From positions 8,928,001 to 8,992,000 of the forward strand of contig OX442314.1 in the NCBI GenBank assembly GCA_949358305.1: 64,000 nucleotides of DNA, written 5' to 3'. Position numbers and translations under genes: made by a program. Source of the DNA: Strigamia acuminata. Lineage: Eukaryota. This document shows positions 1 through 64,000 of this stretch, piece by piece (within the stretch, counting starts at the first letter, position 1; the number at the start of each line of letters is the position of its first letter). The notes under the pieces were generated by a model. It did not search any database and was not told where the DNA came from. It worked only from the letters and a program-made list of their open reading frames with translations.

Positions 1-3000
1 GTCGAAGAGGGGGATCATTCAGTTGAAGTTGCACGAGATTACGAAGCCGCTGCCGGCGGAACTGTCGAAGGTTATGCAGGAGTCGGCGTTGAAGAGGATT
101 TTGGGCGCCGATCGCGTGTCCATGTTGGCCGGGGTGTCGAATTTGAGGCTCAAGATTTTGGCCGGGTTGGCGGCTCAGGCGGAAGAGGAATTTGGCGATT
201 GTAGGATTTTTTTTAGAAATTATTTTTTGATATTTTTTTGAGGTTAAATTTTTTTTTTTTAGTGGTTGAGGATTTTATTTTCGACGATATACGCAATCGG
301 GCGGATTTGGCGTTCGCGTGGCTGTACGAGGAGTATTGTTTGCGACAGGGGTTCAACCAAACGGCCAATTTGATCGGCGCGGGAGAGCGGAGCAAGTACG
401 ACAAAGTGTTGTGCGGGTTTCTGAATCGGCTGTTGTCGCGGCCCGATAATAAGGATCGTGAAACGTAAGCGGGGAGTGGAAAGGGTTTTTTGATGGTTTT
501 TGATGGTTTTTTATTTGTTTTAGGTTGTTTCAACGGTTGTATATCGAGGCGCCGCTCATCACTGAGAATGCTGTGGAGATTTTGAAGAAGTTTTGTTACG
601 ACGAGGTGATTTGATTGATTTTTGTGTTGGTTTGTTTTATTTAATTGTTTTTTTTATTTTTTTTTATTTTTTTGCAGTCTGGGGCTAATATCGGGATGTG
701 TATCTTGAAGGAATTGATAGTTAAGAGACCTCCGAAGCAAATGGAGTTCATTAATGTCGTTTTAGATCTGACTGCTCATGAAAAACAAGAGGTAAAAATT
801 TTTAAAAATTGATTTAAATGAGTAAAATATTGATTTAAATTGATTTTAACGATTAAAAATTGATTTTAACAATTAAAAAATTGATTTTAACGATTAAAAT
901 ATTGATTTTAACGATTAAAAATTGATTTTAACGATTAAAAAATTGTTTTTAACGATTAAAACATTGATTTTAACGATTAAAAAATTGATTTTAACGATTA
1001 AAAAATTAATTTTAACGATTAAAAAATTGATTTTAACGATTAAAAAATTGATTTTAACGATTAAAAAATTGATTTTAACGATTAAAAAATTGATTTTAAC
1101 GATTAAAACATCGATTTTAACGATTAAAAAATTGATTTTAACCATTAAAAATTGATTTTAACGATTAAAAAATTGATTTTAACGATTAAAAAATTGATTT
1201 TAACGATTAAAAAATTGATTTTAACGATTAAAAAATTGATTTTAACGATTAAAAAATTGATTTTAACGATTAAAAAACTGATTTTTACGATTAAAAAACT
1301 GATTTTAATGATTAAAAAATTGATTTTAACGATTAAAAATTGATTTTAACGATTAAAAAATTGATTTTAACGATCAAAAAATTGGTTTTAACGATTAAAA
1401 ATTGATTTTAACGATTTAAAAATTGATTTTAACGATTAAAAATTGATTTTAACGATTAAAAAATTAATTTAGACAATTAAAAAATTAATTTTAACTATTT
1501 TTTTAAAACTGATTTGTTATTTTTGTTGTTTTCAGATTCGTTCTCAAGCAATTGGGACCGTGAAACAGCTGTACGATCGCGGCGAATTTAAATCGACGAT
1601 TGAAGTAAATGCTTAAAGAAAAATAAGAAAATTGTAACAGTAATTGATGGTTTTTTTTTATTTTTTTTTTTTAGCAATACGGTTTGCAATATTTGAAACT
1701 TCTACTGCTACCCGAACCTCCGACATCTTTATTCATCGAAAACAGAGGACTGCAAGGCAAGTGCTAACAAAAAAATGTGACAAAAAGAATTCTTTTTTAA
1801 TTTCAATAATTTCTCCATTTTCCAGCCGTCACCAACCAATGGACCGAAGACATCACCAAGTTGTGTTTATATTTATATCTCGCCCTGTTACCCGTCAATC
1901 ACAAACTCATCCACGAGTAATTAATTAATCAAAGTAAATTTGGACTTGACTAATTTTTTTTCCGCAGTTTGGCGCAGGTTTACGTGGGCACAAACGCCAA
2001 CATCAAACGAATAATCCTCCGCGTTCTAGAAGCGCCCGTCAAAGGAATGGGAATGGGCTCCCCCGAACTACTCACACTGGTCGAAAACTGTCCCAAAGGT
2101 GCCGAAACGCTCGTGACGCGAATCATCCACATTTTAACCGACAAAGGTAAAATCGAATAAAATCAAATAAAAATGTATTTATTTATAAATTTTTGTTGAT
2201 TGCAGCGCCACCGTCGGCAGAATTGGTCGCACGAGTCCGGGATTTGTACCACAAACGAGTCCCCGACGTCCGTTTCCTCATCCCAGTTCTAAACGGCCTA
2301 ACCAAGGTTCAATCGAGCGAAGTTATTAATTAAAAATATGTTTTATCGACGCCTTTTCTTCACCATTTGCAGAAAGAAGTTGTCGCGGCGCTGCCGAAAC
2401 TGATCCAACTAAACCCGGTCGTGGTCAAAGAGGTTTTTAATCGATTATTGGGCGGACATGGTATTTATGAATTTATGACTTATAAATTATTTTTAATTTG
2501 ATGTTAATTGCTTTTTTTCTCGCGGTTTTAGGCGATTCGAGCGCGAATTACACGAGTCCGCTGACCCCCGCGGAACTGCTGAGCGCATTGCACAACATAG
2601 ACTCGACGAAGTGCGACATGAAGACCATCATCAAGGCCACGTCGCTGTGTTTCAGCGAGAAGCACATCTACACGCAGGAGGTGTTGGCCGTCGTCATGCA
2701 GCAGCTGATGGAGCAGAACCCGCTGCCCACTCTGCTCATGCGCACCGTGCTGCAGTCGCTGTCGCTCTACCCGCGACTCATCGGCTTCGTCATGAACATC
2801 TTGCAAAGACTTATCCTCAAACAGGCAATTTAATAATAATAACGTGGCATTTCATGTGATTCGTTGTTGTAATTGTTTTCGTTTGGTTTGTTTAGGTTTG
2901 GAAACAGAAGAAAGTGTGGGAAGGGTTCATCAAGTGTTGCCAGCGAACGAAGCCGCAGTCGTTCCAAGTGTTGCTCCAACTACCGCCCGCGCAGCTGCAG

Positions 3001-3636
3001 GACGTTTTCGACGCGAGTCCCGATCTGAGGGAACCGTTGCTCATGCACGTGAATTCCTTCACCGAGCACCAGAGAGCGTTTATTCCGAAAACCATCATGA
3101 ATATCCTGATAGGGCCGCAACCGGAAGAAGACGACGAAGAAGTGGACGTCAAAGTAAATTTTAATATTATTATTATTCAGCAATCAATTATTATACTTCA
3201 GAAATGCATTATTTGTTGTTTATTTCCGCATGTTTTTAAATTGTTTCTAAAATCCATTGAAAATTATGAAAATCCTTGCAAAATCAATTGAAATCTAAGG
3301 AAATTCACTGAAATCTGTGAAAATCTTTGGAAAATTCATTGCAATCTGTGAAAATCTTTGGAAAATTTATTGAAATCTTTGGAAATCCTTTGAAATCTGT
3401 GTAGAAAAGTAGTGCAGATTTGAGGAGTTTGATGCGTTTTAAAATTAAAATTAATTAAAATAATTTATTTGTTTCAGCCGATCATCGACGAGGAGATGCC
3501 ACTCGTTACGCCGTCCGTAGAACCGCTGATTATCCCCCCGACCCCGACCCCGATCATCCCCATCATGAATATGGTGATCAAAACCGAACCCCCGGATGAG
3601 ATTTTGGAGCCGGCGCCACCCGGGACAATCACTTGA
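1..3636 (+). CDS. SYMPK: Symplekin (3'-end processing scaffold), multi-exon, 5'-truncated by window edge
   Basis: Exon peptides match symplekin C-terminal half: '[11 protein letters not shown]', '[48 protein letters not shown]', '[52 protein letters not shown]', '[23 protein letters not shown]'. Last exon ends [11 protein letters not shown] at 3634-3636; AATAAA at ~3685. Confidence 0.93.
830..1500. repeat. Intronic ~21-bp minisatellite (ttgattttaacgattaaaaaa)n
   Basis: Direct tandem repetition; explains the spurious ILTIKK ORFs. Confidence 0.95.
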
Positions 3637-3644
3637 TTTAAGAA

Positions 3645-4620
3645 ATTAAAAGGAAAATGTTTTTAATGAAATGATGTAATCATAAATAAACAGTAGTCCG
3701 TTCTTACATGTCACAATGGAATTTAAAATGAAATTTAAATGGGTGAATAAGAAATTGATTTCAATAGATTTTTGCTTTATTGACAAAAACTTGTTTTTTG
3801 TTTACAATTGATTAGTATTAACATTTGAAATGTGCTAATTTTCAAAATATTTTTCATCAATTGAATTGAATCGTCAGTCGTCATTTATCCTGAAAAGTGG
3901 AAAAGATATTATCAAAAGAAATATGGACAACAATTTAAAAATTTAGCCAAGTTTATGCGTTCAATCATTCGAAAGAGTTTAAAACCATCCTCAATGTCAA
4001 GGCATCTCCGTGTTAAACCAAACCAACCAAATAGATATTCAGTATTAAGTTGCTTTTTAATCTTAGCCCAATTATGAACAGAAGAGTTTGCCACCGGTAT
4101 ACGTACGTCATCGTCGCTTCCGTCTTGATCACCTACTGCCGTCGCTATAAAATTTGGAGATTTTTTTGAAGATAAAATATTAAAACAAAGTTGAAACGTA
4201 TATTCAGGAAATTAGACTCACCAACACACAGCACATCAACGGATGCTCTTGCGGTAGAAGAATTGAACTATGTTGTGAATAGCGGATGGAAGACTTTTCT
4301 TGTTGAATGTCGGTGCTGTGCTAGCGATGCAGCCGTATATATACACATTTATTAATGGCCACATCTGGATGGTCTCTAATTGATTGCATTCAATCGGGTT
4401 TGAGATTCTATTAATTTTAATATTTCAATTCAGTAAAATGAATAGATTATTAATTAGAGAAGCAAATATTAATTAACAAATAGTGCAGGCAATAAACTAT
4501 TTTTAAAAGGTAAATTATCATAGATATGGATGCCGTAAAGTTTATATAAAATTTATATATGTAATATTAGAATTTATGTATTTAATATTGGAATTTATAT
4601 ATTTAATATTGGAATTTATA
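3645..4620 (-). pseudogene. Copy 1 of locally duplicated unit carrying a small putative secreted-peptide gene (start/signal region deleted)
   Basis: Closely similar to 42190-42830 and 62404-63345; encodes ..NSSVHNWAKIKKQLNTEYLFGWFGLTRRCLDI..; lacks the ATG-signal segment seen in copy 2. Confidence 0.55.
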
Positions 4621-5138
4621 TGTTTAATATTATTTTCATAAAAATTTTTTTTTTCACAAAAAATGAATTGTTTTTTTTTCCATAAAAAAAAATTGTTTTT
4701 TTTTCATAAAAAATTGTTTATTTTTGATAGTTTTTTATGATAAAAAATAGTTTTTTTATGATAAAAAATAGTTTTTTTATGATAAAAAATAGTTTTTTCT
4801 TGATAAACAATAGTTTTTTTTTGATAAAAAATATTTTTTTTTCTTTAAAAAATATTTTTTTTTTTTATAAAAAATAGTTTTTTTTTTATAAAAAATAGTT
4901 TTTTCTTTATAAAAAATACTCCCTCTGTCCCAAATTATGGTATACATTTGGGGTGTTTTTTCTGTCCCAAATTATGGTATACATTTCTGGTTTTATTTGA
5001 TTTTTATCATTACAAATACAAAATAAATACAAAATTAATTTAATTAAGTTAAATTATTAATAAATTCAGTCAACAATAAACAATGTGGAGTAAACAATAA
5101 CAATAAATAATACTCCCTAACAATAATAAGAATAGTGA

Positions 5139-7382
5139 TTAACAATGACAATTTTGTCGTGCAGTTTCAAGTGCATTCTGACTGCATTTGATCAAGGACG
5201 ACTACTCCAATGGACGGGAAACACAATGCTGTGGGGTTGGCCTATGTCTGACCAACTCCCACAATCCTTAGCGCGATTTTCAGGGGTGTATTTTCGAACT
5301 AGATTGGCAGCCATTTGCAATTTCCACTCTAAGTTCTCCCAAGTGATTGTAAAGTTTTGCAATCCAATCTAAGAAAACAGGCCTTCTAATAAATAAAAGT
5401 AAGTGATAATATTGTTAAGTAAGGCATTATTAATGTACTGGTATTATTAAAAATGAAATCTTAATGATATTGTTATATTTTTAAGCGTGCAGCACGTAAT
5501 TGTCGGTACGGACATGTGCGTTCGATCGTAAATGTTTTGCATTGAAGACTTAAATAAAAAATGAAATATGATTACTTGATTTTAATTTGTTTAGTAGTTG
5601 AAAGATTAAATATTGTACTGGTGTATTGCAAATTAATGTACAATTTAACACAAATTCTTTAACAGTGGTTCAAAATGTATGATTTTCAACCTCGTTTGAA
5701 TGGAGACACCAGACTAAGATAGTCTATCAAAATCCAATATTTGTTTACATTTTTAGTTGTGTCAGTTTTTGTTTTTTATTAAATAAATAAATACAGGCGC
5801 ACATTTTAAATAAATAAGCCTATTTAATTACCTTGTGGGATGTGTAAGTAACCAAATAACTAATTGTTGTTGTTGTTGGAAATGTGCACGAGTTTATGAA
5901 TTGTTTTGTCCTGACTAGGTTGTTAATGTCAGCTGACACTGTTAACCATTACCACCACAAGGTGGCGTACTAATTTATTGCGCTAAGGATTGTGGGAGTT
6001 GGTCAGACATAGGCCAACCCCACAGCATTGTGTTTCCCGTCCATTGGAGTAGTCGTCCTTGATTTGATAGATATCGGCACACGCCCCTGACGACGGAGTT
6101 GTTCTTTATTCATGTGTTGAATTTTGTAATTGTTGTTACCCTTTGCTGTCATCACTGACTCCATACAACATTGTAGTGTTAAAAATACATTGTCAAGTTT
6201 GTCTTTGTTTAATTCATTGAATGCGTTTTGTACACATTCAATTAATTCGTCAATTGTTTTTGGTGAAGCTTTGTGTTGTAGTGATTGGATTGAATTGAAA
6301 AATTTAAGATCTAAAACATTTAGGTCTGGACTATTTGGTGGCTGCGATTTAAATTGAATACACCATCCATCTTTTGATCCTTCGGCCAACAAAACAGCAT
6401 CATTGTCACTAGAATGGGGTTTGGCGTTATCTTGCTGCACAAAGATGGGCTTGCGTTTATTTGCAACTGGGAATTTATTTTTAATAGCTGGAAAAACATT
6501 TTCTATCATCATTTTTTTACACTCTGTGGCATTAATGGATTCAATATTTTTTGTAACAAGTGTTCCTTTTGTTCGATTTTTACTGTTCCGTTTAGCTGGT
6601 TCTTTATAAACAAAAGGCCAAAGTCCTATTTTCCCATCAAAGTACTGTTTCTTGGCGTGGTCATAACGTGGTCTGGCTACTGCAGCCATGAACATCACTT
6701 TAGTAATGAATCGTTTACTTTTGCATGTTCGCTCGGGCACTTGTTCATCCAGCATGACGTAATAAGAGCGTTTTTCTTTGGTTAAATAAAACCATTTTTC
6801 ATCTATGTGTACGTAGTTGTGTAGATCTTCAAAATAACCATCCTGCTTTACTTTTGATAAACAAAATTGTAGACGGGCCTGTTGATTTTGGTCCGTCAAT
6901 ATTGGTTTCACAGTTGATGATATTCGTTTTAAATGTTCGCCCTCCTTAAATATTCGGAATAGTGTTGACTTGGGAACATCAATAGCACACGACAAACTGC
7001 GAATTGTACCTCGTCGGTTAAGAGGGATGTCTCTAATTTTATTAAGATTTTCAGAATAATTCTTCTGTTTTCGGCCACATTTAATCTTTTTTGATGACAC
7101 ATCAGCAGCAATATGTCCTTCATTATATTGTCTTTTCACTTCTTGCCAAATTCGTGAAATAGTTAGTCTAGTAACTCCAAGTTTTCCTGCAATTTCATTA
7201 ATGGCGCCACGACTCAACTTATTTCTTACATTGCTTCGTTTCAGCAAGAGTTGGAGTATATAATTTCGCTGATTTTCAGTCAATTGCTTCTTTTTGGTCA
7301 CTTTTCTTTGCAAACAGCCATTTTCTGAATTCATTTTTATTTTATTTGAAGCACAACAGGTGCCATTTAAATTTGAGTCCAT
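5139..7382 (-). CDS. DD39D transposase; C-terminal tail interrupted by nested MITE (join 7382-6069 with 5192-5139)
   Basis: Motifs HIDEKWF, KVMFMAAVARPRY, FDGKIGLWPF, QQDNAKPH, QPPNSPDLNVLD with 39 residues between 2nd and 3rd Asp. Removing the MITE restores ..ISIKCSQNALETARQNCHC*. Confidence 0.9.
5193..6061. mobile_element. Non-autonomous DNA transposon, P-element-like termini
   Basis: ~80-bp TIRs beginning CAAGGACGACTACTCCAATGG; 7-bp TSD ATTTGAT (5186-5192, 6062-6068). Confidence 0.85.
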
Positions 7383-9418
7383 TTTGAGAAAATTCAACTC
7401 AGCAATAATGGAACGATAAATTAATTATTCAAAATGCCACCTAGTGATCAGAAAGTGCACTTAATTTGAAAGGTTATTCAGTTAAAATATCTTAAAATTA
7501 TGCAAAATTAACAATAATCAAGAATTTTTTATAGAAATGTATACCATAATTTGGGACAGAGGGAGTAGTTTTTTTTATAAAAAATAGTTTTTTTTTATGA
7601 AAAATAGTTTTTTTTCTTTAAAAAATAGTTTTTTTTTTTATAAAAAATAGTTTTTTTTTTATAAAAAATAGTTTTTTTTTTATAAAAAATAGTTTTTTTT
7701 TTATAAAAAATAGTTTTTTTTTATAAAAAATAGTTTTTTTTATAAAAAATAGTTTTTTCTTGATAAACAATAGTTTTTTTTTGATAAAAAATATTTTTTT
7801 TTTTATAAAAAATATTTTTTTTTTTATAAAAAATAGTTTTTTTTCTTTAAAAAATAGTTTTTTTTTTTATAAAAAATAGTGTCATGAACCGGTTGTTTCT
7901 GATCTTTGAAACCGCGTTTGAAAGACGCGCCAGTTACGATACAAGAGAGCCTGGTCCCGAATAAGGGCCCGGCAGCGTTAAGCAGCCTGAAGTGTGGCGG
8001 CAAGCTTAACCCCCTATTCGATCATGTTACGAATTATTACCGAGTTTGTTGGAGCCTTAAAAGTGGAAGAAGTAATGCTCACGTGCGGGCTTAACAACGC
8101 AAACGTGGCTTAGGCTAATCTGGCAGGGACCCCTAATGGCGGAGCGGCCAGACCGAGCGAGCGCGCACTAATCGCGCGCAAAAGACGAAATAAACAACTC
8201 ATTAGCTACTTGAATCTAACTTCTAGTCCTTCGGCACGTATCAGCGGCATAAAACACAAAAGAACATCGAAAGGAAAGGAAACAAAGATGACACGCGGAA
8301 TTTAGACACGCGATATGATAATGTAGGTCCTCAAACATGCAGAGTTAACTTGCATGGAGTTACTGCGAATTAACACAGGAAAAGTCGCCAAATGCACAAC
8401 GGCCAGTTAAGGCACTTACGATAGCTCATGGTCTTACGCCTTCTGATTGAATCTGGCTTGAAACAGCTCTGAAGTGAACTTGGGCCAGATCCAATACAGA
8501 ATTAGAGGTAAAGCCAATGAGGTAATCAAACCTGAGCCAATCAAACGCGCTGGTGAATAATTAACGCGATGACTAAGCGTGAGTAACTCAAATATTTAAA
8601 TTAACTAGGATAAACTAAATGAAATCAAGAGGGGTAACGGTGAGAAATACACAACTTAGACTAGTCTGATGTGGCTGAATTGAGCCACACCAGACCAAAT
8701 CAAGGGATGAAAATGAATACTAAATGAGGAAACAAGGTAAGAAAACACAAGATTAGGTTTAGGGATTTATTAGAAATCATACGAAACAATGGTTGAGAAT
8801 AACAAAGGAACACACGGATAACGCGCACGAAAACACAACAATTCGGGTTAAAAACAGAGCGCGTAAATGCCGGGCCGTGACACGCCCCTGGGACCAGAGT
8901 GTTTTTATTCTCTGTCTCAGATCTGGAATCAAAAGATAATAAAAATGCGATACAAAAAATCAAATGACAATATTGGAATGAAATGAAAATCAAACTACAA
9001 CTGTGAGGCGCGAGACACTTATCGCGTGGACTCAACAACACAAGCGGGCGTTAAGCGCCGAAAACAAAACTACTAGCCCGAGCGCCAGGCACAAATGCAC
9101 TAATTGCATCAATCACTTTAAAAAAGATCTCAACGCTCGCGACTACTACTCACTACAAATAAAACAAACACCATAAATAACAAAACTTAAAGTCGCGTCT
9201 TCACCTCGACTGGAAAAGAAAGGAGTTTTAACCCCGCATTTCCCTTCGAAATGTCGACTAGCAACAACAATCAGTGAAAAATACATCAAAAAACCAACGA
9301 ACACACTCATTCCAAAGTAAACAAATTCACAAACACCAAAACTCAGCTAAAAGTTCAAACAATGCTAAAAATGAATTAATACTAGAAAAAACACTTTAAA
9401 AACATAAAAAGAAGGTGT

Positions 9419-11872
9419 TCATGACGAATTTTCTCCCTGCTCACAATTCTTTAACCGAACTCTGTTCTCGATATAAAACTTTGCGCAAACTTCGCGTGCC
9501 TTCGCGCTGAATTTGTCCACTCTGGTGTGTATATCGTCCAAGTCCACCCTGGAAATAAAACTGGCGTCGCAATCGTCCTCAGCGTCACTCAGCACTTCCG
9601 GAAGGTTCGGCACGTCCGCCAACACCTTCGTACTGTCGTCAGGCTCGCTGTACCAGTGTCTCAAATCGACGATGTGATATGGCTGCGTTACGCTGCCATC
9701 CTCCTTCATTAACAGCACGGTGTTCGGCCCGATGATCCGGTGGATGATATAAATCCCCTCCGTCCGCTGCTGAAATCCTGCTGAGACCTGCTTGTCCGCC
9801 GACGACAAGATCCTGCTCTTCAGCGTGACCCAGTCGCCAGGCTTGAAGTCACGGGACCTCCTCTTCCGGTCGTACCATCGTTTATGTTGTAAATTCGCGA
9901 TTTCCAAGTTCTTTTGCGCCTCGGCTCCGACGCGTAGCATGTAACGATGTAAATATTTTGCCTCATCCGGTGGAAGAGGGTCTCCGTCGTCGGTGTCACT
10001 GTCGAGGTCGCCTGGATAACGCGCTTCTTGTCCAACGACCATCATATACGGCGAGAACTTCAAAGATGTTTGATAACTGGAGTTGATTGCCAGAATAAAG
10101 TAGCCAATATGACGGTCCCAGTTCACATGTTCATCGATGTACGCGAGAATGCAGGTCTTCAGCGACTGGTTCAAACGCTCCGCCAAATTTCCTTGCGGGT
10201 GATATACAGATATGTACTTGTTCACAATGCCCATTTCCGCACAATGCGCTTGAAAACGCGCAGAACGAAAGGTAGGCGCATTGTCACTAATCAAAGTTTT
10301 CGGGAAGGCCCATCGTTGCACAAATTCCTCAATCTGCGCAATTGTAGTCGGCACATCTGCTTTTTCAGTAAGTCGAACGTCAACCCATCTGCTAGCTGCG
10401 TCAACCATTACGAACGCGTAGCAATTGCCCCGGCCAGACTTCAACTTTTTCCCAAAGTAATCGACGTAAATGGTTCTGAAACGACGGCGTGGTTTTGCCG
10501 TTTCCATTTCTCCCATTGGCAAACGTCGTTCAACTTTCGCTCTCTGGCATGGCCCACATACTTTAATCCACTCAGACACATCCCGCTTCATTCCTGGCCA
10601 GAAAACACGCGTTTTTAAACGCATTATGGTCTTTTCAATTCCGAGATGGCCAGAAGTTGGCGGAAAATGTAAACAATGAAAATAATTTCGCCTCAATGGC
10701 TCTGGCAGGTAAATACGACGCGATTGAGCGCGTTGGCCAATTGTTACTGGCGGATACCTGCACAGAAGTCCATGATACAAAGCCATGTCTACAGATTGCT
10801 TTTTGATCTTCTCAGCCTCGTCTTCGTCAGGCGGCAAATATTTCGAATTTAAATACAACATAATGCCTTTCGCCCAAACATCAGCCAACTGAGCCTCCCT
10901 CATAACTTTCCGAGTTGGCAACAACTCATAGGCTGGATGCTCTGCTGGATAATCATGCAGATCTTCAGATTCATCTGACGAGACTTGGTCATTTACTGGA
11001 AGTTGTTGTGTCTGCCCCGAACGCGTATTCGGTCGAGTTGGCAATGGTGGCACCGTAGTCCGATATTCATCAGAACTTCGGTCACTTAGCAGGTGCTCAC
11101 TACCAGATTTGTCTTTATCCGAAACTGGTGACGCATCTCTTGGTGATAACGAGAATAAACGTTCACTGACTGCAGGTGACACAACCTTTCTGGGTCTTCC
11201 AACTTTACGTTTGGGTTTTGGTGGTCTTCCTCTTTTCCTTTTGGGTATAGGATCTACAGGAGCCACACTGTCCTTTTGTGGCCTTCCAACACGCCTTTTT
11301 GGCGGCAAGGCAGCTGGAGGCGTAATTACACCAGAGAGCTGGTGTGCTTCCACGACATTTTGCATGTCTGTCGGCACACTACCCCCCCTTAAGGGGTCGG
11401 GGGGTTTGGGGGGTTGGGTGTTTGAATCCCCAAACAACTCGAGCGGTTCCAACTCCTCAAATTCGCGCCCCTTTTGAAGAAGACGCGATTTCTTTCGAAG
11501 CTTGGCCGCGTTTACGATTTTTGAGCCAGATGACTTTGGCACGAAATCCTCGTCAAGCTCCACCATTTCTATGGCCGGCCAACTAGAGAAATCGTCAAAA
11601 AACGCGCAATATGTCGCATCATCCAAGAGCGGACAGTCATCGTTGCCAATTTCAATGGCTGGATCTACAGGAGCTCTGCTCAACGCATCAGCAACACGAT
11701 TACTAGTGCCGCTGCAATGCAAAAACGTGAAACGATATTCCGTCATTGACAAAATCCATCGGGCTAACCTGCCCTTTGGTTCGCGCTGAGCAAAAAGCCA
11801 TTTCAACGATTTATGATTGCTCTCAAGGTAAAAGTTCATAAGTTCTAAGTAACCGCGGAACCGCTTAACTGC
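9419..11872 (-). CDS. Element A RNase H C-part, AT-hook linker and integrase (same frame, after the TGA)
   Basis: GRLARW, VADALSR; three GRP AT-hook-like motifs; HHCC (H..SGHLG..CGPC); D-D-E in YVDYF/ISDNA/LAERLN. Confidence 0.85.
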   Translation of the reverse strand, partial: AVKRFRGYLELMNFYLESNHKSLKWLFAQREPKGRLARWILSMTEYRFTFLHCSGTSNRVADALSRAPVDPAIEIGNDDCPLLDDATYCAFFDDFSSWPAIEMVELDEDFVPKSSGSKIVNAAKLRKKSRLLQKGREFEELEPLELFGDSNTQPPKPPDPLRGGSVPTDMQNVVEAHQLSGVITPPAALPPKRRVGRPQKDSVAPVDPIPKRKRGRPPKPKRKVGRPRKVVSPAVSERLFSLSPRDASPVSDKDKSGSEHLLSDRSSDEYRTTVPPLPTRPNTRSGQTQQLPVNDQVSSDESEDLHDYPAEHPAYELLPTRKVMREAQLADVWAKGIMLYLNSKYLPPDEDEAEKIKKQSVDMALYHGLLCRYPPVTIGQRAQSRRIYLPEPLRRNYFHCLHFPPTSGHLGIEKTIMRLKTRVFWPGMKRDVSEWIKVCGPCQRAKVERRLPMGEMETAKPRRRFRTIYVDYFGKKLKSGRGNCYAFVMVDAASRWVDVRLTEKADVPTTIAQIEEFVQRWAFPKTLISDNAPTFRSARFQAHCAEMGIVNKYISVYHPQGNLAERLNQSLKTCILAYIDEHVNWDRHIGYFILAINSSYQTSLKFSPYMMVVGQEARYPGDLDSDTDDGDPLPPDEAKYLHRYMLRVGAEAQKNLEIANLQHKRWYDRKRRSRDFKPGDWVTLKSRILSSADKQVSAGFQQRTEGIYIIHRIIGPNTVLLMKEDGSVTQPYHIVDLRHWYSEPDDSTKVLADVPNLPEVLSDAEDDCDASFISRVDLDDIHTRVDKFSAKAREVCAKFYIENRVRLKNCEQGENSS

Positions 11873-14800
11873 TCAAACAGCAGCCAGACTCTCGATTTCC
11901 GTTATCGCATAGTTCTTCTCCGCACTATTTAAAGCGCGTGAGGCAAACGCAATCGGCACACGAATGCCGTTGTTATCCAACTGCATCAACGCAGCACCCA
12001 AGCCTGAGTAACTCGCGTCTGTCTGCAGAATATACGGCTTTTTCCAATCAGGAAATTTACGATGCAAGGTTGATAATGCAACTTGGTTCCGCAAGTACTC
12101 GAACGCTGCCTGACAGCCATCCGTCCAATTCCACGACTGCCCATGTATCCCGTCCAACTTAGTCGGGTCGGAACATGGCAGATATTTCACAAAATTGGTT
12201 GTAGGAGAAAGCTGCCCACCAGCGGAATCACACCTTCCCTCATCATCCGAAACAATTGAATCGGGAGGAACCGACGGAACAGACAATTTCGCAGACCGAG
12301 CTAATCTCACCCGAGCCCTGCGCACCCGACCAGAACATCGGAACTGGCTAAAACACATGGGCCTCCGGTAGACACGTGTCGTATCGCGGAATTTAGCTCT
12401 GCGCGACTTTTCGCATCGCGGAGGTGACCAAAGAAATGTCCAGTCCCTATTTTCTGCCTTCTTACGCGAAACCGCCACCTTAACCCTGAATGGCGCATCG
12501 TCATGCGATAACTCAAAAGTCTCGGCGGGCAACGCGCGATGATTTAACAAGACACAGTTCACATCACTAATCGGGGCATCAATTGCCATCTTTGGGGCGG
12601 CGGGGATAAGTGGAAACAAAAGTACCGGGTCGGAGGCCAGCGCCTGCCTCATAGTCATGAAACTACGCCGTTCCTCCGAACCCTTTATGAACCAGCAATT
12701 AAGTCCATGGTCCGTACATAAACCAACCGCTCGGCAGAAGTCTCGACCTAACAGCAGGTCCGCCGTTGAGTCCTCCATAATCAAGCACACAAAAGAGATC
12801 AGGGTAGTAGGAGCGCGCACTGTTATCTCCACGCTACCTAAAACATCAACCAATTGATTGTTTGCAACGCGAATAGTTTCATGCAGCACAACCATCTCCA
12901 CCCCCATCTTCTCATGCAGCTTCTCATATAGATCTTGAGCCATGATGCAGGTCTGCGCACCAGAGTCAAACTGCGCGATATATTGGATGTCAGTCCAAAC
13001 AATCTTCACATACTGCGAATCACGTCGTATTCCCCCTTCAATCCCAATTTCAACTCTTGGCCCTTTGGATGCGTCCTTCTCTTTAGGAGAAATCATCACA
13101 AAGGAAGTCAACCTCGGAAGTATTGGGTCAGTATTAGGCGCGGTCAACACAGATTTTGGTGGCAACACGCGCTCCACTTTCAGTGGTTCCGACACAGCCT
13201 TAGGTGTTAAACCTACTTCTTCTTTGGGTCCACCACTTTGGCGTCGGACTTTGGTGGGGGCCCTCTCTCGTCTCGGAACGACCCAGGGTTTATAACAGTG
13301 CGGGCATAGCGGCGCATTCAACTTAATGTCGCGCATGTACCAGCGTTCGCGCCTGTTTTTAGCCCACTCCGCTCCGGGTGGCAATTTAATGTCTTTAGGT
13401 GGGCTGGAGTCCAGGGCAAAAGAGTAGTTTTGACTGCAGACATGAGGTTCTCCAATCTCCACCAGTGGCTTAGTCTTGACAGGAGGCGCAGATTTCGCAG
13501 CCATAATACTACGGACTGTCTGCGCCATTATGCTTTGATTGTCATCATCAAACATGCCACCTTCCTCTAATTCACCCAAGACTTCCATCACGGCCGCAAC
13601 CTTATTGCACGTGAAAAAATGTCGAGTTGGGTTCTTAGTCGCCTCTTCCGATTTTTTCACGGCGGCTTCTTGCTTTGTAGCTGCCATTTGGGGAACCGGC
13701 ATCTGACCTCGTTTTACACCGTGCAAGTCGAAATCTCTCTTATGGAGGGATCGTAACTGCAGCTCGCTGTCTGCTTGCTGTCCTCGAGCAATGGCTTGCG
13801 AGAGAGTCATAACTCCCATCTGTCGCATGACTTCCGCAACGTCAGGTTGCAGTCGTCGCTGAGCCAAATCCCATTTCCGACTATCCCCAACTATCCCTGT
13901 TTTCATCAGAAATCTTCCTGTCTCGCGCAGAAATCTCGCAGTCGGCTCCCCCATGGCCTGTCGCTTTTCTGCTAAATTAACAGTAGCTTCAGCCACGGTA
14001 AGTGAGAACGCGTCTTTGAACATCTGCGCGAACTCTTCCCATAAGATTGGTTTGGGAAGCAGGTCAACATACCAATCCAGTGCCTCGCCTTTTAATGCTT
14101 GTGGCACATACAACTCGAGATACAGCTGCTCGCTTATTCCCAAAGTATAGAAATGAGCTAACAGCTGAGTTAGGAACAAGTCTACAGCATTATATGCTCC
14201 CTTGCCCACCTCAAATTCCGGCAATTTTCCCATCCTTATTCCTTGCGGATGAGCAAAGTGAGGGGGTTGCTGTCGCCATTGCTGCTGCTGTTGGATTCCA
14301 GCCGATGGAAATGGCGGCAATTGAGGACCAGCATGAGTCTGCGGAGGAACAGCACGCGTTTGTGGAGGCGCGTTAAGCGCTGACCTCCCTTGAGCTGAAC
14401 CTCGCTCTCTTTCCAGCTGACTTAAAGGTACAGACAGCTGTGCACCCACAACCGACGCTTTGTTGCGAATTATTGATCGCATAACGTCGCTGTTAATCCT
14501 GGACACAGCTGGATCTACTAAACGAGTCTGCACACGAACTCTTCCTTGCACATAAGGTCTCACACGGGCCCCACCCTGAATTATCTCACTAGGCGTTAGA
14601 ATTATTGATGCGTCTCCAGGGAGATGAGGTTCGACATTGGCGGGAGGCTGCTCCATCCGGCCCAGGACGATATGAGGTTCCTGTGGCGGTGGAATCAATG
14701 GGATTCCATCCACCAACGGCGGCTGTAAAGCAGCACAACCCTCCACCACTTGTCTAACGCGAGCGACCGTATCTTCGGTCCAACCATGCAGTTGTGCATG

Positions 14801-15217
14801 GATAGCCCGATCCAGTCTCGCGGAGATCGCTACCTCCATATCATGGAGATACTCCCTCAAACCAGGCATCTCAGGGTGTGCATCTGGCTCGATTACTGAT
14901 GGAGCCAAAGCGATATTTAATGGACGCGAGCCCTCCTCCGGTAAAGCAGTTTTTACGCTCTCCGGAGTTATCATAGGCGCTCTTATCGGCTCCTCCAGCT
15001 GAGGAGTGATTTCTCTTTCCATAGAGCCAGGCTGATCAGTGGAGTCGGTAATTAATTCATCCAACCTCCCACGGAGAGCACCCGGCCTTAAACCAAAGTT
15101 TTGCTCTGCTTCCTCTCGTCGCTGTCGAGCCCGGCGTAAACGCGCAGGATCTATTCGCTCAAAGAGGTCAGCGAACATCCCCCTTCTCTTTTCAGGGGTG
15201 TCTTCCTTATTGGCCAT
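11873..15217 (-). CDS. Element A Gag-protease-(RT missing)-RNase H N-part
   Basis: Gag motif 'VPQALKGEALDWY', protease FDSGA, then directly WTDGCQAAFEYL..PYILQTDAS..AFASRAL; no YxDD; ends at in-frame TGA where a Trp is expected. Confidence 0.85.
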   Translation of the reverse strand: MANKEDTPEKRRGMFADLFERIDPARLRRARQRREEAEQNFGLRPGALRGRLDELITDSTDQPGSMEREITPQLEEPIRAPMITPESVKTALPEEGSRPLNIALAPSVIEPDAHPEMPGLREYLHDMEVAISARLDRAIHAQLHGWTEDTVARVRQVVEGCAALQPPLVDGIPLIPPPQEPHIVLGRMEQPPANVEPHLPGDASIILTPSEIIQGGARVRPYVQGRVRVQTRLVDPAVSRINSDVMRSIIRNKASVVGAQLSVPLSQLERERGSAQGRSALNAPPQTRAVPPQTHAGPQLPPFPSAGIQQQQQWRQQPPHFAHPQGIRMGKLPEFEVGKGAYNAVDLFLTQLLAHFYTLGISEQLYLELYVPQALKGEALDWYVDLLPKPILWEEFAQMFKDAFSLTVAEATVNLAEKRQAMGEPTARFLRETGRFLMKTGIVGDSRKWDLAQRRLQPDVAEVMRQMGVMTLSQAIARGQQADSELQLRSLHKRDFDLHGVKRGQMPVPQMAATKQEAAVKKSEEATKNPTRHFFTCNKVAAVMEVLGELEEGGMFDDDNQSIMAQTVRSIMAAKSAPPVKTKPLVEIGEPHVCSQNYSFALDSSPPKDIKLPPGAEWAKNRRERWYMRDIKLNAPLCPHCYKPWVVPRRERAPTKVRRQSGGPKEEVGLTPKAVSEPLKVERVLPPKSVLTAPNTDPILPRLTSFVMISPKEKDASKGPRVEIGIEGGIRRDSQYVKIVWTDIQYIAQFDSGAQTCIMAQDLYEKLHEKMGVEMVVLHETIRVANNQLVDVLGSVEITVRAPTTLISFVCLIMEDSTADLLLGRDFCRAVGLCTDHGLNCWFIKGSEERRSFMTMRQALASDPVLLFPLIPAAPKMAIDAPISDVNCVLLNHRALPAETFELSHDDAPFRVKVAVSRKKAENRDWTFLWSPPRCEKSRRAKFRDTTRVYRRPMCFSQFRCSGRVRRARVRLARSAKLSVPSVPPDSIVSDDEGRCDSAGGQLSPTTNFVKYLPCSDPTKLDGIHGQSWNWTDGCQAAFEYLRNQVALSTLHRKFPDWKKPYILQTDASYSGLGAALMQLDNNGIRVPIAFASRALNSAEKNYAITEIESLAAV

Positions 15218-17098
15218 TTTAGCGAGACAATAAAGGTAATAGCAGCTCACTGCAAATGATACGCGTTGTATTTAAACAACACGCAATTACTATGAAAAGT
15301 TAGTAACTTCGAAACCTTCCTTTCGGCAAAGAGTCTCTTATTAAACGCCACTGAATGCTCTTTAACTAGCAACAGTTTATCTGCGTAAGACTGAAAAAAT
15401 TCCAACAGGTCCCGGGTTTCGGCACCACGTGTCATGAACCGGTTGTTTCTGATCTTTGAAACCGCGTTTGAAAGACGCGCCAGTTACGATACAAGAGAGC
15501 CTGGTCCCGAATAAGGGCCCGGCAGCGTTAAGCAGCCTGAAGTGTGGCGGCAAGCTTAACCCCCTATTCGATCATGTTACGAATTATTACCGAGTTTGTT
15601 GGAGCCTTAAAAGTGGAAGAAGTAATGCTCACGTGCGGGCTTAACAACGCAAATGTGGCTTAGGCTAATCTGGCAGGGACCCCTAATGGCGGAGCGGCCA
15701 GACCGAGCGAGCGCGCACTAATCGCGCGCAAAAGACGAAATAAACAACTCATTAGCTACTTGAATCTAACTTCTAGTCCTTCGGCACGTATCAGCGGCAT
15801 AAAACACAAAAGAACATCGAAAGGAAAGGAAACAAAGATGACACGCGGAATTTAGACACGCGATATGATAATGTAGGTCCTCAAACATGCAGAGTTAACT
15901 TGCATGGAGTTACTGCGAATTAACACAGGAAAAGTCGCCAAATGCACAACGGCCAGTTAAGGCACTTACGATAGCTCATGGTCTTACGCCTTCTGATTGA
16001 ATCTGGCTTGAAACAGCTCTGAAGTGAACTTGGGCCAGATCCAATACAGAATTAGAGGTAAAGCCAATGAGGTAATCAAACCTGAGCCAATCAAACGCGC
16101 TGGTGAATAATTAACGCGATGACTAAGCGTGAGTAACTCAAATATTTAAATTAACTAGGATAAACTGAATGAAATCAAGAGGGGTAACAATGAGAAATAC
16201 ACAACTTAGACTAGTCTGATGTGGCTGAATTGAGCCACACCAGACCAAATCAAGGGATGAAAATGAATACTAAATGAGGAAACAAGGTAAGAAAACACAA
16301 GATTAGGTTTAGGGATTTATTAGAAATCATACGAAACAATGGTTGAGAATAACAAAGGAACACACGGATAACGCGCACGAAAACACAACAATTCGGGTTA
16401 AAAACAGAGCGCGTAAATGCCGGGCCGTGACAATAGTTTTTTTTTTTATAAAAAATAGTTTTTTTTTTATAAAAAATAGTTTTTTTTTTATAAAAAATAG
16501 TTTTTTTTTATAAAAAATAGTTTTTTTTATAAAAAATAGTTTTTTCTTGATAAACAATAGTTTTTTTTTGATAAAAAATATTTTTTTTTTATAAAAAATA
16601 TTTTTTTTTTTATAAAAAATAGTTTTTTTTCTTTAAAAAATAGTTTTTTTTTTATAAAAAATAGTTTTTTTTTATAAAAAATAGTTTTTTTTTTATAAAA
16701 AATAGTTTTTTTTTTTATAAAAAATAGTTTTTTTTCTTTAAAAAATAGTTTTTTTTTATAAAAAATAGTTTTTTTTATAAAAAATAGTTTTTTCTTGATA
16801 AACAATAGTTTTTTTTTGATAAAAAATAGTTTTTTTTTTTATAAAAAATAGTTTTTTTCCTTTAAAAAATAGTTTTTTTTTTATAAAAAATTGTTTTTTT
16901 TTTCATAAAAAATAGTTTTTTTTTTTATAAAAAATAGTTTTTTTTTATAAAAAATAGTTTTTTTTTTATAAAAAATAGTTTTTTTTTCTAAAAAATAGTT
17001 TTTTCTTGATAAACAATAGTTTTTATTTGATAAAAAAGTTTTTTCTTGATAAATACTCCGTAGTTTTTTTTTATTAAAAATATTCGTTTGTTGTTATA

Positions 17099-17863
17099 CA
17101 GGGTGGTCAGAAAGTCTGGTTCTATGTAAATAATTCCCAAACTGTTCAAGATGTTGATTCAGCAAAATTATTTTAAGGGTAGTATGTCGGGTGAAATCCA
17201 ATTATGACATCCAATTTGACCTCTGAGGTCATCTTCAAGGTTATCCATATTGTAACTCGAGAACCGTGACAGATAAAGCAAAAAGATGAATTAGAAAGTT
17301 GTAGAGCATCATCCAATTAGTCTAGAACCGTTCTTAAAAAAAATATTTCTTACTGAAAAGTTTTGAGAAAAAAGGTCTGAAACATTAGTTTACTCAGCAT
17401 TGTAACTCAGCTTTGTAACCTAAAACTATTGAGGCAACCAAGCTAATCCTCAATTAGGACACTTTATTTGGTCATACTTGTAAGTGGAAGAGAGGAAACA
17501 CAAAAGAAAAGAAATAATTTATTTTGGAAATACATTCCAACATGATAGTTTTAGGTTACAAAGCTGAGTAGACTAACATTTCAAACCTTTTTTTCTCAAA
17601 ACTTTTCGGGAAGAGATAATTTTTTTAAGAACAGTTCTAGACTAATTAGATGGTCCTCTACGACTTTCTAATTCACTTTTTCTCTCTATCTGTCACGGTT
17701 CTCGAGTTACAATATGGATAACCTTGAAGATGACCTCAGAGGTCAAATTGGATGTCATAATTGGATTTCCCCAGACATACTACCCTTACAATAATATTGC
17801 TGAATCAACATCTAGAACAGTTTGGGAATTATTTACATAGAACCAGACTTTCTGACCACCCTG
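17099..17863. mobile_element. Tc1-like foldback MITE (CAGGGTG termini, TA TSD)
   Basis: ~250-bp inverted arms; second copy at 49936-50683. Confidence 0.9.
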
Positions 17864-17868
17864 TAGAA

Positions 17869-18186
17869 CAGCGGTAGGCAACAGGCGGACCGCGGTCCGG
17901 ATACGGACCGCAGAAGGTCGAAACTTGGATCGCGGTGACGTTTTAGCGACGTTTTTTCCTCGGTTTCTATCTTTTTTTCGGTGTTTTTTTTTCTTGTTTT
18001 TCCTGTTTTTAGGTTTTATTGGTATTTTTTGGGTTTTGTGTGTTTATTGGGGGGTTTATTTGATTTTTAAGTGTTTTTTCCGTTTTCGTAGGTTTTTAGT
18101 AAGGTTTTTAGGTGTTTTTTTTCTGGATCGCGATAAAAATATTCAATAGTATCCGGACCCCACTTAGAATTACTTGCCGACCCCTG
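17869..18186. mobile_element. hAT (Buster/Charlie-like) MITE
   Basis: CAGCGGTAGGCAA..TTGCCGACCCCTG termini; 8-bp TSD TTATAGAA, whose left copy is split at its TA by the Tc1 MITE. Confidence 0.75.
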
Positions 18187-18759
18187 TTATAGAAGATTGA
18201 CACAACTGGCATCGGTCCTCGATCAATCTGGAAATTCAGTCTGACGGTGAGGTGTGATGCTACTGTTGCTATTCTATTTCCGGTCAAAATACGGGTTTTA
18301 GACTTCTAAACCTGATGTTTAGAAAGTCTATTGAAACGGTTGTGACTCTGCCTGCCCCCACCTCACCCCAGCGCCACCATCGTCCTCGCACGTGTCCATT
18401 GACCCCTCGCCCGTGGTCCACTCGGGAAACCTCTTTGACCCACTTCCCCCTCTCCTTTGTTAAATAAACTTTTGGCATTCAATCTGCGGCGATCCGGGTT
18501 TTTACTTATTAAATTATGTAAATTCAATAAGCAATCGTCGTAGAGATGCCGTACAGGACTTCTACTCTGTGGCCAAATGTTTGTCTAGGGGAATGATTTT
18601 ACACAGAGTAAAGGAAAAATTAGATAGCTTTAATTGTTCAAAATACAAAGGAGGTATTATTCAAAATGTTTGGGGTCGATCTGGCTTCTTCTTCAATATC
18701 TACACTCACAGTTGACCGTTGGCTCCAAGATGGCGTCGATGGCGTCGTGTGAGCGAGGG

Positions 18760-19045
18760 ATTTTAGCGGAGTAAACTCGACGCTAAAATACGTTGCTAAA
18801 ATATTCTAAAATCCTCGCGGAGCAAGCTCGACACGAGAATACGTCTTGCACACAGCGGTTTGATTATTACAGAGCAAGCTCGACGTAACAATCCGTCTTA
18901 ACACAATTCGCTTTGTGGAGTTAAACTCAACACAAAGCCTTCAAACTAACAGAGTAAACTCGATGTTAGTTTCACACAGATTTCTTTGTGGAGCAAGCTC
19001 GACACAAAGAACTACAAATCGACAGAGCAAGCTCAATGTCAATTC
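18760..19045 (-). other. Array of seven bulged RNA hairpins in 3' LTR of element B
   Basis: Repeated core GAGYAARCTC-RA with a different 8-10 bp complementary flank each time. Confidence 0.85.
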
Positions 19046-19799
19046 ACACACAGAAATGGCTTAAATTACGTGTAGTAATTCAAGCTAGAAAGTTGCTATT
19101 CCGTACAGTGGGTACAGACCAGCGATGAAACTCAATTCGTCCAAGAATCACAGATCACACTTTGCAGTTTTGGCAGAAGTTTGACACGGTTGTGAACAGT
19201 TTGGAGGTGGAATCAAGAGTGCGGGAAGAGTGGGCCAAAACCGTTTGGCTCACTTCTAAATCTGCTCAGAAAAGCTGCGCAGATGACGAGTTGCATGAAG
19301 ATCACACACGGCCGCCTTCGGGTCGTGTGCAACAATCGAGCCGGGCACGCGCGAGGGGAAGGGATGCTCCGCCCAGGCACACGCCTAGCAGCATCATCAA
19401 AGCAATGCACGCTGCAGCGCGATTGGTTGACGCTGTTGCTGGGCCAAAACTTGCTGCAAAACACAATATTATTTGGGTAATATTGTGTCTTGTTTTATAT
19501 TTTATTAATGTATGTTTTATTTCAATTTACCTTGAAACAAAACATATAAGCTTGTTGAATATGTTTATAAGACAATTTGGAAATATGGTGCGCACTCAAA
19601 TAGGAATATTTGAGGTCACCACACTTCCCCCCCTTTTAAGAAAGAATCTTATTCTTTTCCAAAAAGAGACAGGTAAGTATAGGAATAAATACACAAGGTT
19701 TCAAAGTAAAATGGAACAGGATATATATTTATTCTTTTTTATTACAATATAAAAAAAATAAAAAAGGAATTATTTTTAATGAACGGGCGTGTTCCCTAA

Positions 19800-22700
19800 T
19801 TATTTCGGCAACATGTCCGTCGAATGATCGTTTGGATCTTTGTGCTCCGTGACGGTGCACAAAGGTCGGCCGGCGTTTGGTCCTGACCGGAAGCCAGGGT
19901 TGATGTGGAGCCACACTTGTTTGATGCGGTCCACACCATCCCTTCGTCCAAAACCCATCTCGAAATACTCCTGCGGGTCTTGAGGCGTAATTCGAGCGAA
20001 CACCAGGCGTTGATGTAGGATCCACGGCTGCTGTTCCTTGATGTGGTTTTCCAGCCACGCGAGGACTCGGTTGCATAAATCCTCGCTGTTCTGGAGAATC
20101 GTTTTCGTCGCGCTCGTTATGTAGCAAAAGGCGTATAAAGAGCGCAAACGTTGATAGGCGGTGAGGTGGGTGGCCATATTCGATCCCCTATCTCTTGGCG
20201 GCGAATCCTTTGGAGGAGGCGGCGGTGGCGGCGACTTCTTGCAGATCGAGAGGGATCTGGATCTGCGCAAAGCCGGGGTGCGCGTCTTTGGTCTGGCACC
20301 GCAGGCCACAGGCACGACGAACTCGCGATCGTCGCTGTCGAGCCACTCCATTGGAGACGAGATGTTGCAACTCGGTGCCTCGGTTGCACGGGAAACACTC
20401 GACGTTGCCGTGATGGCAGCGTGGAGTGGAGCTGCGGATGACGGTGGTGCGCCAGCGGGACGGGCGGTAGCTCGTTCTGCTGCGCGTCGCTGCTTCAGCG
20501 CAGCCCATTCCTGCCGTAGTCGAATGGCGGATCCAGCCGGAGTTTCGCCAGTCGCCTCGGCTTGTTGCGTCAATTCGGCGAGCATCGTTGGAGGATCGGG
20601 GCGAACTGACTCCCAGTCGTCCAGCAAGGCTCGTGGAAGCCCTAACGGCACGGTCCACAATCGAGTGGCGGCCGCCAGAGCAATCTGTGGGTCGGGAAAG
20701 ACTCCTTGGAACAGGATTCGAAGCAGTCCCTCCGACAATTTCCTGTTCATTTTCTGCAGCGTCCGTTGCAGTTGCTTGTCGGACTTGCACGACGCAAGCT
20801 CTCGCGCAAGCCATTGCCATTCCTTCTCACCTTCGCGGATCTGAGCGAGTTGGTATTCGTCCAGATGCGCGAGGTACATCGCTTGGGCTGTCTCGGGAAA
20901 CGATGAGAATCGCCTCCAGAGATCAGCGCACTCCTGGGCGGGAAACGGTTCGTGAGAGACGTATCCCTCAAAACGGATGACCGATGTCACTTGTGGCACG
21001 GGCACCGATGGGTCTGGTCGCATGTCGCTGGTGACTGGACGGCAAGCAAACGGCAAAGAGGTGTTGACGTCTCCTTGACCGGCTTGCAATGCGGCGATGC
21101 GTTGGTCTTCCTTCGCTATCTCGTCCGACCAGTCAATCCGGCCGGAGGAGGAAGCGCCAAGCTGTGAAGCGTTGGACCTTTCTTCACGCGACGAGAGTGA
21201 ACTCCTCGTGGAAGATTGGCGCGATTGTACTCGAGGTCGGCTTCGGGATGTGGGTCTCGACACGGACTTCGAATGTCTTTTTGGCGGCGTCGGCTCGCGT
21301 CGGTGATGTGAGCGATGACGAGCCTTCTGGAGTGGAGGCAACCCTCCAATGGCGCCTTCCCCCGACGACTGTGTTGGGGAGGAGCGACGGCCACTGTAGG
21401 GCGACCTCGAAGATCGTGACCTCGACGTGGAGCGCGGTGGCACCACGTGGATGGTGGAAGCGACCTGTACCCGGGGCTCAGGCTCTGGATACGGGTTTGG
21501 CACGAAATCAGCATGGAAACATCCGCCCATGGCTAGTTGATGCATCTCCGATTGGCATGTCGGCACCCAACGTTTCTTTCCGTCCGTTGTTACACGGAAA
21601 GATTCGTTGTAGAGGCGTACAACCTCGGCTTTGGTTTGGTCCAAGCGTTGGAAAATATCCTCCAAAATCTGTCGACGCTCCCACGCAGGAGCGTTGAAGT
21701 AACGGCGATGGTCTCGCGTTTCTTGATTGATCACTGTGAAGGCGAAGTCGAGCAACACGTTTCGCAGTGTGTGACGGTGACGACCACAACTCCCATTTAA
21801 CAATGGTACCGGGAAGAGATCGCAATAAATAAACAGTGAATACAATACGAGATAAATACAAGACAGTTTATTGTTGGTAAACAATAATATCAAGGCTAAA
21901 TTATACATAGGACTAATGCCGACATTTGGCAAGTTAACTGACTACTAAACTATACAAAGCATAGGCCAATTGGTCCTAAAATAATATCATTACGTGTCTG
22001 GGATAAGGGAGCGGTTTCCCCATCGCTCGACCTGGTTTACAGATGTCATCTAAGCCGGATGGCTGTGTCCTGGAGTCCGATATGGCTTCGCTGGTTTCCT
22101 TGGTTCGCTGTGTAAATTATCGCACGTCGATAAATCGAATGATCTGAGCATTGCGGTTGACTTTGTCTGCACCGCCACAACTTTGGGAGGATATTGGTGT
22201 AAGTAAATGTATTCATTTTACTTATCAATATTCCGCTTATGAATTATATTTAATTCATATCGTTGTGAATTCTTATTTAGATATTTTTGTGGATAAGTTG
22301 TCATCAACTTATCAGTTACATTTGCGTCTTTGATGTAATCGTGATCGTAATTAAGTCTTCTGACTTGGTTAATCAACTTGTCGCCAAGTTAATATTTAGC
22401 TGTTATAAATAAAATGAAGATTAGGCTTCCCGTCGCAACACACAATTGCCGTCGAAAGAAAATATACGCCTTGCAATGCAGAACGGTATCAAGCGTCCCC
22501 TGCGTCGCGACACGGTCGTTCGTCTGGCGATTGACGGTATCACGTACACAGGAGTCGATAGCTCGCGGCTCCGCACAGCAGTATAATCTCTCGCGGTACT
22601 AATAATAGACCGACTACTTTGGCATCGAATACCATGAGAATCAGCTTGCCAAACACTTGGTGCTACTCGTGGTTACTGTAAAACAGACTGCTTTGGCACC

Positions 22701-25700
22701 ATCCGGTGAAGGAACTAATTCTCAACAGCAACGATGCTACTTGCGGTAACGGAATACGTTCATACCGAGAAAGACCACATGGTCCTGTCCGGAGGATACT
22801 GAATTGCACAACGGCGGGTTCTCCTTCGGCGTCGCAACCGTAAACTGTAACATTTATGCAACATAATGATCCCAGCACTTCGACTTCAATTGCCGGCGGT
22901 GGCATGATTCTGTAGAATCATGCAACGGTTCTTTGTGAATAAATCAACAAAGAACCAAAAGGTTTTTTTACGTGAACAACGAATCATATTTCTTAAGTAA
23001 CAATACCAAACAGAAAATAATCAAACAGAGCTGCGGAATGGCCGATTGTTTGGGTTTATATAACCTGACTGGATTTAAGGATTAATCCAGTCATCCAATT
23101 GGAACATGGGTTCCACGAATCCCTCCAATCCCGTATCACCGGAAGTGGATACGGAGGAGCATTTATGCAAATTATGCTAATCCTTGTTACAACCGGAACT
23201 GGATACCCAGGACCGGAAATGGGTTCCACCAATCAGATTGATCGGTTGACCGATTGATCGCTAAACATTCTGTCCCGCAGAAATGGAAGTTACATTGTAT
23301 TTAACAATGTCAGATACTTAATATATATTTATATTTAATATTTAACACAATTTATTCACTTGATTAAATATACGTTTATATTTAATCATGAGGTTTTCAA
23401 GTTCGTATTCGAATTTATCGCTAATTGCGATCGCGCCATCTAGTGGCAATATGGAGCATTGACAAATGCGGGTTTTAGCAGACGAATCTTCGTAATTATG
23501 CCGTGATACTTTAGTATCATGTGGAAATTAGTGTTTATTCTTAATAAACGAACATCTTTGTATTTGAAACATCATAAATGACTTTATTCTAGACATTTAT
23601 CAGTTTTACACAGAATATTGTAAAAATACCATCATATTGGCGCAACAGCGCTTTCTTGATAGAAAATAGGCATTTATAGCCATTGTAAACCGTCATACAT
23701 CCCCCTTAATAACACAACTATATAATATTTTATAGAGTTTTCGTTATTCTCCTAATTAGCATAAATGCTATTTTCGGACTTGATGTATCTTGGAGATACC
23801 GTGACTTCCAATTTCGAATTTGAGTTTACATAAACTAACTTGAATTATCTAAGTTCTGATTTTCTGCCGAAATAATCTTTTCTAATAGCCTAAATTCAAG
23901 TCCAGAATTTATTTCCAAGTCTTCTTTTTGAAGAAACTTTCGTCATACATAAAATCATCATTTGTGTTATCACAAAATATTTATTTCATATGCCTAGTCA
24001 GATGTATCGCTATAAATATACAATAAATAGCTTTTAGATGATAAGAGTTGACAATTTAAGAATCAAAATGTCCCCCTTAATTGTCATGACCGGAGTCACT
24101 TGGTATTCTTTGTACAATTGACTAATTTTAATTTAAACTAGTTGTCTTTTAATACTGTAATATTACTTTTCGAGAATTGTTAATTCTAACTTTTATATTT
24201 TGTCCCCCTTTTCTTTAGAAGAGAGGTCATGATTTTTAGAAGAGGATTTTCTGTTTACACTATAATCGGGGAATCTTGGTGTATCATATCATGTTAATCA
24301 ACATGATTCTTTGCTAAATATTGAGCTCGCATATTTGCAAATTTCCGAGATCTCTCAGCCTGCTGTACTGATTTCTTTCAACGTTTTTTCTTTGGGCAGT
24401 TACACACAGTGTACTCACTTGGCAGTGTAAATGACCGTGACGACCCAACTTTTTGTTTTAGGTCATCTCTGGAAAACCATACATGAATGGGACCCTCATT
24501 GGAAAACCATACGTGGAAAGGACCCATATTTGGAATTGTGAAATCCCGCAACAAACGAGGGGATCTATATTTGACTCTAAGTCGTGGAACTGATGATTGG
24601 AAACCTGGGTTTTCAGTCAGTTTTTGAACATGTTGGTTTGTATTTGAAGTTTCTTCATCACCAGCTGGACTTGGTGACCGAAAACGCTTTTTTGAAGTTC
24701 TTAATTCCTCTCGTTGAGATGAATTATTCTGGATATTGCAGGGTTGCTTTCCAGACGCAAATTGTTGTATCTCCGTCAGATTGACGACTGGGACGGGTTT
24801 TAGTCGTTGGTTACGGTATTGATTTCGAAATACGAATTGTTGCGCTTCGTTTATATTTTTTAAATTCAGCTGAATTTAACTGGTATTGTTTACAATACTG
24901 TTCGAATTGATACCGGATCTCCCGTGGGTTAGTCAAAAAACTTTCTTTTTTAGGTTTAAAATCATTCTCATTATCGTGTTGGTAATACTTTTTCAAGGGA
25001 AAAGTTTGCTTGACTTTTTTTCGATTTGAAATGGGCGTTAGGTAGAATTGTCTTGGCTGGGGACTCTTCTTGGTAGACAAATCATACGTCCGCAAACATG
25101 AGTTTGTGATCGGCGATCGGGCACGTTGTTGTACGTTATTTGACTGCAAATGTTTGTTTGGAGTCCGAATATCTTTCCTTTGCGTTGATATTGGTGGCCC
25201 AAAACTTTTGTTTACGGTTCCCAATTCTTTTGATAGCGGTAGGTTAATCGACAGATTAAGGCTAGCCACATATCGTTGTGCTTCAGCTGGATTAGCATAT
25301 CGAACTGAAATTAGCTGATCTCGATTGTAAACGAGTTTTAATTTGTTCTGAACAACCGACTGGTTAGTTAACGAACTCTCTGGATGAGAATTATTAGGTT
25401 TATAATTCTCTTCCCCCTTATCTACCGAATTAGGTGGTTTAAACTTTTCTAACTTAGATCCCCTACTGGATGTTTGAAACATAGTATGAGAATCTTGATT
25501 CACTAAGTTTCGGCTGTATGTTTGTGGATTCCGTACTGGATCTTGATGTGAAGATTGAGATTGGGTACGATCTCGCCAGTTCCTAGCTTTTACATAGTCT
25601 GAAGCTTCGATTATATTTTTAAACTTGGTTTTATCCAGTCCATGACGATTACAATACAGAGTAAAATGATCGGGAATCTTTTCTGTTTGATCGCCAAGTG

Positions 25701-28700
25701 GTACAGAACTTAAATTTAAGTTTGTCTGCTTATTATTTCCTTTTGGATCGATCATATTCAATGGTTTTTGAGCCATAAAAAAATTCAAAATCTGACGATT
25801 TTAATTCTTTAATTTATAAAGAAGACGAATATAATACACTTTTCAACAAGAAACACTTCTAAACTTTACTTTTGACAAAATAAAATTAAACTTCGCGTTT
25901 GTTTGACACGTGTTAGCTTTTGCAGGTTACACGGCACACAAAATTCGAATCGTGACTGAAATCGGGACGGCGTGGTCAAGATGACTCTGGAACACGTCTT
26001 CTGGTCTGGTCTGGATGCGAATGATCAGTATCTGATCTGGTCCTCCTTTAATAGCAGGGGGCTGGGGATCCCTAGATCTCCCAACTTCTGATTGGCGGAT
26101 GTTAGTGTCGGCCAATGGTATAAAGGACGTTACATCTATTTAGTAGTTCTCTACTAAGTCCGTTCCCTTCGAGATTCAATTTTACCGATAAAATAAAATT
26201 CCTTCGGGAAGACATTCGTAAAATATTGTATTTTTCAAATGAAAATAAAATAAACTTACTTCAATCTTTTTGAACTTTGGGATTTTTACCAATCCAAATA
26301 ATTAAATAACTTTTCTTCAAAAAATATTTTTCTTTTAATTATTCCGTTAGTGTGTGATATCGTTACAACCACAACTTTAATAAAGTTTTCTCAAACTCTC
26401 AATTTTTCTTATTCTTATTCAATTATCGTTCAAATAATCATTCCTTTGTAATTGAAATCTATTTTCGATTCCCAACATTGTGTATTCATTTCCAATAGGA
26501 AGAATAATTTGACCAAGTCTTTACTTTTTCGGGTTTAAATTCCATTTTTCGAGTGTGAAAAAATAAATTTTCACCATCCATCTCCCCCTTTTTTAACAAA
26601 TTTTTTTTTAACAAATAAAAATTCGTTAAAATTCTTTAAATTTGTTTTGCGAGAAAAATTATCTAATTCTCTAATCTTCCAAAAGAAAATATTCGAAATT
26701 TTACTTTAAACGATAAAGTTATTGGTACAAATGTGTACTTGTTTTTCGGGAGAAAACTATTCGACAATCCTTTAGACTTTTGGGTAAAAATTATTCATCA
26801 AATCTTTCTTTTTTGATGACAATTGCTTTGATTTTTCGAAAGAAAATATCTAGCTAAATTCCACTTTTCCTGAGCGGACAATTGTTTTCACAATTAGTTA
26901 TTCCTTTGCGATATTTACGAAGGACGTGTCTTTGATTATTCGTTTTAATAATTTTCGTCCCCCTTATCTCTAATAACGAGATGTTTTTGCAGAGATCTTT
27001 TATCTTTTGAATGAAAGAATATTTAAATCTCAATTGTCGTAAATACCTTCATCTGCTGCAGCATTTCCTCAATTTGAACTTTTCAAATGAAAAGACAAAT
27101 CTGGAGAACTTTCACTGTCAAACTTCTATTCCTATCGCGCCAAAATTCGTAATTCACTGGTTTGGAATTCCGTATAACACGTGACACAATAACAGTATCG
27201 ATGTCACAATTAAGCAGTTTACTACTCGGTCCGCGCGAGGACATGTAAATTACTTTTTTCCGATAAAAATAATTTTTCTTTGAAAAATATTTGAAATTGA
27301 TTTTTCACAACTACTTTTGAATGAAATAAAATGAAGTTATTCCAACTTTTCGTTAATTGCTCACACATAACATTCCCTTTACTGTGGGATTTGCATCGAA
27401 ATTCCATTTTTAAAGAACCTTTCTTTTACTTATCGCAAATAAAACATATTCAATCGTTTTTCTGATTAAACTTTAACACGTAAATTACGAACGAAATATA
27501 TGATGACATTCCATTAACCTTTAGGAAAATTGACTAAATTCTTAATTTTTAGAGAAAAATAATGTATCTAGAATCTTTCCTTTTCCGAATAAAATCTATG
27601 TTCAAAATAGAAGATAAATCTTGTGCAATTCTTAGTTTTTTCGAATGGAAAAATACAACTTTTCATCAGCGGTGATTTATTTGATTTTTCCGAAAGAAAA
27701 ATAATTACTTTGAAACTTATTTTCTTCGTTTAAATCAGCTATCTGATTTTAAAGCTTCAATCCAATCAAAAAATATTCGCTCCGTAAATATTTCATGTGG
27801 CAAAGTTCATAGCCACAAATGGATTTGTTATTCCGGTTTTAAGAAATCATGTGGGAAAATGTCCGATTAGATTACTAAAAATATTCGTTGTTTTTCAAAC
27901 AGCTAAATTTCATTTTAGAAATTCTCAAAATTTGGGAGACCCAAATATCGTTGGAAACTTAAAACACTGTTAAATTTCTGAAAGGAAAGATTGAATGAAA
28001 TCCTTTTACTTTTCCGAGGGAAAGCGTTTATCGTGATTCGTAACTTTCAATGTAAAAAATACTATTCTACGTGGTCGGCAACTTCATTCGCCGCCATTTT
28101 ATATTTTCTTAATTTCCATTGTCCCGAAGGAAAAAATGTACTTTTTGTGAAAATAGTTAATTCCTTCAAATAAAGGTAATATTCATTTCGATTTGCAAAT
28201 CTTTTCTGCGAAATGGAGTGTGTTGTTTTTCTCCAACAACTAAATTATCTTTGGTACCGATGGCAGTGGAAAAATTAGTTCGCGACACTTAAATAAATCT
28301 CTACGAACCTTCTGTAACATTTCTCCGCTGTCTTTTATCTGTTGTCCGCCATAATTTCCAAGCATTCGTTCGCACCTTGCGTTGAAGGTTTGAGTAGCTT
28401 CCCTGCTGCGTTTGATACGGAGATCGACGCGTATTGCTATGGCGCGTGGTCGCTGGCTATCGGTGTCGACGTACAGTTACAAGAAACTTAATTTCTTGTA
28501 AATATTTCCAAATAGTTGCGGTGTTTTCTTCGTTTTAACTTTTCAGGTGGAAAGATAAATTCGTAAGAAGTCCGCCTTCTAAACTTGTATGTTTTTAGCT
28601 TTTCGAAATAAAACAAACTTCGAAAAAAAATATCTGTATTCTTATTTCACTCGAAACTTTTTTGATTTCTTATTTAAAATACTTCGTATTCCTTAAATTG

Positions 28701-31700
28701 TCGAACGAAAATAGTAAAGAGAGTTCACTAAACGTTTCCATTTCGTCAGTTTAACTTTTCACATGAAAATATAAACTGAAAATCTATTTGTCTGTTTTAA
28801 CTAAAATTTTTTAGTTAATATCGGATTCAAGATTCGCTTTTGCAATTCGATCGAATTAATTTGCAACCTATTTCAGTGATCGTGTGATAGGTCTATAACT
28901 TCCGAAATTCCTAGTTAAAGGACAGTTTTGGTGTTTCTCAAGAAAATAAACATGGTTTGAAACTGGTCTGTTTTTTAACTAAATCTTTTAGTTAAATATT
29001 TATCTCAAAATTCACTTTTACAATTCTATCGAATTTAATTGCAACCTAATCTCGGTGGGACCTCCACGTGTGAGATTAGGTGGTAGTCTTTGAAATCCCT
29101 AAAATCTTCAAACGAAAATAATGAAGGAAAATCTACTACGTATTTCTATTTCATCAGTTTAACTTCTTCACATGGAAATATAAACTGAAAATTTAATCTG
29201 TCTATTTTTAACTTAAATCTTTTAGTTAAATATTTATCTCCAATATTCACTGTTGCAATTCAATCGAATTTAATTGCAACCTAATCTCGGTGGGACCTCC
29301 ACGTGTGACGGTGACGACCACAACTCCCATTTAACAATGGTACCGGGAAGAGATCGCAATAAATAAACAGTGAATACAATACGAGATAAATACAAGACAG
29401 TTTATTGTTGGTAAACAATAATATCAAGGCTAAATTATACATAGGACTAATGCCGACATTTGGCAAGTTAACTGACTACTAAACTATACAAAGCATAGGC
29501 CAATTGGTCCTAAAATAATATCATTACGTGTCTGGGATAAGGGAGCGGTTTCCCCATCGCTCGACCTGGTTTACAGATGTCATCTAAGCCGGATGGCTGT
29601 GTCCTGGAGTCCGATATGGCTTCGCTGGTTTCCTTGGTTCGCTGTGTAAATTATCGCACGTCGATAAATCGAATGATCTGAGCATTGCGGTTGACTTTGT
29701 CTGCACCGCCACAACTTTGGGAGGATATTGGTGTAAGTAAATGTATTCATTTTACTTATCAATATTCCGCTTATGAATTATATTTAATTCATATCGTTGT
29801 GAATTCTTATTTAGATATTTTTGTGGATAAGTTGTCATCAACTTATCAGTTACATTTGCGTCTTTGATGTAATCGTGATCGTAATTAAGTCTTCTGACTT
29901 GGTTAATCAACTTGTCGCCAAGTTAATATTTAGCTGTTATAAATAAAATGAAGATTAGGCTTCCCGTCGCAACACACAATTGCCGTCGAAAGAAAATATA
30001 CGCCTTGCAATGCAGAACGGTATCAAGCGTCCCCTGCGTCGCGACACGGTCGTTCGTCTGGCGATTGACGGTATCACGTACACAGGAGTCGATAGCTCGC
30101 GGCTCCGCACAGCAGTATAATCTCTCGCGGTACTAATAATAGACCGACTACTTTGGCATCGAATACCATGAGAATCAGCTTGCCAAACACTTGGTGCTAC
30201 TCGTGGTTACTGTAAAACAGACTGCTTTGGCACCATCCGGTGAAGGAACTAATTCTCAACAGCAACGATGCTACTTGCGGTAACGGAATACGTTCATACC
30301 GAGAAAGACCACATGGTCCTGTCCGGAGGATACTGAATTGCACAACGGCGGGTTCTCCTTCGGCGTCGCAACCGTAAACTGTAACATTTATGCAACATAA
30401 TGATCCCAGCACTTCGACTTCAATTGCCGGCGGTGGCATGATTCTGTAGAATCATGCAACGGTTCTTTGTGAATAAATCAACAAAGAACCAAAAGGTTTT
30501 TTTACGTGAACAACGAATCATATTTCTTAAGTAACAATACCAAACAGAAAATAATCAAACAGAGCTGCGGAATGGCCGATTGTTTGGGTTTATATAACCT
30601 GACTGGATTTAAGGATTAATCCAGTCATCCAATTGGAACATGGGTTCCACGAATCCCTCCAATCCCGTATCACCGGAAGTGGATACGGAGGAGCATTTAT
30701 GCAAATTATGCTAATCCTTGTTACAACCGGAACTGGATACCCAGGACCGGAAATGGGTTCCACCAATCAGATTGATCGGTTGACCGATTGATCGCTAAAC
30801 ATTCTGTCCCGCAGAAATGGAAGTTACATTGTATTTAACAATGTCAGATACTTAATATATATTTATATTTAATATTTAACACAATTTATTCACTTGATTA
30901 AATATACGTTTATATTTAATCATGAGGTTTTCAAGTTCGTATTCGAATTTATCGCTAATTGCGATCGCGCCATCTAGTGGCAATATGGAGCATTGACAAA
31001 TGCGGGTTTTAGCAGACGAATCTTCGTAATTATGCCGTGATACTTTAGTATCATGTGGAAATTAGTGTTTATTCTTAATAAACGAACATCTTTGTATTTG
31101 AAACATCATAAATGACTTTATTCTAGACATTTATCAGTTTTACACAGAATATTGTAAAAATACCATCATATTGGCGCAACAGCGCTTTCTTGATAGAAAA
31201 TAGGCATTTATAGCCATTGTAAACCGTCATAAGTGGTCCGAAGGTATCGCGCTTCATTGCCCACTCGAGGGCGTCGCGATGACCGAATCCATCGATTAAA
31301 TAGGCGATCCGAAACTTCGTTCCCCATCGCTTGTTTAAGGCCTTGGAGAATTTGTGTCGGGCCGCCCAAAACGTCAGTCGTCCTTTCGACTTTATGATTT
31401 CTGGCGGCAATGCGTGTCGCCAGACACCAGGAGCGGTTGGAACATCGGGATGCAGTTCGAGATGTGTTTCCCGAAGCTGGATGATCTGTAAAATATTCGA
31501 AGAAATAATTAAAATCCATTTTTTCGTGTAAAATAATTATTTCCGAATTTTCAGTGAATAAAATCACGGGTGAGATTTCATTCGACAGTTTAGATTCATT
31601 AAATTTTTCAAAATATTTGAAAAATCGTGAAAAACGTTGTTTCCGACGGCTATGTTTCAATGTTGGAGCGTTACCGTAGCAACGCCTCAAAAACGAGACA

Positions 31701-32100
31701 CAGCGCCATCTGATGATAATAATGGCGGCGCCTTCTTGCGAAGGCGTTACCAACGAACTTTTCGCTTTTTCTGAGTGAAAATGCACTTTTAATTACTTTT
31801 CATGACTGAAAGGTAATTTTATTTTAAATTATTTACCCGGTCGTGTCTCTGTGCACGAGTTTCGCCGTTTGGATCGGCGAATAGGCCTCCTCGAAGTTGT
31901 GGTCGGGGCGGCGTGACTGGCAAACGAGCAGCAGCGTCGGCCAGAGCGGCTTGAGCTTCGGCGGACGCTTCGGCGGACTCTTCGGTGACATCCACGGATG
32001 TATTCGAAGTGTTTGCGGAACCAAGCAGCGTCGAATTTGTTTCTAATTCGAGGCTGTTGGCGCCGGCTTCGCTTTCTTCTTTCGGTTCCTCTCCTTCCAT
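19800..32100 (-). CDS. Element B spliced accessory ORF3 (~827 aa; 32100-31837, 31485-31232, 21765-19800), disrupted by LARD C
   Basis: Phase-0 GT-AG intron 31836-31486. Removing LARD C plus one TSD joins ..RDTFGP-L-RNVLLDF.. in frame. Arg/Ser- and Pro-rich; no TM or signal peptide. Confidence 0.75.
21770..31231 (-). mobile_element. LARD-like non-autonomous LTR element C (no gag/pol)
   Basis: 1928-bp LTRs 21770-23697 and 29304-31231 with no difference spotted; TSD AGTG; PBS TGGAGGTCCCACCGAGAT (tRNA-Gln); PPT TAAGGGGGATG; termini TA..CA in element sense. Confidence 0.92.
24600..25776 (-). CDS. LARD C internal ORF of unknown function (frameshifted near 24855)
   Basis: ~321-aa ORF from MAQKP..; repeated motif F..YC....L....FKNI.EA..YV; upstream CCAAT/TATA/Inr-like elements. 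Confidence 0.5.
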
Positions 32101-32308
32101 TTGAACGACTAATCCAAATGGAAAGAAAAACGAAAATTAATTTATTAGTTTTTCTTTGGAAAATTCCAAAGAAAAAACTACTTACAATTGAAGATTCGGG
32201 AGAATTTATCCAGTTGTTTCGCTTTTGGTTTTTCGGAGATGAGCACTTAGCACACGTGTGAGATCGAAGTGAACTCAGACGCGAAGTGATCAGTTCAAAT
32301 ACCGGAAG

Positions 32309-35300
32309 TTACGTTTGGGTAACGTCGCTGTTAGTGACGTCATCCAATCTTATTGTTTGATTGGTTTGAGTATGGCTTGAGGAATTGCTCCTTACGTCAT
32401 ACGGCTGATCCCTGGATCTCGAGGTTAGCGAGGGGAGAAGACACATGTTGTTTTTTCCTCTCGGTTTACGAGTCCGAAGATTATATCTCTTTGTCGGCGA
32501 GGGATTTATTGTATTTAAATCGCCGTCTTCATTGTCATCGGAGACTGAGTCAGATGAGTCTTTTATTTCAGATGTTTTTTGTTTCTTTTCTAAAAACACC
32601 TTTTTATTTAATTTTTTAGCAATTTCAAGCTTTTTGAAACTGTCACGAAGTTCAACGTCGTTATTCACGAGGTCTGACTCCATTTGTGGTTTGGATGAAT
32701 TATCGACAGGTATTTTCTTTAATTCATCGTCATCTAACGTATTAATTATATTTTCAGTCTTTTGACCGACTTCTTCGCCTTCTAACCATACTTCCTGATC
32801 GAAACTCGGGAAATACGGAGTTAATTCAGACGAATGGACAGCTGGAAATATTTCGTTATTTTCTAGCTTTCTCAATTCTACGGATCCTCCCTGTAATACT
32901 TTGGTTATTACATATGGTCCTGTTCTTTTATCAGCGATGCCAGCTGCAATGCCGCGGGCAGCGCTCGACAAAACATGAGAATCTCTCCAAACTAAATCGT
33001 TTAATTTAAAATTGGAGAACTTCTCACCTTCTTTTTTAAGATTTACTCGTCTACGCAAATCTAACACGTGTGACATCATGTGCTGATATGTTTCGGCGAT
33101 AACGGCTTCTAATTTTTGCACGTATAAATGTGGGTTTTTTGGATCTACGACCAAAATTCCTTCAGGTATTCTTGGATCCCAAGGTACTCTGAGTTCGCGA
33201 AAAAAGTTAAGAAATGCGGGAGAGAAGTCTCTTCCTCTCGTCACCGTAGTTCTCAAACTAAATGCAAATTCACGCAAATATTCGTCCCATTTGGAATGAA
33301 CAGATGAATAAATTGCAACCAAATATTTGATGTCACGGTTAACCCTTTCAACCGGGTTAGCTTGTGGGTGATACGTTGAAGTTGGTGTTGGAACCATCTT
33401 GAACTTTTCACAAAATTTTTTAAAGACTTGGGCACGAAATTGCGGGCCGTTGTCAGAAATAATTTTACGAGGGAATCCCATGCTCATGGAAAGGTGATAA
33501 ATGCAATTTGCCACTTTTCCAGCAGTGGGGTTACACATTGGATATAATTCTGGCCAATGAGTTGCCACGTCAAGTATGACTAAAATATGTGTGTTGTTTT
33601 TGCGCGTCCGAGGTTTCGGGCCGGTCAAATCAACACTTAGGCAGTCAAATGGGCTGTAAGGACCCATTTGCGCTGCTTCAATTTGTCCTTTCGTTCGAGG
33701 CTTGCAAGCTTGACAACGCTCGCAATGTCGAATGAATCTCGTAATGTCCGATTTCATGCCTTTCCAGGTATAAATTCGGCGTGCTCGATAAAGAGTCCTT
33801 GCAATTCCTGGGTGGCCAGAAAGTGGGTGGCCATGCATCAGCCAAATAATTTTATACTTCAATGTCTGAGGTACAAAAACTTTGAGTGCTCTCCCATCCT
33901 CCCCCAATTCATCAGACATTGTGGGATGAAATTGCATTAATAAGTCGTCTTCAATTAAGAAGGTGGTTGCGTGTTTTCTATATTGTTTCCTCTGGAGTCG
34001 CGTTGTGACGTCAGGCGGAAATTGATTACAATTTAAAAAATTACGCATCAATTGGCACACTTTATCTTCTTTCTGTGCCTTAATTATGTCTTCCCTTGTG
34101 GGAGGTTCACAATCAAGACGTTCTACAATTTTGGCGACAAATGCTTTTATTAAAACATTTGACGAAGGAACTTGGAATTTCCTTGAAATTTGCGCTCTTA
34201 TGACGTCATCTGATTCCTCAGAGGGGTCATAGATTTTAGTCCAATAGTTGACGAATTCATGATCTTCCTTTTCCTCCAGCGTGGAGACAGGAAGCTCATG
34301 AAACTTTCCCATTTTCCAATTTCGTTGAGGTGATGGACAGTAAGATAATAATTCGTCATTATCTCCATCATCTTCAGGATTTTCCGGTTTGTCAATCGGT
34401 GATCTGGATAAAGCATCCGCTAAAACATTTAGTGGACCTTTAATGTATTGTATTTCGAAAGAATAGCGCATCAGCTCCATTTGCCAACGCGCTAACCTTC
34501 CGGCAGGTTCGTCTAACTGCATCAACCATTTTAGTGCTTGATGGTCAGTCCTAACTATGAATGTGGTAAATTCCAAATAATGTCGAAATTTACGTAATGC
34601 CCAGATTACCGCTAGGCACTCCAATTCTGTGGCGCTGTAATTTATCTCAGCAGGTTGCAAACTTCTGCTGGCATAAACACAAGGCACTTCGATATTTTGA
34701 TCATCGATTTCCCTCATTTGCATAAGCGCGGCGCCTAGTCCTTTTCTGCTGGCGTCGGTATGCACAATAAATGGTTCTGTCAAATCAGGCATGGCCATTG
34801 TTTCTGCATTTGTTAAAGCATCTTTTATTTGATCAAAAGCTTCTTGATGAATTTCTGACCAAATAAATTCCACATCCTTTTTGAGTAAAGGACGTAGAGG
34901 TTCCGTCATGACTGCTAGATTCTTGAGTAATCGGTGAAAAAAGTTCACCATTCCCAAAAATCTCTGCAACTCTTTCAAATTTGAAGGAGCTGGCATTTCT
35001 TTAATGGCGGCGACTTTTTTAGGGTCGACACTAACTCCGTGAACACTTAACTTGTAGCCAAGAAAAGTTAATTCTTTTCTGCCAAATTTTGATTTTTCTG
35101 GATGAACATGAAGATTTGCATTTTCAAGTTTACTCAGAATTTCTTCTAGATGAATCATGTGTTCTTCAAAATTTTTAGATATAATAATTATATCATCGAG
35201 GTATGCCCATGCGAATTTTCGATAGGCGTCCCCCAAAATCTTCTCTATCAACTTTTGAAAAGTTGACGGCGCATTTACGAGGCCAAAGGGCATGACTCGA

Positions 35301-36790
35301 AATTGTAGTCGACCCAAAGGGCTCCAAAACGCAGTTTTAGCACGGTCGTTCGGATGAACCTCTATTTGCCAATAGCCTTTTGACAAATCTATTGTTGTGA
35401 CCCATTCAAACCTTCCGAGTTCTCGCAAGATTTCCTCAATGCTCGGCATTTGAGGAGGGTCGTATAATGTATGTGCATTGAGTGGTCTAAAATCAATGCA
35501 GAGTCTCGGATCACAATCCGGACGCATCACTAGAACTATTCGCATTCCATAGTCTCCAGTGGCTTGTTCAACGTATCCATTATCCAACATGTCTTGACAG
35601 ATTTGACGGATAATTTCACGTTTTTGTGGATTTACACTTTTAAACGGAACTCTAATAGGAACTTTAGTGTCCAGTTTAATTTCATGCCTAACGAGGTGTG
35701 TTCTACCTGGTCGGCGTGATAAAATCTTTTCATGTTTCTTTAATACTTTTTCAAGCATTAAATTATTTTCCATTGACAAATTAGCGTCGCTAACAAGTCT
35801 TTGTACTATATTTTCTTCATTTGCAACTTTAGCTTGACACGCAGTGGCAGAGCCAGCTTTCATGTGATTTGCTTTAATAAAGTCGCGTCTCATGATTTCT
35901 TCGGGTGGATCAAGGAACTCTTGATAACGATCAAGAATCGCTTGAGGAACAAAAGGTAAATCTTCTTTCAAAGACTTGACAAAATTCCAAGACATGGTCT
36001 TAGGATTTGGTTGAATATTGAGTCGATTCATGAAATCACATCCTAATAAAATAATAGGATATTTATTTCTTAAAATTATGAATGGATGACTTAACATCCC
36101 GTGTGTCCACGCAAAAGAAAGTAGGAGAGTTCCTTCAGGGACTACATCTTCAGAAGCAGTCGTAACTCTCACATCCGGTCCAATTGGTCGAATTTCATCT
36201 TCCAGTTTCAGCGAAATTACTACGGAGTAGGCCATGAAGCTTCGATTAGCTCCAGAGTCTAACATCCCTGTTATCATACCGTTTGCCGTCTGCAATCGAA
36301 TCGTCGGCAAATCATTGCTGTTTGGTATGTCCGCGTACTTGCACTTAAAACGTCGCGGTGGCTTAATTTCTATCGGCGGATCTAATGGTAATTCGTCCAA
36401 TAAATCATTAGTGACTAGCGTTGCAGCCATTAATTTTTCAATACATTCATCAAGACCAGGTAAATCAATTTTATCTGACCTTTCAATGATTTCAGGTGTT
36501 GGCCTAGTTTTTTCATCAAGTAAAGTAACAGCATCTTTTATTTTAGATTCCCAATCAATTTTTATTTGTTGAACTTTTTCTTTAAAAAATTCTTCAGTGA
36601 TGTTCTCATTTTGCAGCACAAGCCTTAAATTGGAAACATCAATTTTTGGAAATATTAAATTATTTTCTAATTCTAATTTAATCTGAGTATTTAAAAAATC
36701 ATCTAAAATTTGAGATGGTGTTAGTTCATTTTCCGAGGCGGTAGGCGTCGCATCCACTAGACCGTCGGGATGCGCGCTTACAAGTTTTTT
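32309..36790 (-). CDS. pol: Element B Pol (PR-RT-RNase H-IN), translated by -1 frameshift from gag
   Basis: LDSGA protease; RT LCIDFRPLN, IDLSKGYWQ, MPFGL, YLDD; RNase H TDAS/ELE/TDH/DALS; IN HHCC and D-D-E; uninterrupted ORF. Confidence 0.95.
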   Translation of the reverse strand, partial: KKLVSAHPDGLVDATPTASENELTPSQILDDFLNTQIKLELENNLIFPKIDVSNLRLVLQNENITEEFFKEKVQQIKIDWESKIKDAVTLLDEKTRPTPEIIERSDKIDLPGLDECIEKLMAATLVTNDLLDELPLDPPIEIKPPRRFKCKYADIPNSNDLPTIRLQTANGMITGMLDSGANRSFMAYSVVISLKLEDEIRPIGPDVRVTTASEDVVPEGTLLLSFAWTHGMLSHPFIILRNKYPIILLGCDFMNRLNIQPNPKTMSWNFVKSLKEDLPFVPQAILDRYQEFLDPPEEIMRRDFIKANHMKAGSATACQAKVANEENIVQRLVSDANLSMENNLMLEKVLKKHEKILSRRPGRTHLVRHEIKLDTKVPIRVPFKSVNPQKREIIRQICQDMLDNGYVEQATGDYGMRIVLVMRPDCDPRLCIDFRPLNAHTLYDPPQMPSIEEILRELGRFEWVTTIDLSKGYWQIEVHPNDRAKTAFWSPLGRLQFRVMPFGLVNAPSTFQKLIEKILGDAYRKFAWAYLDDIIIISKNFEEHMIHLEEILSKLENANLHVHPEKSKFGRKELTFLGYKLSVHGVSVDPKKVAAIKEMPAPSNLKELQRFLGMVNFFHRLLKNLAVMTEPLRPLLKKDVEFIWSEIHQEAFDQIKDALTNAETMAMPDLTEPFIVHTDASRKGLGAALMQMREIDDQNIEVPCVYASRSLQPAEINYSATELECLAVIWALRKFRHYLEFTTFIVRTDHQALKWLMQLDEPAGRLARWQMELMRYSFEIQYIKGPLNVLADALSRSPIDKPENPEDDGDNDELLSYCPSPQRNWKMGKFHELPVSTLEEKEDHEFVNYWTKIYDPSEESDDVIRAQISRKFQVPSSNVLIKAFVAKIVERLDCEPPTREDIIKAQKEDKVCQLMRNFLNCNQFPPDVTTRLQRKQYRKHATTFLIEDDLLMQFHPTMSDELGEDGRALKVFVPQTLKYKIIWLMHGHPLSGHPGIARTLYRARRIYTWKGMKSDITRFIRHCERCQACKPRTKGQIEAAQMGPYSPFDCLSVDLTGPKPRTRKNNTHILVILDVATHWPELYPMCNPTAGKVANCIYHLSMSMGFPRKIISDNGPQFRAQVFKKFCEKFKMVPTPTSTYHPQANPVERVNRDIKYLVAIYSSVHSKWDEYLREFAFSLRTTVTRGRDFSPAFLNFFRELRVPWDPRIPEGILVVDPKNPHLYVQKLEAVIAETYQHMMSHVLDLRRRVNLKKEGEKFSNFKLNDLVWRDSHVLSSAARGIAAGIADKRTGPYVITKVLQGGSVELRKLENNEIFPAVHSSELTPYFPSFDQEVWLEGEEVGQKTENIINTLDDDELKKIPVDNSSKPQMESDLVNNDVELRDSFKKLEIAKKLNKKVFLEKKQKTSEIKDSSDSVSDDNEDGDLNTINPSPTKRYNLRTRKPRGKNNMCLLPSLTSRSRDQPYDVRSNSSSHTQTNQTIRLDDVTNSDVTQT
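36745..36790 (-). other. -1 programmed ribosomal frameshift signal
   Basis: A_AAA_AAC (36790-36784) just before the gag TAA, followed by CGCATCC..GGATGCG stem; the -1 frame opens into pol. Confidence 0.8.
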
Positions 36791-39672
36791 AGAAGTTCGC
36801 CGATTGATTTCATCGATTTTTCGAACTCCTCAATAATCTTGTCTTTGCTCGTTTTCCTATCAGGACATTCTTTAGCCCAATGTCCTAATTTTTTGCAAAT
36901 GTTACACGGGTCAGTAGCAGGTGATTTTGCGACTTTTGGCGAAGGCGAGCTTGAGCGTTTGGCTTCGTCCTTTTTCGGGGTCGGCGACTTCAATCTACTG
37001 AGCGCGTCTGTCTTTGGTGAACCAAAAGTAACGTTTTTAGGCGCCATCTTTGGTCCAAATTTTCGAGCTACTGCGTTATTACGGGCTAATAAAGCAGCTG
37101 CAGCCTCGCTTTCTGGTTCCGAGTCAGATTTCTCTGGTTCAGAAGCAGCTTCCATATCTGTCACTTCGGCTAAGTGAGCTTTAGGGGTTGGATGTGGATT
37201 TTTCCCATCCGATCCCTTTCTAGATTCCTTAGCAGTCTCTGCCAAAAAATCTCCTCGTTTTGGGGGTTGCAAAAGAGGGGTGTTAGCAAAACGTGTGTCT
37301 TTTGCCAACTCCTTTCTCCGTTGCTGTCGCTTAGCGTACGCAACTTTTTCATCAGCTGGTAGATAAGCTTTATAATTTTCGTCAATCCTTATCTGATTAG
37401 CTCGCATAAATTTGGCTAATTCAGCGAAACCACCCGGATAAGGTGCTCGTACAGAAAGTAGAACATTTTTTGAGTAATCTGTCAATCCACGACGGAATTG
37501 ACGATCAATGGCTGCGTCTCCCATCGTATACGGGAGAGTGACCAATAAATCCTCAGTCCTTCTTAAATAAGAGCGAAGACTTTCGCCTTTATTTTGAGAA
37601 AGATTATCCCACATTTGTAATAAGTCTTCACTTGACTCTCCATACTCAGTCATGAATTCTTCTACAAAGTGGTTCCAGTTTTGAAATTGTTTAGAATAAA
37701 ACCATTTCTCAGCTCGATCTATAAGAGCTTTTGGTACTACTCTTTTCAAAGCAGTGTGACATGCAATGCCATTCAACCTTGAAATTCGTAAAACTTCATC
37801 TAAAAGAGTGGATCCAGCTTCCCATTCTCCATCGAATAAAGCGGGTTTGATGTGATCCCATCTAATAGTTCTTTCATCAACTAGATCGTGAGTCCAGTTG
37901 TTGGCAGTATATTGAGCAATTTTCTGTCGTAGTGCAATGTCAGCATTATCGGCAGTAGCGTCAGATCGATCGGAAGATCGACGATCAGCTAATAATCGAT
38001 CAATTTCTTCAGCAGTGTAATAATGTGTATTACGCCGTGAAGAGTGGCTTCGATGTCGACGTCGATGAGATCGATGTCGATTATCGCGTTCTTGTTGCGC
38101 ATTCGCATCAGAATCCGATCTTGAATCAGATTGTGAATTTGAAGGTGTGTTGAAATGTGGTGTTTCAGGTGGGTCGGGTGGGTCGCCGTCATCATCTGGT
38201 GGTCGACGTCCACCTCCAGGCGGTCCATCTCCATGTCCATCTGGATTTCTTCCATTTGGTGGATTTCTCCTATACTGACCCCCACCTGGCGGGCTTTCAT
38301 GTCCGTCGGGTGGTTCGCGTGCTGGATTCATTTCTCGTCGACTTCTTTTCGACGAATCTTGTTGTTGCGTCAGTGGTATCGTTCGAGCAACGTGAATACC
38401 TGTTTCATGCCGCCTATTTCGATCGTCTACCATCCCCAGCAGTCGGTCACTGTTGTGAAAAATAGGATTTCGATTACCTGGGAGCGGATTGCGATCAGCT
38501 CTCCGTTCCTCGGAATCTGAAGGACGTTTTCTTTTTGAGCGATGGCGGCGACGCGAACGTTGGTCGTCATCACTCGATAATCCAGATTGGCTACTTAACT
38601 CTGAAACAACGGAAATTGTTATTGTTTCGGGAGTCAAAATAGGGACAGTTGGCGCAGCCATTTCTGGTTGCACCAATTGGTCAGTATAATTCCTTGCTTG
38701 CAAACGATCTTTCATTTCTGCAAGCTCTTCTTGGGCGCGCAACAAATCAGCTCGGAGAATTTCATTCTCATTTAGTTGACTTTGCGATTCTTCTGGTTGT
38801 AATCGCTTAGCAGGGTTGCTAGACTTGACTTGTCCGCTCGTACTGGGTTGATCCAGCGAGTGAAAAATCTCGTCTTCACGCTTAGCTATTTTGCTTTCGC
38901 GAGTACGCTGTGTTTTAGCACGTGTGTCTAATTCAGCAGCATATCTCACTAGTTGATTATGATTGCGTTGGTAGTGGTCTGCCAAATCAATCAATTCTTT
39001 ATTTTTCTGCTCCAGCTTACTTTTGGTAAGCTCGAGCTGTCTTCGCGCCTCTTGGTGTGAGCGAATTGAAAGTTCATTTCTAGTGTTCATTTTAGAAAGA
39101 TCTTCCACTTCACCTTTTAATCGGTATTCTCTAGCTTTTTGGGCTAGAAATTCCTCATTTTGTCGATTGAGTTCCATATGTTGGAGTTCAACCTCCGCTT
39201 TTTGTTGTTGAAGCTCAGCTTCTTTTCGTTCCATTTCAAATTGTAAATTTGAAACGGCACGATCAGTGTGAAGTCGTATCATGGCGCGATGAATCTCTTC
39301 CACCGTCATGTCGTCCGTTATTTGGGCGCCATCTTGGCGTGCTTGATTTCTCAAAGCATCCAACATGGTCATGCGAGGAGGTGATTCGTGAGACGATTCA
39401 CTTTCCATTTCACGTAACGTATTTTCCACTTCCTCCAGTGGAAGTGGCGGGAGTTCTTGGTCGTTAGAACTCGCACTTGAAGCGCTTAATGCTCTAGCAA
39501 CTTCATTTTCAGCATCCTTAAGTTGTTTCGGATCTGGAACTGGTGTTATTTCTTCAGAAATAATTTTCTCTGTAAGCATTTCAGGCTCGAGAGCCGGCAA
39601 AACCGTCGCTGCTCGTTTCTGAGTGCTTGGTCGACCTCGCTGTCGTTTTACAATTTGCATTGGCGTCGCCAT
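36778..39672 (-). CDS. gag: Element B Gag (964 aa)
   Basis: N-terminal RGRP AT-hook, coiled coil, capsid-like 'VVPKALIDRAEKWF..Q..GESLRSY', CCHC knuckle CNICKKLGHWAKEC. Confidence 0.9.
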   Translation of the reverse strand: MATPMQIVKRQRGRPSTQKRAATVLPALEPEMLTEKIISEEITPVPDPKQLKDAENEVARALSASSASSNDQELPPLPLEEVENTLREMESESSHESPPRMTMLDALRNQARQDGAQITDDMTVEEIHRAMIRLHTDRAVSNLQFEMERKEAELQQQKAEVELQHMELNRQNEEFLAQKAREYRLKGEVEDLSKMNTRNELSIRSHQEARRQLELTKSKLEQKNKELIDLADHYQRNHNQLVRYAAELDTRAKTQRTRESKIAKREDEIFHSLDQPSTSGQVKSSNPAKRLQPEESQSQLNENEILRADLLRAQEELAEMKDRLQARNYTDQLVQPEMAAPTVPILTPETITISVVSELSSQSGLSSDDDQRSRRRHRSKRKRPSDSEERRADRNPLPGNRNPIFHNSDRLLGMVDDRNRRHETGIHVARTIPLTQQQDSSKRSRREMNPAREPPDGHESPPGGGQYRRNPPNGRNPDGHGDGPPGGGRRPPDDDGDPPDPPETPHFNTPSNSQSDSRSDSDANAQQERDNRHRSHRRRHRSHSSRRNTHYYTAEEIDRLLADRRSSDRSDATADNADIALRQKIAQYTANNWTHDLVDERTIRWDHIKPALFDGEWEAGSTLLDEVLRISRLNGIACHTALKRVVPKALIDRAEKWFYSKQFQNWNHFVEEFMTEYGESSEDLLQMWDNLSQNKGESLRSYLRRTEDLLVTLPYTMGDAAIDRQFRRGLTDYSKNVLLSVRAPYPGGFAELAKFMRANQIRIDENYKAYLPADEKVAYAKRQQRRKELAKDTRFANTPLLQPPKRGDFLAETAKESRKGSDGKNPHPTPKAHLAEVTDMEAASEPEKSDSEPESEAAAALLARNNAVARKFGPKMAPKNVTFGSPKTDALSRLKSPTPKKDEAKRSSSPSPKVAKSPATDPCNICKKLGHWAKECPDRKTSKDKIIEEFEKSMKSIGELLKNL

Positions 39673-40039
39673 TTTGTCAAATTGAAAAAGAACAATGGAA
39701 ATAAAGGATTTTTTCGCAAAAATCGGGTTTTAACAATCAAAACTATCCCGGCCGGGCCCCCAAGTGCGGCGATCCGGGTTTTTACTTATTAAATTATGTA
39801 AATTCAATAAGCAATCGTCGTAGAGATGCCGTACAGGACTTCTACTCTGTGGCCAAATGTTTGTCTAGGGGAATGATTTTACACAGAGTAAAGGAAAAAT
39901 TAGATAGCTTTAATTGTTCAAAATACAAAGGAGGTATTATTCAAAATGTTTGGGGTCGATCTGGCTTCTTCTTCAATATCTACACTCACAGTTGACCGTT
40001 GGCTCCAAGATGGCGTCGATGGCGTCGTGTGAGCGCGGG

Positions 40040-40325
40040 ATTTTAGCGGAGTAAACTCGACGCTAAAATACGTTGCTAAAATATTCTAAAATCCTCGCGG
40101 AGCAAGCTCGACACGAGAATACGTCTTGCACACAGCGGTTTGATTATTACGGAGCAAGCTCGACGTAACAATCCGTCTTAACACAATTCGCTTTGTGGAG
40201 TTAAACTCAACACAAAGCCTTCAAACTAACAGAGTAAACTCGATGTTAGTTTCACACAGATTTCTTTGTGGAGCAAGCTCGACACAAAGAACTACAAATC
40301 GACAGAGCAAGCTCAATGTCAATTC
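40040..40325 (-). other. Array of seven bulged RNA hairpins in 5' LTR of element B
   Basis: Same array as 18760-19045. Confidence 0.85.
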
Positions 40326-41186
40326 ACACACAGAAATGGCTTAAATTACGTGTAGTAATTCAAGCTAGAAAGTTGCTATTCCGTACAGTGGGTACAGACC
40401 AGCGATGAAACTCAATTCGTCCAAGAATCACAGATCACACTTTGCAGTTTTGGCAGAAGTTTGACACGGTTGTGAACAGTTTGGAGGTGGAATCAAGAGT
40501 GCGGGAAGAGTGGGCCAAAACCGTTTGGCTCACTTCTAAATCTGCTCAGAAAAGCTGCGCAGATGACGAGTTGCATGAAGATCACACACGGCCGCCTTCG
40601 GGTCGTGTGCAACAATCGAGCCGGGCACGCGCGAGGGGAAGGGATGCTCCGCCCAGGCACACGCCTAGCAGCATCATCAAAGCAATGCACGCTGCAGCGC
40701 GATTGGTTGACGCTGTTGCTGGGCCAAAACTTGCTGCAAAACACAATATTATTTGGGTAATATTGTGTCTTGTTTTATATTTTATTAATGTATGTTTTAT
40801 TTCAATTTACCTTGAAACAAAACATATAAGCTTGTTGAATATGTTTATAAGACAATTTGGAAATATGGTGCGCACTCAAATAGGAATATTTGAGGTCACC
40901 ACAAATCGAACGCCGTCAAACCAAACGCTTCGTGTCGTTCTTTTGTCTCACATGGCGCAGTCGACGCTACTAACCTAAAGGGAATCGCCGTTAATTCGCA
41001 CACATCAACCGATGGCTCGCACACTTCGCACACAACGCACACCACGCACGAATCGCACAAATCGCACAAATCGCTCAAATCGCTCAATCGCTCAATCGCT
41101 CAAATCGCTCAATCGCTCAAATCTCACAAATCGCACAACAAACTCGCACAAACGAATTCGCACCCGCACCCGCTTTACCGACGAAG

Positions 41187-41620
41187 ATGGCCGCCACAAT
41201 GAACGCCAACTTCTTGAACACCGCCGACGCACGAACGCTACTACGCTCCACCAACGAACGACTTCTGAACAGGTTTACTATCGCCGAATTACGCACCGAA
41301 TGCGATACCAGGGAACTCCTGGTACCGGCAGGGGCGAACAAGGACGCGCTGGTCGCCGCACTACTAGCACAGAACATCGCCGCACCGGCCAATTTGGCCG
41401 GCCCCACCGCATTGCCACTAACGGACCCACGCATCAACGACATGGCCACGGTTTTGGCCCTGCTGTCCGCGCACGTTCTGAGCCCGTCCACCACGCCACG
41501 CGTTCGACACGTTCATGGTCAACGATGGAGATCGTGCTTGGAAAGCACATGCGTCACAGCTGAAGCCCGACGTCCCGCGCCAGCAATCAGGGGACGATTG
41601 CACTTCAGTTGGGGGGGGCG
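41187..41620 (+). pseudogene. TRIM internal Gag remnant with SAP/HeH-like motif
   Basis: 'FTIAELRTECDTRELLVPAGANKDALVAALL' fits a SAP-like pattern; ORF runs into the 3' LTR. Confidence 0.5.
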
Positions 41621-42130
41621 TGTGACTCTGCCGGCCCCCACCTCACCCCAGCGCCACCATCGTCCTCGCACGTGTCCATTGACCCCTCGCCCGTGGTCCA
41701 CTCGGGAAACCCTTTTGACCCACTTCCCCCTCTCCTTTGTTAAATAAACTTTTGGCATTCAATCGAACGCCGTCAAACCAAACGCTTCGTGTCGTTCTTT
41801 TGTCTCACAACGGTCATGTCTGTCTGTCCGTCCGTCGTCATCGATTCCTCCAAAACTAGCAGCTAGAGCCAAACGGGAAACTGCAACCTGCAATGAACTC
41901 AGCATACCTATATTAGTATCTGAAGATGTTTTCGTACTTCTCCGACCGTTTTAGTACACTTTTAGCCTTTTTTTAACGGAAATGACGTCATATGACAGCG
42001 TTTAGAAGTCTAATATGTAATGCTTCCCTGCATTACAGATGTTTACTTGTATATTCCTTAAAAAACCGGAACCGGAAATTGGGTTATGTGTAAATTTAAA
42101 GGTCCTATTAGTCCCGCAGAAACTGTCAAA

Positions 42131-42484
42131 TTAGTTCGGCTTTGGGGCGCTGGGCTCCAGCCCCATTATCCCCATTCTAGATCTGCCCCTGATGTCAAGG
42201 CATCTCCGTGTTAAACCAAACCAACTAAATAGATATTCAGTAGTAAGTTGCTTTTTAATCTTAGCCCAATTGTGAACAGAAGAGTTTGTCACCGCGATAC
42301 GTACTTTGTAATAGTCGTCGTCGCCGCCGCCGTCTGGGCTGCCATCTCCTACTGCCGTCGCTATAAAAATTGGAGATTTTTTTTGAAGATAAAATATTAA
42401 AACAAAATTGAAACTTATATTCAGGGAATAAGACTCACCAACACACAGCACAAAGATGACGAACACGATCATTAAATAATTCAT
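42131..42484 (-). CDS. Putative small secreted peptide (copy 2), two exons, 3' end replaced by other sequence
   Basis: ATG 42484, hydrophobic MNYLMIVFVIFVLCV, GTGAGT..TTATAG intron 42438-42361, TATA-like at ~42610. Confidence 0.5.
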   Translation of the reverse strand: MNYLMIVFVIFVLCVGESYSLNISFNFVLIFYLQKKSPIFIATAVGDGSPDGGGDDDYYKVRIAVTNSSVHNWAKIKKQLTTEYLFSWFGLTRRCLDIRGRSRMGIMGLEPSAPKPN

Positions 42485-43432
42485 TTTCAACGGATGCTCT
42501 TGCGGTAGAAGAATTGAACTATGTTGTGAATCGCTATTCACAACATAGTTCAATTCTTCATCTGCAAGAGCTTCCGTTGGAAGACTTTTCTTGTTGAATG
42601 CAGCCGTATATATACACATTTATTAATGGCCACATCTGGATGGTCTCTAATTGATTGCATTCAATCGGATTAGAGATTCTATTAACTTTAATATTTCAAT
42701 TCAGTAAAATGAATAGGTTATCAATTAGAGAAGTAAATATTAATTAACATAGGGCAGGTAATAAACTATTTTTAAAAGGTAATTTATCATACTAGTAGAT
42801 ATGGATGCCATAAAGTTTATATAAAATTTATATATTTAATATTATTTTCATAAAAAAAATTATTTTTTCATAAACAAAAATTATATATATATATATATTT
42901 AATGTTGGAATTTATATATTTAATATTAGAATTTACATATTTAATATTATTTTCATAAAAAAATTTTTTTTTTTATAAAAAATAAATTGTTTTTTTTGAT
43001 AAAAAATAGTTTTTTTTTTCAAAAAAAATAAATTGCTTTTTTTTCTCAAAAGAAAAAAATTATTTTTTTTTCTCAAAAGAAAAAAATTATTTTTTTTTTC
43101 AAAAGATATAAATTGTTTCTTTCTCAAAAGATATAAATTGTTTTTTCTTTAATAAAAAGAAAACAATTTATCCAAATTTTCTGGTATAAATTTGTTCCCA
43201 TGTCCAGACCTATGCAGATTTCCCAATACTAAATTTGTTTCCAGTCCTGCTCATCATGATCACGATCAACAAGACCGAACCCTCCCAATGGAACAATCAC
43301 TCGATGAAATAAAAAGGAAAATAGTTTTAATGAAATGATGTAATCATAAATTAACAGTCCGTTTTTACATGTCGTGGAAAGTATTGATTGTATATCACAA
43401 TTGAATTAAATTTAAATGGATCGACAAGAAAT

Positions 43433-46400
43433 TCATTTAATTTCGTCAACATAGGCCACTTTGAACGGTTCCAGGAATCGAGTGGCTTGTCTAACAGACA
43501 CTAACAAATCGGATAAATAGATGTTGATCTCTTCCCAGTGCTCGTCCGGATCCAAGTCGTTTTCTTCGCCTTCGTCCGAATCGTCGCCATCTTTTTCGTC
43601 GTCTTCTTCCTCTTTAATTTCGTCAATTTCTTCCACTAGATCCATCAAATCGGAAAGAACCGAGTCGGAATATTTGTCCAAATCACTCGGGCCGAATAAT
43701 AAGTGGCTGTTTATAAAGAAATTAGCTGGATTTTTGTTTTAAATTGAATTATTTCCTATTTACCGATGGAACCAATCGTCCGATTGACCACCAGGTTTTA
43801 TAAAAATTCGTTCCAGGTACATCATTTGATCGTTGACCATTCGAGTAGCAATGACACTGTAATTTTTAAAAGAATTAAAAAAAATAGAAATTTAATAGAA
43901 TAAAATAATTAATAAAATTAAATACAAAGTATTCATCATTGCGCATGCGCAGTAGTGTCCACCGCCGCCATTTTAGCTTTGCTTACGTGTTTACAACTTT
44001 TAGGTGAATATACTGATTGCCACAGTGAGTACTTTGTAGATTAATAATTAATATTGATTATGATATCGGCTCTTACTCATCTTCGTTTATATCTTTCAGC
44101 CTTTCGTTAAATATTCTTGTTTGCTTTTCGAAATCGTCCACGGCTTCTTCCAAGTTATCTGCAATTGCCAATGTTAGGTAAAAAACGTTTCTTGTTTATT
44201 TTAACATTAACATTAATTTTTTTTTTTAAAAAAAAGTTAATAATACCAAACAAGGTGATATTTCTTTCTAAAAGAATTTCTGGAATCTTGTGATCTTTAA
44301 TTTTTTTCAAATTTGACTTAAGAACTGCCCCCAATTGATCCACATCAAATGGCAGAATTTGTTTATCTGCAAAACAAACGTAGATTTGAAAAACAACAAT
44401 AAAAACAATTAAAAAAAAAAAAACTTGTACCGTATTACCTCACATAAAGCGGCATGCCGTTGGGCATGGGTTTACCAGGTTTTTAAAATTGCGTGCAAAA
44501 AGCTTATACCGGCATGCCGGTATAAAGCGAAACATGCCGGGGTAAGTGAAAAAGCGGGCTTTTTGTTTTTTTTACTTTAAAGAGCCCGGATGAATAATTA
44601 TGTTGGTTTTTTGGACCTAAAATTTAAGTTTTCTTTATTTTCAGTAGATTTTTACTAAAATATGGGTAAATTTATAAAAATTTAAGGCAATTTCTTACAT
44701 TTTGAAGATCCAAAAAGGGTTTTATGCTTGTTTTGGCCGAATTCTCATTTAGAAAAATTTGTACTCACTTACAACGGCATGTCGTTATAAACGAGGTTTA
44801 TCGGCATGCCGGTATAACTCGAATTATACCGGCATGCGGCTTAATGTGAGGTAATACGGTATACAATACACTGAAATACCTGCAAAAGTTCTGACTAAAA
44901 CAGAGACATATTCTGCACAGGAAACACTCCTTTTGAAGCCTGGATCCACAAATCTTATGAAATAATCATAAACATCATAGGCTGTGTTTTGGGCTGGAAA
45001 AAAGTTCACATCTCCCTCATTGTCAGCGTGGACGTCAATGGACGGAATGGCAGCATAAAATGCGAAAGCCGCATGATCACTTTCGGCACCAAGTGGACTT
45101 ATCCTGAAAGCATTGCAAAGAGGCTTTGTATAGAATATTGAACCCAAAAACACTGTATTTCGGCGAAACCCGGGATGGCGACCACTTTGATTTGGCGACA
45201 TTGGTGTTCGCCATAGACAGGTTTCACTTTATGAAAGTACACAATGTCATCGTCGTCGTCGGTTATATCGCCATCCATGTCGTCATCGTCACTTCCTATT
45301 TCTCTGCTGTCGCCATCACCATCATCATCGCGTTCGGCCCATTCCTCAAAAATAGTTTCGTCTTTGCCATCGCCATCTTCTGCTGCAAGGACCTGCAAAG
45401 CAAGATCAAGTTGTGATAGGCAGAAAAGTCATCTCATAACCCTTCTCACAAGTTAGAAGTATAGAAGCAGATTGCTATTGCACCCCACCAAAAATCAGCT
45501 CGCGCCCCACAGGTTAAGAAATGCTGATATATACAGGGCGTTCTAAAAGTCTGGTTTCCTCCAAATATTTCCTGAGCAATTGCATCTCGGCCAACTTTGA
45601 TGAAGCGATCGTGTAAGAAGTTGGGTGAGAGCAATCCAATGATGTCATCAAATTTGACCTTGAAGGTCATTTTCAAGGTCATTCACTTTTAGACTTTTAG
45701 GACACCCTGTATACTCTAAACCGATACAATGTTGCCCTAACTCCAGCCATTCCACTGGTGTAGTGGCACAAAAAGTAGCCCATTACACCAGAATTGTAAT
45801 CGAACTCCAGACATTCTTATCGATTAGCAACACTTGATTTATTGTTAAAGGAAACAGAACTACTTTTCCACGTAGTAGAACACAGTCCACAGATAGGCGT
45901 AATCCAGCTCAACCAATTGGAAATAGGTCAACGTTGTATCGGTTTAGTGTATAGCAGCGTTTCCCAAACGGTGAGGCGCGCCTCACTGGTGAGGCGCGAG
46001 CTGATTTTTGGTGGGGCGCGACGCATTGCTCACAATTTTTTTTTTTTAATTTTAACAATCAACATATCTTATAGACATGATGCCCTCCCCCTAGAATAGT
46101 GCACTTGTCTTGTCGTCTAAAAGAGTCTATTCTATCTAGATTCATTTTGATTTTGATTCATTTTGATTTTGATTTAGATTCATTTTTGAAAAATTTAATG
46201 CACCGGTAGATGAAGTGGGGCGCGGAAGATCGCCTTGCTTAAAAATGGGGCGCGATGCTAAAAAGTTTGGGAACCCCTGGTGTATAGCAAGGAATTCTCA
46301 ATAGTCCCAATGGTTCGAGTCCTGGGATGTTTAAAAGTACAGTCGAACCTCGTTATACCGAACTGCAATATAACGAATACTTAAAAATAACTTGGTTGGT

Positions 46401-49400
46401 TGGTTGGCCATAAAACACCATGTTAAAAAAATTTTGATATAACGAACTTTCGTTATAACGGACCAATTTTTTTGGGTCCCTTGCGATTTGTTACAACGAG
46501 GTTCGACTGTACTGAAAAGAAGAAACCCTAGTGGCAGGTTTTGAGCATGGTTAGCTTTAATATGGCTTTCCATAAATGACGACTGTTACTTACTTCTCGG
46601 GATGCATTGATCACGGCTTCTCTTAAAATGGGACTTGCCGATACCCTGAAGTCTTCGGCTGAAAAGTTATTTTATTGTCATCTGTTTTGTTCTTGTTTAT
46701 TCTATTTTCTGTTCTTACTTTCAATACATGATTCACAATTGATGTAAACAACAGCTCTAGCTGATAATTCTGCTAAATGTTCCTGGAACAAAGAAGAAAT
46801 AGAAACCATTATTTTATCCCCAGGAATCAAATCAAACTCTAATGCTTCTACCTCAACCCATTCTGTTGATCCAATCTGTCCGTATTTACTTGCATCCCAA
46901 GTACAGAAAATAATGGTTCTTCTTGGATTCCAACCTAAAGATACCACACACAATAACAGTTGAATCTGGATGCCACTGCTTTGGGATTTGTGATCAGGGC
47001 ATTCAGGGCACTACATCTGATGCAAATGATGCATCCCCCAGTAAAGTTATGAGAATTAATTGTTTATTAACATCAACTCTTGGATTGTTTAGTGAATCTA
47101 AGGCTAGGTTTACACATGTGTTCACACTAGGGGCGATGCAAGGAAAAATTAGTCAGATGCAACGCACAGTCTGTTCACACTGTAGAGCACGTATGAACAG
47201 CTGAAACAATTGATGTTGCGTCTGTCCAATCAGATGGTTTCAATGAAACCTGGAATTGGATCTAGTTCTAGAACTAGTTAGTAGTTACAGAATCCGAAAA
47301 TGCTGGCCTGTTTCTATGTGGCAAAGTCTTCTAGTAATGCTGGACGCACACATACCACGATTACATGTCGCGATTTTGCAAGCAAAATCGTCCTGTGAAT
47401 CGCGCGCAATGCTACACACATGTAGCTATTCCAGCTTTGCTATTTCAATGTTATGACGTCATTCCTGATCCGAAAAACCTGCCCGCCATATCGGCTGAAA
47501 ATGTTGATGAAATGACGTCATTTCGCACAGCTCACGAATTGGCTGCGACATGAATCCCGAGCGAAATAGTACTTGGGACAAGCACTATTTTCAAAAGTAA
47601 ATTTCAAACCGGCGCGAAGGAAATGACGTCATCTGCGCATGCTCAATGGCAACACAATCGCGACGCGATGCGAAATTGCGGTGTGCGCGCGCCCAGCATA
47701 AAGCTGAAACCGAGTTTTGTGTGATACGCTACCACTCCATTTAGATAATTTATTTTTGCTACTGCTACCTTTAGTATTACTAACCCGTCTTTCACCTGAA
47801 AAAAACAATCGTCACCTGTTTTCCGAAGTTTGCTGAATGCGTCACTGATTTCCAACAATTGAGCTGTGCCACTTGACGGATTGACCGTTCCATAACCCCA
47901 AGCATCGTGTGCACTACCCACAATCACATATCTATCTGTAACATTGTATATTATTATAATCTGGATAATGTAAAAACCAAAAGATTTATCCACTAACAAT
48001 GTTTACTAGTCAAATCCATAAATCCTCAGTGAAAAAAATAAAATATTTGGATTGACCTAAAATTAAATCTAGTTTAAATTAAACCTTGAAATTTTAAGCA
48101 GTTAAATAGATACATCTGAAGAAAGTACACACAAAATTTCATGCCAATCGGGCTTAAAATAATAAAACTAGAAGCATATTTCAAAATAACATTTGATTCA
48201 TATATCCTCATACCAGCTTGCACATGGTACAAATATCTTCATACTGCTTATTTTAATGTAAAAATTTTTACATTTACACAAAATTTTTATGTGAATGTGA
48301 TCATATTAGTTAAAATAGCAATTATAGATCATTTGTCAGTAAAATGGCATCAGGAAAGGCTGTTTTCTGCACAAATACATGCCTGAAATGGCAAAGTTGC
48401 ACATCTATTTAACTGCTTAAAATTTCAAGGTTTAATTCAAACTAGATTTAATTTTAGGTCAATCCAAATATTTTATTTTTTTCACTTTCACAGGAGTATG
48501 AAGATTTATGGATTTGACTAGTACATGCTAGAAAAGGTTTTGAAATCTGTCTGTCTAAACAAAAATTTTAGACTTTTACTTATTTTAGGCCACTGACACA
48601 CACTGACCAATGGGCCTACTAGGGTGGACTACCCAGGAAAGAGAAAGAGAAAGAGAATTAGGGAGTAGAGTTCAGGATGCCAGTGAGCACTATCTCCCTG
48701 CTTACCACTCTAATGCCCAGTGAGCAGTGATGTACCGGTTGGAAAAAAACTTCCCTTCTATTTAGCTGTTTTAAGTTTACCTACCAGGTGGAATAAAAAT
48801 ACATTATATTCAATGACGTCACTCTTGACCAGGTCTCCTGTATTGATCAGACGGACCGGGCAAATCATGATGTCGTTAATCTCTTTTTGGACAAACTTAA
48901 AACAGCTGTACTGCAAGGAAGTTTTTTTTCCATGGGGGGTACTCTTAGTGATGGACCAGTTGCAGTTGCAGTTAATTTTACCACCTTAAAGATTCATAGC
49001 ATGTATACACATACATAGTGAATATGTTCATATGTAGTGCAAAGATACTTGACCAGGTTCAATATCTCCAGGAATAGTTGCAATCACATTGAAGATTTTA
49101 GAATTTTCTAGCTCATTGTGGATATTCATTCTAACAACACTGCAAGAACAAGCATTTTAAGGTTTCAATCTTACAGATATTGGTAAACTTACTGGTGTTG
49201 GAAACGTCCTTCAAATCCTGGTCCGGTTCGATAGCGAATTCCAAGCTTTCCTTGCCAATCAGGAGTATCTATATCTAAGCCTGCCATGTGTCTGTTGAGA
49301 AGAAAACACAACACTATTTTATTATTTCTTGGAAAAAGTACATGCAAGACTTACTCCAACAGTGTCTTTGCATCCTTGTAGCCAATTGGCTGGCTTGGGA

Positions 49401-52400
49401 TATCCGGTAAATCCGCTTCGTCTTTGTTTATTCTGAAGATCTCCTCTTATAAACAAAATAAATATTTTACTTTCTTGGCAATTTCAGCCGGAAGAAAAGT
49501 TAGAAAACCAACTTAATGCTGGTAGCCTTGGTGTCAGTGGATCTCCTATCTCTTCATAGACACTTCCTCTTTGCATTCCATCTCCTGGTAGCCACCAAGT
49601 ATTGTTGTACAACTTTGCAGGAGCTGTTCCAGCTTGCGCAACTTCTTCAGGGTCCGTGTAAAGAATGACACCAATAGCACCTCGCTTGGCAGCATTATCC
49701 ACCTTGAGTTTTTAAAAATGGACTAAATAAGGCGTTCTCCAAGACTTACTATATTTCTTTGATGGCTGTTGTAGCATGAACCAAGGATAACATGGACAAG
49801 TATCCATTTGTTAATTCCTATTGATTCGTTGTTATTATGTGCGCTGATTGGATAACAGCAATCACGTTTCTCGCATTGCTTGCCAACTAAGGATGTTTGT
49901 TACCTGTTGTCATCCCAGAATACAGTGTGGTTATACAGGGTGGTGCAGAAAGTCTGGTTCACAGTAAATAATTTCTAAACCGTTTCAGATGTTGATTTAG
50001 CAAAATGATTGTAAGGGTAGTAGTTTGGGGGGAATCCAATTATGACATCCAACTTGCCCTGAGGTCATCTTCAAGGTCATCCATATTGTAACTCGAGAAC
50101 CGTGACAGAGAGAAAAAGTGAATTAGAAAGTTGTAGAGCACCATCTAATTAGTCTAGAACTGTTCTTAAAAAAATTATCTCTTTCTGAAAAGTTTTGAGA
50201 AAAAAAGGTTTGAAACGTTAGTCTACTCAGCTTTGTAACCTAAAACTATCATGTTGGAATGTATTTCCAAAATAAATTATTTCCTTTCTTTTGTGTTTCC
50301 TCTCTTCCACTTACAAGTATGACCCAATAAAGTGTCCTAATTGAGGATCAGCTTGGTTGCCTCAATAGTTTTAGGTTACAAAGCTGAATAGACTAACGTT
50401 TCAAACCGTTTTTCTCAAAACTTTTCGGAAAGAGATAATTTTTTTAAGAACAGTTCTAGACTAATTAGATGGTGCTCTACAACTTTCTAATTCACTTTTT
50501 CTCTCTACCTGTCACGGTTCTCGAGTTACAATATGGATGACCTTGAAGATGACCTCTGAGGTCAAATTGAATGTCATAATTGGATTTCCCCCAAAAAACT
50601 ACCTTGACAAACATTTTGCTAAATCAACATCTAAAACGGTTTGGGAATTATTTACTGTGAACCAGACTTTCTGAACCACCCTGTATATTGTGTGGCGCCA
50701 TCGGTGGCAAAACGCACTGAACATGTATGTGTCCATGTTATCCTTGGTTCATGGTGGTAGTAGTGGCCGTGAGGGTGTATTTCTTTTCATTAAGTTAATG
50801 GCGACTCTTAATCAAAGAAATATGGTATTAAATGTTACCGTACTTTGTTTCCTCTGAAAATACGTCCGTAGCGAGCTATCACTATTTTACCAGTGATGGT
50901 GATATTCTCATTTTCAAGTCTGTCGAAGTCACGTTCAGTTCCATAATTGGCATAAACTAATTCACCCTGAACAAAGAAATCATCAGGTCATTTGAAATTG
51001 AAAGCTGAGATATTCTTGTTCTTACAATGACAACTCCTGCAGGAGAGTAAGCGTGAAAGGCGTCTGGAAAGTCTTTATTCGTAAACGGCTTGTCCTGTTC
51101 TCTAGGTAGGATTGTGAAGTTGATAGAGTTATCTGGATTATTTTTTGAGCTTATCATTTCAATCTGCAATATACAAATTTGCAAAAGTCAAGATTTGAGT
51201 ATTTGGCTTCTCTTTGTTCCATATGGCATGGTGGAGTTCAGGACAGGTATTCTAAGCAGGTATTCTGAACCCAACTATCCTTACCAAATTTTCCTTGAGA
51301 TCTCCAGGATATGATAAAAGTACTTGATATTCTGCCATATAAACTGAATCCAAGCCTTGATCCATCCATGTCTGCTTGATGTATTCAGCAACAGCTTTGC
51401 TTTCGTCAGTTCCCGCTAGGTGAGGATGTTTTGTCAGTTGTCTGCAATTGTGCATTTAAAAGATTTATTTCAAACAATCAAATCAATCAAGATTGACTGA
51501 AGAAAACAGCTCTGACTGATTTATTTAGATCCAAATCATTCCCAGGCAAACATGTCTGAAGGTTTGGGACTTTAAGAATCTGTTATGTCCAGGTAGAACA
51601 TCTACATCCACCTTGAGGGGCCATGGGCATATTGGAAAATGGAGTCCATAGCTATCCATGTCTTGCCGATAGATATCGGCTGATCGTCATAGGCTTAATA
51701 GATAATAGTTACAGAAGCAAAATGTTAACAACAAACAACACTGCCTGTAAAAAGTAGAATATTTAATAAAATACGAGCCTGGGATGGGACCCTTTAAACC
51801 CAGGTCTGGGACCCTTTGAGCTGCTGGGGCCCTGTGCACTTTGCCCACCCTATGGCCTATGAATAATCCGGTCCCGAGCTTGCATGTAAGTGTGACTAAT
51901 ATCATGTTTTGCTACTAGGTGAAATACTAGACATCAACAGGTGACAATATAGCCTTGAGTTCAGCGATCCTTTCATAAAGGCTGAATCACTTCTTTTGGG
52001 GATCCAAATTACTTTAACCCTTCCAACCCGAATGAATTAGATCCCTCTCTCCCCGAAGATCGGCATAATTTGACCCAGATTCTGAGCATGCGCAACATCC
52101 GGGTTCTGCTGGATTCCAATGGAATCCGGCAAACACATGTTTTTGACCACAACAAAGATGGCTAACGCAGCACATGAACGCATGTAATTGTCCCATTCCA
52201 ATTTATTTTATACACATTTTGATTAATTTTATATACTGTATATTTTACCAATACACAACATTGGGTTTATGTCCTTTAGACTCCTAAGATGGGTCTTTTT
52301 TGTTAATCTTTGGTTTCAAATTACAGACAAAATTAAAAAATTAAAAAAAATTTCAATTGTGGTGTAGTGTCTAGTGATGTTTCAAAGAAATAGTCAGCAA

Positions 52401-55391
52401 AAATTAGATAAAATAAATAATTGCACATAAAAATAATGATTTTATTAAATGGTGTCCCAAAAAGACCCATTGTAGTTGGAAGGGTTAAAATGGTGCTTAT
52501 CAGACCAAGGTTATAGAAAAGCTGGATGAGAAATTAACTTGCTTCAGCCCACAGCTGCAATGCCAAAACGAGGCTAATGGTTCATTTCTCCACAAGAATT
52601 TAAGTATTTGTCGTATAATTAGAGTTGAAATTGTAATTGACAGAAATTATTATTACTATACTCTTGCTCGACTCAAAAGGGTGGCCTTCTCCCATTGGCC
52701 GAGCGGCATTACTCCTAACTCCAGTCTGTATTACTACCACTAAGAGAAGTAGTTTTTATTTTTATTTAGTTTTTAGATTATTACGACCATTTAAATTGAT
52801 ATAATTTTAATTGTATTTTATTACAAAATGTTATTTCCATTTAGGAAATAAAGTTTTATGCACATATAAATGTAAAAGTCATGTTTGTTCTGTTTATTGG
52901 TTGCTTTGTCTGGAAAGCAAACAATTTTGAAATTTTGGCTGTTACCTGGGCAATCGATTACAATGTCTGTACATTGTAATGCATTTCTGGTGTTTGGGTC
53001 TATATTTTTGGATCACTACACCAGTGATACGGCTCGGCCAATGGGAGAAGGCCACCCTTTTGAGTCGAACAAGAGTATAGTGACAGTATAACTTTTGAAA
53101 ATCGTCATGGCGGAACAATTACTGCTCAGTTAGAAGTTTAACAATACTTTTAAATAATACCCCGTAAGTTTAACAATTAAAAATGTTACATAACTTTTTT
53201 TCAGGTTATTTTAAAGAGATTAGAGAAATTTTTTATTTTTTTTCCTACAACCTTTAAAGCCAAAGTTATACAACATACAGCCTCTACTAAATCAGGGCTT
53301 CTAAAACTATGGTTTGCAATCCCTTACGTAGTCGCGTAACTGAATGTGGGGGTTGCAAAAAATGTTTGATTTGTATGTAAGTTATATCTTATACAGGGTG
53401 AGTCAAAAGTCTGGAAACACCTTTTTTTCTTAAAAATTACCATGTTTACATGTACTCACTTATCCAGATAAGTGAAAATGCGAAATTTACTTTTCTGGAA
53501 AACTGATCATGTAAACATATCAGTTTTCTAGAAAAGTCAAACTTATCTGGAAGTGGAAAACTAAAATCCACTTCTTTGAGGTAGATTTTGGGTGTTTTGC
53601 GCATTCCGATTTGCTATGTAAACACCCACTCATTACTTATCCAGAAAAGCTGACGTCACAACATTGCTGTGACATGTTGTTTCTGTGCAGTGCATTGTCG
53701 ATGATTAATCTGCAAGTTTAACAGAGAGTTAAATACGTCATATGACGTCACATTTGTTAAAAAACTGATTCTTTGTAAACGCATGCAGTTTTCCACAAAA
53801 GTAATATTCGCATTTTCACTTATCTGGATAAGTGAGCACATGTAAACATGGTAATTGACTGAAGATATATCAATTCTAATAATGTCGTCAAATAGGAAGT
53901 CGTTGCTGGGCTATCCAGTGGTGACCTTAAATTTGACCAGAAAGGTCATTTAATTTGTATTTTTTTAACTGTTTAAGATAGAGCAAAATTTCCAATTACA
54001 AAGTTGTAGGACATCATCGAATTAGTACTATACAACTTTGTTCGATAATGCTCCGAAAAAGTACAAAATGAATGGTCAAATTTAAGGCCATCACTGGATA
54101 GCCCATCATCGACTTCCTATTCGACCCCATCATTAGAATCCCCATACCTTCAGTCATTTTTAAGAAAAAAGGTGTTTCCAGACTTTTGTATATTCGGGGT
54201 CACGTAAAAATTTCATGGGTTGAAAGGAGTCACAAAAGAAAAAGGTTGAAGAAGCCCTGCACTAAATCACTACTAGGGGAATCAAAAAAGGACGATTCTT
54301 TGCTTTCTAGTATTCACACCCGTGCAGATTTCATCACGTCCGCCTAAATAACGGACCCAAAGGACCACAGACGACTTAAGACGATGTCATCGACTACGAG
54401 AGACATCCCAGGAACGACCACGCCAACAACTGACGCCTTATTGAATCACTTTCAATATCAGTTTCTGTTCAAGTTTCCAACTCTGTTCCGGCCACTTCAA
54501 ATATGTTCATCAGCATTACTACTAACTCCAGACTGTATACTAGGAGAAGTAGTTTTGATTTTTATTTATTTTTGTGATTGTTATGACCATTTAATTTAAT
54601 ATAATTTTGATTTTTCTTATTAAAAAATGTTATTTCCATTTATGAAATATAGTTTTATGCACATATAAAGGTAAAACTCATGTTTGTTCTGTTTATTGGT
54701 TGCTTTGTCTGGAAAGCATTGGTCGTTACCTAGGCAATCGATTACAATGTCTGGTGTTTGGGTCTATTTTTTTGGATCACTACACCAGTAAAATGGCTCG
54801 ACCAATGGGATTAGGGGGCCTTTTTGAGTTCAACAAGAGTACAGCGGGTATTTTAGTGAGTATTTAACAGCCATTGTGAAATTGAGATCTCCCTTGGTGG
54901 TTGAGAAAGATCACATGATCAAATTATATGTATTCTTGAGTTTGTGATAAGCCTAACAAATGGGAGTTTGTCCTAAGTTTTCTGTCATAATTTTCCTGAA
55001 ACAGAGTAAAATTTGCGCCTTGCTCGTAGAGCCATCTGGTGGCGAATAAATTGAGTAAATGAAAAAAAAATCCTCGACACAAAGAATTATCTAGAAGTTT
55101 TGTCTGGTGGAGTCTGAATAATAGACGAAACTTAAGTCCTCACCTGAGATGGTGTTCGATGCCTTTAGCATCGATTTCCAGCAGGAGTTTGTCAGTGAAC
55201 TCGGGATTCTCCTCAACAGTATCGGCGGTGAATTTCAGCAAAATCTCATCCGCACTCTTTGGGCAACCTCCGGCACTACATTCGTGCGGAACTGCATAGA
55301 TGCCAATGAGAATTCCCACAGTGAAACCAACCAAGATGAACACAAATGCTGTGACATAACACGCTCCTTTTGTCACATCTCCTTCACCCAT
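43433..55391 (-). CDS. Peptidase M28B (GCPII/NAALADase/transferrin-receptor-like) type II membrane protein, multi-exon, probably catalytically inactive
   Basis: N-terminal TM; PHLAGT..; [69 protein letters not shown]-terminal dimerisation-domain-like exons. Exon boundaries are approximate. Confidence 0.88.
44430..44859. mobile_element. MITE (TA TSD)
   Basis: TIR CCGTATTACCTCACAT..ATGTGAGGTAATACGG. Confidence 0.75.
45534..45708. mobile_element. Short Tc1-like MITE relative
   Basis: CAGGGCG..CACCCTG with TA flanks; shares the tgaccttgaaggtcat motif with the 17099 family. Confidence 0.6.
45955..46279. mobile_element. hAT MITE
   Basis: CAGCGTTTCCCAAAC..GTTTGGGAACCCCTG; 8-bp TSD GTGTATAG. Confidence 0.85.
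46340..46509. mobile_element. Tigger/pogo-like MITE
   Basis: CAGTCGAACCTCGTT TIRs, TA TSD. Confidence 0.8.
48006..48521. mobile_element. MITE with long inverted arms
   Basis: CTAGTCAAATCCATAAATC TIRs extending ~110 bp; TA flanks. Confidence 0.75.
49775..50753. mobile_element. P-like MITE containing a nested Tc1 foldback MITE (49936-50683)
   Basis: CATGAACCAAGGATAACATGGACA TIRs; imperfect 7-bp TSD GTTGTAG/GTGGTAG. Confidence 0.75.
52018..52484. mobile_element. piggyBac-like MITE
   Basis: TTAA-CCCTTCCAAC..GTTGGAAGGG-TTAA. Confidence 0.75.
52656..53080. mobile_element. MITE with ~50-bp TIRs (degenerate second copy ~54510-54845)
   Basis: CTATACTCTTGCTCGACTCAAAAGGGTGGCCTTCTCCCATTGGCCGAGC inverted at both ends. 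Confidence 0.75.
53293..54259. mobile_element. hAT MITE with nested Tc1-like MITE (~53394-54190), which contains a further IR element (~53437-53855)
   Basis: CAGGGCTTCT..AGAAGCCCTG with TACTAAAT/CACTAAAT TSD; inner CAGGGTG/AAAGTCTGGAAACACC arms; innermost TACCATGTTTACATG arms. Confidence 0.7.
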
Positions 55392-56324
55392 CCTTAAATA
55401 AAAATTAAAACAAGTTAAATTAAATTTAATTAAATTAAATTTCTCACCTGACAAGGTGACACTCGTCCTTGATTGGTTGTTGGTTGCGGTAATCTATAGT
55501 TAGAGTGGTTTGATTAACAAAAATAAATTTTATTTTTGGATCTTTGTCCTTTTCCAAAGACAAGTCGAAAATAGGATTATTAAAGAGTTTTAAAATAAAA
55601 AATTGATATTCGTTGCAAATGACGCAAATTATGACGTCATATCGACTCGGAATGATGAATGAACGAATTCACCTCGAAATATCGCGACGTTTTGTCGACG
55701 AAATCGACGAAATCGTCGAATAACTCGCGAATAAAATCCAAATTCCAACCAATTAATTAATTACACGCAAAAAAACAACGACATAACGGTCAATTAGAAC
55801 TTCCGGTTAATTAAAATCGATTTCCCCCCGACATAATCAAAATTTAAAAAAAAAAAATTAAATAAAAAAAAATATATAAAATTAAAAAAAAAAAAAAAAT
55901 AGAAAATTTCTAAGATGTTCGTTACCTGCGTGGATCGAGCGCCTTAAGTGGGTTCGGTGTCGCGACTGAGCTGCGTGTGGAAACGCGAGCGTCTCTCGGC
56001 GAGAAGCGGCAGCATTAGGAAGAAAATAGAGGGTGTCATGAGTCAGGAGTCGGGAACAAATCAAATTGGAATCAACAGCTGCGCCTTCTCCGATTTCAGC
56101 TCCTCAACGTCACGCGGAGATGTCAATGATTGATAGTTCCCCAGCCTCCCACTAGGGCCCCGCGGAACGAAAAACTCGATCGAATGCGAAAAATATTTTT
56201 ATTTCCATCGTTAGTAACAAAATAAACAATTTATACAATGCGAATATCTCGAATAATATCAAAATTAGTCGTCCAATCACCGTTTTATCGTCGTTTTCGT
56301 CCATTTTCGTCGAAAAAATCACTT

Positions 56325-59300
56325 TTAGAGGAGAAAACCGGTTCGCAGCCACTGAAATCAATCGAAATTCGTGTTAAAAATCGATTTAAATCGATTTAAA
56401 TCGACTAATACTTGTGGGAAAGTTAAGCTCAACGTTCCTTCGGTTAAGGGCCCCGCTCGGAATCGCTCTGAAAAAACGATAGTTTATATTTTTAGACGCG
56501 TTTTGGGCGCTCGGCGGCCATTTTTGGGTGCTCACTGAACAGGAGGCGGACTTTAGCGACGCAGTAGATGTATTTGTTGAATGAGAGTCGGTTGTTGCTG
56601 TCGCTGTAGCGATAGACCAACGTGTTGATGAGTTTCGGGTCTAAGTTGTAGCCGAGCATTTGGAGCGCACGGTCCATGTCGGCGACGCTGATGAGCCCGT
56701 TGCGGTCTTGGTCCAGATTGGCGAACGTTTGCTGTGGAAAAACAAAACCGAGGGAAAATTTAGAAGAAAAACAATATTTTATATTTTACCAGCCATTGCT
56801 TTAGTGTTGTCCATAAATTGAGAAATTCTGGAAATGCTAATTTACCGGAAGCATCTGCCTGCAATTATTTGAACAAGATATAGAAAAATCGACGGTAAAC
56901 GATGCATCAACGGTAGGTTTGTATGTAAATGTGACATGTTGTGCAATGTATGTACGGTTGTGTTCAAAAAAACTTGTGAGTAATTTTGTGTTTTGCCACT
57001 AGGTGAAACACCAGACATCAACAAGTGATAATATTTGTATAGCCTTGTCTGTATTATTACCTGTTGATGTCTGGTGTTTCACCTAGTGGCAAAACACGAA
57101 ATTACTCAAGTTTTTAACTGTACGATTAACGTAATTTGGGCTAATTAACTCAAATTTACGTTAAATAAAACTTAATTTTGGCTAATTAACTAAAATTTAC
57201 GTTAAATACAACGCAATTTTGGCTAATTAACTCGAATTGACGTTAAATACAGCGTAATTTTGGTTAATTAACTAAAATTTACGTTAAATACAACTTCATT
57301 TTGGCTAATTAACTCGAATTGACGTTAAATACAGCGTAATTTTGGTTAATTAACTCACATTTACGTTAAATACAACTTAATTTTGGCTAATTAACTCAAA
57401 TTTACGTTAAATACAACGCAATTTTGTCTAATTAACTCAAATTTACGTTAATACAACGTAATTTTGGCACTTTAAGTCACATTTTCATCATTTTTAATTG
57501 CTTGATTTGATCTTACATCCATCATAATTATCAGATATTTGCACGTGGAGTATTTGAACTGCAAGTGACCAAAATTCTCTGAAACACAAAAATTAAAAAA
57601 AATTAAATCAAAATTAGAAAAAAATTAATTAAATTCACACACACCATAAGCCAACGCATAATCCAAACATTTCTTCAACTCGGATCCATCGGTCTCTTTA
57701 TCCTAAAAACAAAATTAAACGCAAAATGAATGCAAATAAAAACGAATAATTGGTTGTGAAAACACTTACCGGACCGGCAAGATTGTCAAAATATTTCTTG
57801 AGCGATTGCGTCGTCACGTCGACCTCCGAATGGATGCCGTTGTTGTTGATGGAACCGGGGATTGCGTTGTCCTCGGGATCCGCGAGCGGTCTGAAAAGAG
57901 AAAAGGATGTTTCGGTATTTTTGTTTTGTTTTGTTTTGTTTTTATTTTGTTACTGGGTCGAGTGTTTGGCCTCGCTGAAGACGCGGACTGTGAACTCGGC
58001 TTCCTCGTTGGGGCTCCAGGTGGTAGGGATTATGACGTACTCGCCGGGTTTTAGTGCGAAACGTTGGACTACGGATCGGGAGTTGGAGTAGGAGTTCACT
58101 TGGCCGACGGGTTGGTTGTAGTAGAAATAGTTGCGGGTTAGGGGCATTGAGGTGTTCGGCAAAACCTGTGGGGATTGAGAGTGGAAAATTATTGTCAAAA
58201 AAATAAATGTGAGAAATGTGAAGAGATGGAGGGAATGAAATTATTGCAGAAAATTGTGGATAAGGTGAAGAAAAAATTGGATAAATGGGGAAAGGAATTG
58301 GAAAAATGGGAAACAAGATGCAGAAAATTGAAAAATCTGAGGAATAAAATGAAGAAAATTTGGCAAATTTGAGAACAGTTAGAAAAATGGGAAAGAAATT
58401 GGACAATGGAAATAGAAAAGATTGGAAAATATTTTCCTGCATTTTATAGTATTTTACGTTAATAATTTGCAATATATTCCTGCATTTTGCAATATTTTCC
58501 AGCTTTTTGTAGTATTTTATAGTAATAATTTGCAATAATTTTCAATAATTAAAATTTGCAATATATTCCTGCATTTTGCAATGTATTCCTGCATTTTGCA
58601 ATATATTCCTGCATTTTGCAATATATTCCTGCATTTTGCAATATTTTTCTGCATTTTGCAATATATTCCTGCATTTTGCAATGTATTCCTGCATTTTGCA
58701 ATATATTCCTGCATTTTGCAATATATTCCTGCATTTTGCAATATTTTTCTGCATTTTGCAATATATTCCTGCATTTTGCAATATATTCCTGTATTTTGCA
58801 ATGTATTCCTGCATTTTGCAATATATTCCTGCATTTTGCAATGTATTCCTGCATTTTGCAATATATTCCTGCATTTTGCAATATATTCCTGCATTTTGCA
58901 ATATATTCCTGCATTTTGCAATATATTCCTGCATTTTGCAATATATTCCTGCATTTTGCAATATTTTCCTGCATTTTGCAATGTATTCCTGCATTTTGCA
59001 ATATATTCCTGCATTTTGCAATGTATTCCTGCATTTTGCAATATATTCCTGCATTTTGCAATATATTCCTGCATTTTGCAATATATTCCTGCATTTTGCA
59101 ATATTTTCCTGCATTTTGCAATATTTTTCTGCATTTTGCAATATATTCCTGCATTTTGCAATGTATTCCTGCATTTTGCAATATATTCCTGCATTTTGCA
59201 ATATATTCCTGCATTTTGCTATATTTTCCCGCAGCATTTTGCAATATTTTGCATTATTTTGCAAGATTTTTCAGTTTCCCAAATTTTTTTCAAAAATAAA

Positions 59301-61854
59301 AAAAATAAACTAGAAAATAACAGTAAAAAGGCCGCAAAAAAACTGAAAAACAATGAAAAAAAAACCCTTACAGCGTAAATAAAAAATCCAATGGTCAAAT
59401 TTTCCCATCCCACTTGTTTATTACTCCTCCTATCTTTCTGTAACAACTCCACAACAAAGGACGCTTTATTATCGTCATCTTCGTCGTGATCCTCAACCCG
59501 CAAACGAACTTGAGGATTCAACCAAAAAGAATCTATAAAAAAAAAACACAAAAAATGAAATCAAAAAATCACAAAAATCTCAGCCAACGAGCGTCGCAAA
59601 ACCCACCATATCGTAATCGACCCCCTGCCGAGTGATCCCGGACCCACTGCGAACGCACGATGCTCGTGGTCCACGTTCGCAACGGATCCACGAGTGCATC
59701 GGCGGTCAAATTGCAGATTTCCACCCCGTGAAAATTGCGAACAAAATCGCGAAAATCCATCCAGAATTCGCCGTCGTCTCTCTTCACGACCCCCAAGCGG
59801 TTCCTTTCTTCATTGGACAACAATTTCCACTCGTCGGAACTGAAAAATTAGAAAAAAAATTTGTTTTAGGATTTTTATTAAATTTGTCGTTTGGAAAGTT
59901 TTACTTGTCGCTCCACGCTCCTCGCCACTCCACGTAACTTCCCCACGGGTTCCGCACGCGAAGCAATTCGACATTTCGTCCGCCGGCCGTCACTTCGGCC
60001 TTGGCTGTCACGCTGTAAGCGTGACCCGTCACCAAGCCGCTCGGCAGTTTCACGTTATTCGAAGAATCGCCCTGGATTAATGTTTGAAAAGTCAATTTTT
60101 TAATTTTTAAAATGGGGATCGGCCATTAATGACGTCATGCTCTGAAGATTTGTGGTAATTTGTCATAAATTTGATAATACACGGCTAAATTTCGGCTAAA
60201 TTTCGACAGAAATAATAAAAATTTGCTAAATTTCGACAGAAATAATAAAAATTTGCTAAATTTCGACAGAAATAATAAAAATTTGCTAAATTTCGACAGA
60301 AATAATGAAAATTTGCTAAATTTCGACAGAAATAATGAAAATTTGCTAAATTTCGACAGAAATAATGAAAATTTGCTAAATTTCGACAGAAATAATGAAA
60401 ATTTGCTAAATTTCGACAGAAATAATAAAAATTTGCTAAATTTCGACAGAAATAATGAAAATTTGCTAACTTTCGACAGAAATAATGAAAATTTGCTAAA
60501 TTTCGACAAAAATAACCCAAAATTTGCTAAATTTCACTAGAAATAATAAAAATTTGCTAAATTTCTCTAGAAATAACCAAAATTTGCAAAATTTCTCTAG
60601 AAATAACCAAAATTTTCAAAATTTCTCAGAAATAACCAAAATTTGCTATATTTATCTAGAAATAACCAAAATTTGGCATATTCCTTTAGAAATAACCAAA
60701 ATTTGCTACATTTCTCTAAAAATAACCAAAATTTGCTAAATTTCTCTAGAAATAAGCAAAATTTGCTAAATTTATCTAGAAATAACCAAAATTTGCGACA
60801 TTTCTCTAGAAATAACCAAAATTTGCTAAATTTCTCTAGAAATAACCTAAATTTGGCAAATTTTGACAGAAAATACAAAAATTTTGCAAAATTTTGCAAA
60901 AATTTATCAAAATTTGGCCAGAATTTTTTAAAAACTTGAACATAACATGGCCAAATCAACCAAAAGCAACAAAAAAAATCCCCAAATAGCATCGAGTCAT
61001 TTCTGGACATGTCCCCTCAGCAAATAACCATACATAAATCGCAGCACCGATCAACGAACGGCGAGCAAACGCTTTCGAAAACAACCGATTCAAATTCGGC
61101 GGCGGCTCCGACAATATATACTGCTCAACCAAACCGCCGGTGAAATCGGTCAACGCATCGGTATTGGTCCCCGCTCTCAGCGACTCGTACGAGCCATGAA
61201 GCCTAGAAAAGAAACATCGATAAACATCGATTAAATAACTCGTCAAAAAATACCGATATATCGGTTTCATCACTTACTTCGCATACGCCTTCTCCAATAG
61301 TGCGCCCCAGAACTCATTTTCGTGATTCGAATGCACGAAAACGAGTTGGCCCGAGATAGTCGGAAGTTTATCGTCGATAACCACTTCAACCCACTCGCCG
61401 TATTGCCAGAATCGGAATCGAAAGATCCCCGCATACCAGTTATCGGCAAACGACTGCCCGGGCGGGATCACCCTCTCTAATAAATGGCGGTCCTCGGACA
61501 AACAAGCGGCCGCCGCGACCACCCAACAGTCGCCTGATAAAAAGACGCGAATCGATTACGTGGCGGTGTTAATCGATTTTTTTTTCTATTACCGAGTTCG
61601 CCTTGGATGAGATCGAACCGGCTCCCTCCGTCTAAATAAAAGTTCGGTTCGGTGAAGTAGTATTTACAGATCTCTCTCGGGCGCATCCATTTATACACGT
61701 TAGTCGGGTAGTTACTGAATCGGCGCGTGTAATAAATCGATTTCATAGTCGCTGGAAAATCCGGGTCTTCGAATAGCATTCCCGCTTGTAAGCATTTTAC
61801 TCGCAGCCGTTCAAAATTCGACGATGCGACCACGACCGGTTCCAAACCACTCAT
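56325..61854 (-). CDS. Classical calpain (CysPc, C2-like domain III, penta-EF-hand), multi-exon
   Basis: FEDPDFP, QGELG|DCW (Cys), GHAYSVT (His), RNPWG (Asn), [35 protein letters not shown]-hand DQDRNGLIS; ends WLRTGFLL*. Confidence 0.93.
56965..57116. repeat. Palindromic foldback mini-element (partial relative at ~51905)
   Basis: ~65-bp inverted arms around a short spacer. Confidence 0.7.
57125..57470. repeat. ~39-bp intronic minisatellite
   Basis: aattttggctaattaactcaaatttacgttaaatacaac tandem units. Confidence 0.85.
58430..59270. repeat. 20-bp intronic minisatellite (gcattttgcaatatattcct)n
   Basis: Direct tandem array. Confidence 0.95.
60185..60900. repeat. 30-bp intronic minisatellite (two variant blocks)
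   Basis: aaataatraaatttgctaaatttcgacaga units grading into aaataaccaaaatttgctaaatttctctag units. Confidence 0.9.
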
Positions 61855-62403
61855 TGTGTATCTAAAAATTAAAATTAAATTAAATAAACACTAAATTCGT
61901 CTGGATTGGGGTTAAGTATCACTTTGAGGCAAGAAATTAGAGTTTTTTAGTACGGAATTAAAATTTTTGATGTATTTAACGGGATTTTACAAATATCCCG
62001 CTTTGATGACTCCCACTCTTACCTCGTTCTTGGTCAAGCGTGACCACACCTATTCGTTGCTCCCAAGGTAACTCAGATGGAAATTCATTTGCATGCGAGA
62101 CAACAAGTGGTAGCAGAAGCTATGGAATTGTGGGACATCTAGTGGTGAAATGTTGAAATATTTAATTAAATTTGATGTTTTTATTTTATTTTATTTTTTT
62201 AAATGGAAATTTTAATGGAATTGGTGAGGAAATGAAGAATTTTTGGTTTGTTTTTAATTAGAATTTGTGGTTTGTGCGTAATTTTAATAAAGAGGAACGT
62301 TTATCGTTTGTTTAAACGAACGGAAGAGGTCGCTAGGTGTTTGAATCTGCGGTCATTTTGGAACATATTGAATCGATCTAGAACAATCACTAAAAAATTA
62401 TTA

Positions 62404-63345
62404 AAAGGAAAATGTTTTTAATGAAATGATGTAATTATAAATAAAATAGTCCGTTTTTACATGTCGTGCAAAGGAATTTAAAATTTAGAATTAAATTTAA
62501 ATGGGTGAATAAGAAATTGATTTCAATAGATTTTTGCTTTATTGGCAAAAACTTTTTTGTTTACAATTGATTAGTATTAACATTTGAAATGTGCTAATTT
62601 TCAAAATATTTTTCATCAATTGAATTGAATCGTCAGTCGTCATTTTTACTGAAAAGTAGAAAAGATATTACTCAAAAGAAATGACAACAATTTAAAAATT
62701 TAGCCAATAAGTTTATGCGTTCAATCATTCGAAAGTGTTTAAAACCACCCTCAATGTTAAACCAAACCAACCAAATAGATGTTTATTAGTAAGTTGCTTT
62801 TTAATCTTAGCCCAATTATGAACAGAAGAGTTTGCCACCGGTATACATACATTTCGGGTAGTTAAGATCTGTCTGTTAAGATCTGTCTTGATTCGCCTCC
62901 TTCCTGCCGTCGCTGTCGCTATAAAAATTGGAGATTTTTTTAAAGATAAAATATAAAAACAAAGTTGAAACATACATTCAGGGAATCACCAACACACAGC
63001 ACAAAGACGACGAACACGATCATTATATAATTCATTTTCAACGGATGCTTTTGGGGTAGAAGAATTGAACGATGTTATGAATAGCGAATGGAAGACTTTT
63101 CTTGTTGAATGTCGGGGCTGTCACTGCATCGGTAGCAGCCGAATATATACACAGTTATTAATGGCCACATCTGGTCTCATAATTGATTGCATTCAATCGG
63201 GTTAGAGATTCTATTTAATTTTAATATTTTAATTCATTAAAATGAATAGATTATCAATTAGAGACGTAAATATTAAATAACAAATAGAACAGGTAATAAA
63301 CTATTTTTAAAAGGTAAATTATCATAGATATGGATGTCATAAAGT
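62404..63345 (-). pseudogene. Copy 3 of duplicated unit / small secreted-peptide gene (degenerate)
   Basis: Homologous to 3645-4560; MNYIMIVFVVFVLCV signal-like start; splice donor partly deleted. Confidence 0.5.
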
Positions 63346-63509
63346 TTATATAAAATTTATATATTTAATATTAGAATTTATATATTTAATATTAGAATTT
63401 ATATATTTAATATTAGAATTTATATATTTAATATTAGAATTTATATATTTAATATTAGAATTTATATATTTAATATTAGAATTTATGTATTTAATATTAG
63501 AATTTGTAT
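63345..63509. repeat. 22-bp minisatellite (aatttatatatttaatattag)n
   Basis: Tandem array. Confidence 0.85.
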
Positions 63510-64000
63510 TGTAATGGATCGCGAGTCTAGATGGTTTAGAAGCGTTTGAAAGACGCCGCGAAACAGTAAATGGCTCCAAAGGCCTGGTTTAGTACCTGCC
63601 GTAGGTCGAATGTGCGCAGGAGATTGGTAGCTAACACACTCTCAGATACTGTACATACACTAATATTTAAATTAATGCCGGGTACCCCGAGCTGTAAAAT
63701 CGGAGACAGGGCGTCCAGTAGTCGCGTCCGAACCAAAACCCAACGCGTGACCCGTAAACGAATGCACGTCTCGTAATGGTTCATAAGCAACTCCAGACCG
63801 TTAAGTCCGATTAGAGTGGGCAATTTTCTCGTGCTTATCTTCCGCACGGGCCCAAATCCTAACACTAAACCTAACTCTATGCTTAATTAAAGCTAAAGCC
63901 TAAATGGAAGGCGGCTAAACTAAGCTATGCGCACGCATGCGAAATAAAGAGACACAACTTCGAATTACCGGCCAGCTAATCCTGTTAGGCCTCAGAAAAC
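63510..64000. mobile_element. Probable start of another LTR (truncated by window end)
   Basis: Abrupt composition change beginning TGTAA; GCGTTTGAAAGACGC at the same distance from the terminus as in element A LTRs. Confidence 0.5.

Follow-up and report, generated by a model that had tools for sequence, protein, structure and literature searches.

The long terminal repeats (LTRs) of a Ty3/gypsy retrotransposon of Strigamia acuminata carry an array of seven hairpins that arose by tandem duplication of units and whose structure was maintained by compensatory changes. We regard the array as a selected and apparently undescribed cis-element of the kind that serves retroelements as RNA-protein response element. 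It lies on the - strand of the analysed stretch of DNA (the window, 64,000 nt of contig OX442314.1), at nt 576-864 of the LTR of this retrotransposon, here named element B, and is present in both LTRs. The copy in the 5' LTR is located at 40040..40328 (-); the positions of the single hairpins (HP1 to HP7) are given below for the 3' LTR. A first-pass annotation had proposed seven TAR-like hairpins at this place, and we found that the array is real, that it is repeated at 40040-40328, and that each unit folds alone as stated there.

Element B is a Ty3/gypsy LTR retrotransposon with LTR ends, target-site duplication, primer-binding site, polypurine tract, and the order of domains from gag to pol all present. 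Its 3' LTR (18485..19623) and 5' LTR (39765..40903) comprise 1,139 bp each and are, like all other parts of elements B and C named here, on the - strand; the 3' LTR shows TG...CA ends and an AATC target-site duplication. The LTRs are 99.8% identical, and their alignment confirmed that just two positions differ, namely 18756 and 18871. Element B is a young copy. The polypurine tract is found at 19624..19637 and the primer-binding site, which we take to be tRNA-Pro-like, at 39745..39762. The gag frame (36778..39672; Retrotrans_gag domain, CCHC knuckle, and a long arginine-run N-terminus) begins with an ATG at 39672, just 92 nt beyond the LTR. The pol frame (32309..36829) encodes reverse transcriptase (RT), RNase H, and integrase in the Ty3/gypsy order, and its RT-RNase H region was at most 46% identical to the 120 relatives listed. 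An accessory frame, ORF3, follows pol and is interrupted in this copy by the nested LTR element C (21770..31231; identical LTRs of about 1.93 kb). Without element C, element B has a length of about 12.95 kb.

Element C has TA...CA ends (- strand), LTRs of 100% identity, and a 4-bp target duplication. In its AT-rich interior of 5.6 kb, no pol was found; the two ORFs present there (329 and 165 aa) are of low complexity and gave no Pfam match, and the interior stems showed a G.U to A.C ratio of 8:0 on the - strand. Element B itself sits in one LTR of the tiny element D (18341-18484 and 40904-41810), which by its short LTRs and its interior of less than 1 kb resembles a TRIM. Element A (7879-16432), a second young gypsy element with 1,004-bp LTRs of 99.6% identity and a stop in the pol frame at about 11873, is inserted within an AT-rich 21-nt satellite. 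No hairpin array comparable to that of element B was found in elements A and C. The window also harbors an ORF for a Tc1/mariner-type transposase (6003-7424, 473 aa), a host calpain gene (57767-61863) with exons 67-82% identical to Strigamia maritima, and, at 44800-55500, exons that we take by eye to resemble a gene of the glutamate carboxypeptidase II family.

Read in element sense, all units of the array follow the same pattern: a stem of 8-12 bp, a purine, a U(C/U) bulge, GAG, a CUUG or UUUA loop (UUUAA in one case), CUC, and a pyrimidine. With G.U pairs counted, the lower stems of HP1 to HP7 have lengths of 12, 9, 9, 8, 10, 9, and 9 bp. The stem length of 8-10 bp proposed earlier thus applies to HP2-HP7, but not to HP1 (19013..19048), which reaches 12 bp through outer G.U pairs (four in total) and carries a UU bulge and the head GAG-CUUG-CUC. 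HP2 (18982..19011) has a UC bulge and a CUUG loop. HP3 (18943..18972; UC bulge, UUUA loop) is a duplicate of HP1 with arms identical at 6 of 8 positions, and HP4 (18910..18938; UU bulge) is a duplicate of HP2 with arms identical at 7 of 8 positions. The 5-nt UUUAA loop of HP4 accounts for the one hairpin that had been described as having a loop larger by 1 nt. HP5 (18862..18893; UC bulge, CUUG loop) shows a private C-to-U change at 18871, HP6 (18811..18840; UC bulge, CUUG loop) contains two G.U pairs, and HP7 (18760..18789) combines a UC bulge with a UUUA loop. A 14-nt head pattern, which HP4 does not match, occurred 12 times in the window (expected 0.52), and all of these matches fell into the two arrays. 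Directly upstream of HP1, an AU-rich hairpin with a UACAC loop is located at 19059..19085 (-), and a similar long AU-rich hairpin with a UACAU loop is found at 18502-18534, at the LTR end beside the primer-binding site.

When folded singly, each of the seven hairpins adopted the expected structure with z-scores between -2.0 and -4.6. In the minimum free energy structure of the whole 296 nt, five of the seven were formed, and HP2 and HP6 cross-paired. The mean pairing probability of the lower stems was 0.38-1.0 when the whole LTR was folded and 0.64-0.99 when the span was limited to 150 nt. The whole array had a lower z-score on the + strand (-4.26) than on the - strand (-3.01), and four of the seven hairpins were about equally stable on the + strand.

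Several counts revealed selection on pairing. Within fixed 8-bp cores, 52 of the 56 pairs were Watson-Crick pairs, four were G.U pairs, and none was A.C; 9-bp cores comprised 57 Watson-Crick pairs, five G.U pairs, no A.C pair, and one other among 63. Among all 5040 permutations of the arms, the native pairing within the same hairpin gave the best result. In four pairs of duplicates with 32 stem positions, 13 positions had changed: eight by double changes, five by single changes that kept the pair, and none by a change that broke it, while a random single change is expected to retain pairing in 36% of cases. A covariation alignment had 95.6% of its cells paired, 21 of them with double changes, and none of 500 shuffles, which ignore relatedness, reached this level; its seven rows comprised both versions of HP5 and five of the other hairpins, with HP4 omitted. 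Slid controls of the same alignment showed 40-53% paired cells. The earlier statement that the lower stems differ in sequence yet stay paired is therefore borne out by duplicate-pair counts, shuffles, and arm permutations alike.

The history of the array can be read from its repeats. HP3-HP4 arose from HP1-HP2 by tandem duplication of a two-hairpin unit of 72-73 nt, and HP5-HP7 share common spacers in units of 51-52 nt. We also analysed two contig runs of one study, X1 and X2, with many diverged copies of the element B family; a loose end in X2 revealed copies without element C at its insertion point. Some contigs skip 71-75 nt, approximately one two-hairpin unit, which reflects either real loss of such a unit or misplacement on repeats. 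The base exchange at 18871, which the first-pass annotation had considered as evidence for selection because pairing is retained, turned out to be uninformative in this respect. In X1, 393,168 of 393,388 depth units showed the 5'-LTR base, and in X2 98,201 of 98,471, hence nearly all copies other than this one, and 18871 is a CpG site; we therefore consider the exchange a private change after insertion. Among the 40 best-supported of 175 variant rows, a single segregating variant fell inside the array; it concerns the second base of the HP4 bulge (18929), where U and C alternate, the two bases that other units already use at this position.

Such an origin by duplication, the contigs that skip 71-75 nt, and the similar stability of four hairpins on both strands would also fit a DNA-level or neutral explanation, by which tandem duplicates of an enhancer word acquired palindromic flanks by template switching and have no function as RNA. 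We consider this very unlikely. Correction of a palindrome should remove the 2-nt bulge, yet it is kept in all seven hairpins, and G.U pairs are tolerated in the cores whereas A.C is absent. At the fourth pair of the head, both bases change together, and the pair is either C-G or U-A. A site read as double-stranded DNA has no need of paired flanks, and such flanks are absent where the same head is repeated in unrelated sequence: as control we inspected 17 loci (6 viral, 11 metagenome) with the same doubled head, and their stems comprised 0-3 bp. Because none of these stems exceeds 3 bp, the 17 loci are no relatives of the array. Pattern scans of viral and metagenome sequence did not identify a related family for comparison of conservation, and the RT patterns had no match among viral contigs.

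On the element strand, the ratio of G.U to A.C in the array was 4:0 for the 8-bp cores and 5:0 for the 9-bp cores, which corresponds to a p of about 1/16 to 1/32. For comparison, the ratio was 5:1 in the whole LTR and 9:9 in pol. This bias lends modest support to an element-sense RNA. Of the earlier claim that the structure is selected in the RNA of the element, selection of a single-strand structure stands; that this strand is the RNA of the element is probable, and the G.U bias is a weak lean in this direction. Altogether, we consider it probable that the array acts as element-sense RNA.

The head of the hairpins resembles the transactivation response element TAR of HIV-1. In TAR, arginine contacts G26, G28, and the base triple U23.A27-U38, and the arginine sandwich motif is in general characterized by a bulge pyrimidine in a triple with a stem pair (U.A-U) and a paired nucleotide before the bulge (PMC6189040, PMC7864049). 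The identities R22, U23, G26, A27, and G28 of TAR are kept in the array head. In all seven hairpins the first bulge U, its 5' purine, and GAG/CUC are invariant, and the equivalents of G26-C39, A27-U38, and G28-C37 stand above the bulge. We thus agree with the earlier description of a U-initiated bulge with the base identities of the TAR arginine motif, as judged from sequence. The features of the arginine sandwich that can be recognized at this level were found in 7/7 hairpins, with a G.U pair before the bulge in one HP5 copy. The hairpins differ from one another in the lower stem, at the fourth pair, and at the second base of the bulge, and by sequence the variation of the head follows the tolerance of TAR.

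Like HIV-1 TAR, the array thus offers within an LTR a purine pair, a pyrimidine bulge on the 5' strand that begins with U, and then G-C, A-U, and G-C pairs; in four of the seven hairpins the next C-G pair is shared as well. In contrast, the bulge comprises 2 nt in the array and 3 nt in TAR. The TAR of HIV-2 also has a bulge of 2 nt. Instead of the apical hexaloop of TAR, the array hairpins have a CUUG/UUUA cap with loops of 4-5 nt, and the seven copies extend over 290 nt at a position deep in the LTR; no clear Tat-like protein was recognized in the element. An Rfam search gave nine matches of chance level at E<=10; none belonged to the TAR family and none reached the gathering score. As the head was duplicated, the likeness to TAR counts as one event and not as seven independent matches, and since many motifs are known, agreement with one of them at 3-4 bases can be due to chance. 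By analogy with the structures of TAR and 7SK RNA, it is nevertheless somewhat probable that the units act as arginine pockets. The invariant U would cap the A-U pair two steps up and thereby sandwich an arginine above the purine that precedes the bulge, and the guanines equivalent to G26 and G28 would be read in the major groove. The CUUG/UUUA cap would only close the hairpin. In gCUUGc tetraloops the C and the G pair (PMC10401711); four hairpins of the array end with G-CUUG-C, and the three UUUA-type units switch that pair to U-A. Such a cap is generic and gives no information on the ligand.

The TAR hexaloop contacts cyclin T1 (PMC1524922), and since the array lacks such a hexaloop, we call it TAR-like but not a TAR. 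The lack of this contact also speaks against a function as in the Tat/TAR system, with ORF3 bound to the nascent array and recruiting an elongation factor. TAR consists of one hairpin of about 59 nt, which forms the 5' end (PMC6189040, PMC7864049), while the array of 290 nt begins only after the first 575 nt of the LTR. Motifs of the TATA, CCAAT, and GC-box types are found at LTR nt 55-255. Although the bulge with its flanking pairs matches TAR and the sequence CCATTTC about 10 nt before HP1 is presumably Inr-like, ORF3 has no arginine run like that of Tat and Rfam has no TAR match, so that we regard this transactivation as quite improbable.

A second RNA with a similar head is 7SK, in which the motif ASM3 of stem-loop 1 has a secondary structure identical to that of the TAR bulge (PMC6189040). 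The array and ASM3 share a bulge of two pyrimidines that begins with U, followed by G-C and A-U. They differ in that the array has no opposing symmetric motif and consists of separate hairpins, whereas the motifs of 7SK are stacked in one helix. This likeness, together with the direct binding of host NXF1 by an RNA structure of MPMV (PMC10309623), would be in line with a host protein as ligand of the array, which could then function as a 7SK/HEXIM decoy or bind a factor for export, stability, or localisation. However, a G-C pair before the bulge abolished HEXIM binding to 7SK (PMC6189040), and the array has G-C at this place in five of seven hairpins (5'-LTR version) and A in two of seven. With A in only 2/7 hairpins and no symmetric partner motif, we rejected a HEXIM decoy as the main reading. 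The signal for localisation by Egl-BicD, a helix bent by bulges of the 3' strand (PMC13186709), was rejected as well, since in element sense the array carries its bulges on the 5' strand. Overall, a host factor appears to us an improbable ligand.

As to the position of the array in the transcripts, the borders within an LTR require RNA data (PMC3601003). By motif match, a candidate early poly(A) site was found at 19457..19546 (-), with AATAAA at 19521 and 19506 (LTR nt 103 and 118) and a GU-rich stretch at about 19466-19457 (LTR nt 158-167), and a candidate late site at 18601..18634 (-), with ATTAAA at 18634 (LTR nt 990) and a U/GU-rich stretch behind it. Within the early candidate (LTR nt 78-167), AATAAA lies in the 3' arm of one hairpin and the GU-rich stretch in the 3' arm of the next; each of these hairpins has one G.U pair in element sense, and they recall, as we assume, the occluding poly(A) hairpin of HIV-1. 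Donor-like sites are present at LTR nt 94, 371, and 555. A perfect word of what we take to be the YY1 type occurs at 18727-18735 (LTR nt 889), 25 nt downstream of HP7. These motifs allow three layouts. With a start at about nt 85-330 and ATTAAA at nt 990, the array would fall into R. It would belong to U3 if transcription began near the YY1-type word (nt 889), and to a long U5 if AATAAA at nt 103/118 were used with the GU-rich stretch at 158-167. Under all three layouts the genomic RNA contains the array at least once. A location in untranscribed U3 had been named as a finding that would refute a role as RNA. This does not hold, since the U3 of the 3' LTR is transcribed and the RcRE of HERV-K works from the U3 of the 3' LTR (PMC6916052).

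Two candidate ligands are encoded by element B itself. ORF3 is predicted from the sequence to be spliced. Its 5' part (31232..32100, -) comprises an exon of 88 codons (32100-31837), a phase-0 GT-AG intron of 351 nt, and an open frame that extends up to the nested element C; an intron of 77 nt is predicted in its 5'-UTR (32185-32109, -). The 3' part (19800..21768, -) comprises 655 codons with an RS-rich stretch. Among the 23 variants listed for this part from the 40 best-supported of the 175 rows, 15 were synonymous (29% expected, p=0.0004), which suggests that ORF3 is under purifying selection; it looks functional. Because two introns are predicted for ORF3, of which the one in the coding region keeps the phase, the genomic RNA would be an RNA that retains introns. 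The 3' part did not show any homolog in searches of 5.8 billion proteins and of 1.84 billion representatives, nor a match in Pfam, PDB sequences, or the ESM Atlas, and the 5' pieces had one Pfam match that we ignored (E 0.13). Fold searches with single-sequence models of poor quality (pLDDT 41.5 and 63.6) gave nothing at E<=0.001, and at this low model confidence no sequence or fold link of ORF3 to CERV, Rev, or Tat was detected. The 655 aa contain 23 RS/SR dipeptides, at most four R in 12 residues, and one weak NES-like match. Gag has the densest arginine runs of the element B proteins (7 R in 12 and 6 R in 12). A word resembling RHRSH-R is found in basic stretches of both Gag and ORF3.

The best explanation, which we propose tentatively, is that the array bound by ORF3 licenses the export of unspliced genomic RNA. 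ORF3 would be the ligand, the seven predicted pockets would gather ORF3, and the outcome would be export of intron-containing RNA by analogy with Rec and RcRE or with CERV and Cer1 RNA. The lack of a compact arginine motif in ORF3 and the higher arginine density of Gag count against this reading. Of the functions suggested by the first-pass annotation for a platform for multimeric protein binding (transactivation, export, or packaging), a multivalent docking platform is likely as a prediction, and transactivation is the weakest of the three.

In view of its denser arginine runs, Gag as reader of the same pockets is a close rival, and the array would then be a multivalent signal for packaging or capsid nucleation in R/U5. 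We consider this possible, if rather unlikely. Gag also has the CCHC knuckle, and the 92 nt between the LTR and the gag ATG leave little space for a signal past the primer-binding site. Single-stranded UG-rich words can be sites of nucleocapsid proteins, and the array with its spacers contains 33 UGUG words per kb, about three times the density in the remaining LTR (11 per kb). A TAR-type bulge, however, is not known to be a nucleocapsid site. The choice of the poly(A) site would matter for packaging: early polyadenylation at LTR nt 103-167 would confine the array to the 5' leader, and splicing from the donor-like sites at nt 94, 371, and 555 could remove it from the ORF3 mRNA, whereas use of the late ATTAAA would leave the array on all transcripts, spliced or not, which is poorly suited for selective packaging.

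Known systems offer precedents for the export proposed here for ORF3. HERV-K also has a structured element in its LTR, the RcRE, which can act from the 3' LTR, and a spliced accessory gene, as is predicted for ORF3. The RcRE is one large fold, while the array is modular with identical small heads, and Rec is far smaller than ORF3. The RxRE of HTLV with Rex is a system of the same kind. ORF3 further differs from Rec by the absence of a clear arginine motif or NES, and element B is a gypsy retrotransposon and not a retrovirus. The Cer1 element of C. elegans requires the novel spliced protein CERV for export of its unspliced RNA (PMC10309623). Like Cer1, element B is an invertebrate LTR retrotransposon with a large novel accessory protein, the splicing of which is predicted for ORF3; in contrast, ORF3 has no link in sequence or fold to CERV. 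In the searched parts of the CERV paper no cis RNA element was found (PMC10309623), and no description of such a hairpin array was found in the literature searched, which left most subscription journals outside its scope.

How unspliced RNA of LTR retrotransposons is marked for export or packaging is largely obscure beyond yeast and Cer1. The array provides a naturally replicated unit of 30 nt, the invariant and free positions of which have been mapped by evolution, and with two candidate ligands in the same element its role is directly testable with short RNAs and peptides. A more far-reaching reading, which we hold to be possible but doubtful, is that a gypsy element of an arthropod independently evolved a regulation in the style of complex retroviruses, with seven TAR-type arginine-sandwich hairpins read by an orphan spliced protein. 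If true, accessory proteins of invertebrate LTR retrotransposons would gain with the array their first cognate response element, and the recognition code of Tat/TAR/7SK would have been reached by convergence outside vertebrates. If arginine binding is confirmed, the pocket of TAR and 7SK would be a convergent solution that an invertebrate retroelement uses in multivalent form.

Follow-up and report, generated by a model that had tools for sequence, protein, structure and literature searches.

An intron-containing, non-Env gene under purifying selection in the env slot of a Ty3/gypsy retrotransposon of Strigamia acuminata

Introduction

The RNA that LTR retrotransposons have to export still contains splice sites. 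Sense introns placed in LTR vectors vanish on transposition (PMC2923131), so that keeping such introns takes some mechanism. A 64,000-nt stretch of Strigamia acuminata DNA (contig OX442314.1, positions 8,928,001 to 8,992,000; hereafter, the window, to which all coordinates refer) contains an intron-bearing gene, ORF3, flanked by pol and the 3′ LTR of a gypsy element, for which an earlier note had proposed a Tat/Rev/Tas-like regulatory role. Is ORF3 a gene that the element uses, and what would it do for an element that is copied through RNA?

Element B and its insertion

ORF3 resides in element B (40903-18485, minus strand, as are all features described below), a young Ty3/gypsy LTR retrotransposon with intact gag and pol, for which paired LTRs, a primer-binding site, a polypurine tract and a target duplication were found. 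The 5′ LTR (39765..40903; 1139 nt, TG..CA) differs from the 3′ LTR (18485..19623) at two positions, and the 4-bp target duplication GATT flanks the element on both sides. The primer-binding site (approximately 39762-39745) follows the 5′ LTR. The gag gene (36778..39672) encodes 964 aa with a Retrotrans_gag domain and a CCHC knuckle, and the pol frame (32309..36829), with the domain order PR-RT-RH-IN, is −1 relative to gag; we infer −1 frameshifting between the two, with an AAAAAAC heptamer located at 36790-36784 in their overlap. The AT-rich 3′ region (19624..19799) carries the polypurine tract and AATAAA motifs at 19743 and 19733, which may serve as poly(A) signals. The top Pol matches are 32-45% identical, those with names come from arthropods, and B belongs to a deep-branching gypsy lineage, clustering apart from the control loci that bear a Baculo_F-type Env.

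In the window, ORF3 is broken by insertion C (21769..31231), a separate LTR element with LTRs at 31231-29303 and 23697-21769 (1929 nt, 100% identical) and a 4-bp target duplication. The insertion, previously described as a LARD, is real, but it is not purely non-coding: it contains ORFs of 329 and 165 codons (25800-24811 and 24875-24378). Other copies of B were surveyed in public reads from two runs of a single study, apparently of DNA (X1 and X2), and in both runs short junction contigs span the C site without C.

ORF3 is an intron-containing gene of the element

With C and the coding intron taken out, ORF3 comprises 88 + 84 + 655 = 827 codons. Exon 1 (31837..32100) consists of 88 stop-free codons that start with the ATG at 32100 and encode an acidic segment; exon 2 is split into a portion before C (31232..31485; 84 codons at 31485-31234, plus the target site) and a portion after C (19800..21767; 655 codons at 21767-19803, stop at 19802-19800). 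The gene coordinates given in the earlier note, the phase-matched 351-nt intron and the 739-aa exon without C were all reproduced. Shuffling the 655-codon exon 1000 times gave no frame longer than 288 aa, so the ORF exceeds chance. Thus, ORF3 is a real, non-Env, intron-containing gene of the element, located in the env slot, flanked by pol and the 3′ LTR.

The composition of ORF3 sets it apart from the rest of the element. The exons have a GC content of 54-58%, compared with 23% and 33% in the introns, and GC at four-fold sites is 0.58 in ORF3 vs 0.29 in gag and 0.35 in pol. The latter contrast suggests that ORF3 was captured from elsewhere, together with its intron or introns, and later put to use by the element. 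Upstream of ORF3, a motif scan outlines a candidate internal promoter and 5′ leader (32186..32345), with TGACGTCA at 32342, which we take to be a CRE-like motif, and with ACTTCCGG at 32309 and a motif at 32258, presumably an ETS-like site and an E-box, respectively.

Splicing signals and intron-less copies

The coding intron (intron 2; 31486..31836) is 351 nt long, GT..AG-bounded, in phase 0 and structured. One X1 contig lacks exactly these 351 nt (joint 31485-31837; shorter side, 27 nt), and one X2 contig has a loose end at 31837 that matches the loss of intron 2. Because the intron is precisely missing in these rare contigs, it is spliceable, which bears out the phase-matched intron proposed earlier. 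The sequencing depth over intron 2 equals that over the exons in X1 and X2, and the bulk of the copies keep the intron. A further GT..AG-ended joint in X2 (31967-32275) was discarded: its sites are weak, and at that position a contig of X1 diverges from the window.

The picture is less complete for the candidate 5′-UTR intron (32109..32185; 77 nt). The GTAAGT at 32185 and the AG ending at 32109 were confirmed, accompanied by a pyrimidine tract, which occurs in two length variants among copies, and a CTAAT branch-like site within a hairpin (fold z −3.5), but the corresponding joint was not among the four joints found in contigs of the public runs. A donor at 39020 in gag is in phase with the acceptor at 32109, so that a Gag-ORF3 fusion would be frame-compatible and is possible. 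Other donors that might lead to ORF3 lie at 38949, also in gag, and at 39989.

Both the branch-like site of this intron and one AATAAA lie within stems. Intron 2 was also considered as an RRE-like element and set aside: its fold is strong (z −6.0), yet it is not exceptional for B, as windows of 150 nt with z < −4 are numerous in both gag and pol.

Selection among copies of B

The differences between copies, taken from the best-supported 40 of 49 and best-supported 40 of 204 variants, show a strong excess of silent changes: 22 of the 32 listed coding differences in ORF3 are silent, against an expectation of approximately 29% (p 4e-6), which corresponds to a rough omega of 0.19. By part, the silent changes amount to 6 of 12 listed differences in exon 1, which has no listed indels, 12 of 13 in the portion of exon 2 before C (p 2e-6) and 4 of 7 in the 655-codon portion, where diverged contig pieces align without gaps. 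All eight listed indels fall outside the exons (p 0.014), four of them in intron 2. From the silent excess and the avoidance of exons by indels, we conclude that ORF3 is under purifying selection among the element copies; the possibility that the ORF is not conserved, which the earlier note had named as grounds for abandoning its proposal, did not materialize.

These data bear directly on the idea that ORF3 is a captured fragment of a host gene, either a neutral passenger or kept for the benefit of the host only. The host-like GC contrast between introns and exons, the codon composition unlike that of gag and pol, and the disruption of the present copy by C although B looks young would all fit such an origin. 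The silent-site excess and indel avoidance among copies argue against it and largely refute its neutral form, and no cellular homolog was found in the databases searched, the host's own genes being outside that search. We therefore consider this explanation very unlikely; the searches likewise returned no clear match to a captured host gene, another outcome that had been named as damaging to the proposal.

The ORF3 protein

The predicted protein is soluble. The peak 19-residue hydropathy of the three ORF3 pieces is 0.52, 0.10 and 1.09, which indicates that there is no transmembrane helix. The N-terminus is acidic (net −10), and the last piece contains Arg/Ser-rich, low-complexity basic stretches (residues 101-200 and 495-530), as well as Pro runs and three predicted helical regions; NLS-like clusters are also present in the protein. 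The Arg/Ser/His tracts noted previously are thus present, but Arg/Ser richness is not peculiar to ORF3 because Gag has a similar density of RS dipeptides (23 RS/SR in 655 aa of ORF3 vs 18 in 964 aa of Gag). A single weak match to the NES pattern was found, and the 11 Cys residues are scattered, with no Tat-like cluster.

A Pfam scan of the three pieces gave nothing at E 0.1, including the RRM, unlike SR splicing proteins; NCBIfam yielded one low-complexity match (E 0.15). For the 655-aa piece, no homologs were detected by word search (7994 candidates), by HMMER over 1.84 billion representatives, among PDB sequences, or in IMG/VR (5 candidates) and JGI metagenomes (40 candidates). A feature-based search of the ESM Atlas also found none, with a recognition of 1606, a value lower than most known families reach, and a weak search of longer proteins with the 84-aa piece found none among 31 candidates. 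No match to the ORF3 pieces better than E 0.08 was obtained in 86 distant pol-related loci, 34 of which have at least 1500 nt after the integrase; this absence says little because the Pol proteins of these loci are only 26-47% identical.

The fold model of the whole 655-aa piece has a pLDDT of 41.5, and Foldseek returned no match at E 0.001. The middle domain was modelled somewhat better (pLDDT 63, pTM 0.49), with no viral match; its best VIA hits (Z 8.6 and 8.4) are to designed helical proteins, and the arrangement is a common one. The database searches by sequence and by fold, the latter with these low-confidence models, revealed no link to CERV, Rev or RNA-binding families.

Could ORF3 be a divergent Env or a cell-to-cell transmission protein? 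ORF3 does occupy the env slot and follows a splice acceptor, as such a protein would, but the hydropathy maximum of 1.09, the acidic N-terminus, the lack of any Baculo_F match (2 of 13 control ORFs do match) and the grouping of B apart from the Env-bearing control loci make this extremely unlikely. With no transmembrane helix, signal-like segment or Pfam match, the earlier assessment of ORF3 as non-Env stands.

A hairpin array in the LTRs

The 3′ LTR of B carries seven bulged hairpins (19048-18757), an array that is repeated in the 5′ LTR and begins 576 nt into the LTR. The lower stems differ, and the upper stem and the bulge are constant; the bulge is 2 nt long and U-first, followed by G-C and A-U pairs. 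The sense strand folds better in 7/7 hairpins. The bulges share the features named for Tat-TAR recognition (PMC10970485), and Rfam gave no match for the candidate RNA elements of B, the array and intron 2, to which a Tat/Rev-type ORF3 protein might bind.

The array invites the interpretation that ORF3 is a Tat- or Tas-like activator, made first from an internal promoter, that binds the hairpins or LTR DNA and switches on full-length transcription. The acidic N-terminus, the Arg-rich tracts and the promoter-like motifs behind pol are in line with it, as are the seven TAR-type bulges (PMC10970485) and the internal promoter that drives a third ORF in the Oikopleura Tor elements (PMC4402516). Against this, the array lies 576 nt into the LTR and lacks an Rfam match; ORF3 has no Tat-like cysteine cluster; Gag with its CCHC knuckle would be an equally good ligand, the hairpins then being a packaging signal; and a 3′ ORF of the snakehead retrovirus that had been proposed to be a Tat on such grounds proved otherwise (PMC12193657). 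Such an activator role is, in our estimate, rather unlikely.

Possible functions of ORF3

We tentatively favour the reading that ORF3 is a functional spliced accessory gene, the soluble product of which acts in the nucleus, letting full-length B RNA escape splicing and be exported and packaged with its introns. A subgenomic ORF3 mRNA would start at an internal promoter located behind pol, or else use a donor farther upstream (in the LTR or in gag), and would be spliced and translated into the ORF3 protein. The basic Arg/Ser tracts would bring this protein to the nucleus, onto RNA or splicing factors, and its helical domains could provide oligomers or host contacts. Accidental splicing of genomic RNA would give rise to the rare intron-less copies of B.

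The premise that sense introns should be lost unless unspliced RNA is specifically preserved agrees with their loss from LTR vectors, but facultative sense introns are kept by BARE1 (PMC3735527) and plant Copia elements (PMC5580714), so a trans-acting factor is not required. ORF3 could possibly be an accessory protein with a different function, most likely that of an adaptor in counter-silencing or in manipulating the host, with the introns kept by cis structure (hairpins that cover the branch site and run through intron 2) or a separate unspliced RNA pool and no role for ORF3 in keeping them. Purifying selection shows function, not its kind, and helical domains with short linear motifs are compatible with an adaptor; the hairpins over the intron-1 branch-like site and AATAAA might act in cis, and BARE1 has distinct RNA pools (PMC3735527). 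Furthermore, non-Env third ORFs are diverse (PMC5408684), and captured host domains have been reported in LTR accessory proteins (PMC13547354). However, ORF3 resembles no known silencing factor in the database searches, and the basic Arg/Ser tracts are explained no better by an adaptor than by an RNA regulator.

An extended version of the nuclear-regulator reading would make B a complex retrotransposon, with a captured self-contained gene (its own promoter, two introns and its own poly(A) signal) encoding a protein that binds the seven TAR-like hairpins and licenses both the synthesis and the export of unspliced RNA, independently of retroviruses and Cer1. We regard this full combination as improbable. 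If the function is otherwise, ORF3 is still an 827-codon orphan under purifying selection.

Comparison with known systems

ORF3 resembles the retroviral rev, rex and tat genes in being a spliced accessory gene with Arg-rich tracts in an element that contains structured RNA. Tat has a Cys-rich domain, Rev has a Leu-rich export signal, and Rev/Rex and Tat are several times smaller than ORF3. ORF3, in contrast, has no sequence similarity to these proteins, no Cys-rich Tat domain and no clear export signal, and B is not a retrovirus. Foamy viruses contain genes driven by an internal promoter, as may be the case for ORF3.

Among non-retroviral elements, the ORF3s of the bdelloid Vesta and Juno elements and other extra ORFs of gypsy elements are likewise family-specific, probably captured and located downstream of pol (PMC5408684). 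They differ in encoding DEDDy, GDSL, coiled-coil or transmembrane proteins, whereas ORF3 of B bears an intron, has no Pfam match to DEDDy or GDSL (SGNH) catalytic domains or to any other family, and is predicted, with low-confidence models, to fold into helical domains; the main text of the bdelloid paper never uses the word “intron” (PMC5408684). In the Oikopleura Tor3b/4b elements, the promoter of the third gene may likewise lie behind pol or at its end, but that gene codes for a membrane Env, and the products of 5′ RACE carried no evidence of splicing (PMC4402516); the putative promoter of B is a motif cluster. BARE1, plant Copia and Ogre elements, like B, have genomic copies that retain a spliceosomal intron on the sense strand, but their introns tune Gag against Pol, whereas that of B lies within a separate accessory gene (PMC3735527; PMC5580714). 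In the literature searched, which left out most subscription papers and Repbase, neither a stand-alone non-Env ORF3 that contains an intron nor a TAR-like array was reported for an LTR retrotransposon.

The closest parallel is CERV of the C. elegans element Cer1, a spliced, nuclear, non-Env product of the env slot that is required for genomic RNA export (PMC10309623) and, in the literature searched, the only documented element-encoded export helper of LTR retrotransposons. Both are large non-Env ORFs flanked by pol and the 3′ LTR, the splicing of ORF3 being deduced from intron-less contigs; both lack homology beyond their own lineage and combine structured domains with flexible linkers; and in both elements the genomic RNA retains usable splice sites (PMC10309623). 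CERV is a 517-aa protein encoded by five exons, with an N-terminus common with Gag and domains termed H, M (with a Cys loop) and G (G-protein-like), whereas ORF3 is 827 codons long, has its own ATG, carries one or more small AT-rich introns in the env slot, and shows Arg/Ser tracts and all-helical predicted domains; a nuclear role has been demonstrated for CERV and is only proposed for ORF3 (PMC10309623). This precedent makes the Rev-like idea more plausible and less novel. With its own small intron, retained by nearly all copies and precisely absent from a few, a second, unrelated env-slot protein under selection offers a natural way to examine how introns survive in an element that is copied through RNA, and whether Rev- or Tat-like control arose repeatedly outside retroviruses. 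On the best reading of these comparisons, an element-encoded nuclear RNA regulator is already known as a kind from Cer1 CERV, and ORF3 would be an unrelated second one.

Results

ORF3, an 827-codon third gene lying after pol and before the 3' LTR of the Ty3/gypsy retrotransposon B, is real and functional; its mechanism is inferred. Its intron-containing frame, proposed in the earlier note, comprises exon 1 (32100-31837, 88 codons), an 84-codon piece (31485-31234) and a last piece of 655 codons (21767-19803), all on the minus strand; 1000 shuffles of the last piece gave a longest frame of 288 aa. GC content is 54-58% in the exons versus 23% and 33% in the introns. Unspliced read-through from exon 1 meets a stop after five codons of the phase 0, 351-nt coding intron (intron 2, 31836-31486), whose donor, 31836, is among the three best U1 matches of the 573 GT sites in B. 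The four-fold-site GC of 0.58, versus 0.29 in gag and 0.35 in pol, suggests that ORF3 was captured from elsewhere. The 77-nt 5'-UTR intron 1 (32185-32109) is a candidate, with no joint among the four found for 31232-32480 in two public runs (X1 and X2), and its acceptor could also pair with donors in the LTR (39989) or, in phase, in gag (39020).

B itself (40903-18485, minus) is flanked by a 4-bp target duplication; its 1139-nt LTRs show two differences, and both primer site and polypurine tract are present. It encodes a 964-aa Gag and a pol frame of 1506 codons, ordered PR-RT-RH-IN by domain search. The best database matches to its Pol show 32-45% identity. In a quick, midpoint-rooted tree of 49 rows chosen from 120 proteins and 86 loci, Pol forms a long branch within an eight-row group of otherwise unnamed members (SH-aLRT 99), away from the named elements of insects and also from two loci with a Baculo_F-matching third ORF. 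A small LTR element on the plus strand (41809-18341, in two parts, 41809-40904 and 18484-18341) carries B within one of its LTRs; this small element has a ~190-nt LTR, a 5-bp target duplication and a ~670-nt interior whose plus-strand frames span 194 and 250 codons. The window also holds Gypsy element A (16432-7879, minus; LTR identity 99.6%, RT domain absent), adjoined by a Tc1/mariner-type transposase ORF (7424-6003, minus).

The window's ORF3 copy is broken by LTR element C (31231-21769, minus; 1929-nt LTRs, 100% identical), which is the latest insertion because it sits inside the nested B. A C-free joint occurs in contigs of both runs (X1, 2193 and 806; X2, 374). The earlier note's "LARD C" holds as a separate LTR insertion but not as a pure LARD, since ORFs of 329 and 165 codons (25800-24378, minus; without Pfam match) are present. 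A 1-nt length difference at 24856, across much of the run depth, suggests a single ORF in other copies, and C, which itself looks high-copy, is thus a coding non-autonomous element. The first two letters (TG) of its 3' LTR are missing from its 5' LTR (31231, minus), and its primer-site region is repeated ~237 nt downstream (29301-29040, minus). A CTCF-like motif lies on the minus strand in intron 2 (31711) and in the C LTRs (30975/23441).

The ORF3 stretch is present in X1 and X2, which come from one study and are not registered as RNA. Depth is level across exons, introns and C, and nine one-off joints shared by the two runs have values grouped near 274 in X1 and near 90 in X2. Thus, the runs resemble genomic DNA, and B looks like an element of the order of one hundred copies, an inferred estimate, contig depth not being a copy number. 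A single X1 contig omits 31486-31836 to the letter (depth 506, roughly 2 units, with 27 nt on its shorter side). In X2, one contig passes from 31837 into 78 letters, of which the 30 displayed have 4 mismatches to the next-exon start versus 20 to the intron end. Thus, a few copies lack intron 2 precisely, the outcome expected if spliced RNA had been reverse-transcribed, and the coding intron is spliceable, as had been proposed. Summed depth across intron 2 (44,000-105,000 in X1) equals that across the exons.

Among the best-supported differences (best 40 of 49 and best 40 of 204), each classed singly against the window's codon, 22/32 in ORF3 exons are silent versus ~29% expected (p 4e-6, rough omega 0.19). 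The fractions are 6/12 in exon 1, 12/13 in the 84-codon piece and 4/7 in the last piece, and the excess is significant on its own only in the middle piece. The indels listed for 31232-32480 fall in introns or spacer (8/8, none in exons), the 12 listed of 73 indels from the other scan all lie within C, and diverged exon pieces (81-287 nt) have 0 gaps versus 3-7 in intron and C pieces. The silent excess and the avoidance of exon indels indicate that ORF3 has been kept up in the element lineage, in line with the expected conservation among copies; we regard a neutral passenger as very improbable.

The ORF3 protein has an acidic N-terminal start, two basic Arg/Ser/His/Pro tracts and three predicted helical regions. 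It lacks a hydrophobic segment, in agreement with the non-Env assignment, and Env is hardly credible. Sequence, profile, metagenome and structure searches returned no homolog, family or clear fold. The last piece contains 23 RS/SR dipeptides per 655 aa; the Arg/Ser richness should not be over-read, because Gag holds 18 per 964 aa. A candidate Cys/His metal site (residues 71-85) lies early in the last piece (21767-19803), and two short Trp-acidic motifs (residues 211-216 and 473-480) flank the middle helical domain.

Fold z-scores are -6.0 for intron 2 and -3.5 for intron 1, the latter with a branch-like site within a stem. Neither stands out as a response element, since many gag and pol windows fold comparably (z below -4). 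Each B LTR carries seven bulged hairpins (19048-18757; 40328-40037, minus) whose lower stems vary yet pair, with a constant U-first 2-nt bulge, an identical upper stem and a GAG-loop-CUC top. The sense strand folds better in 7/7, two by a narrow margin (array z -2.85), and Rfam gave no match to the array. The geometry agrees with Tat recognition of TAR as described in PMC10970485. The array could be TAR-like or a Gag packaging signal, Gag being an equally good candidate ligand. A Tat/Tas-like activator is an unlikely role for ORF3: internal promoters have been demonstrated in Tor elements (PMC4402516), but PMC12193657 is a cautionary case. At the beginning of the B LTR (19623-19450; 40903-40750, minus), 150 nt fold very strongly (z about -7) and contain two AATAAA, one inside a stem; this stretch may mark a U3/R that is short and a U5 that is long.

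Discussion

Our leading, tentative reading is that ORF3 acts as a nuclear regulator at the RNA level: a spliced subgenomic mRNA would yield the protein, which would then promote nuclear exit of full-length RNA without splicing. Its best support is the analogy with Cer1 of C. elegans, where the corresponding slot holds a non-Env ORF that is accessed via splicing and whose product, CERV, is nuclear and required for genomic RNA export (PMC10309623). A counter-silencing or other adaptor, with introns retained in cis, is a somewhat less likely alternative, compatible with the separate RNA pools used by BARE1 (PMC3735527). Regulation at the RNA level or Tat/Tas-like activation, taken together, is slightly more likely than not.

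Non-Env third ORFs are frequent (PMC5408684), and intron retention is already documented in LTR elements (PMC3735527, PMC5580714). Five of the distant pol-related gypsy loci form one clade (SH-aLRT 99) with third ORFs of 286-607 aa (L013:6755-8137, L015:6004-7818, L020:3753-5573, L030:6209-7195, L046:7821-8678) whose first feature is a zinc-finger-like Cys/His motif; most have no hydrophobic segment, and they show no Pfam match and are unrelated to ORF3. Our literature search found no orphan ORF3 that stands alone, has a small intron of its own and is under selection, with this intron retained in most copies and missing precisely from a few. For a Rev-like factor, precedent exists in Cer1 (PMC10309623); CERV and ORF3 would at best work similarly, and we do not claim that ORF3 belongs with CERV.
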